A stretch of DNA of 64,000 bases from Botryllus schlosseri (GCA_051294905.1 CM119372.1:9550001-9614000); one strand, 5' to 3'. Positions 1 through 64,000 are shown, counted from the stretch's first letter. The notes: generated from the letters alone by a model not told the origin. A program made the numbers and translations.

Positions 1-254
1 CTTACAATTATCGCCGAAACGTATTTTAGAAGTCATCGATCTTCTTCACTAGGTAGCACTACGGCATTCCATGTAGCGATTGCCGATAGAGAGGTATGAT
101 GAGATATTCGAGATATGATGCGGTTTATGCAATACCCAGCGTTAAATGACATGTAATTTCATTCTTGTGCTGGCGTAGCATGCCTTTCTGCAATAGATCA
201 TAGATACAGATATGGTATAGATGCCGCCGCGAGAAATAAGTCTGAAACTGCATC

Positions 255-3200
255 ATGATCTGGAGTCGATTGAGGGCATCACATCAACACCCCTCGTTGA
301 CGCTACTAGTTAAGTCTGTACTGGGCAATTTGCTGCAAACGATACGGACGCCGAGACGAGCGATCAGCAAACTGGTTCTGTTTCTCGGTTTCGCGTTCTT
401 GTTCTATGTGAGCGGTACGGGAGGCTTCTATAGGAGACTGCAGTCTAGCACGGACGATTTCAAGTTCACCTCTGTGCGAAGAAGTGCAGCTGAGTTCATT
501 TGGCCAAACATACGTGAAGATATGGGTCAGTAAGCAATAAGCAGGTTATTTCTAGGGCTGGGATATATTGCGAACCCTGAGTGATTCGATTCTGAACTGA
601 GTATCGCTCATTATGATGTCATGCCAGTAAGGATGACATTTCATGCGATCACGAATAACATTATGAGTGCTCTACATCAGTGGTTCTCAACCTTTTTCAC
701 CTCGCGGACCGGTAAAATTTCATAAAATGTCCTGGCGGACCGGTGAACTTTCAAAATTGAAATGAAGCTAAAATCTAGAGTATGAAACCGTTTTTTGCAA
801 TTATATGGTGCTAGCGAGTGACATTTAGCGGGTTATGATCGTAATTAATTAACTTCATGATGGCATCCATGTGATTTTATGGTAGTCAGTCTGCTGAGTG
901 GAGGTAAAATAGCCTCGTCCAGATAAACGTGGCACCGCCGAGAGTCGTTTATATAGTCTCTCGCGCCGAATGCCATGGGTTTAACCGACCCCGCCAACTC
1001 GAAAAATATTCTTCTCTTTGATAATATCGAGAGAAGAATCGTTTCGGAGTCGAACCAAGCACTTTGTCGTGCTACCTCGATCATGACCCACTGCCACCGG
1101 GCGCATAAGCTACTCTGGCAACTACGAATACAATGCGTGCCGCAAGAAAACACCATACAGCAACTACAGAGAGTTTATGTAGCTTAATCGTGCCAATAGC
1201 GAAAATTTCCGATAACTCATGACTGAATCGGTTTTCTCGCTGACGAATTTTTAGCACATCGTCCAGAGTCCCATGTTAGCCTGAACTTCATTATGTGTTG
1301 GTGCGTCGTGGCGCGGTGATGGCTGACGCCGAAATTCCTATTTCCATAACTCATGCGTATTTCCCGGAGAAGGACACCTAATAAGCAAGACATTTAGTGA
1401 CAATAAATCGCGCAAAGCGCGAAAAGAAATTGAAAAATATTGGAAAAAGTTTTAAAATAATACGCTATGATGTATGTTAATTTGCAAAATAATTTTAGGT
1501 TCTTTTCAAGCTCGGCCCCTCTCCAATCGGGTGGTTTGGGGTGCCCAGTTACGGTCCTGCTGCACAAAATGAAAGAAATCGAAAACGAATGATCGCGATA
1601 ACTGCGCTGTTTAGCGATGAGTCAGCTCGTACCTGTTGTGTACTTGTCGCTCGCATGTTGTCAAATGACACGTCTTGAACTTTGAGTCAAAACGAACATG
1701 TTACCAGCCCTAATGTTACCTCACGAAGTTTTGAATCAGTTTAAAATTTGATGTTTTATTTATTTTATCAATGGATAAGCCTTCGTCATTGCATCTTGAA
1801 TTTAAGGTATAGAATTGAAATATACCTGGCGGACCGGCACCGGTCCGCGGACCGGCGGTTGAGAACCACTGCTCTACATCACATTAAAGATAATTTTGTA
1901 TTCTTTCGACCATACCTATTTCATTGTACTTTGTGACAATGCTGTGGGTTAATCACGAAATCACAGATATGTCATTTCCATCTAACGTGCGTACCTGCGT
2001 ACATAGCTGTGTGCCATGTTTCAAGTGCTGCGACTGCGAAACGACCAATCGTGGTTTTAAGGCTTACAGTGGAAAATAGCATCGAAGCTATAATTCTCGC
2101 CGACCAATTAACTCTTCGTGGAAAGTAATGTACAATTTCAGTTACTCTAAAAAATCATCTCTCATTTCCCGACTCTAATCTCTACAATTCATCCCTGCCC
2201 TAGTTATTTCATGCGTCTATGATAGCTCGTGAAATCTACAAATCCGCAGAGGTGGTCAAAGTAGTCAAGAAAGCTACTGAAGTAGAAGTAGAAGTAGCGA
2301 CGAAAAAATCTACTCAAGTACAAGTAGAAGTACTTCTTCATCAAGCCACCTAAAACTACTTGAAGTAGAAGTAGAATTGACTGACTTTAAATCTACTCAA
2401 GTAAGTAAGTAGTTTTGAAAATAGTCTTAATTCGTTCGCATGGACTGTCAAAAGCTGCAAATTGAGCTATGCAGAAGGTGCAGAGAATAACTTGATTCGT
2501 ATTGATGCATCCCAGGAGGTATCAATTGTCGGCAAAATAAGCATTCTTTCGCATCACGGGATGCAAATTATAGTTTTGATATGAAAATGCGATACTAAGC
2601 CTTTGTTTACTAGAAGACCCCGTTTTAGATAATATCATGGCATGGTGCCCTAGCCCTACCCCATATTATAAGGCCCCAAGTTTAGGCGAAGAGCAATACG
2701 GAGAAGTTGTATCGGATACGGTTTCAACACTTTGTGTGATTGGTATACGTTAATAACAAATATTGTGGATCGTAAAATTTATATTGAGTGTAGCTTTATT
2801 TTCGGATAATAGAGGCATTACTACACTTGCTTTTATGCTTCAACATGTAGCCTATGTTCTGCAGACAAACGAACTGAAAGTAATTAGAACTGAAAGTATG
2901 ATACTCGGAATTGAAAGTGTAATACAAATACCACTTGAAAAGAGCGGAAAATATGTTTCATGTCTCTGTCCATAAAGCTTCAAAGGTGATCTGCTAAAAC
3001 AGGTGTAACGTTAAAAAGCTGGATTTTCCAGATTAGCACGACACGTCATGGGCTGCTAGATAACGATATGATAGGTAATTGCTAGATTCTAAAACGGGAG
3101 TTTCAAACGTTATGGTGGGCCATATTTACTGTGTTGAAATATTTGATATAGGCGACAATGCGGTGTGAGCGGGACCAAGCAATCCGGTACCTAAATTATA

Positions 3201-6200
3201 TTCACTGATACTTTCGTGAAAACATATTTGCCACTCCATAACTGCTGTGCGCGAAGCGCAAAAAAAATTCTGGGCTTTTATACTTGACTTTTATGAATAT
3301 TAAATGTTGGTACTCCGTGAAAACAGCCCCAAAATTTCTCAGGCTATCTGTCGTATTGGGGGAATAAACTACTTTTACTTGACAAACAGAAAATAGCGAA
3401 AAGTAAGTAAGTAGATTACTAAATATTACGAAGTAGTAGTAGAAGTAGAGAAAATCAAATCTACTTGAGTAAGTACCAGAAGTGAAGGAAAACTACTTGA
3501 GTACTTCCAAAAAGTAGAAGTACTTCGTTACTGACCACCTCTGCAAATCCGTAACATAAATTTTAATACGCATGACTTAGCGACTGTTCAGACGATAAGT
3601 ACCGAATCCTTTGGTAAATAAACAACAACAACAACGTAACGACTGCCACGTAATAATGATTAGATTCCACAAAACGCGCATGTCATCATGGCATCGCGGA
3701 ATTCATCAAGGAACGAAAAATGGTATATAGTGCGGAGTGTATGCTTAAACGACATCGACATAATTTGTGATATTTGAAAGTGTGATGACAACGTGTCTAT
3801 ATGACGTTACGTTGGTAGCATTGACACTCAGCAGCTGAATATATCTTTCACTTTCAGGCATTCATATGTTTTTTTCCTGATAGGCTAGTTTTAAAAGCGA
3901 ACGTATTTTTTCAGACGATCCCGGAGGCAGGGAGATAAAATGGAAGAATGAGGTGGATAAATCGTTGTCGGAAGTATGAAATTTCATAAAATCTTTCCAT
4001 TTGATGTCGAAGTTTATAACGCACAACCATGTGCCTTGGTCAATCGCGGTCTATAGGTTATGTTAAGACGTGGTGAAAGTATAGTCAGCGTTGTTACTTC
4101 AGTAGAGGTAGAAGTAGCTTCTATACTCAATCTTAAGTAGAAGTAGCAATTTGAAAGACACGACAAAACTACTTCACGTGGAAGTGGAGAATGAAGAACT
4201 GAAAACGCAGCTAAGTAGCTTGAAAAGTTGGATTTCTCCGCGACTAGAGCAAGGTGACCAATGACACTACAAATAGACGCAATTTTAGAAAATATATCCC
4301 GTTAACGTCATACATGGGCTTATTCGCCCAATTTTAATGATAATTTAACTAATAAAAGTGATGCAAACGTACCCCCAAAGCTACTTCTGTACTTCAGAAA
4401 ATCAAAAGAGAAAACGCAATTAGTTTTGCCCAAAAAACTTTTTAATAGAAGTGGTAGAAGTCTGAAACATATATTTAAACTAAATATCACAGGTATATAA
4501 GCAACACCTATTCGATTAATCGAAAAAAAGTGGAAGTGTTTCGTCACTGGCCACTGACTAGGGACCGCCTCTGGTTATGTTCCATTCAAAATCCGGGTTG
4601 CCATCTGAATCGAGTCTGTGCAAACAGCACGGACAATTTAACCCCTGAACTGACTTCGCCAAAACGAATCCAATAAAAGTTCAACCGTCATACATCGGGT
4701 TTTGAGCAACGTGTTTCCTTGCTGATTTACCAATGCCTATAAAACGTGATTCGAGTAATCATCACACTAAATGAGCACATGTTCATTATATGACCGCGCG
4801 TGATTACTTTTCAGCCCAAGAAAAAACGTTTTCCCGACGTATTCATCGTCGGAGCGGAAAGATGTGGGGGCGAGGCAGTCGCAAATCTACTCCTGTTACA
4901 TCCTCTGGTGAAGCCCACCAACCCGCTGCAAAGTCACTTTTTTACGAAGTATTTCAGCGAAGGAAGTGATTATTACATGTAAGACCTATCATTGTCAATT
5001 TTCAAGATCAGTGCACGGCATAACAAATTGAACGAACATGGTAGAAACATATATCGTATCCAGATTTGATACGCACATTATGCCACTCAATCAGGGTTGC
5101 ATTTGAAACAAAAATCGACTTAAAAAACATGTTTAAGACAGGGCCTTCGTTCAAAACATGTTTTTATCGTTTTTTTCTTTCGTTTTGGCCTTGACGTCAG
5201 GGATCTTTAATGTGACGTCACAGTCAAATAACATTGGCAATTGAAAAAATAGGGTAAATATGGCTCATTTGAATAAAAAAGAGTTCCGACCACTGTCTTA
5301 AACCGACCAAAAATATCTTTAACGAGGAATACATCAGTATGTAGCATTTTTACGGTCGGCGGTCTTCATCATCTGAACACCCATTCCGTCGGACCAATGA
5401 TCTGTATCAGAGTTTCTTAACCTTGTCGCCAACGCCCGCAAGAGGCGATTTGGATTTTGAAGGGGTAAAAACGCTCGTGGGGGGGGGGGGGAGTATGGGT
5501 CCGCGGAAGGAAAATGACGTTGCAGTAGAGACGTATGATTATATAGTTGAACAAGAGTTCCATAGCCTATATCACTGAGTTCTCATTGCAAATTAAAATT
5601 CGACAAAATCTGTCAAATCTCGCAATTTTTCGTCGCGTTCTGCGCGAAATATATGCCGACGGTGTTTGCAACATGTTTTCAAGTGTGCAGTGGTATATTA
5701 TAATTCATGTAAAATGAATCGCGAGTACTTTTAGATCGCCAATTCCCCGTTGGAATACTCCCATCATGATACTGTTACGGTATTATAGTAAGTCATATAC
5801 TTCATAGTTCATACACCTACTCCGTGATGTGAATGTCGATCATGATGTAACCAATGTACCGATGTAACAGTAGCCTACATTCCTACCTGATGCACATTGC
5901 ACAATTGGCACGGCTCGTTGGAAACTAGTGATTGTTAATTCAGGAATATGATGCCCAACGTCACGGACAGGGAACTGATTCTCGAAGCAACGCAAACCTA
6001 TTTCACGTTGCCGCCGTCAGTGCTGCCCAGACGTATCAAAAAAGTGTCGCCCGATGCGAAAATCATTGTTGTTCTGTGCAATCCGGCGGATCGAGTAATA
6101 ATCGATTTCAACATCGAGGTAAGATTATAATGGTATAAGTTCCAGAGTTGTTTAGTAATGAAGTATATTAACTTTGTTAGAGTACTCAATAACTCAAATA

Positions 6201-7262
6201 GCTTTGCCTATACTTGCACTAGCCTACATACTCAAGTGGTTATTGCTTTTGGACTACTTCCACACTCTACTTGTGCAGGCTTTAGGCAAAATGAATTATT
6301 TTGTAATATTTAGATTTTGAAAAGTAGAAGGAAGTTTTGGGTAAAGCTTGCATAACTTTTATGAGCGATATTGTCCGCCTGAAACATCTCCTGCTGAGCT
6401 GCAACTAAACATATTTTCGAAGATTCTCGGTATTTGTGATGTCTTTAATCATTCTGTATTACAGTCACAAGTACGACTCTTGCAAACTAGAAAGTATAGT
6501 CGCTTACCTATACTAAAAGCATGTGGCCCGTCTCCCTTATATACTTTTTTAAACTACTCTCTCATTTTCAGGCGTTTTACTTTCTACTTTTTACTTGCTA
6601 CTTCTATTTGCGATTGAGTAGACATTTTCAGCGATGCCTCTACTTTTATACTTGCGTAGTAGTGCTGACTACTTTGACCAAGTTTTGCTGAGAGCATTAA
6701 ATGCAATCGTTTGAAATTTTTGTTTCAGATGTTGAATAGGCAAAAGTACCAGGGTCAGAAATACACACTATACCTCGGAACATATCTGAACAGAGCGAAA
6801 AAAATGATGGAGGAAATCCCCTACGATTTCGACGCTCAAATGCAAACGAAGATATTTGCAAGCATACAAAAAGACTTCCCCAGTCACGTTACGCTGTCTG
6901 GCCTGTATTACTATCACGCTATTCGGTGGAAATTGGTATTCAGGCCGGCGCAACTGTTATATCTGAATAGGCGCGACGTGTTGAGGAACACTGGAGATGT
7001 GACGTTGCAATTGCAAAAGTTTCTACGAATTCCCGCATTGATACACAAAGACAATTTTCTCTACGATGATAAATCGAAATCCTTCTGCTACCATTCTTCG
7101 TGGGATAACGGTGGCAACACGCAGAGAAAACACTGTCCTATATCCGAGGAAGCTAATGTCGATACATTCCAACCAATGTCGTGCTACCGAACCCTTCACG
7201 ATTTTTACCGCCCTCATAACGAAAAGCTGTATCAGCTTTTAAAAAGAAATTTCACTTGGTGA
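255..7262 (+). CDS. Heparan sulfate glucosamine 3-O-sulfotransferase-like type II membrane protein (probable pseudoenzyme), 5 exons: 255-525, 3915-3973, 4815-4978, 5944-6118, 6729-7262 (~400 aa)
   Basis: GT-AG junctions join in phase. N-terminal TM segment (LVLFLGFAFLFYV). HS3ST-like blocks: FPDVFIVGAERCGG..LLLHP, SHFF, LILEATQTYF, KIIVVLCNPADR, GLYYYH..RW, LQKFL, LHDFYRPHNEKLYQLLKRNFTW. Confidence 0.85.
553..2202. mobile_element. Non-autonomous hAT-type element (TAGGGC termini) hosting a nested element
   Basis: TIRs TAGGGCTGGGAT / ATCCCTGCCCTA; 8-bp TSD GTTATTTC at 545-552 and 2203-2210. Confidence 0.75.
678..1871. mobile_element. hAT (Charlie/Buster-like) non-autonomous element, family A copy 1, nested
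   Basis: TIRs CAGTGGTTCTCAACC / GGTTGAGAACCACTG; 8-bp TSD CTCTACAT (670-677, 1872-1879); colinear with 11763-13071. Confidence 0.92.
2247..3543. mobile_element. hAT-type non-autonomous element with AAGTAG/CTACTT subterminal repeats (family B)
   Basis: TIRs CAGAGGTGGTCA / TGACCACCTCTG; TSD CAAATCCG (2239-2246, 3544-3551). Degenerate relatives at about 4075-4570 and 6170-6690. Confidence 0.9.
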
Positions 7263-8309
7263 TGAAGAAATAGGAAATTCAACCCCTATAAGCAGTGTTG
7301 CGTTGAGTGCAATACAAGGGATAGAACATATACTTCTACGCCAACATGACTGTATAGTAACTAATGCGATCAACCATGAGCTCGAATAAACGGGAGGGTA
7401 TATTTAAAGAAAAAATCGATATATGAACAATGAACATCGTACTTATTTTAAATGCATCCAATGCAAACTTCAATATGTACTGTAAAAAATCATATTGTTG
7501 GATGCTTTGAGCTCACATGGACTGTACTACATATATGCACGAGAAATTACGAAGTTAAGTAAATAAGGAAGACATCGTTATCCGGCGTAGGACATTTCGG
7601 CCTAGGACATTTTCGTCATTGGGGTCAATATTGCCAATATAATTGGTTGTGTGTTCCAATTCCTTGAAATGTAATGTTCGATAAACAGAATGGATTGGTT
7701 ATATGAGCAATTTTATTCCATTTCAAAAATATCCTCAGCAGGGATTCTAACAAAGCGACTTTGTCAAAGTGAATTTGTACATTGCAATTGCCAAAAGCGA
7801 AGAGCACAAGTGGTTCCCAACCGGGGGTCCACGAAGAATTTTCAGGGAGTCCGTGAAACCTCTAAATTTGCAACACGATCGATTACCTAATTCGTGATTT
7901 TCTAGTTGCATCATATAACGCAATATTTCTTTATGACTATTAAAGCTTCGGGATTCTCATCAGCAAAATCACTTTCATTACATGTAAGCCCTAGTCAACG
8001 GATAGGTATATAGGGCCTTTATTGACACATACATATTGCTGTTTAGAGATGTCTTGTTGGGGTTTGTATAGGTCTACAACATAAATACGGGATAGTAAGG
8101 TCAGGCAGGCTAACTGACTTCGCAATGTTTGCAAGCTTTCTGGATCTGAAGCTGTCAGTCCCTGTCCCTGTCTCATGATAGACATAATCACTATTACAGA
8201 AAAACGTAGAGTTGATTTAGTGGATAGAAATGACTAGGCTGAACCATTTCTCAATTTTGGTGCCTCATGTTGCGGTCATATCCACAGATGTCGCTGGGGG
8301 TGTTACGCG

Positions 8310-8710
8310 TAAGGTTTCATTTATAACAAAAAATCAACTTAAAACAAACTTGTTTAAAACAAGGCCCTAATTGAAATCATTTTTTTAATTGTTTTTTTTA
8401 AATGTTTTTTAAAGTCATGGCGTTACGAATATTCAATTGGGATTGACATTGACAATTTAGGATATAGAGGAAAAATAGCTCCTTTGGCGAATATATGTAT
8501 ACTTTTGCTGTTGAGCCGACTATTTTGCGGGTTCCAATCATCCCATGTCGATATACGTCGGCTACATCGGGTGGTAAATGTCCGTAGGCTCATACAACAT
8601 GTTTTTTATAAAGTATTTGTAAAATTATGGCATAATTTTACAGCTTAAAAAACACATTTTTTTTAAAAAGGCCTTATTTTAAAACGCCGTTTATTTTAAA
8701 TGCATCCCTA
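8310..8710. mobile_element. MITE, hAT-like, inside an older degenerate hAT element (~7808-9077)
   Basis: Degenerate TIRs TAAGGTTTCATTT / AAATGCATCCCTA; TSD GTTACGCG (8302-8309, 8711-8718); a related left end lies at about 5092. Confidence 0.65.
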
Positions 8711-10309
8711 GTTACGCGTTATTATTCCATTCTACTTTACCTATCTTCGTAAAAGTGGATATTTCACTCTCTTTGATATCAAATCGCAGACACGTATTTC
8801 CAAGAAACAACCACGTAGGCCTATATCAAGATTTGCTTCTGACATGCAGCTGCGGAAATCCGATTAAGAGAATTCCCATTGAAATTATAAAAGTCGCATT
8901 CCACATAGTATGATGTTATTTTCAAGAAAACTTCACTTTACAACACAGCCTTCGTTTACTATTTGCACAATACAGGGAATGGTTTCGGGATAATTGAGCT
9001 AAAATTGAGTTAACACTCGATGGGTGTCCAAAAGGACCAAAAGGCGTTCGCGAAGTCAAAGAGGATGAGAGCGACTGATTTATAGAATTGAATCATCCAT
9101 GATCCGATCTATATGAGAATGAGACATATCGACTGTACCTATATTGTAGTACGCTTTGCATTATACGACAAGTAGAAATTTCGAAGAGGATCTTTGTCAG
9201 ATCGTGAAATTTGCCAATCCAATCGGTGTTAACTATAGCTCAGTGCGACGTGTGGTTGGCGATGTACTGATCTCTTTGAAGTCAGATTTACAAATATATA
9301 AACCCGAACGGCTAGCTTATTGAATTGGCTACACTTGTTTCGTACCTATCCGATTAGCACTCTTCACACGCATGCTACATAAGAAGGTACCACATATCCA
9401 CAATTGAAGGTAGGTATGGAAAATAGGGGAAGGTAGTATATTGTATTTTTAAACATGCGTTTGTTTGAAACATTGTTTAATCGTCATCTGTTTTATATGC
9501 AACACAATGACGTTGGATCGTCAATTTGTTTATGTACCATGTTCAGAACCGTGTGTACAACAAAGGCGTCATTTATTTTGTTACCGATAACCATTTCGTC
9601 GTAGTTCAGGTATGACCAAGCGATCAGCAGATCACATGCTCGGATTTGTTGCTCTCGGGGCAGAGATAGGTAGTTTAGTCGCTTTTATTGAATCGGGCAA
9701 AGTTCATTAAGGATAGACGTGTGACTAATCGCAGACCATTGACGGCCGGCAACATCATCGATAGCTGAGTAGATACTATAAACCACAGCCGTGTTGCATC
9801 ATCGACAATGGTGCATGATCCTTCATGTGCAGAATTGCAGTACAAATGTTAACATTTTGTTGTAACATGCCACCATTGCTCACATTGGAATTATTCACCC
9901 ACGTTGCATGATTACTAGGTTGATGTCCCTTTGGTGTTAAAAACACTGTGATGTCATGTATTCCCAAAATTTGATTGTATCTTACTTCTCTCTTGCCCTG
10001 TCACCTGCGACCGCGCTGTAAATTTTAAAACTATGCAGCGGCATTACATCACTTCGACTTCCGTCGTCTTGATTGCATCATGTACTGCAAATCGCTGAGT
10101 CAATGGTGCACGAGGGGATATCGCTGGTATATTTCAAAACGCACAGACGTCATATCATAAGGTAAGAGGATCGGAAATCCTCACACCATGAACCACTGCA
10201 CAAGTGCACATATATATTGCTGCCGCTTCGTCACATAGATGTAATCTCAGTTCAACAACCGCATAGTAAGGATTTATACGAAGCGATACAACTTTACTGA
10301 GACGTTGAC

Positions 10310-11431
10310 ATGGAAGAGCTATCTTCAAGCACAGAAAACGAAAGTATGGTTGGCGATGTCATCGTGGGTACGCCTACATCATCACATGGATGGAATGGGC
10401 TAATTACCATACTTGAGATAATATGGTATGCCGAGACGGTGGTCTGTGGATGGGTACTAGCTAGTATGGTTGTGTACGGATTCAAAAAAAATAGTTGGAT
10501 CACGAAACCCGGGAAATCTAGTCTTAGCAGTGGTTTGATTTACAACTTATGTCTCTCCACGACCGCAGTCTTCATTCCAGAATTGATTGCAACTAAATTG
10601 ATGTTCGCAATACCAAGCACTGGACAGTATTCGGATCACTTTTGCAATAACCTGGGAGACTTTGCTAATATTGCGCACCTTATAGCGTTGTTTTGCGCGC
10701 ATAGTTACATGTGGTTTATGCAGAGGAAGATCTACCTCCATCCACATGTAAGGCCCAGTATTGGGCAAAACGTGGATTGGTGCAGTTGCGGCCTCATTGT
10801 TGTTTATTTCATCAATGCGGCGGCGTTTGGAACATATTGTGTCATCTCAAATGCGTTTGAAGCGTCTGAAGGGGGATGCGTTCGGGTATCATCAACTGCA
10901 TCGGAATTCATGCCAGGGATTGGCAAAAATGTGATATTAGTCGTTTCCCTCGTGGTAATTGAAATTATGACAGTCCTCTTATTCATATATCCTGTCTTGC
11001 GGGTAAAGTTTGAGACTAATCGTCGGATAAGTGCTGACATCAGTGATGGCCAATCTACCACATCGGTTTGTATCGAAATGGAGAATATAAGCAGATCGAA
11101 GATTAGCCTAACCGGAGAAGCAGTGAAAACTATCCTACCCAGGAAAGACTACCTATACTCAACCCCCGTACAGGCGGTCGTGAATCGTACAATGATAATC
11201 TCCATCATCATTTTAGTTTCAAATATTGCGTCGTTATCAGTAGTTACAGTATTCGATATACGGGCACCGTACGTATTAAGACAGTCCATTTATTCAACAG
11301 CATCTTTCGTTAACGTTATTTGCATCATGTGTATTTTTCCTTTTGCCAATCGTGTGATCATTGCGCCATTTTCTCTGTTTACAACAAGTACCAAAAATTC
11401 CTCAATATCGGACGCCACAACACCTGTGTAG
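10310..11431 (+). CDS. Intronless orphan 7-transmembrane (GPCR-like) protein, 373 aa
   Basis: Long ORF with about 7 hydrophobic segments, a Cys at the start of TM3 (HFCNN) and one in ECL2 (GGCV), a W-x-x-Q-R..Y..P motif after TM3 and a long ICL3. No DRY or NPxxY. Confidence 0.75.
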   Translation: MEELSSSTENESMVGDVIVGTPTSSHGWNGLITILEIIWYAETVVCGWVLASMVVYGFKKNSWITKPGKSSLSSGLIYNLCLSTTAVFIPELIATKLMFAIPSTGQYSDHFCNNLGDFANIAHLIALFCAHSYMWFMQRKIYLHPHVRPSIGQNVDWCSCGLIVVYFINAAAFGTYCVISNAFEASEGGCVRVSSTASEFMPGIGKNVILVVSLVVIEIMTVLLFIYPVLRVKFETNRRISADISDGQSTTSVCIEMENISRSKISLTGEAVKTILPRKDYLYSTPVQAVVNRTMIISIIILVSNIASLSVVTVFDIRAPYVLRQSIYSTASFVNVICIMCIFPFANRVIIAPFSLFTTSTKNSSISDATTPV

Positions 11432-11762
11432 AAGCTGTGATTTCGAAAAGTGTAGACCTTATTTTGCTCCTTTATCCGCTGCACATCGTATAATTTTGAA
11501 TTATCGAACGTCGCTTCGTATTTTTCGTATAGTCCTACTGTTGATATTGAACGTCGATAATCCCAGTACATTATAACCATATGTTTCTTCGCCTGTTACT
11601 TTTCGTATTTTTTAGTTTTCGGTGTTATTATTCAGTTTTGTACTCTTTTTCCACTTTTTGAATAACAAATGTTCAATTTCATGCATTGAGAATATATGAC
11701 TGCCTGCTTTTGTCAATAGTAAGAGACGTTTTCGCGAGTATGATGGAAGACTCAGTCTAGGT

Positions 11763-13071
11763 CAGTGGTTCTCAACCTTTTTCACTTTGCGGACCGGTAA
11801 AATTTTAAAAAATGTCTGGCGGACCAGTGCACTTCGAAAATTGAAATTAAGCCAAAATGTAAAGTATGCAACCGTTTTTTGCAATTATATGGTGCTAGAG
11901 AGTGACATTTATAAAGGGTTTTGATCCTAATTAATTATATTCATGATAGCATCCATGTGATTTTATGATAGTCAGTCTGCTGACTCGAGGTAAAATTGCC
12001 TTATCCAGATAAACGTGATACCGCCAAGAGTCGTTTACAGTCTTTCGCGCCAAAGGCCGTGGGTTTAACCGACCACGCCAACTTGAACCAAGTCGAACCC
12101 AGCACCAAGTCGAACCAAGCACCTTGCCGTGCTACCTTGCTCATTGCCCAATTCCATCAGACGCATCCGCTACTCTGGCAAATACGAATACAATGTGTGC
12201 CGCAGGAAAACACCTTGGATCAACTATACCCGCCATCCGGAAATCCGGGCCGCAAAAGCACTTCGTTAGCCCACCACCAAAAACGTTGGTCTTGGTCCAC
12301 CACAGGGAGATAAGCCAACTTCCGGGGGATTCACCCCAAGATCCTACAGGTCGGTGGATGTTTTCACCTGTACTTGTGAGCACATTCATTCTACTCGGTG
12401 TAAGCAGAGAGTTTATGTATTGCTTAATCGCGCCAATACCGAATATTATCGATCATTCATGACTGAATCGGTTTTCTCGCTGCCGAATTTTTGGCACACC
12501 CTTCGGAGTTCCATGTTAGCCTATACTTCATTAGGGGTTGGTACGTCGTGGCGCGGTAATGGCTGACGCCGACATGCCTATTTTCATAAATCAGGCGCAT
12601 ATCTCGGAGAAGGGCACCTAATAAGCAAGACATTTAGTGACACAAAGCGCGAAAAGAAATTGAAAAATGTTGGAAAAAGTTTCAGAAAATACGCGATGAT
12701 TTAGGTTCATTTGTAAAATAATTTTGGGCACTTTTCAAGCTTGACCCCTCTCGAATTGGGCGGTTTTGGGTGCCCCAGTTACGGCCCTACACAAAATGAA
12801 TGAATCGAAAACGAATGATCGCGCAAACTGCGCTGTTTAGCGATGAGTCAGCTCGTACCTGTTCTGTGCTTGCCGCTCGTCAAATAACACGTCTTGAACT
12901 TCAAGTCAAATCGAACATGTTTCAAGCCCTAATGTTACCTCACGAACTTCTGAGCTATTTTAAAATTTGATGTTTTATTTATTCTATCAGTGGACAAGCC
13001 TTCAACATTACATCTTGAAATTGAACTATAAATTTTAATATACCTTGCGGACCGGCGGTTGAGAACCCCTG
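11763..13071. mobile_element. hAT (Charlie/Buster-like) non-autonomous element, family A copy 2
   Basis: TIRs CAGTGGTTCTCAACC / GGTTGAGAACCCCTG; TSD GTCTAGGT (11755-11762, 13072-13079). Carries a ~190-bp segment (~12215-12405) that copy 1 lacks. Confidence 0.92.
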
Positions 13072-13417
13072 GTCTAGGTTATCGCGTAGGCTAACTTATC
13101 CAAACAACTTAACATGTCTAGACTCGAGAGTCGAGACGAACTATATGCATAAACCGTTTTAAAAGGTATAGGCCGATTTGAAGGCCAGTGTGTCTCGTGA
13201 CTGTACTAGGATTGACCACTCTAAAACTTTAAAGTGGTTTTCCTGGTCATGTGATCGATTGATTGACTCACACATCCTGTGGATGAGGGTCGTTTCTTTG
13301 TTTCTTTGTTTCATTGATTCTTTTATCTATTTTCAAAACACTTCAAGATTGTAATACATTGGAAAGAAAGTAAGTTGTCGGACGACTTGACGAAGTCTTA
13401 TATCTATCAAATGCTAA

Positions 13418-13624
13418 CGCTGACCGACAAATAATAAAAACACATGATATTGCGCACTGGTGCAATCAATGTATCAAAACGCCTTCCATTAATATTGAAG
13501 GCAGTTGGTAATGATTCAGCAGAACCAAGCCCTGGTCAGATGGTTCAGGTAGGGCACCCGGCTGACGCTGGCCGACAAATAATAAAAATACATGATATTG
13601 CGCACTGGTGCAATCGATGTATCG
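13418..13624 (+). repeat. Direct duplication of a ~55-bp unit
   Basis: CCGACAAATAATAAAA(C/T)ACATGATATTGCGCACTGGTGCAATC occurs at about 13424 and 13571. Confidence 0.7.
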
Positions 13625-13676
13625 TCAGCAACTAGTAGAGAATTGGAAAGAACATTGCATATCAACAATCGTATCG

Positions 13677-14154
13677 TATAAAACGCTGCACAACAAATTT
13701 GGTCCAATTCTAACAAGCATAAGCCGCTGCAGAGCCAATTGAAATGTTTCCGTTCATTATGAAAAATTTAAAAAAAAATCAAATTATTCTTTTAACCCCA
13801 TAAAATTGTTGAGTAATCTTCTAAAACGACGCAACACAACTTTGTCTCAATTCCAACTTGTAGAAGTGAAGTTATTGCAGTTGAAATTTCTGAATTTGCA
13901 AAAAATATCATTGACGGTGGGTGTATAATCGAAGAATTATTAATGAAAAAGTCATATAACTCTCCGCTTCTACGGGTTGGAATCGAGTCAAATTTGCTTT
14001 GCATCGATTTTGAAGACAACTCAACAATTTCACGGGGTTAACAGAAAAAGTGGATTTTTTTTCAAATGTTCATTATATATTTAAATTTTTAATTGGCTCT
14101 GCGGCGGCTTATACTCGTTAGAATTGGACCAAATTTGTTGTGCAGCGTTTTATA
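13677..14154. mobile_element. Palindromic MITE with ~130-bp inverted arms
   Basis: TATAAAACGCTGCACAACAAATTTGGTCCAATTCTAAC... mirrored by ...GTTAGAATTGGACCAAATTTGTTGTGCAGCGTTTTATA; TA at both ends. Confidence 0.8.
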
Positions 14155-14494
14155 GGGCAACCTGGCCAAATAATCAATTCAGATTCAAACATATTTTAAT
14201 TAGATTATCATGAATGTTAGTAATTTTAAAATTCGAGAAAGTACAATTGGAGTCGGCGCAGAATTAAATCACTCGCCACCGCCACAGTTTCTCCCCGATA
14301 GCCTTCGGCGTTCAAAAGAGGAAAAACCGGTGTGCTTTCAGCTTACGTCTAGTTGTCTACTATGTATTTCAAAGCTATAGTATGTGGCACTACACGTTTA
14401 TAGTACGACAAGAATAAAAGCACTACACGAAACACCGATATAATTTATTCTCTCTTTATTAATTTAATACTAACATTCAGCATCGTGCGCGCGG

Positions 14495-14576
14495 GGTAGC
14501 GTGGCCGAGCGGTCTAAGGCGCTGGTTTAAGGCACCAGTCATTTCGATGGCGTGGGTTCGAATCCCACCGCTGCCA
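14495..14576 (+). tRNA. tRNA-Leu(AAG)
   Basis: GGTAGCGTGGCCGAGCGGTCTAAGGCGCTGGT-TTAAGGC-ACCAG...GGTTCGAATCCCACCGCTGCCA. Paired anticodon stem, long variable arm, A and B boxes, and a TTTTT Pol III terminator at 14581-14585. Confidence 0.97.
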
Positions 14577-15178
14577 GTTCTTTTTCATGTTACATATTTT
14601 CCTGATTATATCTGGGGAAACAGTAAATACAGATACATCAAAAGTCCTAGCATAGCGACCGGCATATTTCGATTTCGTTGCCGATATATTTTTTATCTAC
14701 TGGCCTGTGGACTTTCGTTACACAATCATTTTCGCGCCACGTCCGTCTCTATGTTCTGAGTTGCACAAGACAATTATATCTGCGTGTAGCGATAACTGTA
14801 CGGATTAGTAGTTCACTGGACGCCTTAGGCAGCTAATCGATTTGTGCAGGATGCTACAATTTTCATTCCTTTGCCACGAAGCCGCCGGCCGTAAGGCGCT
14901 ATTGACCCGTAACAGTTTCGTGGCACAGTCAGGAAGTCAAGAACCGGAACTAATGTGCACAACATTGGAAATTAATGACCGTGATCTGAACATGAGAATA
15001 CTCTGCGAGTCGCTCTGAAGCCTTGTTGCGATTAAAGCTGCCGTCGGATTTTATCATTACATATGAGGATTAGATATCGATTTAGGCAAAGTCTTTTGTT
15101 GTTTCTTGATTCAGTTTACATAGGCCTGGAAGGGGTAATCGTCTGCTGATTGGCGGAATTACTGCAATTTTTCAAGAA

Positions 15179-18100
15179 ATGATTCTCCTCAGAATCACCT
15201 GCCAACTGGCTTTAAGCCTATTGGTAAGTTCGTTATGACATAATCATAAAATTTAACTTTGATAAGCCATAATATCTTTTCATCTCTGCAGATTTTGGTG
15301 TGCTCCTGTGAATCTGCGAAGAAGGTCGATTACTCTAAGCATGTGCAAAAAGTAGATAATATTAAGGACTTCAAGAAGTTACTCAGAACAAGAATAAATG
15401 TGCTGGTACTGTTCGGATCATCTGGTAAGACTTAGGTTTATAGTTATCTCTTGATTTGTTCTGGTAATTGGATCGCTGTGATATTGTGCGATGCGCCGAT
15501 AGTTATCATCATTAGCCGTACTTTGATGACTGTTAGACATTTAATGACTGATCCCAAGCACGGGTAGTTGATCATCCACTCCACACCCACACAAATTGCA
15601 ACAAGGATCACTGACCACTGATCTGCTGGGGCAAGCCGAAGTGCTAAGAGATAGTCTTAGTTTCATTACTGTTCAGATTCGGCTATCAATTCCAAAATGA
15701 AAATTTTTGGAGACGCAGCCATTGAGACGAAAGGCATCGCAACATTGCTGCGGGTGGACTGCAGCACCAAAGAGGGAAAGAAAGTAATTTATTATTTTCA
15801 TCATTTCTACTTCGAAATCGCGACTCAAACCATTTTCTGGTAAACATTTATAGGAAAAAAGTAGGCAATAAAGTCTAAATATGATCATTGCCCTTCCCGA
15901 GTTTAATATAATGATGAAGTAAACAATACAACATATGATGAAATGTATAATAAAACAAATTATATATTAATATATACTAGGCTGGGACATTAAACCAAGG
16001 TAAAATTGAAACACAATGTGCGAACGCCACACAGTATTGTATAACATAATAACAGCAGATTATGCTGAAATAGGTTCCGACTGAGCTCTGATAATTTTAG
16101 TAAATTCTGTGTCATGTTGTTCCAATGCGAAATTTGTATCCACCAGTATGATTTGCACCGTCACAAAATTCAATCTGCGTTGAACGGAACAATTCTTATC
16201 AACTTGCTTTTATGGCTTCTCTATCCAAGTGCCCCACTTATGCTAACTAATGACTCTTCAATTTTTCAGAAGTATGACATTCGATACAAGTCAAGCACTT
16301 CTCTGTCTCGTCAACGTGCTTGTTATAATTTCTGCAATGTGTTACCGACACCTATTAATTAGCTTGTGGGCACTACAGTATAAAATGGTGAAATATGTGA
16401 ATATTGAATACGGTATATAATAATATTTAATTATATACAATATTGAAAAATGTTGGTATAGCAACATTTGGGATTGCCACATGTTCCTTATTTTGCAGCT
16501 ATGTAAGAAGCAAAAAGTCAATCCCGATCCTACTGTGATCCAGCACTACAAAGATGGCGAATATAGTGCAAATTATGAAAGAAAATTCACTGTCAAGGTA
16601 AATATCTGATTATCTATTGCCATGTTTTTCTATTGTGGGAAGTCTGTGTAAGACTTGGTAGTTAGAGCCAAACAAAATTTGACTGTGGCGAGACATTGCC
16701 ACAATTAAATATATGCGTCAAAAGTCAAACAAATCAAGCCGCCTGAATTAGTCTACAGTCGATAGGTTCGCATCATGGTGACGATCTGCATAATTGATGT
16801 TCCCACTTGGCGTAAGTCTGTAATTTATTGTAATTTCCTGAAAGTAAATGTATCATTAGAGCATAAATTCATGTAGTTTTGCTGTAAACGAGCCTACACA
16901 AATGCGAAATAACTTTTACTTATAAATTAGATCATGTATACATAAACTGACGATGGTTATTCTATTTACTGATGCTACTTGATGAAATCTAGATGCACTT
17001 ATACTATAATTCTGTTGAAGGGATAAGCATGAACTTGTCTTATTATAAATAATGAAGGGTTAATAGAAATATCGATATGTGAGAGGGTTTGGTAAATTAT
17101 TTTGACTAAAGGTAGTAAACGAATTGTTTTAAAGTGCACTAAATAGCTTACAAGTGTGAGTATTTCTATAATAATTCAAAATTACTCGACCAATCTGTGT
17201 TACCAACGCAGAATGTCTAACGACGCTACATTGTGCAAATTTACAACTATACTCTCACAATATTGAATAAGCAATATTTTATTTTTCAACCATCCCGAAA
17301 AACTATTTTGCACTGAACAAGATCTAAACAGTCATGAGTGATTGTCGTCTGCAAATCTGTAGTCAGTGAGTTGAAAACACATGCTTGATAGCCGACTCCA
17401 ATACCGACCACATCTACCTGTTTGAAGGTTTGGATTTCAACGAATTGAAACTCGTATGTTCTTGCCAGCGGAGATACGTCCATGTCTGTCTCTCTTACCA
17501 TAGTATGTAATTATTTTAGTCTGTGGCTGCATTCCTGAGAAGCCCCGATGCCGATGGACCCTGGGAAGAAGAGGACGACGCGCAAGACGTTTTGCATCTG
17601 CACAACGAAAACGAGTTCAACAAACTGCTGAAAAAGAAGAAGCGCATGCTCGTCATGTTTTATGCTCCATGTGAGTAAAATTTTTGATTCTGATAAATTT
17701 TCATGTTTGCCCGTTGTCAGATAAGAATTATGATTTCTGGTCTAGGCGTCAACGATTGGATTGAATAGTCCGCCCATTTGGATGAAAAACGCTTAGGCTA
17801 TACATCAAAACGTAATTTCCGATGATATTGTGTGCGGTGTTACAGTATTGCTTGCATGTGTGTAGTAGCCTAGTACTGATCAGAGGTCTCAAGTAAGTCA
17901 CGCCTACTTCTACTTGACAGATTTTAGGGCATAAATGCATAGGCCTACAGTAGGGTGGAGTGAAAATGACTTTTTTTTTCAAATCAAAAAAGGCCTTCCT
18001 CAATCCTGACAAATGACCTAAAACTTCAATTAAAAGTGACTTCAGGGTGTTGCCCCCATTTTCCAGCCGGCAACCCCCCAATTTCTACGCGTGGGGGGGT

Positions 18101-21100
18101 AAAATGGCCCATCTCGGCAACCGCTGGTCGTAGAGTCATGATATATAGCTCAAAATCTGCGGAAGCATCATGTTTCTATCTGTCTTCTGAAGAAAGTTTT
18201 CTCTATTGTGAACACAAAATGAGTTATAGCCAAAAAACTATGTATACGCACATTTTTGTTGAAATTCAGCATTTATTCTGACGAATTGTGATCTGTCATT
18301 AGTTTTTTTTAAAGTAAAGTAACACACTGGCAATACCGAATATTGGGCCCATATTACAAATATATTCACAACACAGTCCATTTAAAATCGGTTCAAAACA
18401 TCATAATGAAACATTCACATTGAACGTCTTATATTAAAAATGCATTCTTTTGTCAAGTTTTTTCATCAGTTTACGAGACTTAATTTTTCGGCGAATGAGG
18501 CCATCTCGTCTTTGAAATCCCGAAACGTGCCCTGATGCTTCTGTTACGAGCTTTACATGATGTTCCATGCACTGTTTGATTGCGGCATGGATGAAACAAA
18601 ATCAGAGGCTTCTCGCGGCATTCTTCTAACTCTGCATCAGTTAAGTGCTCAATCGCTGGAGAAAGTTGTTGATATAAGGTTCAATATCAACCAACTCGTG
18701 GTATACCTTTGCTTCCAAGTTCAACTTTGAGACGCAGAATAAACGAACAGGACCGCAGTTCAATTGGTTGGAACCGCTATGACTCTCAATGTCCAGGAGT
18801 GAATTTTATTCAGCGGCATGTTTTCGAATCGCCAGCACCTTGGTCACACCCAATTGAAAAAAACTACGTGGAAGTGTATCTTGTTGGCCAGTTACTCAAT
18901 TCAAAAAGCTCTCGCCACCACTTATGGCCTTTCAAAAGCTCCCATAGGAAATTGTTAGTGACTTAAGTAAGGACCGGTTATATGCTTATAAATGTGCTGG
19001 GCAATTATTCAAGGAAATGCTGATGATGATCTGGCTTACTTGGAGGTTGGACCACCGGTTGCGCATTCAAGATGGCTAACTTTAGGATGCAGTGCAGAGT
19101 TTTACGGTATTATGTAACAGTTAATGAAACGCCTTTAAACCTGGAGATTCTGGTTCGTTTTTGCCTTGAAGTATATTTTCCAACTTGGTTTGAGATCAAG
19201 GGAAACAAACATATAACACATGGACTCAGAAACATCTTCAACTTGATTAAACAGGTTTTGAATTTCTCTGACCGAAACGTTCGAAAAATTGCTCCGAATG
19301 TGGTGATAAGAAACGGTTATTCCGCACACCCCGAAAATATTATGATTGCAATGCTGGTAGATGATAATGAAGACATACGAAATAAGGGTGTGACCAAGGT
19401 GCTTGCGTTTCGAAAACATGCCGCTGAATAAAATTCACTTGTGGACATTGAAAGTCATAGCAGTTCCAACCAATTGAACTGGGGTCCTATTCGTTTATTC
19501 TGTGTCCCAAAGCCAAGGCATACCACGAATTGGTTGATATTGAACCTTATCAACAACTTCCTCCAACGATTGAGCACTTAACTGATGCAGAGTTAGAAGA
19601 ATGCCGCGAGAAGCCTCTGATTTTGTTTCATCCATGCCACAATCAAACAGTGGAACGACATGTAAAGCTCGTAACAGAAGCATCAGCACTAGTTTCGGGA
19701 TTTCAAAGACGAGATGGCCTCATTCGCCGAAAAATTAAGTATCGTAAACTGATGAAAAAACTTGACAAAAGAATGCATTTTTAATAAAAGTCGTTAAATG
19801 TGAGTGTTTCATTATGATGTTTTGAACCGATTTTAAAAGGACTGTGTTGTGAATATATTTGTAATATGGGCCCAATATTCGGTATTGCCAGTGTGTTACT
19901 TTACTTTAAAGAAAACTAATGACAGATCACAATTCGTCAGAATAAATGCTGAATTTCAACAAAAATGTGCGTATATATAGTTTTTTGGCTATAACTCATT
20001 TTGTGTTCACAATAGAGAAAACTTTCTTCAGAAGACAGATAGAAACATGATGCTTCCGCAGATTTTGAGCTATATATCATGACTCTACGACCAGCGGTTG
20101 CCGAGATGGGCCATTTTACCCCCCCACGCGCAGAAATTGGGGGCAACACCCTGAAGTCACTTTCAATTGAAGTTTTAGGTCATTTGTCAGGATTGAGGAA
20201 GGCCTTTTTTGATTTGAAAAAAAAAGTCATTTTCACTCCACCCTAGCCTACAGCCCGCCCACTTGTTCTATTTTTTTTTCTACAGTATAAAGTATTTTTG
20301 TGCTATGCTTCCATCACCTTTATGAGTGAAATTTTAATGTCAATTGTATTTGTGTAATAATTATATCATATCTTCTTGGCCCATTCTTGTTTGGAAGTGA
20401 AGTCTGTAAATGCAGCGATTCCGTTCCAGACACGTGCCGCTTTTCCTTCACATTTCATCCAATTTAGAAACGTTTGTTCTCGTATTATTTGCAATAAAAA
20501 GCACGCAATGATAATTTCGATAATTTTATTGAAAACTTTACTCTCACAGGGTGCGGATTTTGTAAGCGATTCAAACCTCATTTCGGACAAGCGGCTACCG
20601 AGTTGAAAGGAAAAGTGGTGGGTATCGTTCTGCTAAGGTTGAAAGGGGCATTGCGCTCTAAATATGACGTGGTCTCAAATTAAATATACGAGTGTGAAAA
20701 AGTTTTTGCCAGCAACGATTTACCCGCTTCCATGTTCGTTAAAATCGTTAAACCTATCAACCCTGTTTGCAGATTTTTGTTGGCGTCGACGCCGATTCTT
20801 CCGACGCGTATTCGCTGCGAGAGACCTATAACGTAACCGGTTTTCCCAAGACAATCTACTTCGAGTGAGTGTCGATCGTTTTTGCGAAAATCTCGCTCAT
20901 CCGTGTTTTAACGGTATCTGTTTTATGTTTCAGAAATGGGAAAGAGAAATTCGAATACAGCGGCGGGCACAATAAGAAAGACGACATAGTCGAATGGCTC
21001 GCCGAGTGAGTTTTTCACTTTTTGATTATTACCGCCTGCCGCGGACAGCATTATTTTCTTATCCAGCCCGCAGCCAGCCAAAGAGAAAGAACCGGAAAAG

Positions 21101-24100
21101 GGCTGGGACGAAGAAGACAGCAAAGTGGACCACCTCACCGAAGACAACTTTGACGAGTTCATCGCAGAAAACAGAAAAGTCTTGGTGTTCTTTTACGCCC
21201 CCTGTGAGTTTCACAGCTTGATTTCCGTGACTGCCGAATGCCCGTAAATCAGGGCTACTCTGGCAGACCGCTGACCAAATGCGTACCTTTTGAGTGCTGA
21301 ATCCGGACCTTATTTGTCTCAGTATTAAATTAGTTTTTAACAAAACAAAACCTTCAATGCTGATTTGCAGAAACAAAGTGAAGTGTTTTCTTCTTTCTGT
21401 TCAGCTCCAGACTAACGATATGTATCCGCCTTGGTTAGAAGAGCCATAAAGTTTTTCTAAAGAATAGATTTCATATCTATGACCAGTGAGAACCTTCACC
21501 ACTGCCTTTGACTCGCTCCCACCACTAAGATGTAAAGCACTAGTAAGAAATAAAAACAATGCCAATTCTTCCACCAACTGTGACTAATAGCACAATGAAT
21601 GCACTCCACTAATTTATTATACCGGTACTAAAACGGCTTTACCAGATTTTGTATATAGTATACCGTATTATATTTGTTTGTCTGTAAATTATTTCATGGG
21701 AGTTATAATGGACCCAAGAAGATTTTAAGCTATTGTCACCGAACCTTTGTCTAGAATAGTTGAGTAGCTCTGCCGTTAATTGTCAAATTTATGTGCAAGG
21801 GTGCGGCCACTGCAAAAATCTAAAACCCAGCTGGGATGAAGCCGCCGGAATTCTAGACGAGTCACAAGCCATTGAGAAGTTAGCCGCTGTTGACGCGACT
21901 AAATATATGAGCATCGCAAACCGATACAAGGTGGTCTTCTTGTTCTGAGACACGCCTGTGCATCGAGATTTATGTGGTCTGTTCGTAGGTGAAAGGTTAT
22001 CCGACAGTGGTCTACTTTGAGGATGGTGAAGAGAAGTTTGATGCCTCGAGCGCGTTTACACGAACTACGGACGGTATCGTGAAATATATAAAAGAGTGAG
22101 TTAGTTTTGCCTACTTTTACTACTTGTGGTAATATGGTTTCAGACTACTTCCACTTTTACTTGACATATTTTGAATGAAAACTACTTTTATGGTTGAAAT
22201 TGTCATAGCAAGTGAGCAGAATAGCTTTGGCCTACATCACTGTACCTGAATATATTTTGAAAATCGTATCTATGTGCGGGTTCATTAGTCATGTTGCTTT
22301 TTTCATGAATATTCACCTCGTAAATTTCAAAAGCAGCCTGCTCTGGTTAAATACAAAAAGATTCCTCAACGAAATCTACATTTCGTATCCACTTTGAATA
22401 CATTCTGGACACGTCGTTTTCTGCCTGCACTTGAAGAAGTTTTGACACATCGTGGAAATAGCTGCTTTTACCTGTAAGCAGGAATTTGTTCAAATACTTC
22501 TAATTTTAAATTTAAATACCAAAGGTGACTACTTTCGTCACCTGTATTGACTGATAAATGCAACCCTTATAGCACATCACTCAGATTTTGGTGTCAAACT
22601 TGTTGATGACCCTGCTTGAGTATTCGTCCGGCTCTATTTGGGATCATGACTTTACTAGCGGCCTTCGATAAGCACCAAATCAATACCTGTTCTATTTCTG
22701 TAAAGCCCAACTGAACCGCCTCCTCCGGAGAAAGAATGGCACGAAGTAGAGAGCGACGTTCAACATTTGACTGACGCAGATTTCAAGGAAAAAACGAAGA
22801 AGAAAAAGCACGCACTTGTCATGTTCTACGCGCCTTGTGAGCTGATAATGGCAGGCCGGTTTTTGGATTTTTCGTAATACAATCTATTTGTACGTTTCCC
22901 AGGGTGCGGCCATTGTAAAAAGGCAAAGCCACATTACACTAACGCTGCAGCGACCTTTGCCGATGATAAAAAGGTGACTGATATCCGATATCTCGAAGTG
23001 AAATGTGTGAATATATAGTATAATATATACAATATGTGATATCTCTAGCCTGAACCACATATCAACTTATTATGACTATGCGAAATTTTGAGTCACTTTT
23101 TCAACAATTTATCGGAAACTATTGGAAATATGTCTTCTCAAAGATATCAGTTGTTCAAACACTACATAATCCCGCGGATTAAAGAAAAACGCAGCGGCAA
23201 AGTGCGCAATGTCATTTCGTCTGCTATCAGACCGTTCTACAGTGTGTCCAGTGATCACCTTAAAATTCAAATTCAAGCAGTTCATAGTGAATCAATACCA
23301 CTCCGTGTTAATTTTTGACTGATCAACTTGCCCGTACCATTTCTGTTCTACCTTTTCTATTTCCATTCTGCGTGCATGCCATTTTGAACGTGCTCTTATA
23401 TTTTTGTAGGCCAAGGACCAAGATAGCCAGGATTTTGAACGGTTGACTTAGCCTAGCCATTCTTTTCGTTTTGCTACAATTGTTGTGATAGCTTAATTGA
23501 ATTCAATTTCTAATAAAATGATGATGAGGGTTCCATTCTAACAGCCCTTGCCCGTTGTAGGTGATGTTTGCCGCTGTCGATTGCACACAGCAGAAGAAGT
23601 CGTGCGATCAATTTTCTATCAGCGGCTATCCAACCTTTTATTATATCTCCTACGGGAAGTCGCAAGTTAAATATGAAAGCGGAAGAGAGGTACGATTATT
23701 CTTCTTGTGACGTTATTGTGATGAAATGTGATCCTAGCTTGTCTTAGCTTTTTAGCAATTGTTTGTGGATGAACAAATGAATTCATAGACCTATTTAGTA
23801 GTTCTACTGAATTCTAGGAGTCAATGTCGGTGCATTGAGGCGAGTGTATATTGCATGGTGGATTCTTCTCAAAATATTGATTTCTGTTTATATTGCCATT
23901 GGAGGCATTTAATATTTGTCTAACGGGTGTTACAAACTGGAGATCTCGATGTATAACTGTGTCGTCGAGACTGCTATCCAAATACCATACATATAGGAAC
24001 TTCGATTCTAGTTCTATCTGGAGTTATAACTGACTTGAAGAACAGTTAATGTAATATTGTATCCCAATTACAATTTCTGTACATTTATCGATCACAAAAT

Positions 24101-24186
24101 TTTTGACTTTGTCCCTTATCATTTAGGAGGCGGACTTCACAGAGTACATGACGGAACGTGCCGGTGGCGCAAAAACTGAACTTTAA
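15179..24186 (+). CDS. PDIA5: Protein disulfide-isomerase A5 (PDIR), short isoform, 15 exons, ~510 aa
   Basis: Signal peptide MILLRITCQLALSLLILVCSCES. Non-catalytic N-terminal domain (KDFKKLLRTRINVLVLF..HYKDGEY). Three active domains WCGFCK (20550), WCGHCK (21800), WCGHCK (22903). Last exon 24127-24186 EADFTEYMTERAGGAKTEL*. Junctions checked are GT-AG and in phase. Confidence 0.93.
17951..20245. mobile_element. Defective hATm-type foldback element in PDIA5 intron 5
   Basis: Termini TAGGGTGGAGTGAAAATGAC / GTCATTTTCACTCCACCCTA; TSD GCCTACAG (17943-17950, 20246-20253); ~850-bp inverted arms. Confidence 0.9.
18960..19784 (+). pseudogene. Disrupted hATm-type transposase C-terminal fragment
   Basis: Motifs HSRWLT, YFPTWFEIK, NGYSAHPENIMIAML, PCHNQTVERHVKLVTEAS and RRDGLIR are spread across frameshifted ORFs. 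Confidence 0.8.
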
Positions 24187-25184
24187 CCTTAGCATATCGA
24201 GTGAAAAATCGCTGCTACCAAATCGTTCCGCTTGGCATTCCAGAGCCTTCAAGCTAGACGAAGTTTACACCTATTTTCGAAAACTCCGCAATATCGATTC
24301 CAAGAAACCTCGTTTGTTTTGTTGATTGGAATTTTTAAACTCCTAATCCGTTATATTTTTATTGCATGATGTCGGGTTACGAAAATTTCTGTCAGTTTCT
24401 AGTTTGCAACGGATTTTTGTGTATGGTGAAATGGATGCAGCAACATCTAATCTGATGTTCTCGTGCCGTACTTTTCTGTGAAAAGCTGAAGCGTAGTTAT
24501 TGTCTAGGTTAGTTTGTCTTATCTCGTACATGAAATTATTTTAGTTGTAGTTACATTTCATGGAAGCATACCCATATACTGTCTATTTTTCTGTTTCTTT
24601 AGTTGCCCAACAATGGTTGAGCAATTTAAGCGCAAAATGAAGCTTCTTGTTGTGACAGTTATGGTCTTGTGTAGTCCAGAACGGACGTTCTCCAATTTCC
24701 AGTCAAATCTGTCTTCATTACAAAATTTTGCAGTATCTATGGTTAACCTTGAATCAAATCGCACATCGAGTATGAAAATGATATATGTAAGATTTACGAT
24801 TGCCTACATGAGGATAAATTTTAAACCTAATGTTCATTCTCTGTGTCACCATGGTATTGACCTTGATGTACCAGTGCTCTGTGCACTATGACACAAACCC
24901 CTAGGCTACTAATCAATTCATGATTTGAACTGTTACTTGTGTAGGAGATATCCTTCCAAAAATTATAATTATTCTTTTGTTTAACTGTCCCGCATGCACC
25001 AATCCAATCCATTTTTCTCGGGAATTGATAGTACAGCAACACCATCAAATTATATTGAAGACTTTTTTGTGTTCTTTTTGGGTCTTCTGACGCAGATGAA
25101 ATAGAACTAATAAAAGATGATGTTTGCCATTGGTGATTGATGATTAGGTGAACTGAGTGTTATCGACGGCTTGTCTGTTGCTAG

Positions 25185-28100
25185 GAGCAAAGTTTCGTTG
25201 ACTTTCTGAAGAAAAGGGCTGTTTTAGATGATAGCAGCAGTTTTTGGGAGGGGTCTGAACACTCGGATCAACTCCACCATCTCACCGGTAATGCTTTCAT
25301 GATTTTGAAATTGGTTCATACGGTAAAAGTGTGTGTGTTGACAGAAAGAAACTGGGAGTCATTCATTGCTCATAATGCCAAAGTGTTTATTGCTTTATAC
25401 GACCCCGATTGTCCGAATTGCCAAGCCTTGAGGGAGCACATTAGTGTTCTGGCAAAGGAACTGAAAGATGAACAGGTAAGTGTCATATAACACGATGGAT
25501 GTCTTACAAATGCATTAAATCTATGATTTTTTGGGAGATGTGGGTTATGGGATTATAAAGTCAATTTCTTAAAGTCACTTGGTCGAATGTTGATTTTTTT
25601 ATTGTGTCGCACGCTCAAATGTTGGACAACCGATCCCGATGTGACGGCTATGTGTGGGTAGTTGGTTTGCCTGAAAATTTACATTTCAGATGAATGTTGA
25701 AGTCGGTGTGCTTCCTGTAGATATGAAGAGTGATGGAATTCCTCACTTATGGTCAGGTGATATAGGAGTACCGACTCTTTACTGGTATGTGCGCGGAGGC
25801 TTTCAAGCAGAATATACGGGGGTTCGAAGTACAGAGGCCATGATGCAATTCATTAAACAGTGGGTGAAAATGAGAGCCCGGCCGATATCATTTTCCTTCG
25901 AAATACCAGTAAGCCGACTCCGGCCTATCCAAGGATGACATCTCTACTACAATTTCTCAAAACGAGAGGGTCATTCAATACTCATCTGGAGAATAAATGT
26001 AAATACATGACGTAGGCTATATAAGTACTGCCAGTTCTAGTTGACATATGTCCAGAGGTGGTCAGTAACGAAGTACTTCTACTTTTTGAAGTACTTGAAG
26101 TAGATTTTTCCTACTCACACTACTTTTTAAGTAGTTATGATTTTAAACCTACCTACTTACTTACTTTTGAACCACCACTCCTACTTTCACTTGAGTAGAA
26201 ATTCTGGGGTGACTTCTACTTGAGAAGCGACGGTGACTACTTTGACCACCTCTGCATATGTCACATTTTGGTATTGGTACCGGCTCAAAATCGTGATATC
26301 GACTGGGATCTAGTAATGATGCTGGATAGTATAATCAAAACCGCGAATTTCTACGTTCTGCAGGGAGATGCAACAGTCAGATAAAATACCCTGGTCTCGT
26401 AAAGAGTCATCTGAAGACGTGTACCATCTGGATGACTCAAACTTTGAAGCATTCGTGCGCGACAATGAGGATATTTTGGTTTTCTTTTACTCGTCAAGTT
26501 TGTATAATATGTCTCAAACATTTATTTGTGTATTCAGAGAGTTCTGTTTGTTAGATTGCAAGACTTGCTCTGATATACAAGCAGCGTATGCTGAAGCGGC
26601 AACCATTGTTGAGGAGGAACATCCAGGATGGTCATTAGCGGCGGTTAACATAAGAAAAGGTTGGAATTGCTTTAAATATACCTGACCTCTATGACTGGAG
26701 CATATGTGTAATGTATCAATAATGCTCTATTATGGCAGTGCTATTCCTTGTCCGTGTATCATATGCAGATTTACCACCTCCTATTGCACATGGAACGGGT
26801 GTCTAAAAAATGTGAGCGTTGCGAGTAACTGATAATATGACTTGAGTACATACGCATATGCATCTTCGCACCGAAATCAAATGATAAAAACTGAAGATAT
26901 TTGATGACTTCAAATTGACTCAAAATCGTAAATTTGACGTGACTTGACTTGACTCGATTCTGTGAAAACTTGTGTGGCTTTGACTCCTGAAATGACTAGA
27001 ATTGACTCGAGTCAAAATTAGCAGTGGCACGATATGACTGGTGAGTCGAAGGTAGTGACTTGATCCCAACACTGCTGCGAGAAACAAAAACAAAATTTTC
27101 CAACATTACAGGCAATGCTGACTTCCACATATGGGCTGACGTATTAAAATATTAGCAGATCAGCAGTGATAAAGTACTTTAACCACTTTTACATTTAAAA
27201 TATTTGATTTCCAAATGAATTCTTTCAACACTTATGACTTTCCCAATCAGAAAGTTGTTAATGATTATAATCATCACGAATGCCATGTAGTTAGCCCCTA
27301 TAACATGATCAGATATAGTAGAAATGATACTTCCTTCAGCAAGTATTACCCACTATGCATTATCATGGTAGATTCATCTCACATATAAGTTTGTCACAGG
27401 TGAGAGCATTATATATATCCACTTAAGTGTAGCATTAGGGGCTAGCTAGCAGGGTTGTAATGACTCGACTCGAGTCACGATTTTCTGATGACTCGACTTG
27501 ACTCGAGTCATCTTCTCAAAATACGGAAATCACTCAACTCAAGTCGAGTCAATCCGTTTATTGACTCGACTTGGACTCGAATAACTGCGCATGACTCGAA
27601 CCAAGTCACATGACTCGAGACTCACACGGCCAAGACCGACATTTCATTGTAATTTCGAAGAGAAGTAAGGTAACCTCACTCGTGGGATTTCGTCTATTGG
27701 TACTGATACTTGAAAATGCGTCCAGAAACATGCTTAAAGTAAGGAAAAATAGCAAATCACAAATGCGAAATATTCGATATCACCAAACAGAGGTATAAGA
27801 GGTGGGTTTAACAAGACTTTTACTGGAAACTGAGGCGTCAACACAATGACTTGGACTCGGACTCGAGTCATAATACCATGACTCGGACTCGAATCTCTGC
27901 TCAAAGACTTGGACTCGGTGGTGAAGTGAAAATGACTCGACTTGACTCGAGTCAAAACTATAAAAGTGAGATTGACTTGTGACTCGGAGCCTTGTGACTT
28001 GGTTACAACCCTGCCAGCTAGCTACCCCAAGTCACACAATTACTCAAATGACTCAAGAAAATACATTTTCAGCTCCAAAACTGAAAATGAAATATGAGGT

Positions 28101-31100
28101 GAACGCCACTCCAATGTTCCTCTATTTCAAGAGCGGTAAGAAGAAATTCCAATATCATGGAGAGACAACTTCAGCTGATGCGTTCATACAGTTTATCGCA
28201 AAGTACTGTCATGATATATTTCCATGGTGTTTACATCTTGCTTGATTCATGTTGGCAATACATTACTAGGCCAAAATTCATACAGAAGAAACCCACATCA
28301 AAGGAAAATACTTGGTTTGGACCGTCATCCAATGTGAAGCACCTCGACAAAGAATCATTACCACAGTTTGTATCAGAAAACGAGCAAGCATTGGTAATGT
28401 TTTACGCTCCGTGTAAGTATTTGTTAGTATAAGTAAGCCTGTTGTTTGCTGACATCCTTAGGGGGACATCTATTTAGAAATTTTACTGTTTCTTGACATA
28501 AGTTACGAATAGACTTAATCTTGCACACATCAACCATACAAAATATGTTACTGTTGGACGAATGAATGAAGCATTTCTAATGGTAAACTGTGTGACTCAC
28601 ACAAGAAAAGGTATTCCAATTCCAGAATTTACGACTGTATATATTTTTATTGGAGAAGCTGCTGAATCACCTGAATGTCTTGGTGTTGTTAAGCTTACCA
28701 TCGCTGATTAACCCCAAAATCTACAATTCAGGATGATGGCAGAAATCAGGGTCTTGATGACCTGACATCGAATTTACTGATCGGTACAGCTGTATTGACA
28801 GTAGAAATTGATTTATCGAAGCATCAGAAATGCAACTGCAATTTAGAACAATTGCTACAGTGTATATGTATATAATACTGTACTGTTCATGTTAATAAAT
28901 GTTAACATACCTCCAGGGTGTGGGCACTGCAAAAATTTTAAGCCAGATTTTGTGAGAGCAGCCGGCATACTAAAAGAGAACTCGGTAAAAGCAAAGCTTG
29001 GAGCATACGATGGAAGTGCAAACCGCGACTACAACTCAAAATACGATGTCAAAGGATACCCTACTCTCGTCTATTTCGAGTAACTTTTTACCAAACCAAT
29101 TTCAAAGACAGTTTCACTGCATCGACTATATATCATTTCAGTGACGGAGTGTATCAGTCACATTATCAAGGCCGAAGAAATGCAGAATCTGTTGTAGAAT
29201 TCTTAACAAAGTAAGACCAAGCTACTGTGGCAAGATTATTTATGCGAATAGGAACTAATATTACTTTTTTGGCCACTAGTTAGAAAATACCAAGTGTTTT
29301 GACATGCTCCATTTGATTTAGATCGAAACTACATACTGAGAAAAGGACCGAGAAAACGGAAAAAGATGAAATAAGCTCGGAACGACCATCTGAGGTTGAG
29401 CTTCTAGATCCCAGCAACTTTCACCAATACCTCGAAGATAACAAAAATGCACTCGTTATGTTTTATGCTCCTTGTAAGTCAGGTCTTTGGGGCTTGTTTT
29501 GCGGCTATCACCGTGTTTCCTCCCATAGGGTGCGGTACGTGCAAGAAAGTGAAGCATGAATTCTATGATGCGGCAGTTGACATAGCGGAGGATCTGGATG
29601 ACTCTGGAATGGCGATATTCAATGCCGATAAGCACCGAGCTTTTGCTCAGGAATTTGGTTTGAAGGTATGAGTGAGATATTGTAATAGTAACTTGTGGTT
29701 TCAATTGTAACTTGTGACATGGTTCCAAACCCATATTTCTATATGATAGATTCATTCAAATATCACGCAATTTAATTACTGTCAACAGTGATTTGAATAG
29801 ATCAAGTCACCATTTTGACAATAATCGGAACATTTTTAAAGTTGATGAATACAACAATCGCATCTTGAAACAATCATGTTATTGTGTCTCGAAAACATAA
29901 TTCGGGAACACGATCTATTCTGATATTCTATACCAGTGGTTCCCAGGGGGCGATTTGGCGGTCTAGGGGGCGAAAATGACGAAGGGGGCGACAGGGGGGC
30001 GACGGGGGGCGAAAATGGCGAAGGGGGCGATGACGCGTCAAATCGGCTGACCTTTTTTTTTTTTTTTTGTAGTCAACCCACGGAAATTTCGTTACAAAAG
30101 TGTGTCAAATTAGACATCGATCCGAAAATTTGAACTTTTTTTTTTTTTAGTCAACCCGCCGGTGATTACAGTTTGTATGCCCAATTTTCGGTACACAAAA
30201 TTTGGGCGGCGATGATCGGTGTTGACCTTGAAAAGGGGGCGATGGGTCGAAAAAGGTTGGGAACCACTGTTCTATACTCAGTGGTAGCCCTCTTAGTTGG
30301 AATTCATCTTGAATATGACTATTCTTATCCAACAAACAATGAACTGTAACTGTGTTCAATCCCTACCAAAAGCTGAGCTTCATACATTTTTCAAAAGTTA
30401 TCTGATTCATTTGTTTTTATATACCGCAACCCATTTTTAATCCATAACAATGCATGCAAAATGGCATTATGTCCCCACAGTATACTGTTACTGCAGATGA
30501 TGATACTTTTATCTTTTTTACTTGTAATTCATGTGGCAACTCGATATAATTGACAGGGATACCCAACTCTTTGGTACTTCAGTGATGGCGAGAAGAAGTT
30601 CAAATACAACGGAAAGTTTCGTAAAGACGCATTTGTGGAATTTATGGAAAAGTATATTGACATCTGTGCATTGATATTTGAAACGAATACCGATTGATTT
30701 GAGCAGCCCGCGCGAATTAGAGGACGAAAAGGAGGCGGCAAAAGAAAAAGTTGGTTTGTGGGTGGGAGAAAAGGACAATATCGAGCATTTGAGCCGGGAA
30801 AATTTTGATAAGACACTGAGGAAATATGACACTGCAATCGTCTTTTTTTACATTCACGGTAACTGGAATCTGATATTCTGTATTCCACAAACCATCTTCA
30901 TTTCTCTTTTCTGCCAGCTTGTTATCACTGCCTGAACACGATAAAGCCAAAGTATGTGCAGGCAGCGGCCATACTAGCTGAAGATAATCCAAATATATTG
31001 CTTGCGGCAGTCAATGGGGACTGGGAAAAACCGATAACATCGAAATATAACGTCAATTCGTACCCGACCTTTCTCTACTTCAAGTACGTTAAGAGTTCGC

Positions 31101-34100
31101 TTTTATAAATATCAGTGTTGGGATCAAGTCACTACCTTCGAGTCACGAGTCATCGCGAGTCATTGCAGATTTTGACTCGAGTCAAGTCAAGTCACTCGAT
31201 TTTCAAAGGTGACTCGAGTCAAGTCAAGTCACTAGATTTTTCGAGGTGACTCGAGTCAAGTCACGAGTCAAGTCAAGTTGAACTTTCGAAGTACAATACG
31301 TGATTCAAGGTCATTGCATTTTGCTAATTATTTTAACTACAGATGGGGTCCCCATTTATTTTGAATCGAGGAACGAATAAAGAGTTGATTATACACACAA
31401 AAATGCGTTCTATCGCTCATGCAAACAAATGTCAAACTACGCAAGTATAGCGGTATAGCTTCAGTCTGTAACAGGGGTGGGAAAACTGCGACTCGCGAGC
31501 CGCATGCTGATCTTTGAGTCTTTGATTGAGGCTCTTCAATGAGTGTGCACTGTGCAGTGTGCAATGTGCATTCGGTGATAATGACCGTAAGCCACTGTGC
31601 CTTTTCCGTCAAGATTCGGCCAATAATAATCACAAAGCTAGAATTCAAACGTCATTACGAAACCAAACACCAAAACCTTAATTGCCAAGAGTTACCCAAA
31701 AAGACATATTTACGAAGTATTATGATTACCGAGCTCCGCACTGTTTGACGTCATATCAGCCTGATTTCAAACACCTTGCAGCCTAGGTGGAGACGCATCG
31801 TCTTATAGCCTACCACACAGTAATATACTTCTTTCGATACCCAACATTTCCTTGTGACGGAATTAGTATATATAAATTTTTGAGTTGTGACTCTTTTAAG
31901 GCAACGATTTTTGATATGCGGCTCGCTCGTGAAGCAGCTCTGCCCACCCCTGATCTATAATTATCAGCCACAATATAGGATAGCATATGAAGCATCAGAA
32001 ATTTCAATAAAATGATATGGAGCAATACCCTACCCACATATATATCCATTATATACAATAATAAACGTATGGGCGATATTCGTTCGATTTAAAGCACACA
32101 AGAGGGTTGGTTGAGGTGTGCAAGTTTACAAAAACGTAAGCTATAACCTCCGATCACTGCGTTAACGATCAATTCATTAGTTATGTAACAATGGAGGCTC
32201 GGTAAAACGCACAATCATTGAGTGATCGGTCAACAATCCGAACTTATACAAGATACGGCGATCTAGTCGACATCGATTACTTGAAATTGACTCGTAAATT
32301 TTGCTTCGAGTGACGAGTCAATCTGCATTTTTGAAGCGTCAAGTCAAGTCATTTTTGCAAAGTGACTCGAGTCAAGTCAAGTCATACGAAAAAGGTGACT
32401 CGAGTCATCCCAACACTGATAAATATCTTTCTTAGCAGCAGCGGTCAACCTGTTTCTGTCTGCGGACCAGTCAATTAGCAATATTTTCAATCATTGGCTG
32501 AGTCGATCAGAACTGTGAGCTTGTCTCATAGCAATGAGATTGTGTTCATTACAATGAGATTGTGTTCATTACAAGGTTAACAACAGGCGACAAGCGTGTT
32601 TACTTGCTTATGTCTAGTATACTCTGTTTTGTTTGCTGCAATTGTACAAAAACCAAACTATTTCTAAATACATCTTGGTTCTAAACCTAGAAACGGTAAA
32701 ATGATGTATAAATACGATGGATCCCGGGAGACGACGGCATTTGTGAATTTTCTGAAAAGGTATGGAATGACATCAGAAGTCATAGTAATGCAGTAACAGA
32801 GTGTGTTCGTTCATGTTTCCCAGTCCTTCAAAGGAACTTGCCAAGCGTCAGAAACCAACATCGTGGCAAGATTTTCCCAATTTGGAGTTTGGTCGCGTCG
32901 AGCACCTCAGCAACAAGACCTATGACTCGTTTTTGGCGAACTATGTAACTGCAATTAATACCCTTATATCTCAAATATAGTACTGTCAAAACATGTTGTC
33001 ATGCAGGACACATCGGTTATTTTATTGCACTCTCTTTGGCATCCAAAGTCTTGCGTTAAAGCGAGGGAGGATTTGAAAGAAGCGTCGGAGAGATTACCGA
33101 AGTATGTTGGTACAGGAGCAGTGGATTGTCACAGACTACCTGAGAATGGAGGTTTGTAGAATATAATGAGCTCCCAACTTTCCAATATGTGAATTCAAAA
33201 AAATTAATGGGACAAGCGTTATACGTAAACAGCCAATTTGATGCTTTTTATCAGTCTCATCTTCTTTGCTGGGGTTCAAACAAACCCTCGCTGTGTCAGT
33301 CTCAGTGGTTCACTGAAGGCCAAGGCACGCACTGATTTCCAGGGTCGTAATGGCTCGAGTCGGGATTTTCTGATGACTCGAGTCGTTTTCTTAAAATACG
33401 GAAATGACTCGACTTGAGTCAATCTGTGTATTGGCTCGACTTGGACTCGAGTCATTGCGCATGACTCGGACCAAGTCGTATGATTCGAGAATCAGACGGC
33501 CAAGACCGGCTTTTCATTATTTCAAATAACACTAAAGTAACCACACTTTTGGGATTTTGTGGAATAGTACTGGTACTTGAAAATTCGACCAGAAACTGTT
33601 TAAAGTGAGGTAAATTAGTATATTATAAATGTGAACTATTCAATATCACCAAACTGAGTTACAACGAGTGGATTTAAGCAAGACTATAACTGGAAACTTG
33701 AGTGAGCAGTCAACAGAATGACTTGGGACTCGAGTCATAATACTATGACTCGGACTTGACCCTCTGCTCGATGACTTGAACTCGGACTTGACTCCGTGGT
33801 GAATTGAAAATAACTACACTTGACTCGAGTCAAAACTAAATAAGTGAGATCGTCTTGTGACTTGGTTACAACCCTGCTGATTTCCAATGAAATAATCATC
33901 ACGATGTGAGTGAAAAATGTTATTAATGGCTTTGTTCATTTGACACCGTTATCATCGCAAATCTCCCGATTCAACTAACTGGCAAATCTATCAGTAATGT
34001 ACGATGCAGCTGCGATCATTTCTTAGATTTCATTTTGCGCAGATGAATACAAGGTACTTCGTAGCTGGGATAACTGTGACATGAGTGTAACTTCTCCCTC

Positions 34101-34257
34101 TTTCTCAGTGGTCTGCTACAATCTCTCGGTGAAGAATTTCCCAGCATACAAGTTCTTCAAGAAAGGAATTTATCAAAGAGATATCGAAGCGTCGAGTGCT
34201 GACGACATCATCGATTTCCTAATGAGAGAATCCTTCAAGACCCGAGACGAATTATAA
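25185..34257 (+). CDS. PDIA5: PDIA5 long-isoform extension: 18 further exons encoding six more thioredoxin-fold domains, ending in RDEL
   Basis: Exons start at about 25185, 25345, 25690, 26364, 26555, 28072, 28270, 28917, 29142, 29322, 29529, 30557, 30707, 30919, 32691, 32824, 33007 and 34109, and join in phase. Motifs DCPNC, NCKTC, WCGHC, WCGTC, ACYHC and WHPKSC; C-terminus ESFKTRDEL*. No signal-peptide exon of its own was found. Confidence 0.8.
26053..26254. mobile_element. MITE, family B
   Basis: TIRs CAGAGGTGGTCA / TGACCACCTCTG; TSD CATATGTC. Confidence 0.9.
27450..28013. mobile_element. hAT-type MITE with GACTCGAGTC subterminal repeats (family C)
   Basis: TIRs CAGGGTTGTAA / TTACAACCCTG; TSD CTAGCTAG / CCAGCTAG (7 of 8 match). 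Confidence 0.88.
29934..30269. mobile_element. hAT (Charlie-like) MITE
   Basis: TIRs CAGTGGTTCCCA / TGGGAACCACTG; TSD TTCTATAC. Confidence 0.88.
31113..32418. mobile_element. hAT-type element with GAGTCAAGTCAA repeats (family D), with a nested element
   Basis: TIRs CAGTGTTGGGAT / ATCCCAACACTG; TSD ATAAATAT. Other copies at about 26830-27074, 35122-35434 and from 63658 to the window end. Confidence 0.9.
31472..31952. mobile_element. Nested hAT (SPIN/Buster-like) deletion derivative
   Basis: TIRs CAGGGGTGGG / CCCACCCCTG; imperfect TSD GTCTGTAA / ATCTATAA; zinc-finger remnant KRHYETKH in ORF 31539-31748. Confidence 0.7.
33340..33876. mobile_element. hAT-type MITE, family C
   Basis: TIRs CAGGGTCGTAA / TTACAACCCTG; TSD CTGATTTC; colinear with 27450-28013. 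Confidence 0.9.
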
Positions 34258-34514
34258 ATCGACAAGCGATCGTGTGAAGAAAAACTTTGTTCGTTGCATA
34301 TCCACTTGAAAACAATATGAGCTTCGGAAAAATTAAATGAGCGAGTGTATCGAAATTTGACAGTTTGAATTATGTCAATCAAGACGTTCGAGTACCATAA
34401 TAGCACATTACTACGTGAAATTGCTACACGGCTGGTCACTAGTACAGAAAAATATTCGGCGAATAGTGCTTTTGCTCTACCATCGTTGAATAAAAAAAAT
34501 CTGCCCGCATCATT

Positions 34515-36316
34515 TCAATCGTTCTTTTTGTCGCTAGACAGAGACTTCTTTCTTTGAGCGAACATGTGAAAGTAAAGCTGTGGAAACCCTGTAATGTAAT
34601 CATAGTATTTTTGCGGATGCAACAAGAAATGAAAACAAGGAATTTTTTACCTGCCAGATACAGAGGAAACAGGCCGATCAGAACGTAGTAGTAATTGAAC
34701 GCGAAATTCCAATGATTCGGTAATGACATGGTATACAGTCCACTGGCTGCCACGTGAGGCAACGCTTTATAAATTGTCATCAATTCACCCTACGTTACAT
34801 CATTGAATTTTAATTCGGTTTTTCCGTAAAAACGACATCTTCACTCACCGTAACTCCCAAAGGATACAGTACGATGAATAGAGTGTACCTGAAAAATTAG
34901 TGAGAAACATCTGCGACTACTCATAGTTATTATGATCCGCGGTTCCACTATTTTCCTCCGCGCAAGACACAATGCACAACGCTATACACAAGACATAATG
35001 CGATGTAATGAACAAATAGGGAGGATACCAAGATGACTTAGTTACGGTCTATCAATCTAATATCGATCATCCAGTTCTGATTAAAGATGACTTGGTATTT
35101 TTCGACCATACCTATTTGCGCCAGTGTTGGGATCAAGTCACTACCTTCCCGAGTCATTGCACATTCTGACTCTAGTCAAGTCGCTCAATTTTTGGAGATG
35201 ACTCAAGCCAAGTCACAAAGTCATGACGAATTTAAGTATGGGGGGATTCAAGTTCAAGTCATGGCATTTTGCAAGATGATTGAAGTACCGGTATGCTAGA
35301 GATTGAGTCGCTATAGATTTTGAATTGAGACCACACAGATTTCTTGATGACTTGAAATTGACTTGAAAATTTAGTTTCGAGTCACAAGTCTAATCACGTC
35401 AATTGAAAAAGTTGACTAGAGTTCAGCCGACACTGATTCGCGCTTGCGAGTTTTGTTGATCACGACTTTACACGAATGTGTATAGATTTTTACATCGTTC
35501 TGGATGCTGCGATTAATCAAGGTGATAACTTTCAAATCTCATGAATAATGTAACTCTTAGTGTGAAGGATTAACATTTGAGTGCTCAACACATTGTGCCG
35601 AGCCAAAATGCATATTGTATATGACAGCGATTAAAATCTCCACACAGGCATACACATGTAGACGAAAAAAAGCGCCAACCTCAGCCATAGAATGGAATAT
35701 GGCGATGAGCCTAAGAGGTGAAACGTGTAGAAGCAATATCGAATGATTTCTGTGATTGTCCATGCCGTCATCAGCATGACGACACCTTCGCAATCTTGCA
35801 CCTATCAACGGCGAACGTTCATTGATCTAATTTTATCAGCACCCATCATCACAATCAGTTACTTCATACCTGATAGACTGGCTCTATCACAAACCACAAA
35901 AGTCCCACTCGGGAAAACACTTGTACAGTAGTTAGCAGCACGTTACTTCTTACAATCCCAACAGCCGCATGAACTATCTGCAGAATTTAATTTTCATATT
36001 ATGGGGGCGACATGAATGTAGCGACATACACATACCTCCAGTAGAGCACAGGTCTGGAAAAATAGCGTCTGCTTTTGCATCTGAATGTATAGGCCTTTGT
36101 ACGTTTTGTGTTTCATGACGTGCATGACCATTCCTACGCCAATAGCAAGCCACCTAAATATAAAATGTGCATAGTTCGATTACAACAGAGGGACGCTTAT
36201 AATGGCACGATGCAATGCTAGGAATATAGATCTCACCCAGCTGTCATTGCAACATTATACATAACCAACCACGCATGAGACAAAGAACTGGGCTCCTTCT
36301 TAGCAGTGGTTGCCAT
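34515..36316 (-). CDS. HACD2: Very-long-chain (3R)-3-hydroxyacyl-CoA dehydratase (HACD1/2, PTPLA family), 7 exons
   Basis: Spliced product MATTAKKEPSSLSHAWLVMYNVAMTAGW..FFQTCALLEIVHAAVGIVRS..QVFSRV..AWTITEIIRY..WLRYTLFIVLYPLGVTGEL..FPQLYFHMFAQRKK..KKND*. Catalytic Tyr and Glu and the dilysine ER motif are present. HACD1 versus HACD2 cannot be resolved here. Confidence 0.93.
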
Positions 36317-36801
36317 TATATCCCAGCAAGTGTTTGAATACTATGCAAACAGTGTTCTGGAAATTAAAATTGGATCAATCATGAGGATTGACACACAGTC
36401 GGTGACCAATATATCGTTAAATGTATTAGAAAACGGGAGTAGTTTCATCGTAGCTAAAACGTTGCATTACCATATCAACACTAACATCATCATAAATCCA
36501 TTATATATTTTGATAAACTGATTTCAGGTATTCAATTCTATGAATAAAATGACAAAATATTTCTCAAGTAGGCCTACATGCATTCCACAAAACAAATCAG
36601 CCAGACTTCTAGAAATCTCAACGCGTCGTAAGCTCGTAACGTATCAAGGCAGTCACAAATATTGAGGTGCATAATCAACTGTAAGATAATGATCTGAAAT
36701 TCAAAATTCTGACACGCGTCGTAGTAAACGGTAATAACATTACATAAATGATATAAACTATTGTACAACATATTCAACCTTTACCGTACTCAATACTAAT
36801 T

Positions 36802-37701
36802 TTAGGAAGGAGGTACTAATTTGTTCAAAAATTTCAACGCCAGCTCAAAGCCCATAAAGCAACAGGCATTCGCCGGGAAAGCTCTCAGCATCACTGGGGT
36901 GAAGCCTCTGTACATTCCCTTGAACCCGTCGTTCTTCATAACATCGCGAAACACATCTCCCACACCAGAATAGCGTCCTTCAGGTGCTGTTTGAAATTTA
37001 GATTTGAGCACATCGGGCGGAATCGCGACGGCCCAATTCAGGATTCCTGCCACCCCTCCTGCACACAGCACGCTGCCGATGCTAAGCTCGGACGGGTCCT
37101 TACCCGGAGGGGTCAACGCTTTTTTAAGGAATTCGTAACTCGCGAAATACATGCCGCTTGCGGGTATGTCTCGACATAACGTGAGGAGGGTTCCGCGGTA
37201 AATGCTTCGCATGCCGCCGCTTCGGTAGAGTTTTTTGGCGCAGTCCACCGGTCCGTCATACAGCTTTGCGCTGGACGCGGCTTGAGCTTGAAGCAAGCAC
37301 TTGATCCTTTCTCCGGGAGCCATAATGACGGTAGTCAAAATCCCGGAAACTCCACCAGCAACGAAAAGCTTGGGTAAAGAGAGACTCTCAGAGTCGTCTC
37401 CAGTGGCTTTACGTACCATATCCTTACCTAAGCCAAAACCAAAGAAACTAAGTGCAAAAATGGGGGTAACTCCGACGATAGGAGCAGCCATGCCCTTGTA
37501 GAGTCCTCGTATTCCTTCCAATTTAAGGGTTTTAATGAAACAGTCCCACGTGCCCGTGTACAACGGCAGCTGGCCCGGTTTTGGAATGGGCATAATCTGC
37601 AGACGTACTTTGATGGTGTCGAGCGGATGACCACTGGCGACGGCGCACACGCCTCCGACACCGCCAGCGATAAAATTCTTCCACGCGCTTTGTTCTCCCA
37701 T
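36802..37701 (-). CDS. SLC25A20: Mitochondrial carnitine/acylcarnitine carrier, intronless, 299 aa
   Basis: Three carrier repeats ([31 protein letters not shown]) plus CACT-typical [28 protein letters not shown] and [14 protein letters not shown]. Confidence 0.96.
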
Positions 37702-38602
37702 GGCTTCAGATTAAGTAGTTACAGGTACTTCGGACAATTATTAAATCACAAATTTGCTGTCAAAGCGAAAAGAAATGTGGTATTGTGAAAAACTGTATAT
37801 TATAATAATTCAGAGCAACAAATATAATACTACACCATCGCTACACGAGGGCGATGCACACGAGTGCAATAATATAAAAAAAGTATAACGACATGTATAA
37901 AAAAGACGGAGTGCATATTCGTGCGGAAACAGAAACTATAATGTTGAAAGTACGAAAATAGAACTTTTTCAGTAAATTCATGCAAAATCAACTTTTTGCG
38001 TTCACGCACACACTTACTTAATTTTATATTATATTAATCTTATTTGATTTATCCTATATTTTTGTCTTTGAAATTGACAAGCGATAAAGCTTGCGACTTT
38101 ATACGAAAATTATTATAACCTGAGAGAATGTCAAGCCGCAATTGATAATTGGCTGCGTTTCACACAATTCCTCGTAAGACAGGTCACACTTCACCGCATG
38201 TTCAGAATATTCATTCATCAAACGATATATAAAACAATATCAATCACGATATTGGTTAACAAATTATCAGAGCAGGCCCTATCTGTCAATGACATGGTCG
38301 AAACTTGTACTGACCAATGACTACCAATCTTCATGAGCTGATTATACATCAGTGAATTAAAGTGACGGATATTAATCATAGGGAAGAAGCATACCAAGAT
38401 AGCAAAGAAAGACCAAAACTAACGAGGAATTGAAAACAAATATGGAAGCTAATTTGGGTGAAATATCGGATAAATTCAATGAGCAATCAACATGGAATCA
38501 GTGTTCCAATCACACATAACACGTAATATCACTGTCCATTGGATGCAATGATTGCAGCGTGCTTGCTTGTCACCCTATATCTTAAGAGAGGAAACAAAGT
38601 TC

Positions 38603-39538
38603 GGCACTTCTTCGATGGCAGTCAGAGATCGAAAAGTGTTCACCATGATCACCAATGAATGTTTCCTATGAACACGAACAAAAATTTATAAACGTCAAAA
38701 TATATTGTTTTGGCATTTGGAGAGGGTTAGGGTCAAAGTTAGGTTAAAGGGTATCCCAAGATTAGGGTTGGGGGATATTAGGGTTGCGGGAGGGGGTATT
38801 AGGGCTGGGGGGATATATTAAGGTTGCGGGAGGGGGATATTAGGGTTGTGGGAAGGGGTATTAGGGCTGGGGTTAGGGGGATATTAGGGTTGTGGGAGGG
38901 GGATATTAGGGTTGGGGTTAGGGGGATATTAGGGTTGCGGGAGGGGGATATTAGGGTTGTGGGAGGGGGGATATTAGGGTTGCAGGAGGGAGGATATTAT
39001 GTTTAGGGTAGGGGATATTAGGATTAGGGGAGAGGAAGATTGGAGGTGGGTAGGGTATCCCAAGATTAGGGTTGGAGGTGGCTTAGGTTCAAAGTTGGGG
39101 TTAGATTACCCCTAACCGGGGTTTAAACCACCTCCAACCTCCTTTTTCCCAACCCTATTATCCCCTCACCAACAGCCCTAATTACCCCCTGACCCCAACC
39201 CTAATGTCCGACCTCCCGCAACCCTAATATCCCCCCTCCACAACCCTAATATCCTCCCTCCCGCAAGGCCGCAACCCTAATATCCCCCCTCCTGCAACCC
39301 TAATATCCCCCTTCCCTAATCTTGAGATACCCAACCCCAACTTTGACCCCAACCCTCTTCCAATCTCCCTTTCTCCCCACCCTAATACCCCTACCCCAAC
39401 CCTAATCTCCGTCACTCCAAAGGCACTAAAAGACAGTTTATATTGACGTTTATAAATTTTTGTTCTTGTTCATGGAAAACATTCATTGGTGATCATGGTG
39501 AACACTTTTCGATCTCTGACTGCCATCGAAGAAGTGCC
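38603..39538. mobile_element. Foldback element (GG..CC termini, 8-bp TSD) with telomere-like GGATATTAGGGTT arms
   Basis: About 100-bp TIRs GGCACTTCTTCGATGGCAGTCAGAGATCG.. / ..CGATCTCTGACTGCCATCGAAGAAGTGCC; TSD CAAAGTTC (38595-38602, 39539-39546); G-rich arm ~38720-39105 and C-rich arm ~39108-39410. Confidence 0.9.
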
Positions 39539-41521
39539 CAAAGTTCATAGTCAACGTCAGAATTATAAAAAAGTTTGCAGTATGTATAGGGATTGGTTGC
39601 CTGATGTCAGCAGTGGCATAAGGGTAGCATTCTGTTGTCGGGTATCCTGCAATGTATCTAATTCTGGCATTATGAAGCAGTGAACTAATGTAGCAATAAA
39701 TAGCAACGAAATGATATTGCACTGCACATGCTGCTACACCTTGCATGAATGCAATTACATACTGGGCCTTGAGGCCTCGACTTATTCGAGATGTCTAATA
39801 GTGTTACAGGCACGAGCACTTTCAGCAAAACAGATATGTCTTAATAGTTGAACTTGGCAAATTGAGGTCGGCACTTTGAACTACGATAACTTAAGATGCA
39901 GCTTATACTCCAAGCTTCACATATTTCAACGTATGACAATTTCTGCAATTTAAATATCCGTGGTATCTTTAAAATAACCTTAAAAGAAACACTTGAATGG
40001 AGCACTTCACTCTGTCAATATACCAAGGCTGCAATCAAATCACCAGTCAATACATTTTCTCCATTTGAAACGAGTGAACTATAGGCTAGGCTTACAGTCG
40101 GTATCGGTAGTCAGGCATATACATTTTCGGTACAAAGGTCGAGTTCCGGACACCGGCATCACAGCTCTACTGTGAGTTTAGAAAAAGCCTGCGAGGGAAC
40201 AGTGTTTTATGTTCCATATATATCAGCATCATAACCATGTCTCGTCGATGGAAACATAGACATGCTTATCCATTGTTCGAAATATTACCCACCCAGGAAA
40301 CAATGGTGTCCTTAGAACACTATGCTGAAACTGCCGAATGTTGACTTCAGATATGAACCGGATATTGGGTACAACCACTGAGCTACAAACCATTGGGCAA
40401 GAAACTTTGAAACCACTTATCAATGGACAGATTCTATTTTCATCTGCCCAATTCACCCACGTAATGAACAATGCGATATACAAGACACACAATGCGATGT
40501 AATGAACAGAAAGGGGGATGCTGAACGACCAACCAGTTGGGGTCTCGTGAACTGGTATCTACTTCGACCTAGTGCCCGATGTCACAGTCTTCTTCAATGT
40601 TTTATTCTTTTATCGTCGGTCCTTTTTTAGAAGCTATGCTATGCTTTTTCTTTCTTTGTCGCGTCTTTTTATCTCGGCATTTTCATCATCGTAAGAACGA
40701 CACGGGGGCCACAACGACAAAGGTACTTCTACCACAGCCGCTGTAAAGGCTATGTTTCTACATTATATATATTTATGTAATATGCATATAAAGCCGATAA
40801 ATACCTTCTATTTCCGAGCATTTTGGTATGAAATCAACTAAATATCTACTCCATGCTAGTTTACTCTGAGCAGGGGCACTGCACTGGGGCTATTCGCTCT
40901 AAATATAATGTGATCTATAACGTTAAACGCGTGAAAAACGTTTTGGCAGCAGTCTGTTCCTGTGAATACCACCGTATACGAACTGCAGCCAAGAGATTTT
41001 CGTGAATGTACATTCCAATGTAGCTATCCTGTTATATCGCGGTCACGCGTTGTCGCCTAACCTTTAGGGAAATTTCCCGTCTCCTCTGTTGCGCTTTCTT
41101 GACGCAATCAGGACGAGGAATTTTTGGTAGTTGCCAGTGGATATTGTGAAGGAACTACGTCTTGGGAACACGGTGGAGACATAAGTTACAAATATACCTG
41201 ACTTTACATTGCCACCAAACTCAAACCTCCTGAAGGAACCCACAAGAAACACTGCCTGTGCAGATCCCACTCCACAGCATATACATTATACACTCAAACC
41301 AGCAATTTCATGTAGTAGCGCTTCAAAATATTAAAACGAAATTTATTGAAAATAGTTTCTTAAAAGACGCAGGGTACATTATCTCAACTTCGATAATAAT
41401 TAATAATAGAAATATCATTTAAATACCGGTATGACAACGAATTTCGAAAATAGAATCCATCGCCTAGCCAGACCATCAGTTGGTTCCCGAACCTTTACAC
41501 AATGCTCCCTGCACCGAACCC

Positions 41522-41737
41522 GGTCAATACCGAGAAAACCGTTACTGATAATACCATTACCGAGAATGGGCATTCTCATGTTATGCATATGTGCAGGTCG
41601 TGTGTATGTTCATCACGGCGTTGCCAATTCGGTGTCAATTCTCAGATATAAATAACTCGACAACGTCCGTCTCCGTAAGTTAGATTCTCGGCATTGGCCA
41701 TTCTCTGTAATGGTTTTCTCGGTATTAGTATAGAACC
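41522..41737. mobile_element. Small MULE-like MITE nested in a degenerate hAT MITE (~41477-41786)
   Basis: Inverted ends AATACCGAGAAAACC / GGTTTTCTCGGTATT; 9-bp flanking repeat ACCGAACCC. Confidence 0.55.
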
Positions 41738-41940
41738 ACCGAACCCGGTACCAGGGGGTCGCCGTCACCCACTCCGGGAACCACTGGCCTCAAGTGGAAG
41801 CCTGGCAATTTTAGAGCAGCGCATGTGCAAATACTTCTGGCAGGTTGAGTATAATAGTGAAGGAAAGACAACCGATTATAACGATTCAATATATCTGCCC
41901 ACTGCCCAATTGATACCTGTCGGTTTCAATAGGCTTCCAA

Positions 41941-44900
41941 TCATTGGCCTCTCTCCACCAAATTCTCGAAAAGGTTAACATCGCCGTCCGGATCAACTGT
42001 GAAATGATGTATACGTTGCAGGGTTGCAAGTTAACTCGATCAAGCGTTTGCGAGCTGCATGTCAATTTTACTTATGCAGTTTTGACTCCAGTCGAGTCAT
42101 TTTCAATTCACCATCGAGTCAAGTTCGAGTCATAGTGTTAAGACCCGAGTCCAAGTCTAGAGTCCTACGGAATAACTCAAGTGCAAGTCGAGTTAATGGT
42201 CATTTTCCATTCTTAAGAAAATTACTCGGGTCTAGTCGAGTCCACGAAAAATTGCAACACAAATCTGGCTCGGGTCATTACAGCCCTCCCTGATATGTTG
42301 AGTTGACGCTATGTTCAGAAGTGGATCTGTCGGCTCGAAACAGAATGGGGATGGTCTACTCATCCACTCTGATATCTGAATAACAACATGAAAATATTTC
42401 TATGAAGCGTGCAACTGGCAATATACAACTTGAGGTCGGATGAAAGGTAAATATTTCTCTTAAGCAGTAAAAATCTACAAGGTATAATTTGCTCAAGCGG
42501 GTTCACGCCAAACTTCCCCCCGAGATGTGAAATAGAGAAAAAAACGTTCTCGGCTCGATTAAAGAAAACCACATACCTTCATCGATCTCAATGTTCTCAC
42601 AGTACAATCTCAAGGGCGATTCGCTTTTCTCTTTCTGCATGTGATTCTCGTCGACTGTGTGTACAGTCGTCGCGTCGGCATTCAGTTCGATGCAGTTTTC
42701 CTTGTCCGAGAAATCTCGCCATTCGAAATAAGCTGCAAAGAAAGACGATAATTCAGCCCCGACTAGTCACGCCGTCAGAAAGCCAATGTCATTACCACGT
42801 GGCACAAACCCCCCATCGTCCATATCGAGGTCGAGGCTCTTCCTAAGATGCTGCAAGGACCATCTGCGTTTGCACAGTGACTTCGAGAAAGCCGGCATTT
42901 CGCGTACATTTCTCACGGCGAAAATATGACAGCACGGCAGCCCCATCACGGTGAACACCATGCAGGGACAAGACGTGGGGGTGCAGTGGATCTCCCCGTA
43001 TTTCGGGCTGATAACAGTGCACTGTTCCTGTTCGTCATTGTCCAAAATTTTTACCGTGACCGAAGATCGGATTTGCTCTTTCACAAGCGAGTACGCGTAG
43101 GGGGTCAAAAAATTCCGATACCGAATCTCGGCCAACCGGAGGAGTGATGTAAAAATGGGTCCTTTCGTTTGGATGTTCAACGCTTTTCGCTTTCTCTCGA
43201 GCTGCATCGAAGACACAGCGGACAGCAACAGGCTGAAGAAACTCGGCGTCGACCCATGCGCTTTACACACGAGGGTCAGGTTTCGTTCGATCTGTACCAT
43301 CCCGCTGTTCCTCTGGTCCAGAAACGACGAATTGGGATCCTTGAGAAAATCCACCCATTGACTTTTTTTCCTGTGCCAGTTCAAGAGAAAGTAGTTGTAA
43401 AGAGCGGGCGGCGCGTACAGCTTAAAACGCTGAAAACTCTCGCGGTAGGATTTTTCGTTTTTCGCGAGCGCCATATTACGGAATAGTTCAGCGCACGTCT
43501 CTTTTTCTTGCGTGTTCTGAAACGTGACACCCTCTCCAGACGAAACCTTCGTTTCATAAGCTTGCAAGGCGTAATGATAGCATATGAACGAGGTCGCGCT
43601 CGGGAAATGAGGAAGAATAATTTTCAAGTAATCTAAACAGAAAGCATAATCGACCATGATCGACTTGGTCCGACAGCTTTCCGGATTAAACTTGAGAAAT
43701 GTCTTTATAAGAAACGATATAATATCGCCTCTTTCTTCCATCGCAAAGCAGAAACCGACGACCGCGCATTGCCCGTTTCCGTCCACATTCATCAACACAT
43801 ACAGATTAATTCTTAGAGCGGAAATTTCGTAGTTCGAGTCGATGATCAGCACTTCCGGATACGCTTCGAAGTTCTTTTTCATTTCGTCCGTTTGGAAAAA
43901 ACAGGCAAACGGCTTCATGCCGTTTTCGTATATCTCAAAGATTGCGCCTAAAATTAAGAGATCGAATAAATTCAGCAAGACATGGACTCTTAACTTTTCT
44001 AAACAAAACTGCCCATCAATTAAATCCAGCACGATTACACAAAAATGACATTGATTGTGTCATATGAGTCAAATTGTGTCTTCGAAACAACTTCACAACA
44101 GAAACGAGTAGTCTACTTCAGGCACTTCAAAAATCGGGCTGCATCGATGTCGCAGAGCCGTCAAATACAATAGAATACACATCCAACTAGTATCCATATC
44201 TCAGCTCATTGGCTTGTCAAATCAAATTGTAAATTCTGGTTGCATATCGGATTAGTGACCTATTGACCAAGTGTCAGCTCACTTGAGTGACATAAATACG
44301 GTTCATTTGAGATTTGAGGGACGCTTGGAAAGTGGCGTTCTATTCATATTAGCCTTAATCATTTGAGTGAGAGAATGTTGTTTTTTTGACATCAGTTCAC
44401 ACACAACACAAGATTGTAATATGATAAAAAGATAGGATGGTGTCGAAACGACTTGGAGCTGTCTTTGAAATCAGACAGCCACCTGGGCCTAGGCGATGTA
44501 AAAAGTAGGCATGGGTGTGGAATGAAAAGAATTAGAAGATAATATAAAAGCACGAGCGACAACACAGATTGAATAGTGCCGGTGTCTATGTTTGAGTGAC
44601 GGAAATTAATTTTTCGAGTGACATATCATATTAATTATCAAGTCTACACCCATAACCCTAACCCAGTGGTTCCCAACCTTTTTGACCTCGCGGCACACTT
44701 TGAAAATGAAAAAGAGTTCGCGGCACACTAGCACAGTGGTTCTGAACCCTTTTGGCTTACGGCAAAAGCAAACTACCAGAATGCGTATAACAGCAACCAC
44801 AATCTTATATAGGTGGTCACTGGTCACTGCCGAAGTACTTGTGCCTTTTCGGTGTACTCAAGTAGGCTTTTCGCTGCTTCAAAGAAGAAATTAAGTTTTC

Positions 44901-47900
44901 TTTTATCTCTGCGGACATTTCACAAATACGTCTACGAATGGTATAATTTGACAAGGGGATCGTTTTCAATTCTTCTTTTTTACAATTTTTTTGCAGGCAG
45001 GAATAAGGACTTTCTCTCAATCCGTGTGAGGTTTTGAATTATCAACCATTACCTCTGTTGCCACATAACTTGCCTGCTGAAATCTCCTTAAAACTTCAGG
45101 TGTCTATACTTGGAAGCCACACGCGTTTCCATGCAGATCGTGTAATAGCTTCTGTGAGGATAGCAATACCTCAGTCAAGAGTCTTACTGGCAGCCAGCTG
45201 CTGTTCAATTGCAGTTCCAACAAACCGGGATGATAAACCTCAGGACCGGTGAAATTTGTTAACTGATATCATTTGATCAACATTACTTCTCAATTCTCAA
45301 ATTTGTCGCCTGCAACATTACGTTGCGACGTGAGCCTACTTTTACCTGCAATGCTGGCACGCTAGGCCTACCTAACAATCGCAATGTGAATGGCTATGTC
45401 GGCAATTCTAATTTGTAAACGTGAACCTCACTTCCAAATGAGTACACATTTCTCCATGGTGGAAATGCCTTCCTAGGTGTTGGAGGTTTATATTGGCTCC
45501 TACTCGTCCTCGGATCTGCAAAAGCAGTGTCTTACAAAAAGTGGACCGTGCTATAAGTTGGCATCTCAGTAATCAAAATATGTTGTATCGGCATGGTATA
45601 AAATTATCATCGATAACGAAGACATGGCAAGAATACGACTACAAATAGAAACAGAAAAAGGTCATCACCTACGTCACGTCCCTGTTCTGCCTCCGGTTCT
45701 GATGGGGTGACAAGTAAAAGGTCACCTTCGGCCACACCTCAACATCACGGTCCAATAGCCCGAGTCTAGTTATCTATCTATCACCGTCCTAAATGCTACT
45801 ATATGTGGGCAAACTAGCGCATCACACCCATTGACGGTGGTGGCCCCAGTTTCATTCATGGCAGTGCAGTAGCAAGTTACGAAGCGTCGCAGATTTATGA
45901 GATTCTCCGACCATATACGTTCAGTGCTCAGAGCGTCTTTACAATAAAAAGCCAGAAAAAGACCAAATCCATGACCTGATAGGGATGCCGAATATTGAGA
46001 TAACGTTACTATGGCCGTCGCGACATCCTTGTATCTGTTCACTGCATCGGATTGTACATCGCGTGTCTTGATATAGTAAATTCAATAGAAACTCCAACAA
46101 TGACACACTCAAAATTTAGATTTTTGTTATACTTCGACCCAGTTTAGCGCATTTGCTCGCGGCACACCTGAGCAGTCCAATTGGCATACTAGTGTGCCGC
46201 GGCACACCGGTTGGGAACCACTGCCCTAACCTTACTTGGAATTATTTGGCACTCAAACGGCCATCACTGGCATCGTCACTCTTGAAATAACCTGAACTTG
46301 TAGTACCGGTACCGGTACTTTCAATAATGTAAAAAATGACATGCTCCTTCGCTCACCTGCAACGGAATACATCTGTTCTGTGAGATGCCGGAAAGCAATG
46401 CGTCTGCCTCGGATTCTCTTTTCTTTCGGAATAACCTCCGATTCCAGCTCCGGTGATGCCGAAGAAGGGGCAATCTTACCGACGTGAAATTCGTACAATT
46501 TCTGTCAAAAGCAACCGTCGATTAATGCACCCGCGTATATTACGCATTATCTCGCTACTCTAATTACCTCGGATATTTTATGATTGTGACAGTCAACAAT
46601 TCTTTTCACTTCAAGCTGCTGGTAGTCACTCGACAATCCAAATTTGATCTCTGCATTGCATTTTATATGTTCCGGACTCAGGTATTCTGGAGAAATTCCT
46701 AAACTGAAACAGGACTCGTCGTATTATTACGTAAAATTCATGCCACTGCTTCTGTAGAATTTTACGTCATCTGTCCAAGTCAAGAATCGGTAGTCAGTAC
46801 ACACAATCGTCGATGGACTTTAATCCAGGTAAGGGTAATGAATATGGGTTCACTGAATAATGCCAGTATACGGACAAAAAGGGGCAACTTCTATAATTCA
46901 CTGTGTCATAATCGATTTTCATTCAATTTTTTAGTGTAACAGAACTGATATCACCTCATTTTCTCAGCAATCTTGAAAAATTCCATAGTTCAGTGGTCAT
47001 CACACAGAAGCAATAATGCTCTATCAGTTAGGAGAATATGAGAGTCGATCAAGAGTGGGAGAAATTATTTATTCTATACCACAACAGAATAAATAAATAC
47101 AAAAAGAGCGAAGTGTATACGAATGTATAGGCTACGAATGTAGCTGCGACAGCTAAGAGATTAGGTAATCATCAAGTCAGCTACAGGTTGGATAAAGAAT
47201 TGTTAGATCATAGAAAGCAGCACCGCTACTCGGCCTAAAATAATAACACTTTACAGGAACTAGGAACTAAACAACACCACTCATCACAAAACATGATAAA
47301 AACAAAATATTTATGAAACAGGAAGCCTCACGGCACAGTTAACTGTAAAAAATCGGTCAAAGAGAACAGGGTCACGCAATAATTACAGGCAACAGTACGT
47401 ACTACGAATATAACCGAACAAATAAACTAAAAAAAAACTGGTAGGAAGAAAACAACGACCTCCGCAGAGCATTAATAATGACTGGAATTGGGGACTTTTT
47501 GTCTAAATAAATTGATATTTGTAAACCAATAACATACTTTCAATAAGTTTACGGATATTTGATTATATTGCATGTGACAATGAATGATATGATTTTCAAG
47601 ATTAAAGATGATTGGGATATTGGGTTGATAAATTTACATTAGACTCTTAGCTGAAAGAACTCGCTTCCCTGTTGTCAGGCGGAAATTGCTTACGGATGGC
47701 CAAAACATATCGTTCCAGCCCTCACCAACGGTCACGACGGCGGTTACGGCCGAAGTAAAACCAAATTTAAATTGCGACATGATATCAGTCGGCTTTCAAG
47801 CATTTCTCAGTCTGCAACCATGTAATGACGGCGTGTGATCTTCATCAATAATTATACAAGGTAAAATAATCATAAATGTGTGAACTGGTCTAGTCACTAC

Positions 47901-48208
47901 AAAATACACAGATAGTGACGAAAGGTATTCTTATTTTCTCACCTTATATATCTCTGATACCGCTTTACATCGCCCCTTCCAAAAACACATATGAAATGTA
48001 GACTGTGATATTTAAGAGCTGGATTAGCAAGCTTGGCTATGTGTGGACGTCTTCGAACAGCTCCACGCAGGGTGACACAGTCCCGCAATAGCAACACAAC
48101 TCGCGTCTGTTCTTGGACAGACGCTATCTTCTCTTTCACTTCATCGTAACACGAGAATTTATCCCCTTCTTCGATATTGATGAACTTTTTGCAGTATCCA
48201 GAGGCCAT
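41941..48208 (-). CDS. MULE-transposase-derived SWIM zinc-finger protein (ZSWIM3-like), paralog 1, multi-exon
   Basis: Approximate exons 48208-47943, 46702-46569, 46501-46357, 43947-42798, 42733-42577, 41996-41941. N-terminal zinc-ribbon-like C..HNH (KCNAEIKF..DCHNH), MULE domain (YPEVLIIDSNY..DGNGQ) and SWIM (CPCMVFTVMGLPCCHIFA). PolyA signal on the minus strand at about 41342. Start codon uncertain. Confidence 0.82.
44664..46223. mobile_element. hAT (Buster/Charlie) deletion derivative in an intron of paralog 1
   Basis: TIRs CAGTGGTTCCCAACC / GGTTGGGAACCACTG; TSD CCCTAACC; transposase remnant IPLSNYTIRRRICEMSAEIKENL (44817-45020, minus strand). Confidence 0.88.
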
Positions 48209-48715
48209 ATGGTGACTCTGAAAGATGCGACTTGTATTAGATTTGACCAACGGTACTCAAAGTGGGCACCAGAACACCCTAGAAGCGTTTGCAACCTCGG
48301 AGGGGTCTAGATACAAATTGGGCGATTAGGTCGCAGTAGAAGAAGCAGGTGCTGAGAGTAAACATCCGCACTATGGACTATGGAGAACTGTTTTGAAAAA
48401 TCCGTAAACTTATAGCGCCCTGTTCACCAAAATCAGATTTATGAATATGTGGTCACGTCATTCGTGTTTGTATAAGATGCATTCAATCGAACAAATGTCG
48501 CAGATTTCCTAACTAACCAGCAAATCAATCAAACAACGAATATATTTATTCAGCGACACTTATCGCGCGCAAGCTATGAGCACACATTCAACGCATGCAC
48601 AACAATGACGATGAGGTTCACGTCACATTCAACGCATGCACGGGCAACAATGACTTAAAAGAGAAATTGCCTTGTCTGACTGTTTTCACTGTATTCGTCC
48701 TAGTATTCTTACAAA

Positions 48716-49723
48716 GGTTGCCGGAGAACCCGGCACTTGGAGAACCCGTCCCTACCAACTCGGCCCTCGGAGAACCCGGCCCTCGGTGAATTCCTCGGGA
48801 AATTTTGAAATTAAGTGTATTCACAAGTATTAATATGAATTAATAAAGTAATAATGTTATTATCAACTGATTTGTCGGTCTTGTAAGGAGGTCAGGGCAT
48901 GCGTAGGTCACGCAGTCACGGCGTGATCAGATCACGTGATCACGGATTGCGCAAGCGCCAAGCGCGGGAAAGAACGCGACTTTCACATATCGACCACGCG
49001 TGATTTTGTCGTTTTTATTTATATTAGATGTGATTTTGTCGTTTTTATTCCATTATATTAGATGTGACATTTACCTGATTCAATTGATTGTGTGAAGTTG
49101 GTCAGAGCAGGCTGTTAAGGGCAATGCAACTGTAGGGTTAGGTGGGGTAGGGAGACATTAGGGTTCGGGGAGTGGAATATTGGGTTCAGGTAGGATACTA
49201 GGGTTGGGGGAGGGGGGATATTAGGGTTAGGATATTAGGGTTGCCGGGGGTGGGATATTAGGGTTAGGGTTAGGGTTGCCGGAGGTGGGATATTAGGGGT
49301 AGGGTTAGGATATTAGGGTTGCCGGAGGTGGGATATTAGGGTTAGGGTTAGGGTTGCCGGAGGTGGGATATTAGGGTTAGGGTTAGGGTTGCCGGAGGTG
49401 GGATATTAGGGTTGCCGGAGGTTGGATATTAGGGGTAGGGTTAGGATATTAGGGTTGCCGGAGGTGGGATATTAGGATTGCCGGTGAATACAAAATTTCC
49501 CGAGGGCCGGGTACACATTTAATGCATTTTTAATTCAAAATTGTTCGAGGGCCGCATTCACCGAGGTCCAGAGTAGTCGAAAAACACCGTGAATACCACA
49601 ACAAGTAGACCACGCGTGCTTGATATACAAAATTTCCCGAGGGCCGGGTTCTCCAAGGGCCGGGTTCTCCGAGGGCCGAGTTGGTAGGGACGGGTTCTCC
49701 AAGTGCCGGGTTCTCTGGTAATC
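48716..49723. mobile_element. TIR element (8-bp TSD) carrying an internal telomere-like minisatellite
   Basis: TIRs GGTTGCCGGAGAACCCGGCACTTGGAGAACCCGTCCCTACCAACTCGGCCCTCGG mirrored at about 49640-49723; TSD CTTACAAA (48708-48715, 49724-49731); (GGATATTAGGGTTAGGGTTAGGGTTGCCGGAGGTG)n at about 49135-49485. Confidence 0.88.
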
Positions 49724-49986
49724 CTTACAAAAACTGGCTCATTCGACCACAAGGAATGTAATTGTTTTAATGTGCCGCAGTGGGAAACGGAAATTTCTCC
49801 GGCATCTTGTTGATAAAAATGTTGGAATTTTAGAACTTGGTAGAGGTAAATGCACTTCTTAACCTGGTTCAATCAAGCAAATTTCGTGTAGGACGTAATT
49901 ACAGCCAGAGTTGCTCCGCAGCATTTCGAATTTTATGGAGTACCGGTATCAAATTAGGTGTTGTCTACTCGCCTCGCACTACTTAC

Positions 49987-50445
49987 CCTGGAATAATTTT
50001 CAGTTAATCGTCTTTTTCTTGAAGTTTTCGATGTATGAAACTTCAATGGTAAATCTACAGTCGGAAGGGATCCAAATTTAAGACAGCTTTGACAACTAGT
50101 TTTTTGAATATCAGAATCCTTGAAATGTTTGGAGCAAATATAAGCCAGTCCGTTTAGCGCTCTGATTTTGAACCTCGCGTCGTGTCGAAACTGAAATATT
50201 ATCTGTAAATGAAATACAACAAACTTGATTTTCCGTAGTAGTATAACAATTGATCCTAGCAAAGTTCAGCACGTCACAATACGTGCCTGGTGAAACTTTT
50301 CAGCCCAATCTTTAGTCGGTAATCCCAACCTCCTTCCTGTTACGCTTGGAATCTTGTACAGCCGGTCATTGGCTGTACTAGAGCTGGTGCAATGTGGAAG
50401 GCAGCAGTATCTTCCACCTCTGTTTTTATAATGAGCTGGAGCCAT
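49987..50445 (-). CDS. THAP zinc-finger domain exons (5' part of a gene; 3' end unresolved)
   Basis: MAPAHYKNRGGRYCCLPHC..KIP..W..|..YICSKHF..LKFGSLPTV matches the THAP C2CH signature with an AVPT-like box. 84-bp GC-AG intron 50203-50286; GTAAGT donor after 49987. Confidence 0.75.
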
Positions 50446-50619
50446 GGAATTCGCATCTGCACACCGGACAACTGCACATTGCACACTCTGAAGTCTGAAC
50501 AGCTATCAGTCTATCGCTCCTGGTATGTTTACCTCACCACTAGTAGTGCTACCATTTTTGCTCATCCTGCCATAGCTATGATCCTACGACGATCTGTATT
50601 CTGTACCGAGCTAGTGTTT

Positions 50620-50830
50620 TGATTGGTAAGTCGAGGGTTCGATCCCCGGCCGGGTCAGACCAAAGTCTCGAAAACTGGTATCCGCGGCTATCCTGCTAGG
50701 CGCTCAGCAATAACGGACGGATAGCATGGAGGAGAAAAATCGGAGGTTCAGACTAGGTGACCTTACGGTCCTATCGCATCTCGATGGTGCAGGCGAAAAA
50801 GAATATCATACCTCTCTCTCTCTCTCTATC
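50620..50830 (+). mobile_element. 5'-truncated tRNA-derived SINE
   Basis: B box GGTTCGATCCC, central block GGGTCAGACCAAAG..TGGTA..CCTGCTAGGCGCTCAGCA and a (CT)n tail. Confidence 0.65.
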
Positions 50831-51887
50831 TACTCTAGACCCAATAAAAGTGACGAAATTTTACCATTACAACATTCTGTGATAACTGATGAGCTTATAG
50901 CGATCTGACTCATGTTGGACGGGCAACAAGGGCATTTCGATTATCGATTCCCACTGAGAAATATCCTATTATGCAGCATGTGTGTGGAAAGGAAGACAAG
51001 AGGCGTGTTCGGACACTCCCAGATCCTTTCGAAAAAGACGAATAAAATGGTGGAATTTAGAAAATATCAATTTCGACGAACAGCCTTCCAGCCAGCACGT
51101 CCACTTCAACTCTACAGAGCCATGCATGTTACTGAGTCGAGACAGCGGCGAGGGTTTACACCAAAATGCCCAAACCTGGCAGGTCGCCACCAAACTCATC
51201 GAGAGATATATCCGGTTTCGGGACCCTCGATGATGGAACTATAGAATGTAAACATTTTTTTACATTCTATAATGGAACTCAAGAAACACTGGCTGCGCGG
51301 ACCAGCATATACGATCAAGTGAACAATTCCAAATAGCACTGCTTCAAAATACTTAACGAAATTTATTGAAAATATGTTTCTTTAAATAAATAACGTTCAA
51401 CTGTAACAACAACAAAAACGAAATTAACAAGACCAGCCCAGGGGCAGAAAAGACATACGGTACATTATCTCCGAGTTGATAAAAAAATAGAATCATCATA
51501 CATTAGTCTAATACGTACATCACATTAATCCAGTTGCCTATACGTACTCATTGGTGACTAGTAAACATCGTAAAAATTGTACGCGCTTTGAACGAACATA
51601 ATTACAGCAGACGAATTAAACTATGCAGTGGATGGTCCATGGTTGTATAGTACGACACTGAATAGGCTACGGTGTGTTACACATGTGATAAAAATGTTCA
51701 TTCAGCAATGGTCAATTTCCATTTTCCTCCGACGTACTCCAAACACGTTTTGAAATCCAAGTTCCATTAGACAAATTTCAGAAATCGCATACATCACTCT
51801 AACTCGTAATTCAAAGCCTAGCAATTATAGAGTTGAGCAGTTGCAATTATCGGGACGATGTTTAGTAGAGCAGAGGAAGAACTACTG

Positions 51888-54800
51888 GCTATAACGCTTC
51901 AAGCATATCTGCCCAGTCGATAGCTCCATCAGTTTCAATTGGCTCGCCGTCGTTGGCCTCTTCCAAGTTCTCGAAAAAGTTGACATTGCCGTCTGGATCA
52001 ACTGTGAAATGATGAAGTGCACATTGCTACTGTGTTCAGCTATGGATCTGTCAGGGGACAACATATGTCGTCTTTTCTCAATAAAACAAAAATGTCCTCG
52101 GAGGACCCCCAAATTTCCCTTTATTTTCGCAATACGTCCTCTCTTTTTTATTTTAGTTTTAGGCAACTATACAGAGACAACTGGTACGTGGCAGATCCCT
52201 GGAGTGTACAATAGGGTCTTCAAAAATGACTTTTATTCTCTAATCGTACTGGCTACTTGATAAAATTGTTAGGTTACCTAATTTGATATGAATAAAATAG
52301 TATTTACGGTGACCAATTCTTCAATTATTTGTTATAGTGGTGCCCACGGTAAATACTATTTTATTCAAATCCAAATTTTTCGACGGCAATAACTCCGCAT
52401 CCACTGGTTGGATTGAACCAAATTTGGTGAACATCGTTTCTATAGACAACCTAACACTTTCATAGGGTGAACAGAAAATTTGAAAATTTTTTGTTATATA
52501 GTTTTATACAATAAATAGAAACTTTCTTCTCCTGTAGCAATGCGGCTACTCGTTGAAATTGAACCAAATTTAGTGTGTAGGTTTAAATTAGGTAACCTAA
52601 CAATTTTATCAAGTAGCCAGTACGATTTGAGAAAAAAAGTCATTTTTGAAGACCCCTGCGGTATGTACAATGGGACATCTACAACAGTAGGTCAATGAAG
52701 GGTGTAAAATGTCAAATTCAGCGACAGTGCAACCGCTGTACTACCAATGGAGCACACAGTTGAACTTTTGAATTTGAGTATTAATCAAATTTACAATGGA
52801 TTGCAATCATGCATGTTTAGTTTATGGCAACACTAACTTGAAGGAGCGTGCACACCGTGTTATGGCACAGTTAGGAACAACAAAAACCAAAACACTTTCT
52901 AATAAAGGATGTATCCGGCAACATTTCATTTGTGGTTTGATGAAAGGTACATATTTCAATGTTGCTCGTGGGTATGATGTCATTCAATACTCAACTCAAA
53001 ATCGAATCGCTGAGGTACAGGATGACGCCTAGTCCTAATTAATAGCAGTAAAATTCTATAAACAAGGTTGCCAACAAACTCAAGTAGTTGAAGAGCGAAA
53101 TTTGTAAACTGATGGCGAAAGAAAATGGTTAAACCATCGCCCATCTAACTGCGGTCTCCTTGTCGAAAGTAACGACACAATCAGAAATAACCATAGATCT
53201 CTAAAATATAGGCCCCGTAGTGTTACACTTACAAGACTTCACCCTTCAAGAAAAGGGTAATTCTTAGACACGAGGTCACAAGGCAACGCTTCTACAAGGT
53301 GTTGTAAGAATTCGAGGACGCGGATAGCTCGCGTGCCAGTTCGCACAAAATGTCCCTACCTTCATCGATCATCATTTCCTCACAGTATAACCGCATAGGC
53401 GATTCGTCTTTCTCTTTTTTAATGTGAATCTCGTCGAACGCACGCGCGGACGTCGACGACGGTGCAGCGCCATCTACACCACTGCCCTCAATAATCGAGC
53501 CCACGTTCGGTTCGACGCGGTTTTCATTTTGCGAGAAACCACGAGTTCTGAAACAAGCTGCAAAGACAGACGCGATTTGAAACTAGACATGTTACCCAGT
53601 CGGAAAACAGATAACAATACCGTCTGGCACAAGTCCCATGTCGTCCAGGTCGAGGTCCAAGGTCTTTCTCAGATGCTGCAAGGACCATCTGCGTTTGCAC
53701 AGTGACTTTGAGAAAGCCGGCAATTCGCGTACATTTCTCACGGCAAAAATATGACAGCACGGCAGCCCCATCACAGTGAACACCATGCAGGGACAAGAAG
53801 TAGGGGTGCAGTAGATCTCCCCGTATTTCGGACTGATAATGGTGCATTGTTCAACATCGTCGTTATCCAAAATTTTCACCGTGACCGAAGATCGTATTTG
53901 CTCCTTCACGAGCGAGTTCGCGTAGGGGGTCAAAAAATTGCGATACTGGATCTCGGCCATCCGGAACTGTGACGTGACAATGGGACCCTTTGTTGTGATG
54001 TTGACTGCTTTTTGCTTTCTCTCGAGCTGCATCGAAGACACAGTGGATAGCAACAGGCTAAAGAAACTAGATGCTGACTCGTACCCTTTACACACGAGGG
54101 TCAGATTGTGTTCGATCTGTTCCATCCCGCAATTCTTTTGGTTTAAAAATGACGAATTGGAATCCTTGAGAAAATCCACCCATTGGCTTTTTTTCCTGTG
54201 CCAGTTCAAGAGAAAGTAGTTGTAAAGAGCGGGCGGCGCGTACAGCTTAAAACGATGGAAGCTCGCGCGGTATGACTGTTCGTCTTTCGCGAGAGCCATA
54301 TTATGAAAGAGTTCTGCGCATGTGTCTCTTTCTTGCGTGTTCTGAAACGCGATGCCCTTGCTGGACGAAACCTTCGTATTGTAAGCTCGCACGGCGTAAC
54401 GATAGCACATAAAAGAGGTCGCGTTCGGAAAATGAGACATAACGACTTTCGAGTACTTGGAACAGAAAGAATAATCGACCATGACCGACTTGGTCTGACG
54501 GCTTTCCGGATTAAATTTCAGAAATGTCTCCACAAGAAATGAAACGATATCTGCTTTTTCTTCCATGGCAAAGCAGAAACCGACAATCGTGCACTGCCCG
54601 TTTCCGTCTGCATTCATCAGGACGTGCAGCTTTATTCTCAAAGCTGAAATTTCATAGCTCGAGTCGATGATCAGCACTTCCGGATACGCTTCAAAATTGT
54701 TCTCCATTTGTTCCGTTTGGAAAAAAAGCGCATACGGCTTCATGCCGTCTTCATAGATTTCACAATTTGCCCCTAAAATTACCAAAGGATCAAGTAAACG

Positions 54801-56618
54801 TAGGAAGATTTTTACTTTTCCAACCAAAATTGACTATCATTAAATCTATCACAAGACACATTCACATTCTATATGTATTATCCAGTCCAACCCCTAACCC
54901 CAACCTTAGTTGAACTAAACATCATTGGCTTTTGTCACTCAAATGAAATTGACATAACTTGAAGAACTTCCAATTATGTATAAAATAATATATTCCGTTA
55001 CAGGCCTCACCCACCTGCTACTGAATACATCTGTTCTGTGAGATGCTTGAATGCAATGCGTCTGCCTCGGATCCTCTTTATTTTCGGAGTAACCTCCTTT
55101 AACGGTTCTGCGTCATCATTTTTGCGTCGTTTGGTGATTATGAGAGGAGCGCTTTTATCAACAGATTTCCGTTTATGAGTCTGAACATTGTCAAGATAAT
55201 ATTCCTCGTGCGCCTTGTCCGATTTCAATGTGACTTCTTCATAATACTCTTCCCCTTCATACAGCGAGTCCAGATGCCGTCTTAATTTTGAGATTACATG
55301 TAGCCGCATTGTCCACATCCACAGAACACCAAAGGTCATGTAATCTTACTTGGTATCTGAATCCATATAATCTTGGGATGTCAGACACGTCGACGATGAA
55401 GAAGGTGCGATCTTACTAATCGCTGTGATTTTGTACAATTTCTGTTAGAGAAAATCGGATAATGCACGCATGTAAATTAAATATTATCTGACTATCCATT
55501 CACCTGCGATATTTTATGATTGTGGACATCGTTAATTTTTTTAACTTCGAGCTGTTGGTAGTCGTTCGTCAATCCAAATTTGATCTCCGCATTGCATTTC
55601 TCATGTTCTGAACTCAAGTATTCTGGAGAAATTCCCAATCTGAAACCGGACTCATCGGATTATTAGGCGAAATTCAGCGTTACCTTCCATGATGCTACTC
55701 CATGGATGTGTAGATGGGGGATTTGCATCGTATCAATTTGATTCAACATCGGGAGGTTTTTCGGTCTATCCTCCATTTTGGATGATGAATAAAGGCCGAT
55801 GCTATACATACAGTTACCAACATAGTTTATCTGCTCTATTGTGTTCACAAGCCATTTAACATCATTTTGTATTCATAATAAATTATCATCGTAAATTGAT
55901 TGCAAAATGCAACGACTTGAATAGGCCTACCTCTTCTACTTCGAAAATTTGATTAGACTATACTCAAAATGGGAACTTACTTGATGACACATGACTTATG
56001 ACTTGAAAGTAGGGCTTGTTCATAACACTGTTATCTTGTGATGCATTTCACAAAATTCTAGCAATTAATTTGTCCAATGGATTTGATATTCTTTCAATTT
56101 CTTTGCCACCTTAGGTCATGACAAGGAGTCAAAGTCTATATATATATATATGACTCAGATGCAACAATATAACAATTGTGGTGCGCAGCCAGTAATGTAA
56201 TATCAACCAGCTACCAAGCATTCAATAGTCTGTCGTCATGACATGACCTCGCGCAATCTTCAGCAATTTTCCAATACACAATGAAGAAACGCATTTGAAC
56301 TAGTCTGGTTGGTACAAATGATATTGAAGTGAAGGTATTCTTAGTTTCTCACCTTATGTACGTCTGCGTCCTATTAGCATCTCTCCTTCCACAAACACAT
56401 ATATAATGTAGACTGTGATATTCAAGAGCGGGATTTGCGAGGATTGCAATGTTGGGACGTCTTCGAACAGCTCCATTTAGGGTTACGCAGTCTCGTAATA
56501 GCAAAGGAACTTGAGACTGTTGTTGGACAGCTGTTATCTTCTCTTTGACTTCATCGTAAGATGAGAATTTGTCACCAACTTCGATATCGATGAACTCTTT
56601 GCGGTATCTAGTAGCCAT
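51888..56618 (-). CDS. MULE-transposase-derived SWIM zinc-finger protein (ZSWIM3-like), paralog 2, multi-exon
   Basis: Exons homologous to paralog 1: approximately 56618-56353, 55640-55505, 55441-55351, 55280-55015, 54772-53622, 53557-53360, 52003-51888 (..VDPDGNVNFFENLEE..WADMLEAL*). Same MULE and SWIM motifs; homologous 3' UTR with AATAAA on the minus strand at about 51362. Confidence 0.82.
52212..52657. mobile_element. Palindromic hAT(m)-like MITE, family E
   Basis: Ends TAGGGTCTTCAAAAATGACTTTT / AAAAGTCATTTTTGAAGACCC; homologous to 60125-60786. Confidence 0.8.
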
Positions 56619-56821
56619 ATGGCAACTCTGAAAGACATGATTATTATTATTGTTGAACAAAGGCCTTTGACCCGCGAGTCAGATGCAGCCCACAAAGCAA
56701 TGCTGAGTATATAGGCTACATACCGTACAAAAATCTTTGTTCTTAGTCTAGTATATTTATAATATAAGTTGATATTTTTAATATTCTCTCAATAACTTCA
56801 GATTTAAAGGTCTGTCGGCAA

Positions 56822-57228
56822 CAGGGTTGTAACCAAGTGTCAAGGTTCTGAGTCACAAGTCGATTTTACTTGTATAGTTTTGACCAGAATTAAGTCCAGT
56901 CGTTTTCACACTTAACCATCCAGTTACCTCCGAGTTCAATTCATAGAGTTCACTGTTCATTATTGAGTTCAAGTCTCACTCACTTCTGTGAAATCCCTGG
57001 GTGATATCAAGCGCCGCACATTGATAATATACTCATTTTTCACACTCTTAACATTTTATTCAAACAAATAAAATTGGGTTTTTGTCCCTATTTTCAAGAA
57101 TCGGTTCTGATACACGAGACTTGAATCCATTAATAGAGAATGCAAAAGTCGAGTCAATACTATGTCGACTAAGAAAATGACTCGAATGAATGCAAAATTG
57201 CTACTCAAGTCGAGTCATTACGACCCTG
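56822..57228. mobile_element. hAT-type MITE, family C (reverse orientation)
   Basis: TIRs CAGGGTTGTAA / TTACGACCCTG; TSD GTCGGCAA. A degenerate copy lies at about 42019-42290. Confidence 0.85.
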
Positions 57229-58397
57229 GTCGGCAATATTGCGTTTTCACGCTATTCAACATTTAGTATGAGTCAGCGACATCCATACCTAATTCCAACA
57301 AGGCAAAATAGTTCACACTCAGGGAAAATTGATCAAAAGACCATAGAAGAGGCAAAAACGCCAGTACTTAACTGTCGTACACAAGCTACATAGGTCTCAA
57401 CGAATAAAATCCAAATATCAGTGATTGCACATTCGAACTGCTATATAAATACTAACTCAAAAGGTCGTCAGCCTCGAAAATCTATTTGGTCCTGATTCTA
57501 TTTCTATCCATTAAATTAATGTGCATTTTCACAGTAGCCTCTGTTAATTTCGGTAAAATAATATTCCACCTTCTGTAGGGAGATGAGTTCTTTAGTGTGG
57601 TGGTTCGAAAATCTTTTTTTAATCTGTAATCCAGAATTGTCTGTCTGTGGAAACCTGAATGTTGATTCAGAAAAACAAATGTCGATGTGTCCGCATTTCA
57701 GTTAGATCTCTTGCATTCCTCACAACCCATAACCAGGGCTAGCACCACATCACGACTTAAACAATGGAAGCCTCAGTGAGTATAGAAAAACGCCAACTTA
57801 TAACAGTTTAACTCTCTGGATAAGAGCTATAATGTTTTAGCAACTTATTGTAATGTATTGGTTAATCATCGTATAGTATTCAATTCCATTAATTGCAAAT
57901 AATATTGTTCTAGATTATAGAATAAAGCATCTGTGATCGGTAATATACTAATATTATATATTTTAGTGTAGGCCTAGGCTTGATGTCGAATCATTCAATT
58001 GAAAAACGAAGACTATATTAATTTGGAGGTAACGATTTGGCACTAGAATGGTGCTGTTGTATAACATTGCCCAACCTCGTGTTACAGTAGATTACATATT
58101 TTGGATACTAAAGTGATACGGCCAACCGAGGAGGCTGCGCCGGCAAGCAGGCATCGAATATATATTTCACGTAGATATGACTACCTAATCAGGTAGGATT
58201 AGGAAGCATTTAAATCAACTCAAATCATTGTGGCATGCCAACTGCCCAGGACTCCGCGTGCAAGTCGCCATAGTAACAGAACTTCCACCGCAAGCCCTTC
58301 ACTTATTTCAATTAAACTAAGCTGCGTTCATGTTGCCGCTACTCGGAAGACGTACGAAGGAGAAAACACTGGACGAGCACGAGCATCCTTCCTTATG

Positions 58398-59572
58398 GGC
58401 CCTGTGGATATAAAGCTGTATCAGCTGTACCAGCTGTATCAGCTGTATCACTCTGTGGATATAAAGCTGTATCAGCTGTATCACCCTGTGGATATAAAGC
58501 TGTATCAGCTGTATCACCCTGTGGATATAAAGCTGTATCAGCTGTATCACCCTGTGGATATAAAGCTGTACCAGCTGTATCAGCTGTATCACTCTGTTGA
58601 TATAAAGCTGTATCAGCTGTATCACCCTGTGGATATAAAGCTGTATCAGCTGTATCACCCTGTGGATATAAAGCTGTATCAGCTATCAGCTGTAACACGG
58701 CTATATCAGCTTTATCACTCTTCCTGTATGGAATCGGTGTCTTGTGTTCAAACAATTCTTGATTTTTTTACTATTATTTTTTAATTACTTCAACTTTGAG
58801 AATCACCGCTGCTCCCATATTATAGACAAACCGTACCGAGATTCACTCAGGTATCACTCTGCAATTAGTATCAGGTCTATACAATGTCTGGGATGCGCGA
58901 AATAGTCTAGGAGGCTGTCACACATTTAGCGAGTCAGCTCTTCTCGCCTACATGCGCGAAGATAGAGAAATTTCTATATTTCATGATTGAGTCGGTCAAT
59001 ATATGATCGAGAATCGCATATAGATTGCGATCAATTTTTTTAACGTCTCTCTGCTCACGTAATCTAATTTAGGCTACCGGCCAGTAGAACTGAGTGAGGT
59101 GTGTTTGAAAAGGTAGCACCCCTCGAATAATAATTAATTAAACATCTCCGGATGTGTATACCCGTTGGCAGGAATGAAGCAGCACTTCATCAGGCTCCCC
59201 AAAAAAACTGGAATCATGGGCTCTTATAGGGTGATAAACCGTCCCCCATCACGTTGTTCGCTTTTGCCACGAAATTATTGTTGTAATGTTTAGTGAGCCA
59301 TCGTTAAGCGCAAAAATTTTCAATAATTCATGATAAAATCGGCCTATAATATCGGGATACAGCTGATACAGCTTTATATCCACAGGGTGATACAGCTTTA
59401 TATCCACAGAGTGATACAGCTGATACAGCTTTATATCCACAGGGTGATACAGCTTTATATCCACAGAGTGATACAGCTGATACAGCTGGTACAGCTGATA
59501 CAGCTTTATATCCACAGAGTGATACAGCTGATACAGCTGGTACAGCTGATACAGCTTTATATCCACAGGGCC
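58398..59572. mobile_element. Foldback element (GG..CC termini, 8-bp TSD) with minisatellite arms
   Basis: Ends GGCCCTGTGGATATAAAGCTGTA / TACAGCTTTATATCCACAGGGCC; TSD TCCTTATG (58390-58397, 59573-59580). Arms are built of CTGTGGATATAAAG(CTGTATCAG)n units at 58400-58720, inverted at 59355-59570. Confidence 0.9.
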
Positions 59573-60124
59573 TCCTTATGCCTATGCCACTTGCCAAGCG
59601 ACTCATTCGAAAGCAAAGCATGTAAATGTTTATGTACCTCAATGGAAAATAATAATCTCTCGCGCCATCTTATCGACGAAAATGTTGGAATTTAGGAAAA
59701 TGCGATGTAAAAAAAGGAGGCATGCACATTTGACATTGAATAAAAAGGAAAAGAAGATCATGTAAAAGGACAGGTGACTAAAAGGTGGCATGCGGCGGAA
59801 ATCGAGATCGATATGTCAGGTCATGGTCCCGTAAACTAGCGGGCTAACTAGTATTTATTCGGTAATGTGGACTGGACATGCTCGACGACTGTCGGATAGC
59901 CGGTGAGATACTGCTCGACACTACAGGTCCGGAATAATTGATAGAGCGGTGTGGCCCACATAGGTAGACCGCTAAAACTGTCAGTTGACGGATTACGAAT
60001 ATTAGGTGATTCCTTCGCTTCGTGTAGACACAGGTGCGTAGCCAGGGGGTTTCGGGGGTCGAAACACCCTCCTTAATCGCGAAACCCCGTCATTTTGAAA
60101 TACCGTTCTGACGCCAATATTCAG

Positions 60125-60786
60125 TAGGGCTCTTCAAAAATGACTTTTTTTCTCAGATCGTACTGGCTACTTGATAAAATTGTTAGGTTACTTAATTTAA
60201 GCCTACACACAAAATTTGGTTCAATTCCAGCCAGTAACCGCTTTGCTACAGGAGAAGAAAGTTTCCATATATTATATATAAATCAATAATAAAAATTTGA
60301 AAATTTTCTGTTCACCCCATGAAAGTGTTAGGCCGTCTGTAGAAACGATTCTCACCAAATTTGGTTCAATTCCAACCAGTGGAAGCGGAGTTATTGCCGT
60401 CGAAAAATTTGAATTTGAGTAAAACAGTATTTACGGTGACCGATTCTTTGTTTATTTATTATAGTTGTGCTCACCGTAAATACTATTTTATTCAAATCCA
60501 AATTTTTCGACGGCAATAACTTCGCTTCCACTGGTTGAAATTGAACCAAATTTGGTGAGCATCGTTTCTATAGACAGCTCAACACATTCATAGGGTGAGC
60601 AGAAAATTTTCAAATTTTTTATTATTTATTTTTATATGATAAATAGAAACTTTCTTCTCCTGTAGCAAAGCGGTTACTGGCTGGAATTGAACCAAATTTT
60701 GTGTGTAGGCTTAAATTAGGTAACCTAGCAATTTTATCAAGTAGCCAGTACGATTTGAGAAAAAAAGTCATTTTTGAAGAGCCCTA
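60125..60786. mobile_element. Palindromic hAT(m)-like MITE, family E (full length)
   Basis: Ends TAGGGCTCTTCAAAAATGAC / GTCATTTTTGAAGAGCCCTA; near-complete hairpin; TSD ATATTCAG at 60117-60124, with the second copy displaced to 63411-63418. Confidence 0.9.
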
Positions 60787-61258
60787 AAGGGTCGATCACA
60801 CACAATGCGACCAGATCAACAGCGATCGATGCGGCGGAGCATTTCTTTGTATCTTTATCTTAATGATCGCGAGCGCGATTCCGTCCGAATGACGATGCGA
60901 CGAGAGGGCGATGGTACCTATTTTGTTGCTGTGGTTGTCGTGCTGACATATCGTACGAGGGCAGTGAGCGATGCATGTGAATGGCGATTGTGGTACTAGA
61001 CAAGAAAGACAGAAGGCTTTTGGTGATGTTGTTGCATAGCGATTGGTGTAATATAACTAGTCTGATTTGAACAAACTACCCATTTTGAAAATTAAGTAGT
61101 TCTATACCGGTAGTTGCGCATTTTTCAAATCCAGTAGTTAGTACAAATCTGTGTGCTGTGGTACATTTGCTTTGGGCAGAGTTGCGGGTACCTCTGTATC
61201 TTCATATCACATCAATGACTCTGTATTTATACCTTGCAGTGTATTTATATCTTGCAGT

Positions 61259-62030
61259 ATGATATTAACTCCTGATCAGAAGAAAGCCTTGGCAATTTTG
61301 TGCATTCGCAGAAGATTGAAAAAAAAGATGCAGGCCAGATCGCTCTGGGTGCATCCTATTTTACAACGGAGCAATCGATGGGAAACATGTTCAGATGGAA
61401 TGTCCCGCAAATAGTGGTTCATTGTTTTACAACTACAAAGGAACTTACAGTGTGGTTTTGATGGCGGTTGTTGACGCAGAGTACAGGATCCGTTTCGCTC
61501 AAGTTGGAAGCTATGGACGCGAATCGGATGGAGGAATTTTCCGCGATTCACCATTTGGGCGTGCACTAGCTGCAAATGAACTGCAGCTACCTGCAGATCG
61601 GGAAGTTGAGCCAGGAAAGCCTCCGTTGCCATATGTATTTGTTGGCGATGAAGCCTTCCCCCTATCATATCACCTGATGAGACCATACCCTGGAAAATAC
61701 CTGGCCCAACCGAGATACGTTTATAATAAACGACTATCTCGGGCACGGCGTGTCGTGGAGAATGCGTTTGGCATCCTCGTCCAACGTTTCCGGATTCTAC
61801 TAAAGCCTGTCCCCCTAAAGGTCGAAAATGTGGATAACATGGTCAAGGCAATTTGTTGTCTCCACAATTTTCTGCTCAAACATTCGCCCAACTATACCGA
61901 ATCTTCTACGGATGATATCATTCCTGAGGATCGTTCGATGGATCATTATACTGGAAATTCCACTACTATTGCAAAAAACGTTCGAAATGCCTACACCGAC
62001 TATTTCAATAGTCATCCAATCATTCACTGA
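61259..62030 (+). pseudogene. Harbinger (HARBI1-like) DDE transposase, internally deleted and frameshifted
   Basis: The N-terminus (..RSLWVHPILQR) abuts GAIDGKHV out of frame at about 61368. C-terminal motifs FYNYKG, SDGGIF, FVGDEAFPL, YNKRLSRARRVVENAFGIL and CCLHNF are intact. Confidence 0.88.
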
Positions 62031-62110
62031 AACTGAATTCACTGAGTACATGTTGAATTCACTGAGTACATGTATTGGTTTGTTGTTCAATGAAAACATT
62101 ACAGCTGAAT

Positions 62111-63230
62111 TCACTGAGTACATGTATTGATTTGTTGTGCAGTTAGAACATTACGTTTCGCCTTCGAAATACACTGCGTAATTTCTTCTATCACTTCAGA
62201 TCTCTTAGGTTCTTCGATGGTCTTCAGTGATCCTGTGATAAATCTGGCAAAGTAGTCGAGTTCATCAGAATCTTGTTTCAAGTGTTTGAGAACAAGCGAA
62301 TCAAAGTCGTCTAGCACCTCCGTACGCTTTCTCGCGGGAGTCATGCTTGTGTTCTGTGTTGAAGATAGGCTTGATATTTTTGAAGAGACTGATGGCAAGG
62401 GAGAGCTATAGCTTTCTTGTGTAGGAGATGACAACACGTCCCCGGTAGATTCCAGATCCGTAGAATTTGATTGAGCCTCGATAGCTTCAGCTTCAGGATC
62501 TAAATCTGCAGAAACGGGTTCCTCCTGTACTAACTCGATCATGATCGTTTTATCCATGTTACTGGATGTCCTGCAAAAAGAAGTGAATTTGTAATGTGTG
62601 CGAGAAAATCGGTAGTCAATGATTTCATAGACTCGTAATATTATTCATCATACGGCCTAATCATCCCCTTGATAACATTTTCATCAAATATAAATACACT
62701 GATTGCGATATAATGAACATATAGGCATAGGTTATTTGATGAAAGATAAATTAAATAAATATAACGGTGAAGATGGAAGTTTCGTGTTTTATTGAAAATG
62801 AGATGAAACAAGGACAATTCGAAGAAAGGAAGATGGTATGGTATGCGAACCAAACTCACGTTCTTGACTGCACAGTGCACATACGGTTCGATGAAAGCCA
62901 TCTGCTTCTGAAGGGGCCACTCACTGATAAAGCTTGCCCCTGCTCCACTTTTCTTCAGTCTCTTCCCATCACGGCGATTCCTCATGTACTTCTGCCTTAA
63001 AGAGTCCCATTTAGCTTTAGCCTCTTCTGCTGTACGACAATTAATTAAAAGATAAGATAGACATAACAGTAGACAATATTTCATTTTTCACCTGGTATGT
63101 TCAAGGCCTTGCCAATGCTTGTCCAGCTCTGTTCACGAAGAGAAGACTTCCTGTAGGACTTTGTCGATTGGTCATATAAATACACATGCTGCCTGACCAA
63201 CAAAATCAGCGTCTCTTCGAAATCATACAT
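62111..63230 (-). pseudogene. Harbinger ORF2: MADF/Myb-SANT-like DNA-binding protein, 3 exons, apparent frameshift
   Basis: MYDFEETLILLVRQHVYLYD..W.SIG..|AEEAKAKWDSLRQKY..KSGAGA..WPLQKQMAFIEPY, followed by an S/T-rich region and DELDYFARFI. Exon 2 and exon 3 phases agree only if a 7-nt duplication at about 62870 is removed. Confidence 0.8.
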
Positions 63231-63657
63231 TATTCCAGTTCTGCAAACTATTCCTGTGCATAGTCAGCCGAAAGCTTCGCTGGAGACAAACTTTCACTGG
63301 ACTCGCGCAGCCTGTTCACTGTTTTGTTCAGTGTGGCCACCCTGTGGCTGTGGTTGGAGTGAGAACAAAACCGCGCGTTGGAATGTTTCATTGTGTGTGA
63401 TCGACCCTTAATATTCAGTTGCAATTCAACAAGTCGTATTATCAGTGTTGTGTGCGGCCAATTAGCTAGATTCGTCTGAGCACATTGCACAATGTAACGC
63501 GACGCGAAGCACACGATCTCCCGCTGAGATGATTGCGAAATTAGATCATTGATTGCCGCGCTATCGGCAATCGTTGCTGGCCTGGTTTATCGCGTCTCCA
63601 GCGAGCCAAGCTCCGCTGGCTTGAATAACCGCAAAAGGCCCGGTGCGCACTAAAACA

Positions 63658-64000
63658 CAGTGTTGGGATCAAGTCACTACCTTCGAGTCACGAGTCATTG
63701 CACGTTTTGACTTGAGTCAAGTCAAGTCAATCGATTTTCGAAGGTGACTCGAGTCAAGTCAAGTCAAGTCACTCGATTTTTATAGGTGACTCGAGTCAAG
63801 TCAAGTCACGAGTCAAGTCACAATTCAAGTCAAGTTGCCTTTTCGAATTATGAGGCATGATTATGTCATTGTATTTTGCTGACTGTCTGAAATACAGATT
63901 GAGTGATCATTTATTTTGAACCGATGAACGAGTATAATAGAGTTTAATATACACGGAAAAAGGGGCTGTATCGCTCACATATACGTAGAACTGCTAAACT
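63658..64000. mobile_element. hAT-type element, family D (truncated by the window end)
   Basis: CAGTGTTGGGATCAAGTCACTACCTTCGAGTCACG start, as at 31113. Confidence 0.85.

Follow-up and report, generated by a model that had tools for sequence, protein, structure and literature searches.

A PDIA5 locus of the sea squirt Botryllus schlosseri with two candidate terminal routes, to a four-domain or a ten-domain oxidoreductase

The window analyzed here, a 64,000-nucleotide stretch of Botryllus schlosseri DNA (GCA_051294905.1 CM119372.1:9550001-9614000), holds the exons of a PDIA5 gene (block A), followed in the same orientation by a second series of thioredoxin-coding exons (block B). Block A was rebuilt as follows.

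15179-15223, + strand, PDIA5 exon 1: start codon and first 15 signal-peptide residues, MILLRITCQLALSLL
15292-15424, + strand, exon 2: end of signal peptide and start of b domain; junction scan
15677-15783, + strand, exon 3: junction scan; GT-AG, frame kept
16499-16597, + strand, exon 4: junction scan
17520-17670, + strand, exon 5: reaches FYAP of the first catalytic domain; phase-1 donor within the W codon
20550-20617, + strand, exon 6: CGFC site; junction scan
20773-20864, + strand, exon 7: junction scan
20934-21005, + strand, exon 8: junction scan
21067-21203, + strand, exon 9: junction scan
21800-21930, + strand, exon 10: CGHC site; junction scan
21989-22095, + strand, exon 11: junction scan
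22706-22836, + strand, exon 12: junction scan
22903-22973, + strand, exon 13: CGHC site; junction scan
23561-23689, + strand, exon 14: shared donor exon, ends ..KYESGRE in phase 0, then GTACGA

Exon 1 is initiated by an ATG and carries a phase-0 donor (TTG/gtaagt) with a score of 6.7, the best in 11500-15291; joined to 15292, it reads MILLRITCQLALSLL-ILVCSCES-AKK. The signal peptide predicted from exons 1 and 2, MILLRITCQLALSLLILVCSCES-AKK, passes a hydrophobic-window test and aligns with the N terminus of the Styela clava protein (P0065), residues 9 to 61 of which are matched by exon 2. The location of exon 1 confirmed 23561-23689 as exon 14, the junction of which has a homologous ..GGRE counterpart in both Styela clava and amphioxus. 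A search of the B. schlosseri genome with P0065 placed 22 of 33 matches in the window, and the other 11 were other PDI-family genes; a second PDIA5 locus was thereby rejected as the source of a long form.

The donor at 23689 can be joined to an acceptor at 24127 or to another at 25185, and all three sites are in phase 0. A first-pass annotation of the window had proposed these two splice options and the phase of exon 14, and its coordinates were confirmed. The nearer option involves two features.

24127-24186, + strand, proximal terminal exon of 60 bases: closing helix of domain 4, KTEL and stop (short form)
25109-25114, + strand, first canonical AATAAA past the KTEL stop; the 25185 acceptor follows 76 bases on

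From the acceptor at 24127 (cccttatcatttag/GAG), 19 codons lead to KTEL, which is followed by a TAA stop at 24184-24186. The resulting short form is predicted to be 510 aa long, and the KTEL at its C terminus we take, from human AGR2, to be a working ER-retrieval signal. The AATAAA at 25109 would be the poly(A) signal of this form. A third route, from exon 14 through part of the KTEL exon to the first exon of block B, was rejected for the Botryllus window, since the two GT sites that 24127-24186 contains are both in phase 1 and such a product would be out of frame.

The farther acceptor, at 25185, leads into block B, the exons of which are listed below.

25185-25287, + strand, exon B1: acceptor gttgctag/GAG; alternative closing helix of domain 4 and linker to domain 5
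25345-25475, + strand, exon B2: domain 5, CPNC site; PF00085, E 2.8e-5
25690-25859, + strand, exon B3: GT-AG
26364-26497, + strand, exon B4: GT-AG
26555-26659, + strand, exon B5: domain 6, CKTC site
28073-28202, + strand, exon B6: GT-AG
28270-28412, + strand, exon B7: GT-AG
28917-29079, + strand, exon B8: domain 7, CGHC site; PF00085, E 1.7e-8
29142-29210, + strand, exon B9: GT-AG
29322-29473, + strand, exon B10: GT-AG
29529-29665, + strand, exon B11: domain 8, CGTC site
30557-30651, + strand, exon B12: GT-AG
30707-30858, + strand, exon B13: GT-AG
30918-31083, + strand, exon B14: domain 9, CYHC site; PF00085, E 1.2e-5
32691-32759, + strand, exon B15: GT-AG
32824-32944, + strand, exon B16: GT-AG
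33007-33151, + strand, exon B17: domain 10, without CxxC
34109-34257, + strand, exon B18: end of domain 10, RDEL and stop (long form); then ATTAAA at 34332 and AATAAA at 34489

All 18 exons of block B are bounded by GT-AG, and together they contain 2334 bases, equal to 777 codons and a stop, with no internal stop codon before RDEL-TAA at 34257. Each route thus has its own stop (24186 or 34257), poly(A) signals 3' of it (AATAAA at 25109, or ATTAAA at 34332 and AATAAA at 34489), and an ER-retrieval tetrapeptide at the C terminus of its product (KTEL or RDEL). Exon B1 contains no ATG and is directly preceded by an in-frame TAG, so it cannot begin further upstream in its frame. Moreover, B1 and B2 lack any in-frame ATG; three out-of-frame ATGs precede the first in-frame one, which lies in B3 at mRNA position 235. 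Because of the upstream TAG and this lack of an in-frame ATG, block B cannot start alone at 25185. By alignment, B1 corresponds to the continuing exon of the long Styela clava and amphioxus proteins.

Thioredoxin domains were counted with an HMM that was built only from 45 domain segments of seven proteins from outside the window. It recovered four of four domains in the short form and ten of ten in the long form, which is predicted to be 1268 aa long and to end in RDEL. With either terminal exon, domain 4 (residues 394-501 in both forms) is complete, reaching HMM position 110. The short form comprises a b-like domain and three catalytic thioredoxin domains with CGFC, CGHC and CGHC sites, and all six block B domains score as full-length thioredoxin folds. 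In a Pfam scan, three of the six block B pieces were assigned to PF00085, and the other three gave no score, being too short or too divergent; single-exon Pfam scans being incomplete in this way, the domain counts rest on our own HMM. In the Styela and amphioxus proteins, Pfam marks nine PF00085 stretches each, behind an N-terminal b domain. Reconstruction and HMM together upheld the first-pass description of the 25185 exon as encoding the same closing helix and then continuing in phase, with 18 exons in total, through six thioredoxin folds to RDEL. Its vertebrate-like b-a-a-a short form with a retrieval tail also held, as did the size of ~510 aa, while its ~1,250 aa for the long form becomes 1268 aa.

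ERdj5 (DNAJC10), a large soluble protein of the ER, combines an N-terminal J domain with many thioredoxin domains and a KDEL-type tail. The predicted long form differs from it in having a PDIA5-like N terminus and no J domain; one amphioxus relative is labelled "dnaJ homolog subfamily C member 10-like" at NCBI. The human PDIA5 (PDIR) described in PMC3500226 is a protein of 519 aa in which a signal peptide and a b-like domain are followed by three catalytic thioredoxin domains and, at the C terminus, KEEL. The short form resembles it in its signal peptide, its b-like and three catalytic domains and its retrieval tetrapeptide; relative to the four domains of that description, the Botryllus locus adds six more (PMC3500226).

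Short forms of the same kind are expressed in relatives. In a close relative, a 497-aa ORF on a 2305-base contig (P0172) is 84% identical to the Botryllus short form over 497 aa, and its tail, EADFTDYMTDRAGTKKTEL, is nearly identical to the Botryllus KTEL exon. KTEL-type short forms were found on transcript-sized contigs in five cases (P0172, P0288 with KSEL, P0249, P0255 and P0272), and the 508-aa "Protein disulfide-isomerase A5" of Phallusia mammillata (A0A6F9DMS5) also ends in KTEL and is 62% identical to the short form over 502 columns. These sea-squirt PDIA5s, together with that of Clavelina, have four domains, of which the last 19 to 20 residues form the helix and KTEL-type tail; they are 62 to 84% identical to the Botryllus short form, and their records show the short product only. 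A metagenome search with P0255 returned 579 relatives, the best of them 63% identical, none close enough to test the junction.

The long form has a full-length counterpart in Styela clava. The "uncharacterized protein" of LOC120341795 (XP_077966473.1, 1267 aa) aligns end to end with the 1268-aa long form, has ten domains in the same order, and joins its ..GGRE straight to the B1 homologue. Identity is 77% over the first four domains and about 53 to 54% over the last six (Styela residues 512-1267). The active sites also agree in type (CPNC, C-K-x-C, CGHC, CG-x-C, C-x-x-C and none), as does the ER-retrieval tail. Unlike the two-ending layout in Botryllus, only the long product is annotated. An older model, XP_039266290.1 (1291 aa), includes part of a KTEL-type exon in series before B1; the two RefSeq versions therefore disagree precisely at the exon 14/B1 junction, and the long Styela model may rest partly on prediction. 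Among the matches listed, this RefSeq model is the only sea-squirt long form, and none of the best 120 matches of each search was a transcript-derived sea-squirt protein spanning exon 14 and B1. When exon B3 was searched among longer proteins, six candidates yielded one match, a genomic ORF of a close relative (P0001, 83% identical), from which it follows that the collection searched contains no transcript-derived protein of B. schlosseri for this exon. Block B-specific patterns gave 162 pattern matches in metagenomes, none of them a relative.

Beyond sea squirts, the joined long protein aligns with Branchiostoma lanceolatum XP_066299648.1 in a single BLASTP segment (residues 17-1242 against 30-1291, 37% identity, 826 bits). 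The amphioxus protein (1307 aa) ends in REEL and has ten thioredoxin-like domains, of which the tenth contains no CxxC; unlike in Botryllus, all eight of its catalytic sites are CGHC. Other amphioxus isoforms and species have PDIA5-like proteins of 1001 to 1565 aa, and no short KTEL-type form was among the amphioxus matches listed. Block B matches Styela clava at 848 bits, and this score and the 826 bits of the long form are, as sequence matches, far beyond chance. A total of 282 proteins of 718 to 2288 aa match the extension at E<=1e-20; among the best 120 of the 282, several lie on intron-less contigs of 3 to 4 kb, such as a 1135-aa ORF on a 3564-base contig (L013). PDIA5-like proteins of 750 to 1565 aa are annotated in amphioxus, corals, Hydra, molluscs, echinoderms and one sea squirt. 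The giant isoform is thus not the novelty that the first-pass annotation had implied; judged from these annotations, the ten-domain form is an old invertebrate architecture that appears to have been retained, with a small proximal terminal exon in addition.

In Clavelina lepadiformis, both blocks lie on one contig, as in Botryllus, and the B block is 41% identical over 771 columns. RefSeq, however, records two genes, one for a 515-aa protein ending in KTEL (XP_076820340.1) and one for products of 782/643 aa (XP_076820673.1/674.1), and a second, independent annotation of this species also splits the locus in two. The 782-aa model, which lacks a signal peptide, starts at a Met within the B1 homologue. 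The three sea squirts Botryllus, Styela and Clavelina share CPNC, and the absence of CxxC from the last domain is common to them and amphioxus. All three keep a retrieval tail on block B (RDEL, HDEL and KDEL), and because of this conservation a signal peptide is required. Between the blocks of Botryllus lies one exon of that kind, although none had been found in the first pass.

24613-24786, + strand, candidate first exon of block B, doubtful: signal-peptide-like, phase-0 donor TAT/gtaaga

This exon opens with MVEQFKRKMKLLVVTVMVLCS.. and has a good donor; spliced in phase 0 to 25185, it yields a frame open over 835 codons. Block B could then be a separate downstream gene with its own promoter, as the split Clavelina annotations would also have it, but we consider this unlikely. 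Signal-peptide-like exons arise at 15 sites in 128 kb (both strands), or ~0.12 per kb, which in our own crude test gives P ~0.11 (~1 in 9) for a chance occurrence in the 998-base gap. Pfam finds nothing in the exon, whose tail is a low-complexity stretch with many Ser and Asn residues. The first AATAAA past KTEL is downstream of it, and short-form contigs of relatives leave 0.75 to 1.0 kb for untranslated sequence; for these reasons the exon is probably inside the 3' UTR of the short form. The Clavelina B models, moreover, lack a signal peptide, and Styela joins B1 to exon 14. An 835-aa product consisting of a leader, an orphan closing helix and six thioredoxin domains is an equally doubtful proposition, as it would begin with a helix severed from its domain. 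A repeat or transposon origin of the gap (24300-25184) was ruled out, this sequence being single-copy in the 495.5-Mb genome of the species itself.

According to PMC1488885, trans-splicing affects about half of all sea-squirt genes, and operons occur in these animals. The short mRNA might accordingly be cleaved and polyadenylated before 25185 and the downstream RNA trans-spliced to a spliced leader at 25185, giving an mRNA for block B only. The common orientation of the two units, the AATAAA 76 bases before the acceptor, and the RefSeq B-only models of Clavelina, which start within the B1 homologue with no upstream exon, all fit such an operon. We nevertheless give this reading, under which such an mRNA could coexist with the long isoform, a small chance of being correct. 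The downstream unit has no start codon of its own behind the acceptor: an mRNA beginning at B1 would reach three out-of-frame ATGs before the first in-frame one in B3. It would also encode no signal peptide despite the conserved RDEL/HDEL/KDEL tail. In addition, the account in PMC1488885 states that an acceptor with a partner donor upstream, as 25185 has, prefers cis-splicing, and that intercistronic DNA is absent from Ciona operons, against the ~45 to 60 bases that would remain here.

It is very improbable that block B is a decaying relic of an ancestral long gene, skipped in all functional mRNAs so that the short form alone matters: although it diverges from Styela clava faster than block A (54% against 77% identity) and has the canonical CGHC in just one of its five CxxC motifs, where the five matching amphioxus domains all have it, GT-AG is intact at all 18 exons, their single frame is open over 777 codons, each of the six domains scores as a complete fold, the odd motifs (CPNC in all) and the retrieval tail are alike in type across three sea squirts, and exon B3 is about as well conserved in a close relative (83%) as block A (84%).

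Collectively, the locus of this sea squirt, a relative of Styela, is probably a single PDIA5 gene with an alternative last-exon switch. The N-terminal PDIA5 half runs unbroken into further thioredoxin domains with one tail, both in the open reading frame and by collinearity. In the proposed scheme, splicing from 23689 to 24127 and polyadenylation before 25185 would give the 510-aa, vertebrate-like b-a-a-a enzyme ending in KTEL. Transcripts that run past the proximal poly(A) site would be spliced from 23689 to 25185 and give the 1268-aa enzyme ending in RDEL, with the signal peptide and four domains of the short form and six more (CPNC, CKTC, CGHC, CGTC, CYHC and one without CxxC). As domain 4 receives its final helix from whichever alternative exon is used, both products would be fully folded. 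The choice would be a contest between the proximal acceptor with its poly(A) site and the distal acceptor, and both junctions are presumably used in B. schlosseri. The earlier proposal of one locus with two forms therefore stands in part: collinearity with the 1267-aa Styela protein, the short KTEL forms of relatives and the lack of a start codon in B1 and B2 support it, while the two RefSeq genes of Clavelina and the signal-peptide-like exon in the gap speak against it, as does the faster evolution of block B. In the PDIA5 and ascidian literature and related searches, we found no paper on coupled short and long sea-squirt PDIA5 forms.

The "giant PDIA5" has the layout usual among invertebrates, one that RefSeq already records for a related sea squirt, and it is the short form that is vertebrate-like. 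What is of interest is a single donor that would choose between a 60-base exon with which the protein ends at four domains and a path on to six further ones, at a locus that public annotations treat inconsistently, as long only in Styela and as two genes in Clavelina. We suggest tentatively that it preserves an intermediate step toward the four-domain vertebrate PDIA5. An ancestral chordate enzyme of about ten domains, like that still present in amphioxus, may have gained a proximal terminal exon, in which a copy of the domain-4 closing helix was fused to a retrieval signal, and one gene would thereafter have encoded a short and a long ER oxidoreductase. Vertebrates would later have given up the six distal domains and retained the short route alone; we offer this history as a speculation. 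Equally speculatively, the distal domains of sea squirts, freed from the core job, could have drifted to CPNC, CKTC, CGTC and CYHC. If both junctions are used, the locus would offer a simple natural experiment on the contribution of additional thioredoxin domains to an ER oxidoreductase, and a plausible route to the vertebrate PDIA5.

The window has a G+C content of about 40% and is animal DNA, and the proteins that it encodes are nearest to those of the sea squirt Styela clava; many of its introns measure 55 to 67 bases, while others extend over 0.5 to 2.9 kb. Exons 2 to 14 of PDIA5 and the exons of the block downstream (block B) were delineated by scanning for frame-preserving GT-AG pairs linking open segments. 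A search for short ATG-initiated exons with a donor in phase 0 revealed exon 1; its donor is the strongest in the region, and it completes a typical signal peptide. The features of the locus are as follows.

15179-15223, + strand: PDIA5 exon 1
23561-23689, + strand: PDIA5 exon 14
24127-24186, + strand: proximal last exon, ending in KTEL
25185-34257, + strand: block B, exons B1 to B18, ending in RDEL
17670/20550, 21203/21800, 22836/22903, 26497/26555, 28412/28917, 29473/29529, 30858/30918, + strand: phase-1 introns before CxxC
19030-19428 and 19461-19781, + strand: two open frames (133 and 107 aa) within the 2.9-kb PDIA5 intron 5
27464-27979, 31109-31246, 32298-32475, 33395-33526, 35081-35296: short dispersed repeats in block B introns and beyond

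As the first-pass annotation had read it, exon 14 ends in phase 0 (..KYESGRE/GTACGA). The acceptor at 24127 adds 19 codons (EADFTEYMTERAGGAKTEL) and then a stop, whereas the acceptor at 25185, also in phase 0, opens EQSFVDFLKKR.. and leads through 18 exons, 2334 bases or 777 codons, that are free of stops. The predicted products are a short form of 510 aa and a long form of 1268 aa, close to the ~510 and ~1,250 aa proposed before. A thioredoxin-domain HMM was built from 45 segments, none from the window, taken from seven PDIA5-like proteins that belong to other animals; by this model the short form has four full-length domains and the long form ten. In both forms domain 4 occupies residues 394-501 and extends to the last position of the HMM, indicating that the closing helix, as one and the same structural element, is contributed by either the 24127 or the 25185 exon. 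The active sites of the six distal domains are CPNC, CKTC, CGHC, CGTC and CYHC, with no CxxC in the last. Pfam gave a weaker signal on single exons: PF00085 was reached by three of six block B pieces, the other three being too short to score.

In seven of the nine a-type domains, the codon that precedes CxxC is interrupted by a phase-1 intron (FYAP/W-CGHC), so that whole domain modules are bounded by same-phase introns. The exceptions are domain 5, where CPNC is internal to exon B2, and domain 10, which has a phase-0 intron at 32944/33007. The two open frames in intron 5 look like mobile-element remains. Translations of the block B intron repeats share motifs such as DSSQVKS and SSHYL, and this recurrence suggests that the dispersed repeats in and after block B are miniature transposon copies.

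Using the Styela third catalytic domain as query, 1259 matches were obtained among shorter proteins, and the survey of short forms rests on the best 120 of these. Among the matches listed, the sea-squirt forms (497-515 aa) all end in the helix and KTEL (KSEL in one); they include Phallusia mammillata 'Protein disulfide-isomerase A5', a Clavelina lepadiformis protein and five ORFs on contigs of 2.3-2.5 kb. The ORF P0172 of a close relative matches the short form of the window at 84% identity, and its tail (EADFTDYMTDRAGTKKTEL) differs from the 24127 exon at three residues. Judged by these sequences, the KTEL tails in relatives' contigs and the near-identical tail of P0172 mark 24127-24186 as a conserved, expressed coding exon. 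PMC3500226 describes human PDIA5 as 519 aa long, composed of one b-like and three a domains and ending in KEEL. The vertebrate-like product of the locus is the short form.

For the long form, the open frame at 25185-25487 was compared by a full HMMER scan with 1.84 billion representative proteins, and 51 matches at E<=0.001 were obtained. The top match, a 1307-aa amphioxus RefSeq protein (XP_066299648.1), starts like PDIA5 and continues past ..GGRE-EPDFVAFM.. through six further domains to REEL; the joined long protein aligned with it in one segment (17-1242 against 30-1291, 37% identity, 826 bits). The amphioxus extension, used in turn as query, yielded 282 matches at E<=1e-20 among proteins of similar length, and the survey of long forms rests on the best 120 of these. 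Among the matches listed were PDIA5-like proteins 750-1565 aa long from amphioxus, corals, Hydra, molluscs, echinoderms, hemichordates, annelids, brachiopods and arthropods. In other animals, several long forms lie on contigs hardly exceeding the length of the ORF and are therefore mRNAs. One contig of a metagenome collection (L013), intron-less and 3564 bases long, contains a PDIA5-like ORF of 1135 aa that has a signal peptide and ends in KEEL; it is direct mRNA-type evidence of a long form in another animal. The Styela clava 'uncharacterized protein LOC120341795' (1267 aa) shares all ten domains and, in type, their unusual active sites, with ..YQGGRE joined directly to the homologue of exon B1; its identity to the window is 77% over the first four domains (366/475 aligned) and 54% over the last six (407/750). 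The window locus is a PDIA5 family member, the orthologue of this annotated gene. As long forms are widespread and some lie on mRNA-like contigs, the giant protein is the ancestral architecture, already on record in Styela and other invertebrates, and is not novel.

We consider it moderately probable that blocks A (PDIA5 exons 1-14) and B form one locus with an alternative last-exon switch at donor 23689. The phases of this donor and of both acceptors fit, the closing helix is duplicated in function between the alternative exons, and the Styela model unites the two blocks. Furthermore, three sea squirts retain the block B retrieval tail (as RDEL, HDEL and KDEL), which favors a single gene because such a tail makes sense only behind a signal peptide. 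The proposed switch is thereby supported in part; a candidate leader exon between the blocks and the Clavelina locus speak against it. The latter is annotated as two genes both in RefSeq and by its submitters, the second starting at a Met within the B1 homologue and lacking a signal peptide. The older and the newer RefSeq version of the Styela protein also disagree at the A-B junction: in the older (P0287, 1291 aa), a 13-residue KTEL-type exon piece (EAAFTEFIQEKTG) precedes the B1 helix in series and the linker after domain 5 is longer, whereas the newer (P0065, 1267 aa) has neither. No junction-spanning sea-squirt transcript contig was present among the matches listed.

The poly(A) signal near the distal acceptor recalls sea-squirt operons. 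According to PMC1488885, Ciona operons are without intercistronic DNA and acceptors with an upstream partner donor favor cis-splicing, both of which weigh against an operon here. A trans-spliced RNA of block B alone may exist as a by-product and might account for the Clavelina models; in Botryllus schlosseri it could not encode the conserved protein. It is doubtful that block B is a separate gene starting at an ATG exon at 24613-24786, although this candidate, in the 998-base gap before a block for which no signal-peptide exon had been reported, encodes a hydrophobic leader that is convincing and has a GTAAGA donor in phase 0. The same crude criteria gave 15 sites in 128 kb (both strands), a chance of ~11% of finding one in the gap, which is single-copy in the species' own genome (495.5 Mb). 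Downstream of the KTEL stop, AATAAA first occurs at 25109, 76 bases ahead of the distal acceptor, and in relatives the contigs of short forms have room for 0.75-1.0 kb of untranslated sequence, so the candidate exon probably lies within the 3'UTR of the short form. A start of block B at 25185 itself is impossible, given the in-frame TAG directly upstream and the lack of any in-frame ATG in exons B1-B2, even though a domain's conserved first half, CPNC included, is encoded there; an mRNA beginning there would meet three out-of-frame ATGs first.

Elsewhere in the genome, uninterrupted frames of 629 and 512 aa at C10:27870736-27872523 (L002, L004, L010) and C13:9351030-9351311 have 30-43% identity to PDIA5 domains and are other PDI-family genes, intron-less over these stretches.

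Alternative last exons are a textbook mechanism. Annotated isoforms of the oyster Crassostrea gigas (X1/X2, P0102/P0175) and of the soft coral Dendronephthya gigantea (P0069/P0106) each differ by the exact loss of one thioredoxin module, which spans ..VLV/MFYAPWC of one domain to the same point in the next (FYAP/W introns). There a whole module is skipped, whereas the window would have an alternative last exon; domain number in the PDIA5-like family is therefore also varied by cassette skipping. A literature search found no publications on PDIA5 in ascidians or on the coupling of short and long forms, and none of the annotations examined represents this coupling to one donor. The new element is possibly that, in sea squirts, four- and ten-domain ER oxidoreductases are tied to a single splice donor.
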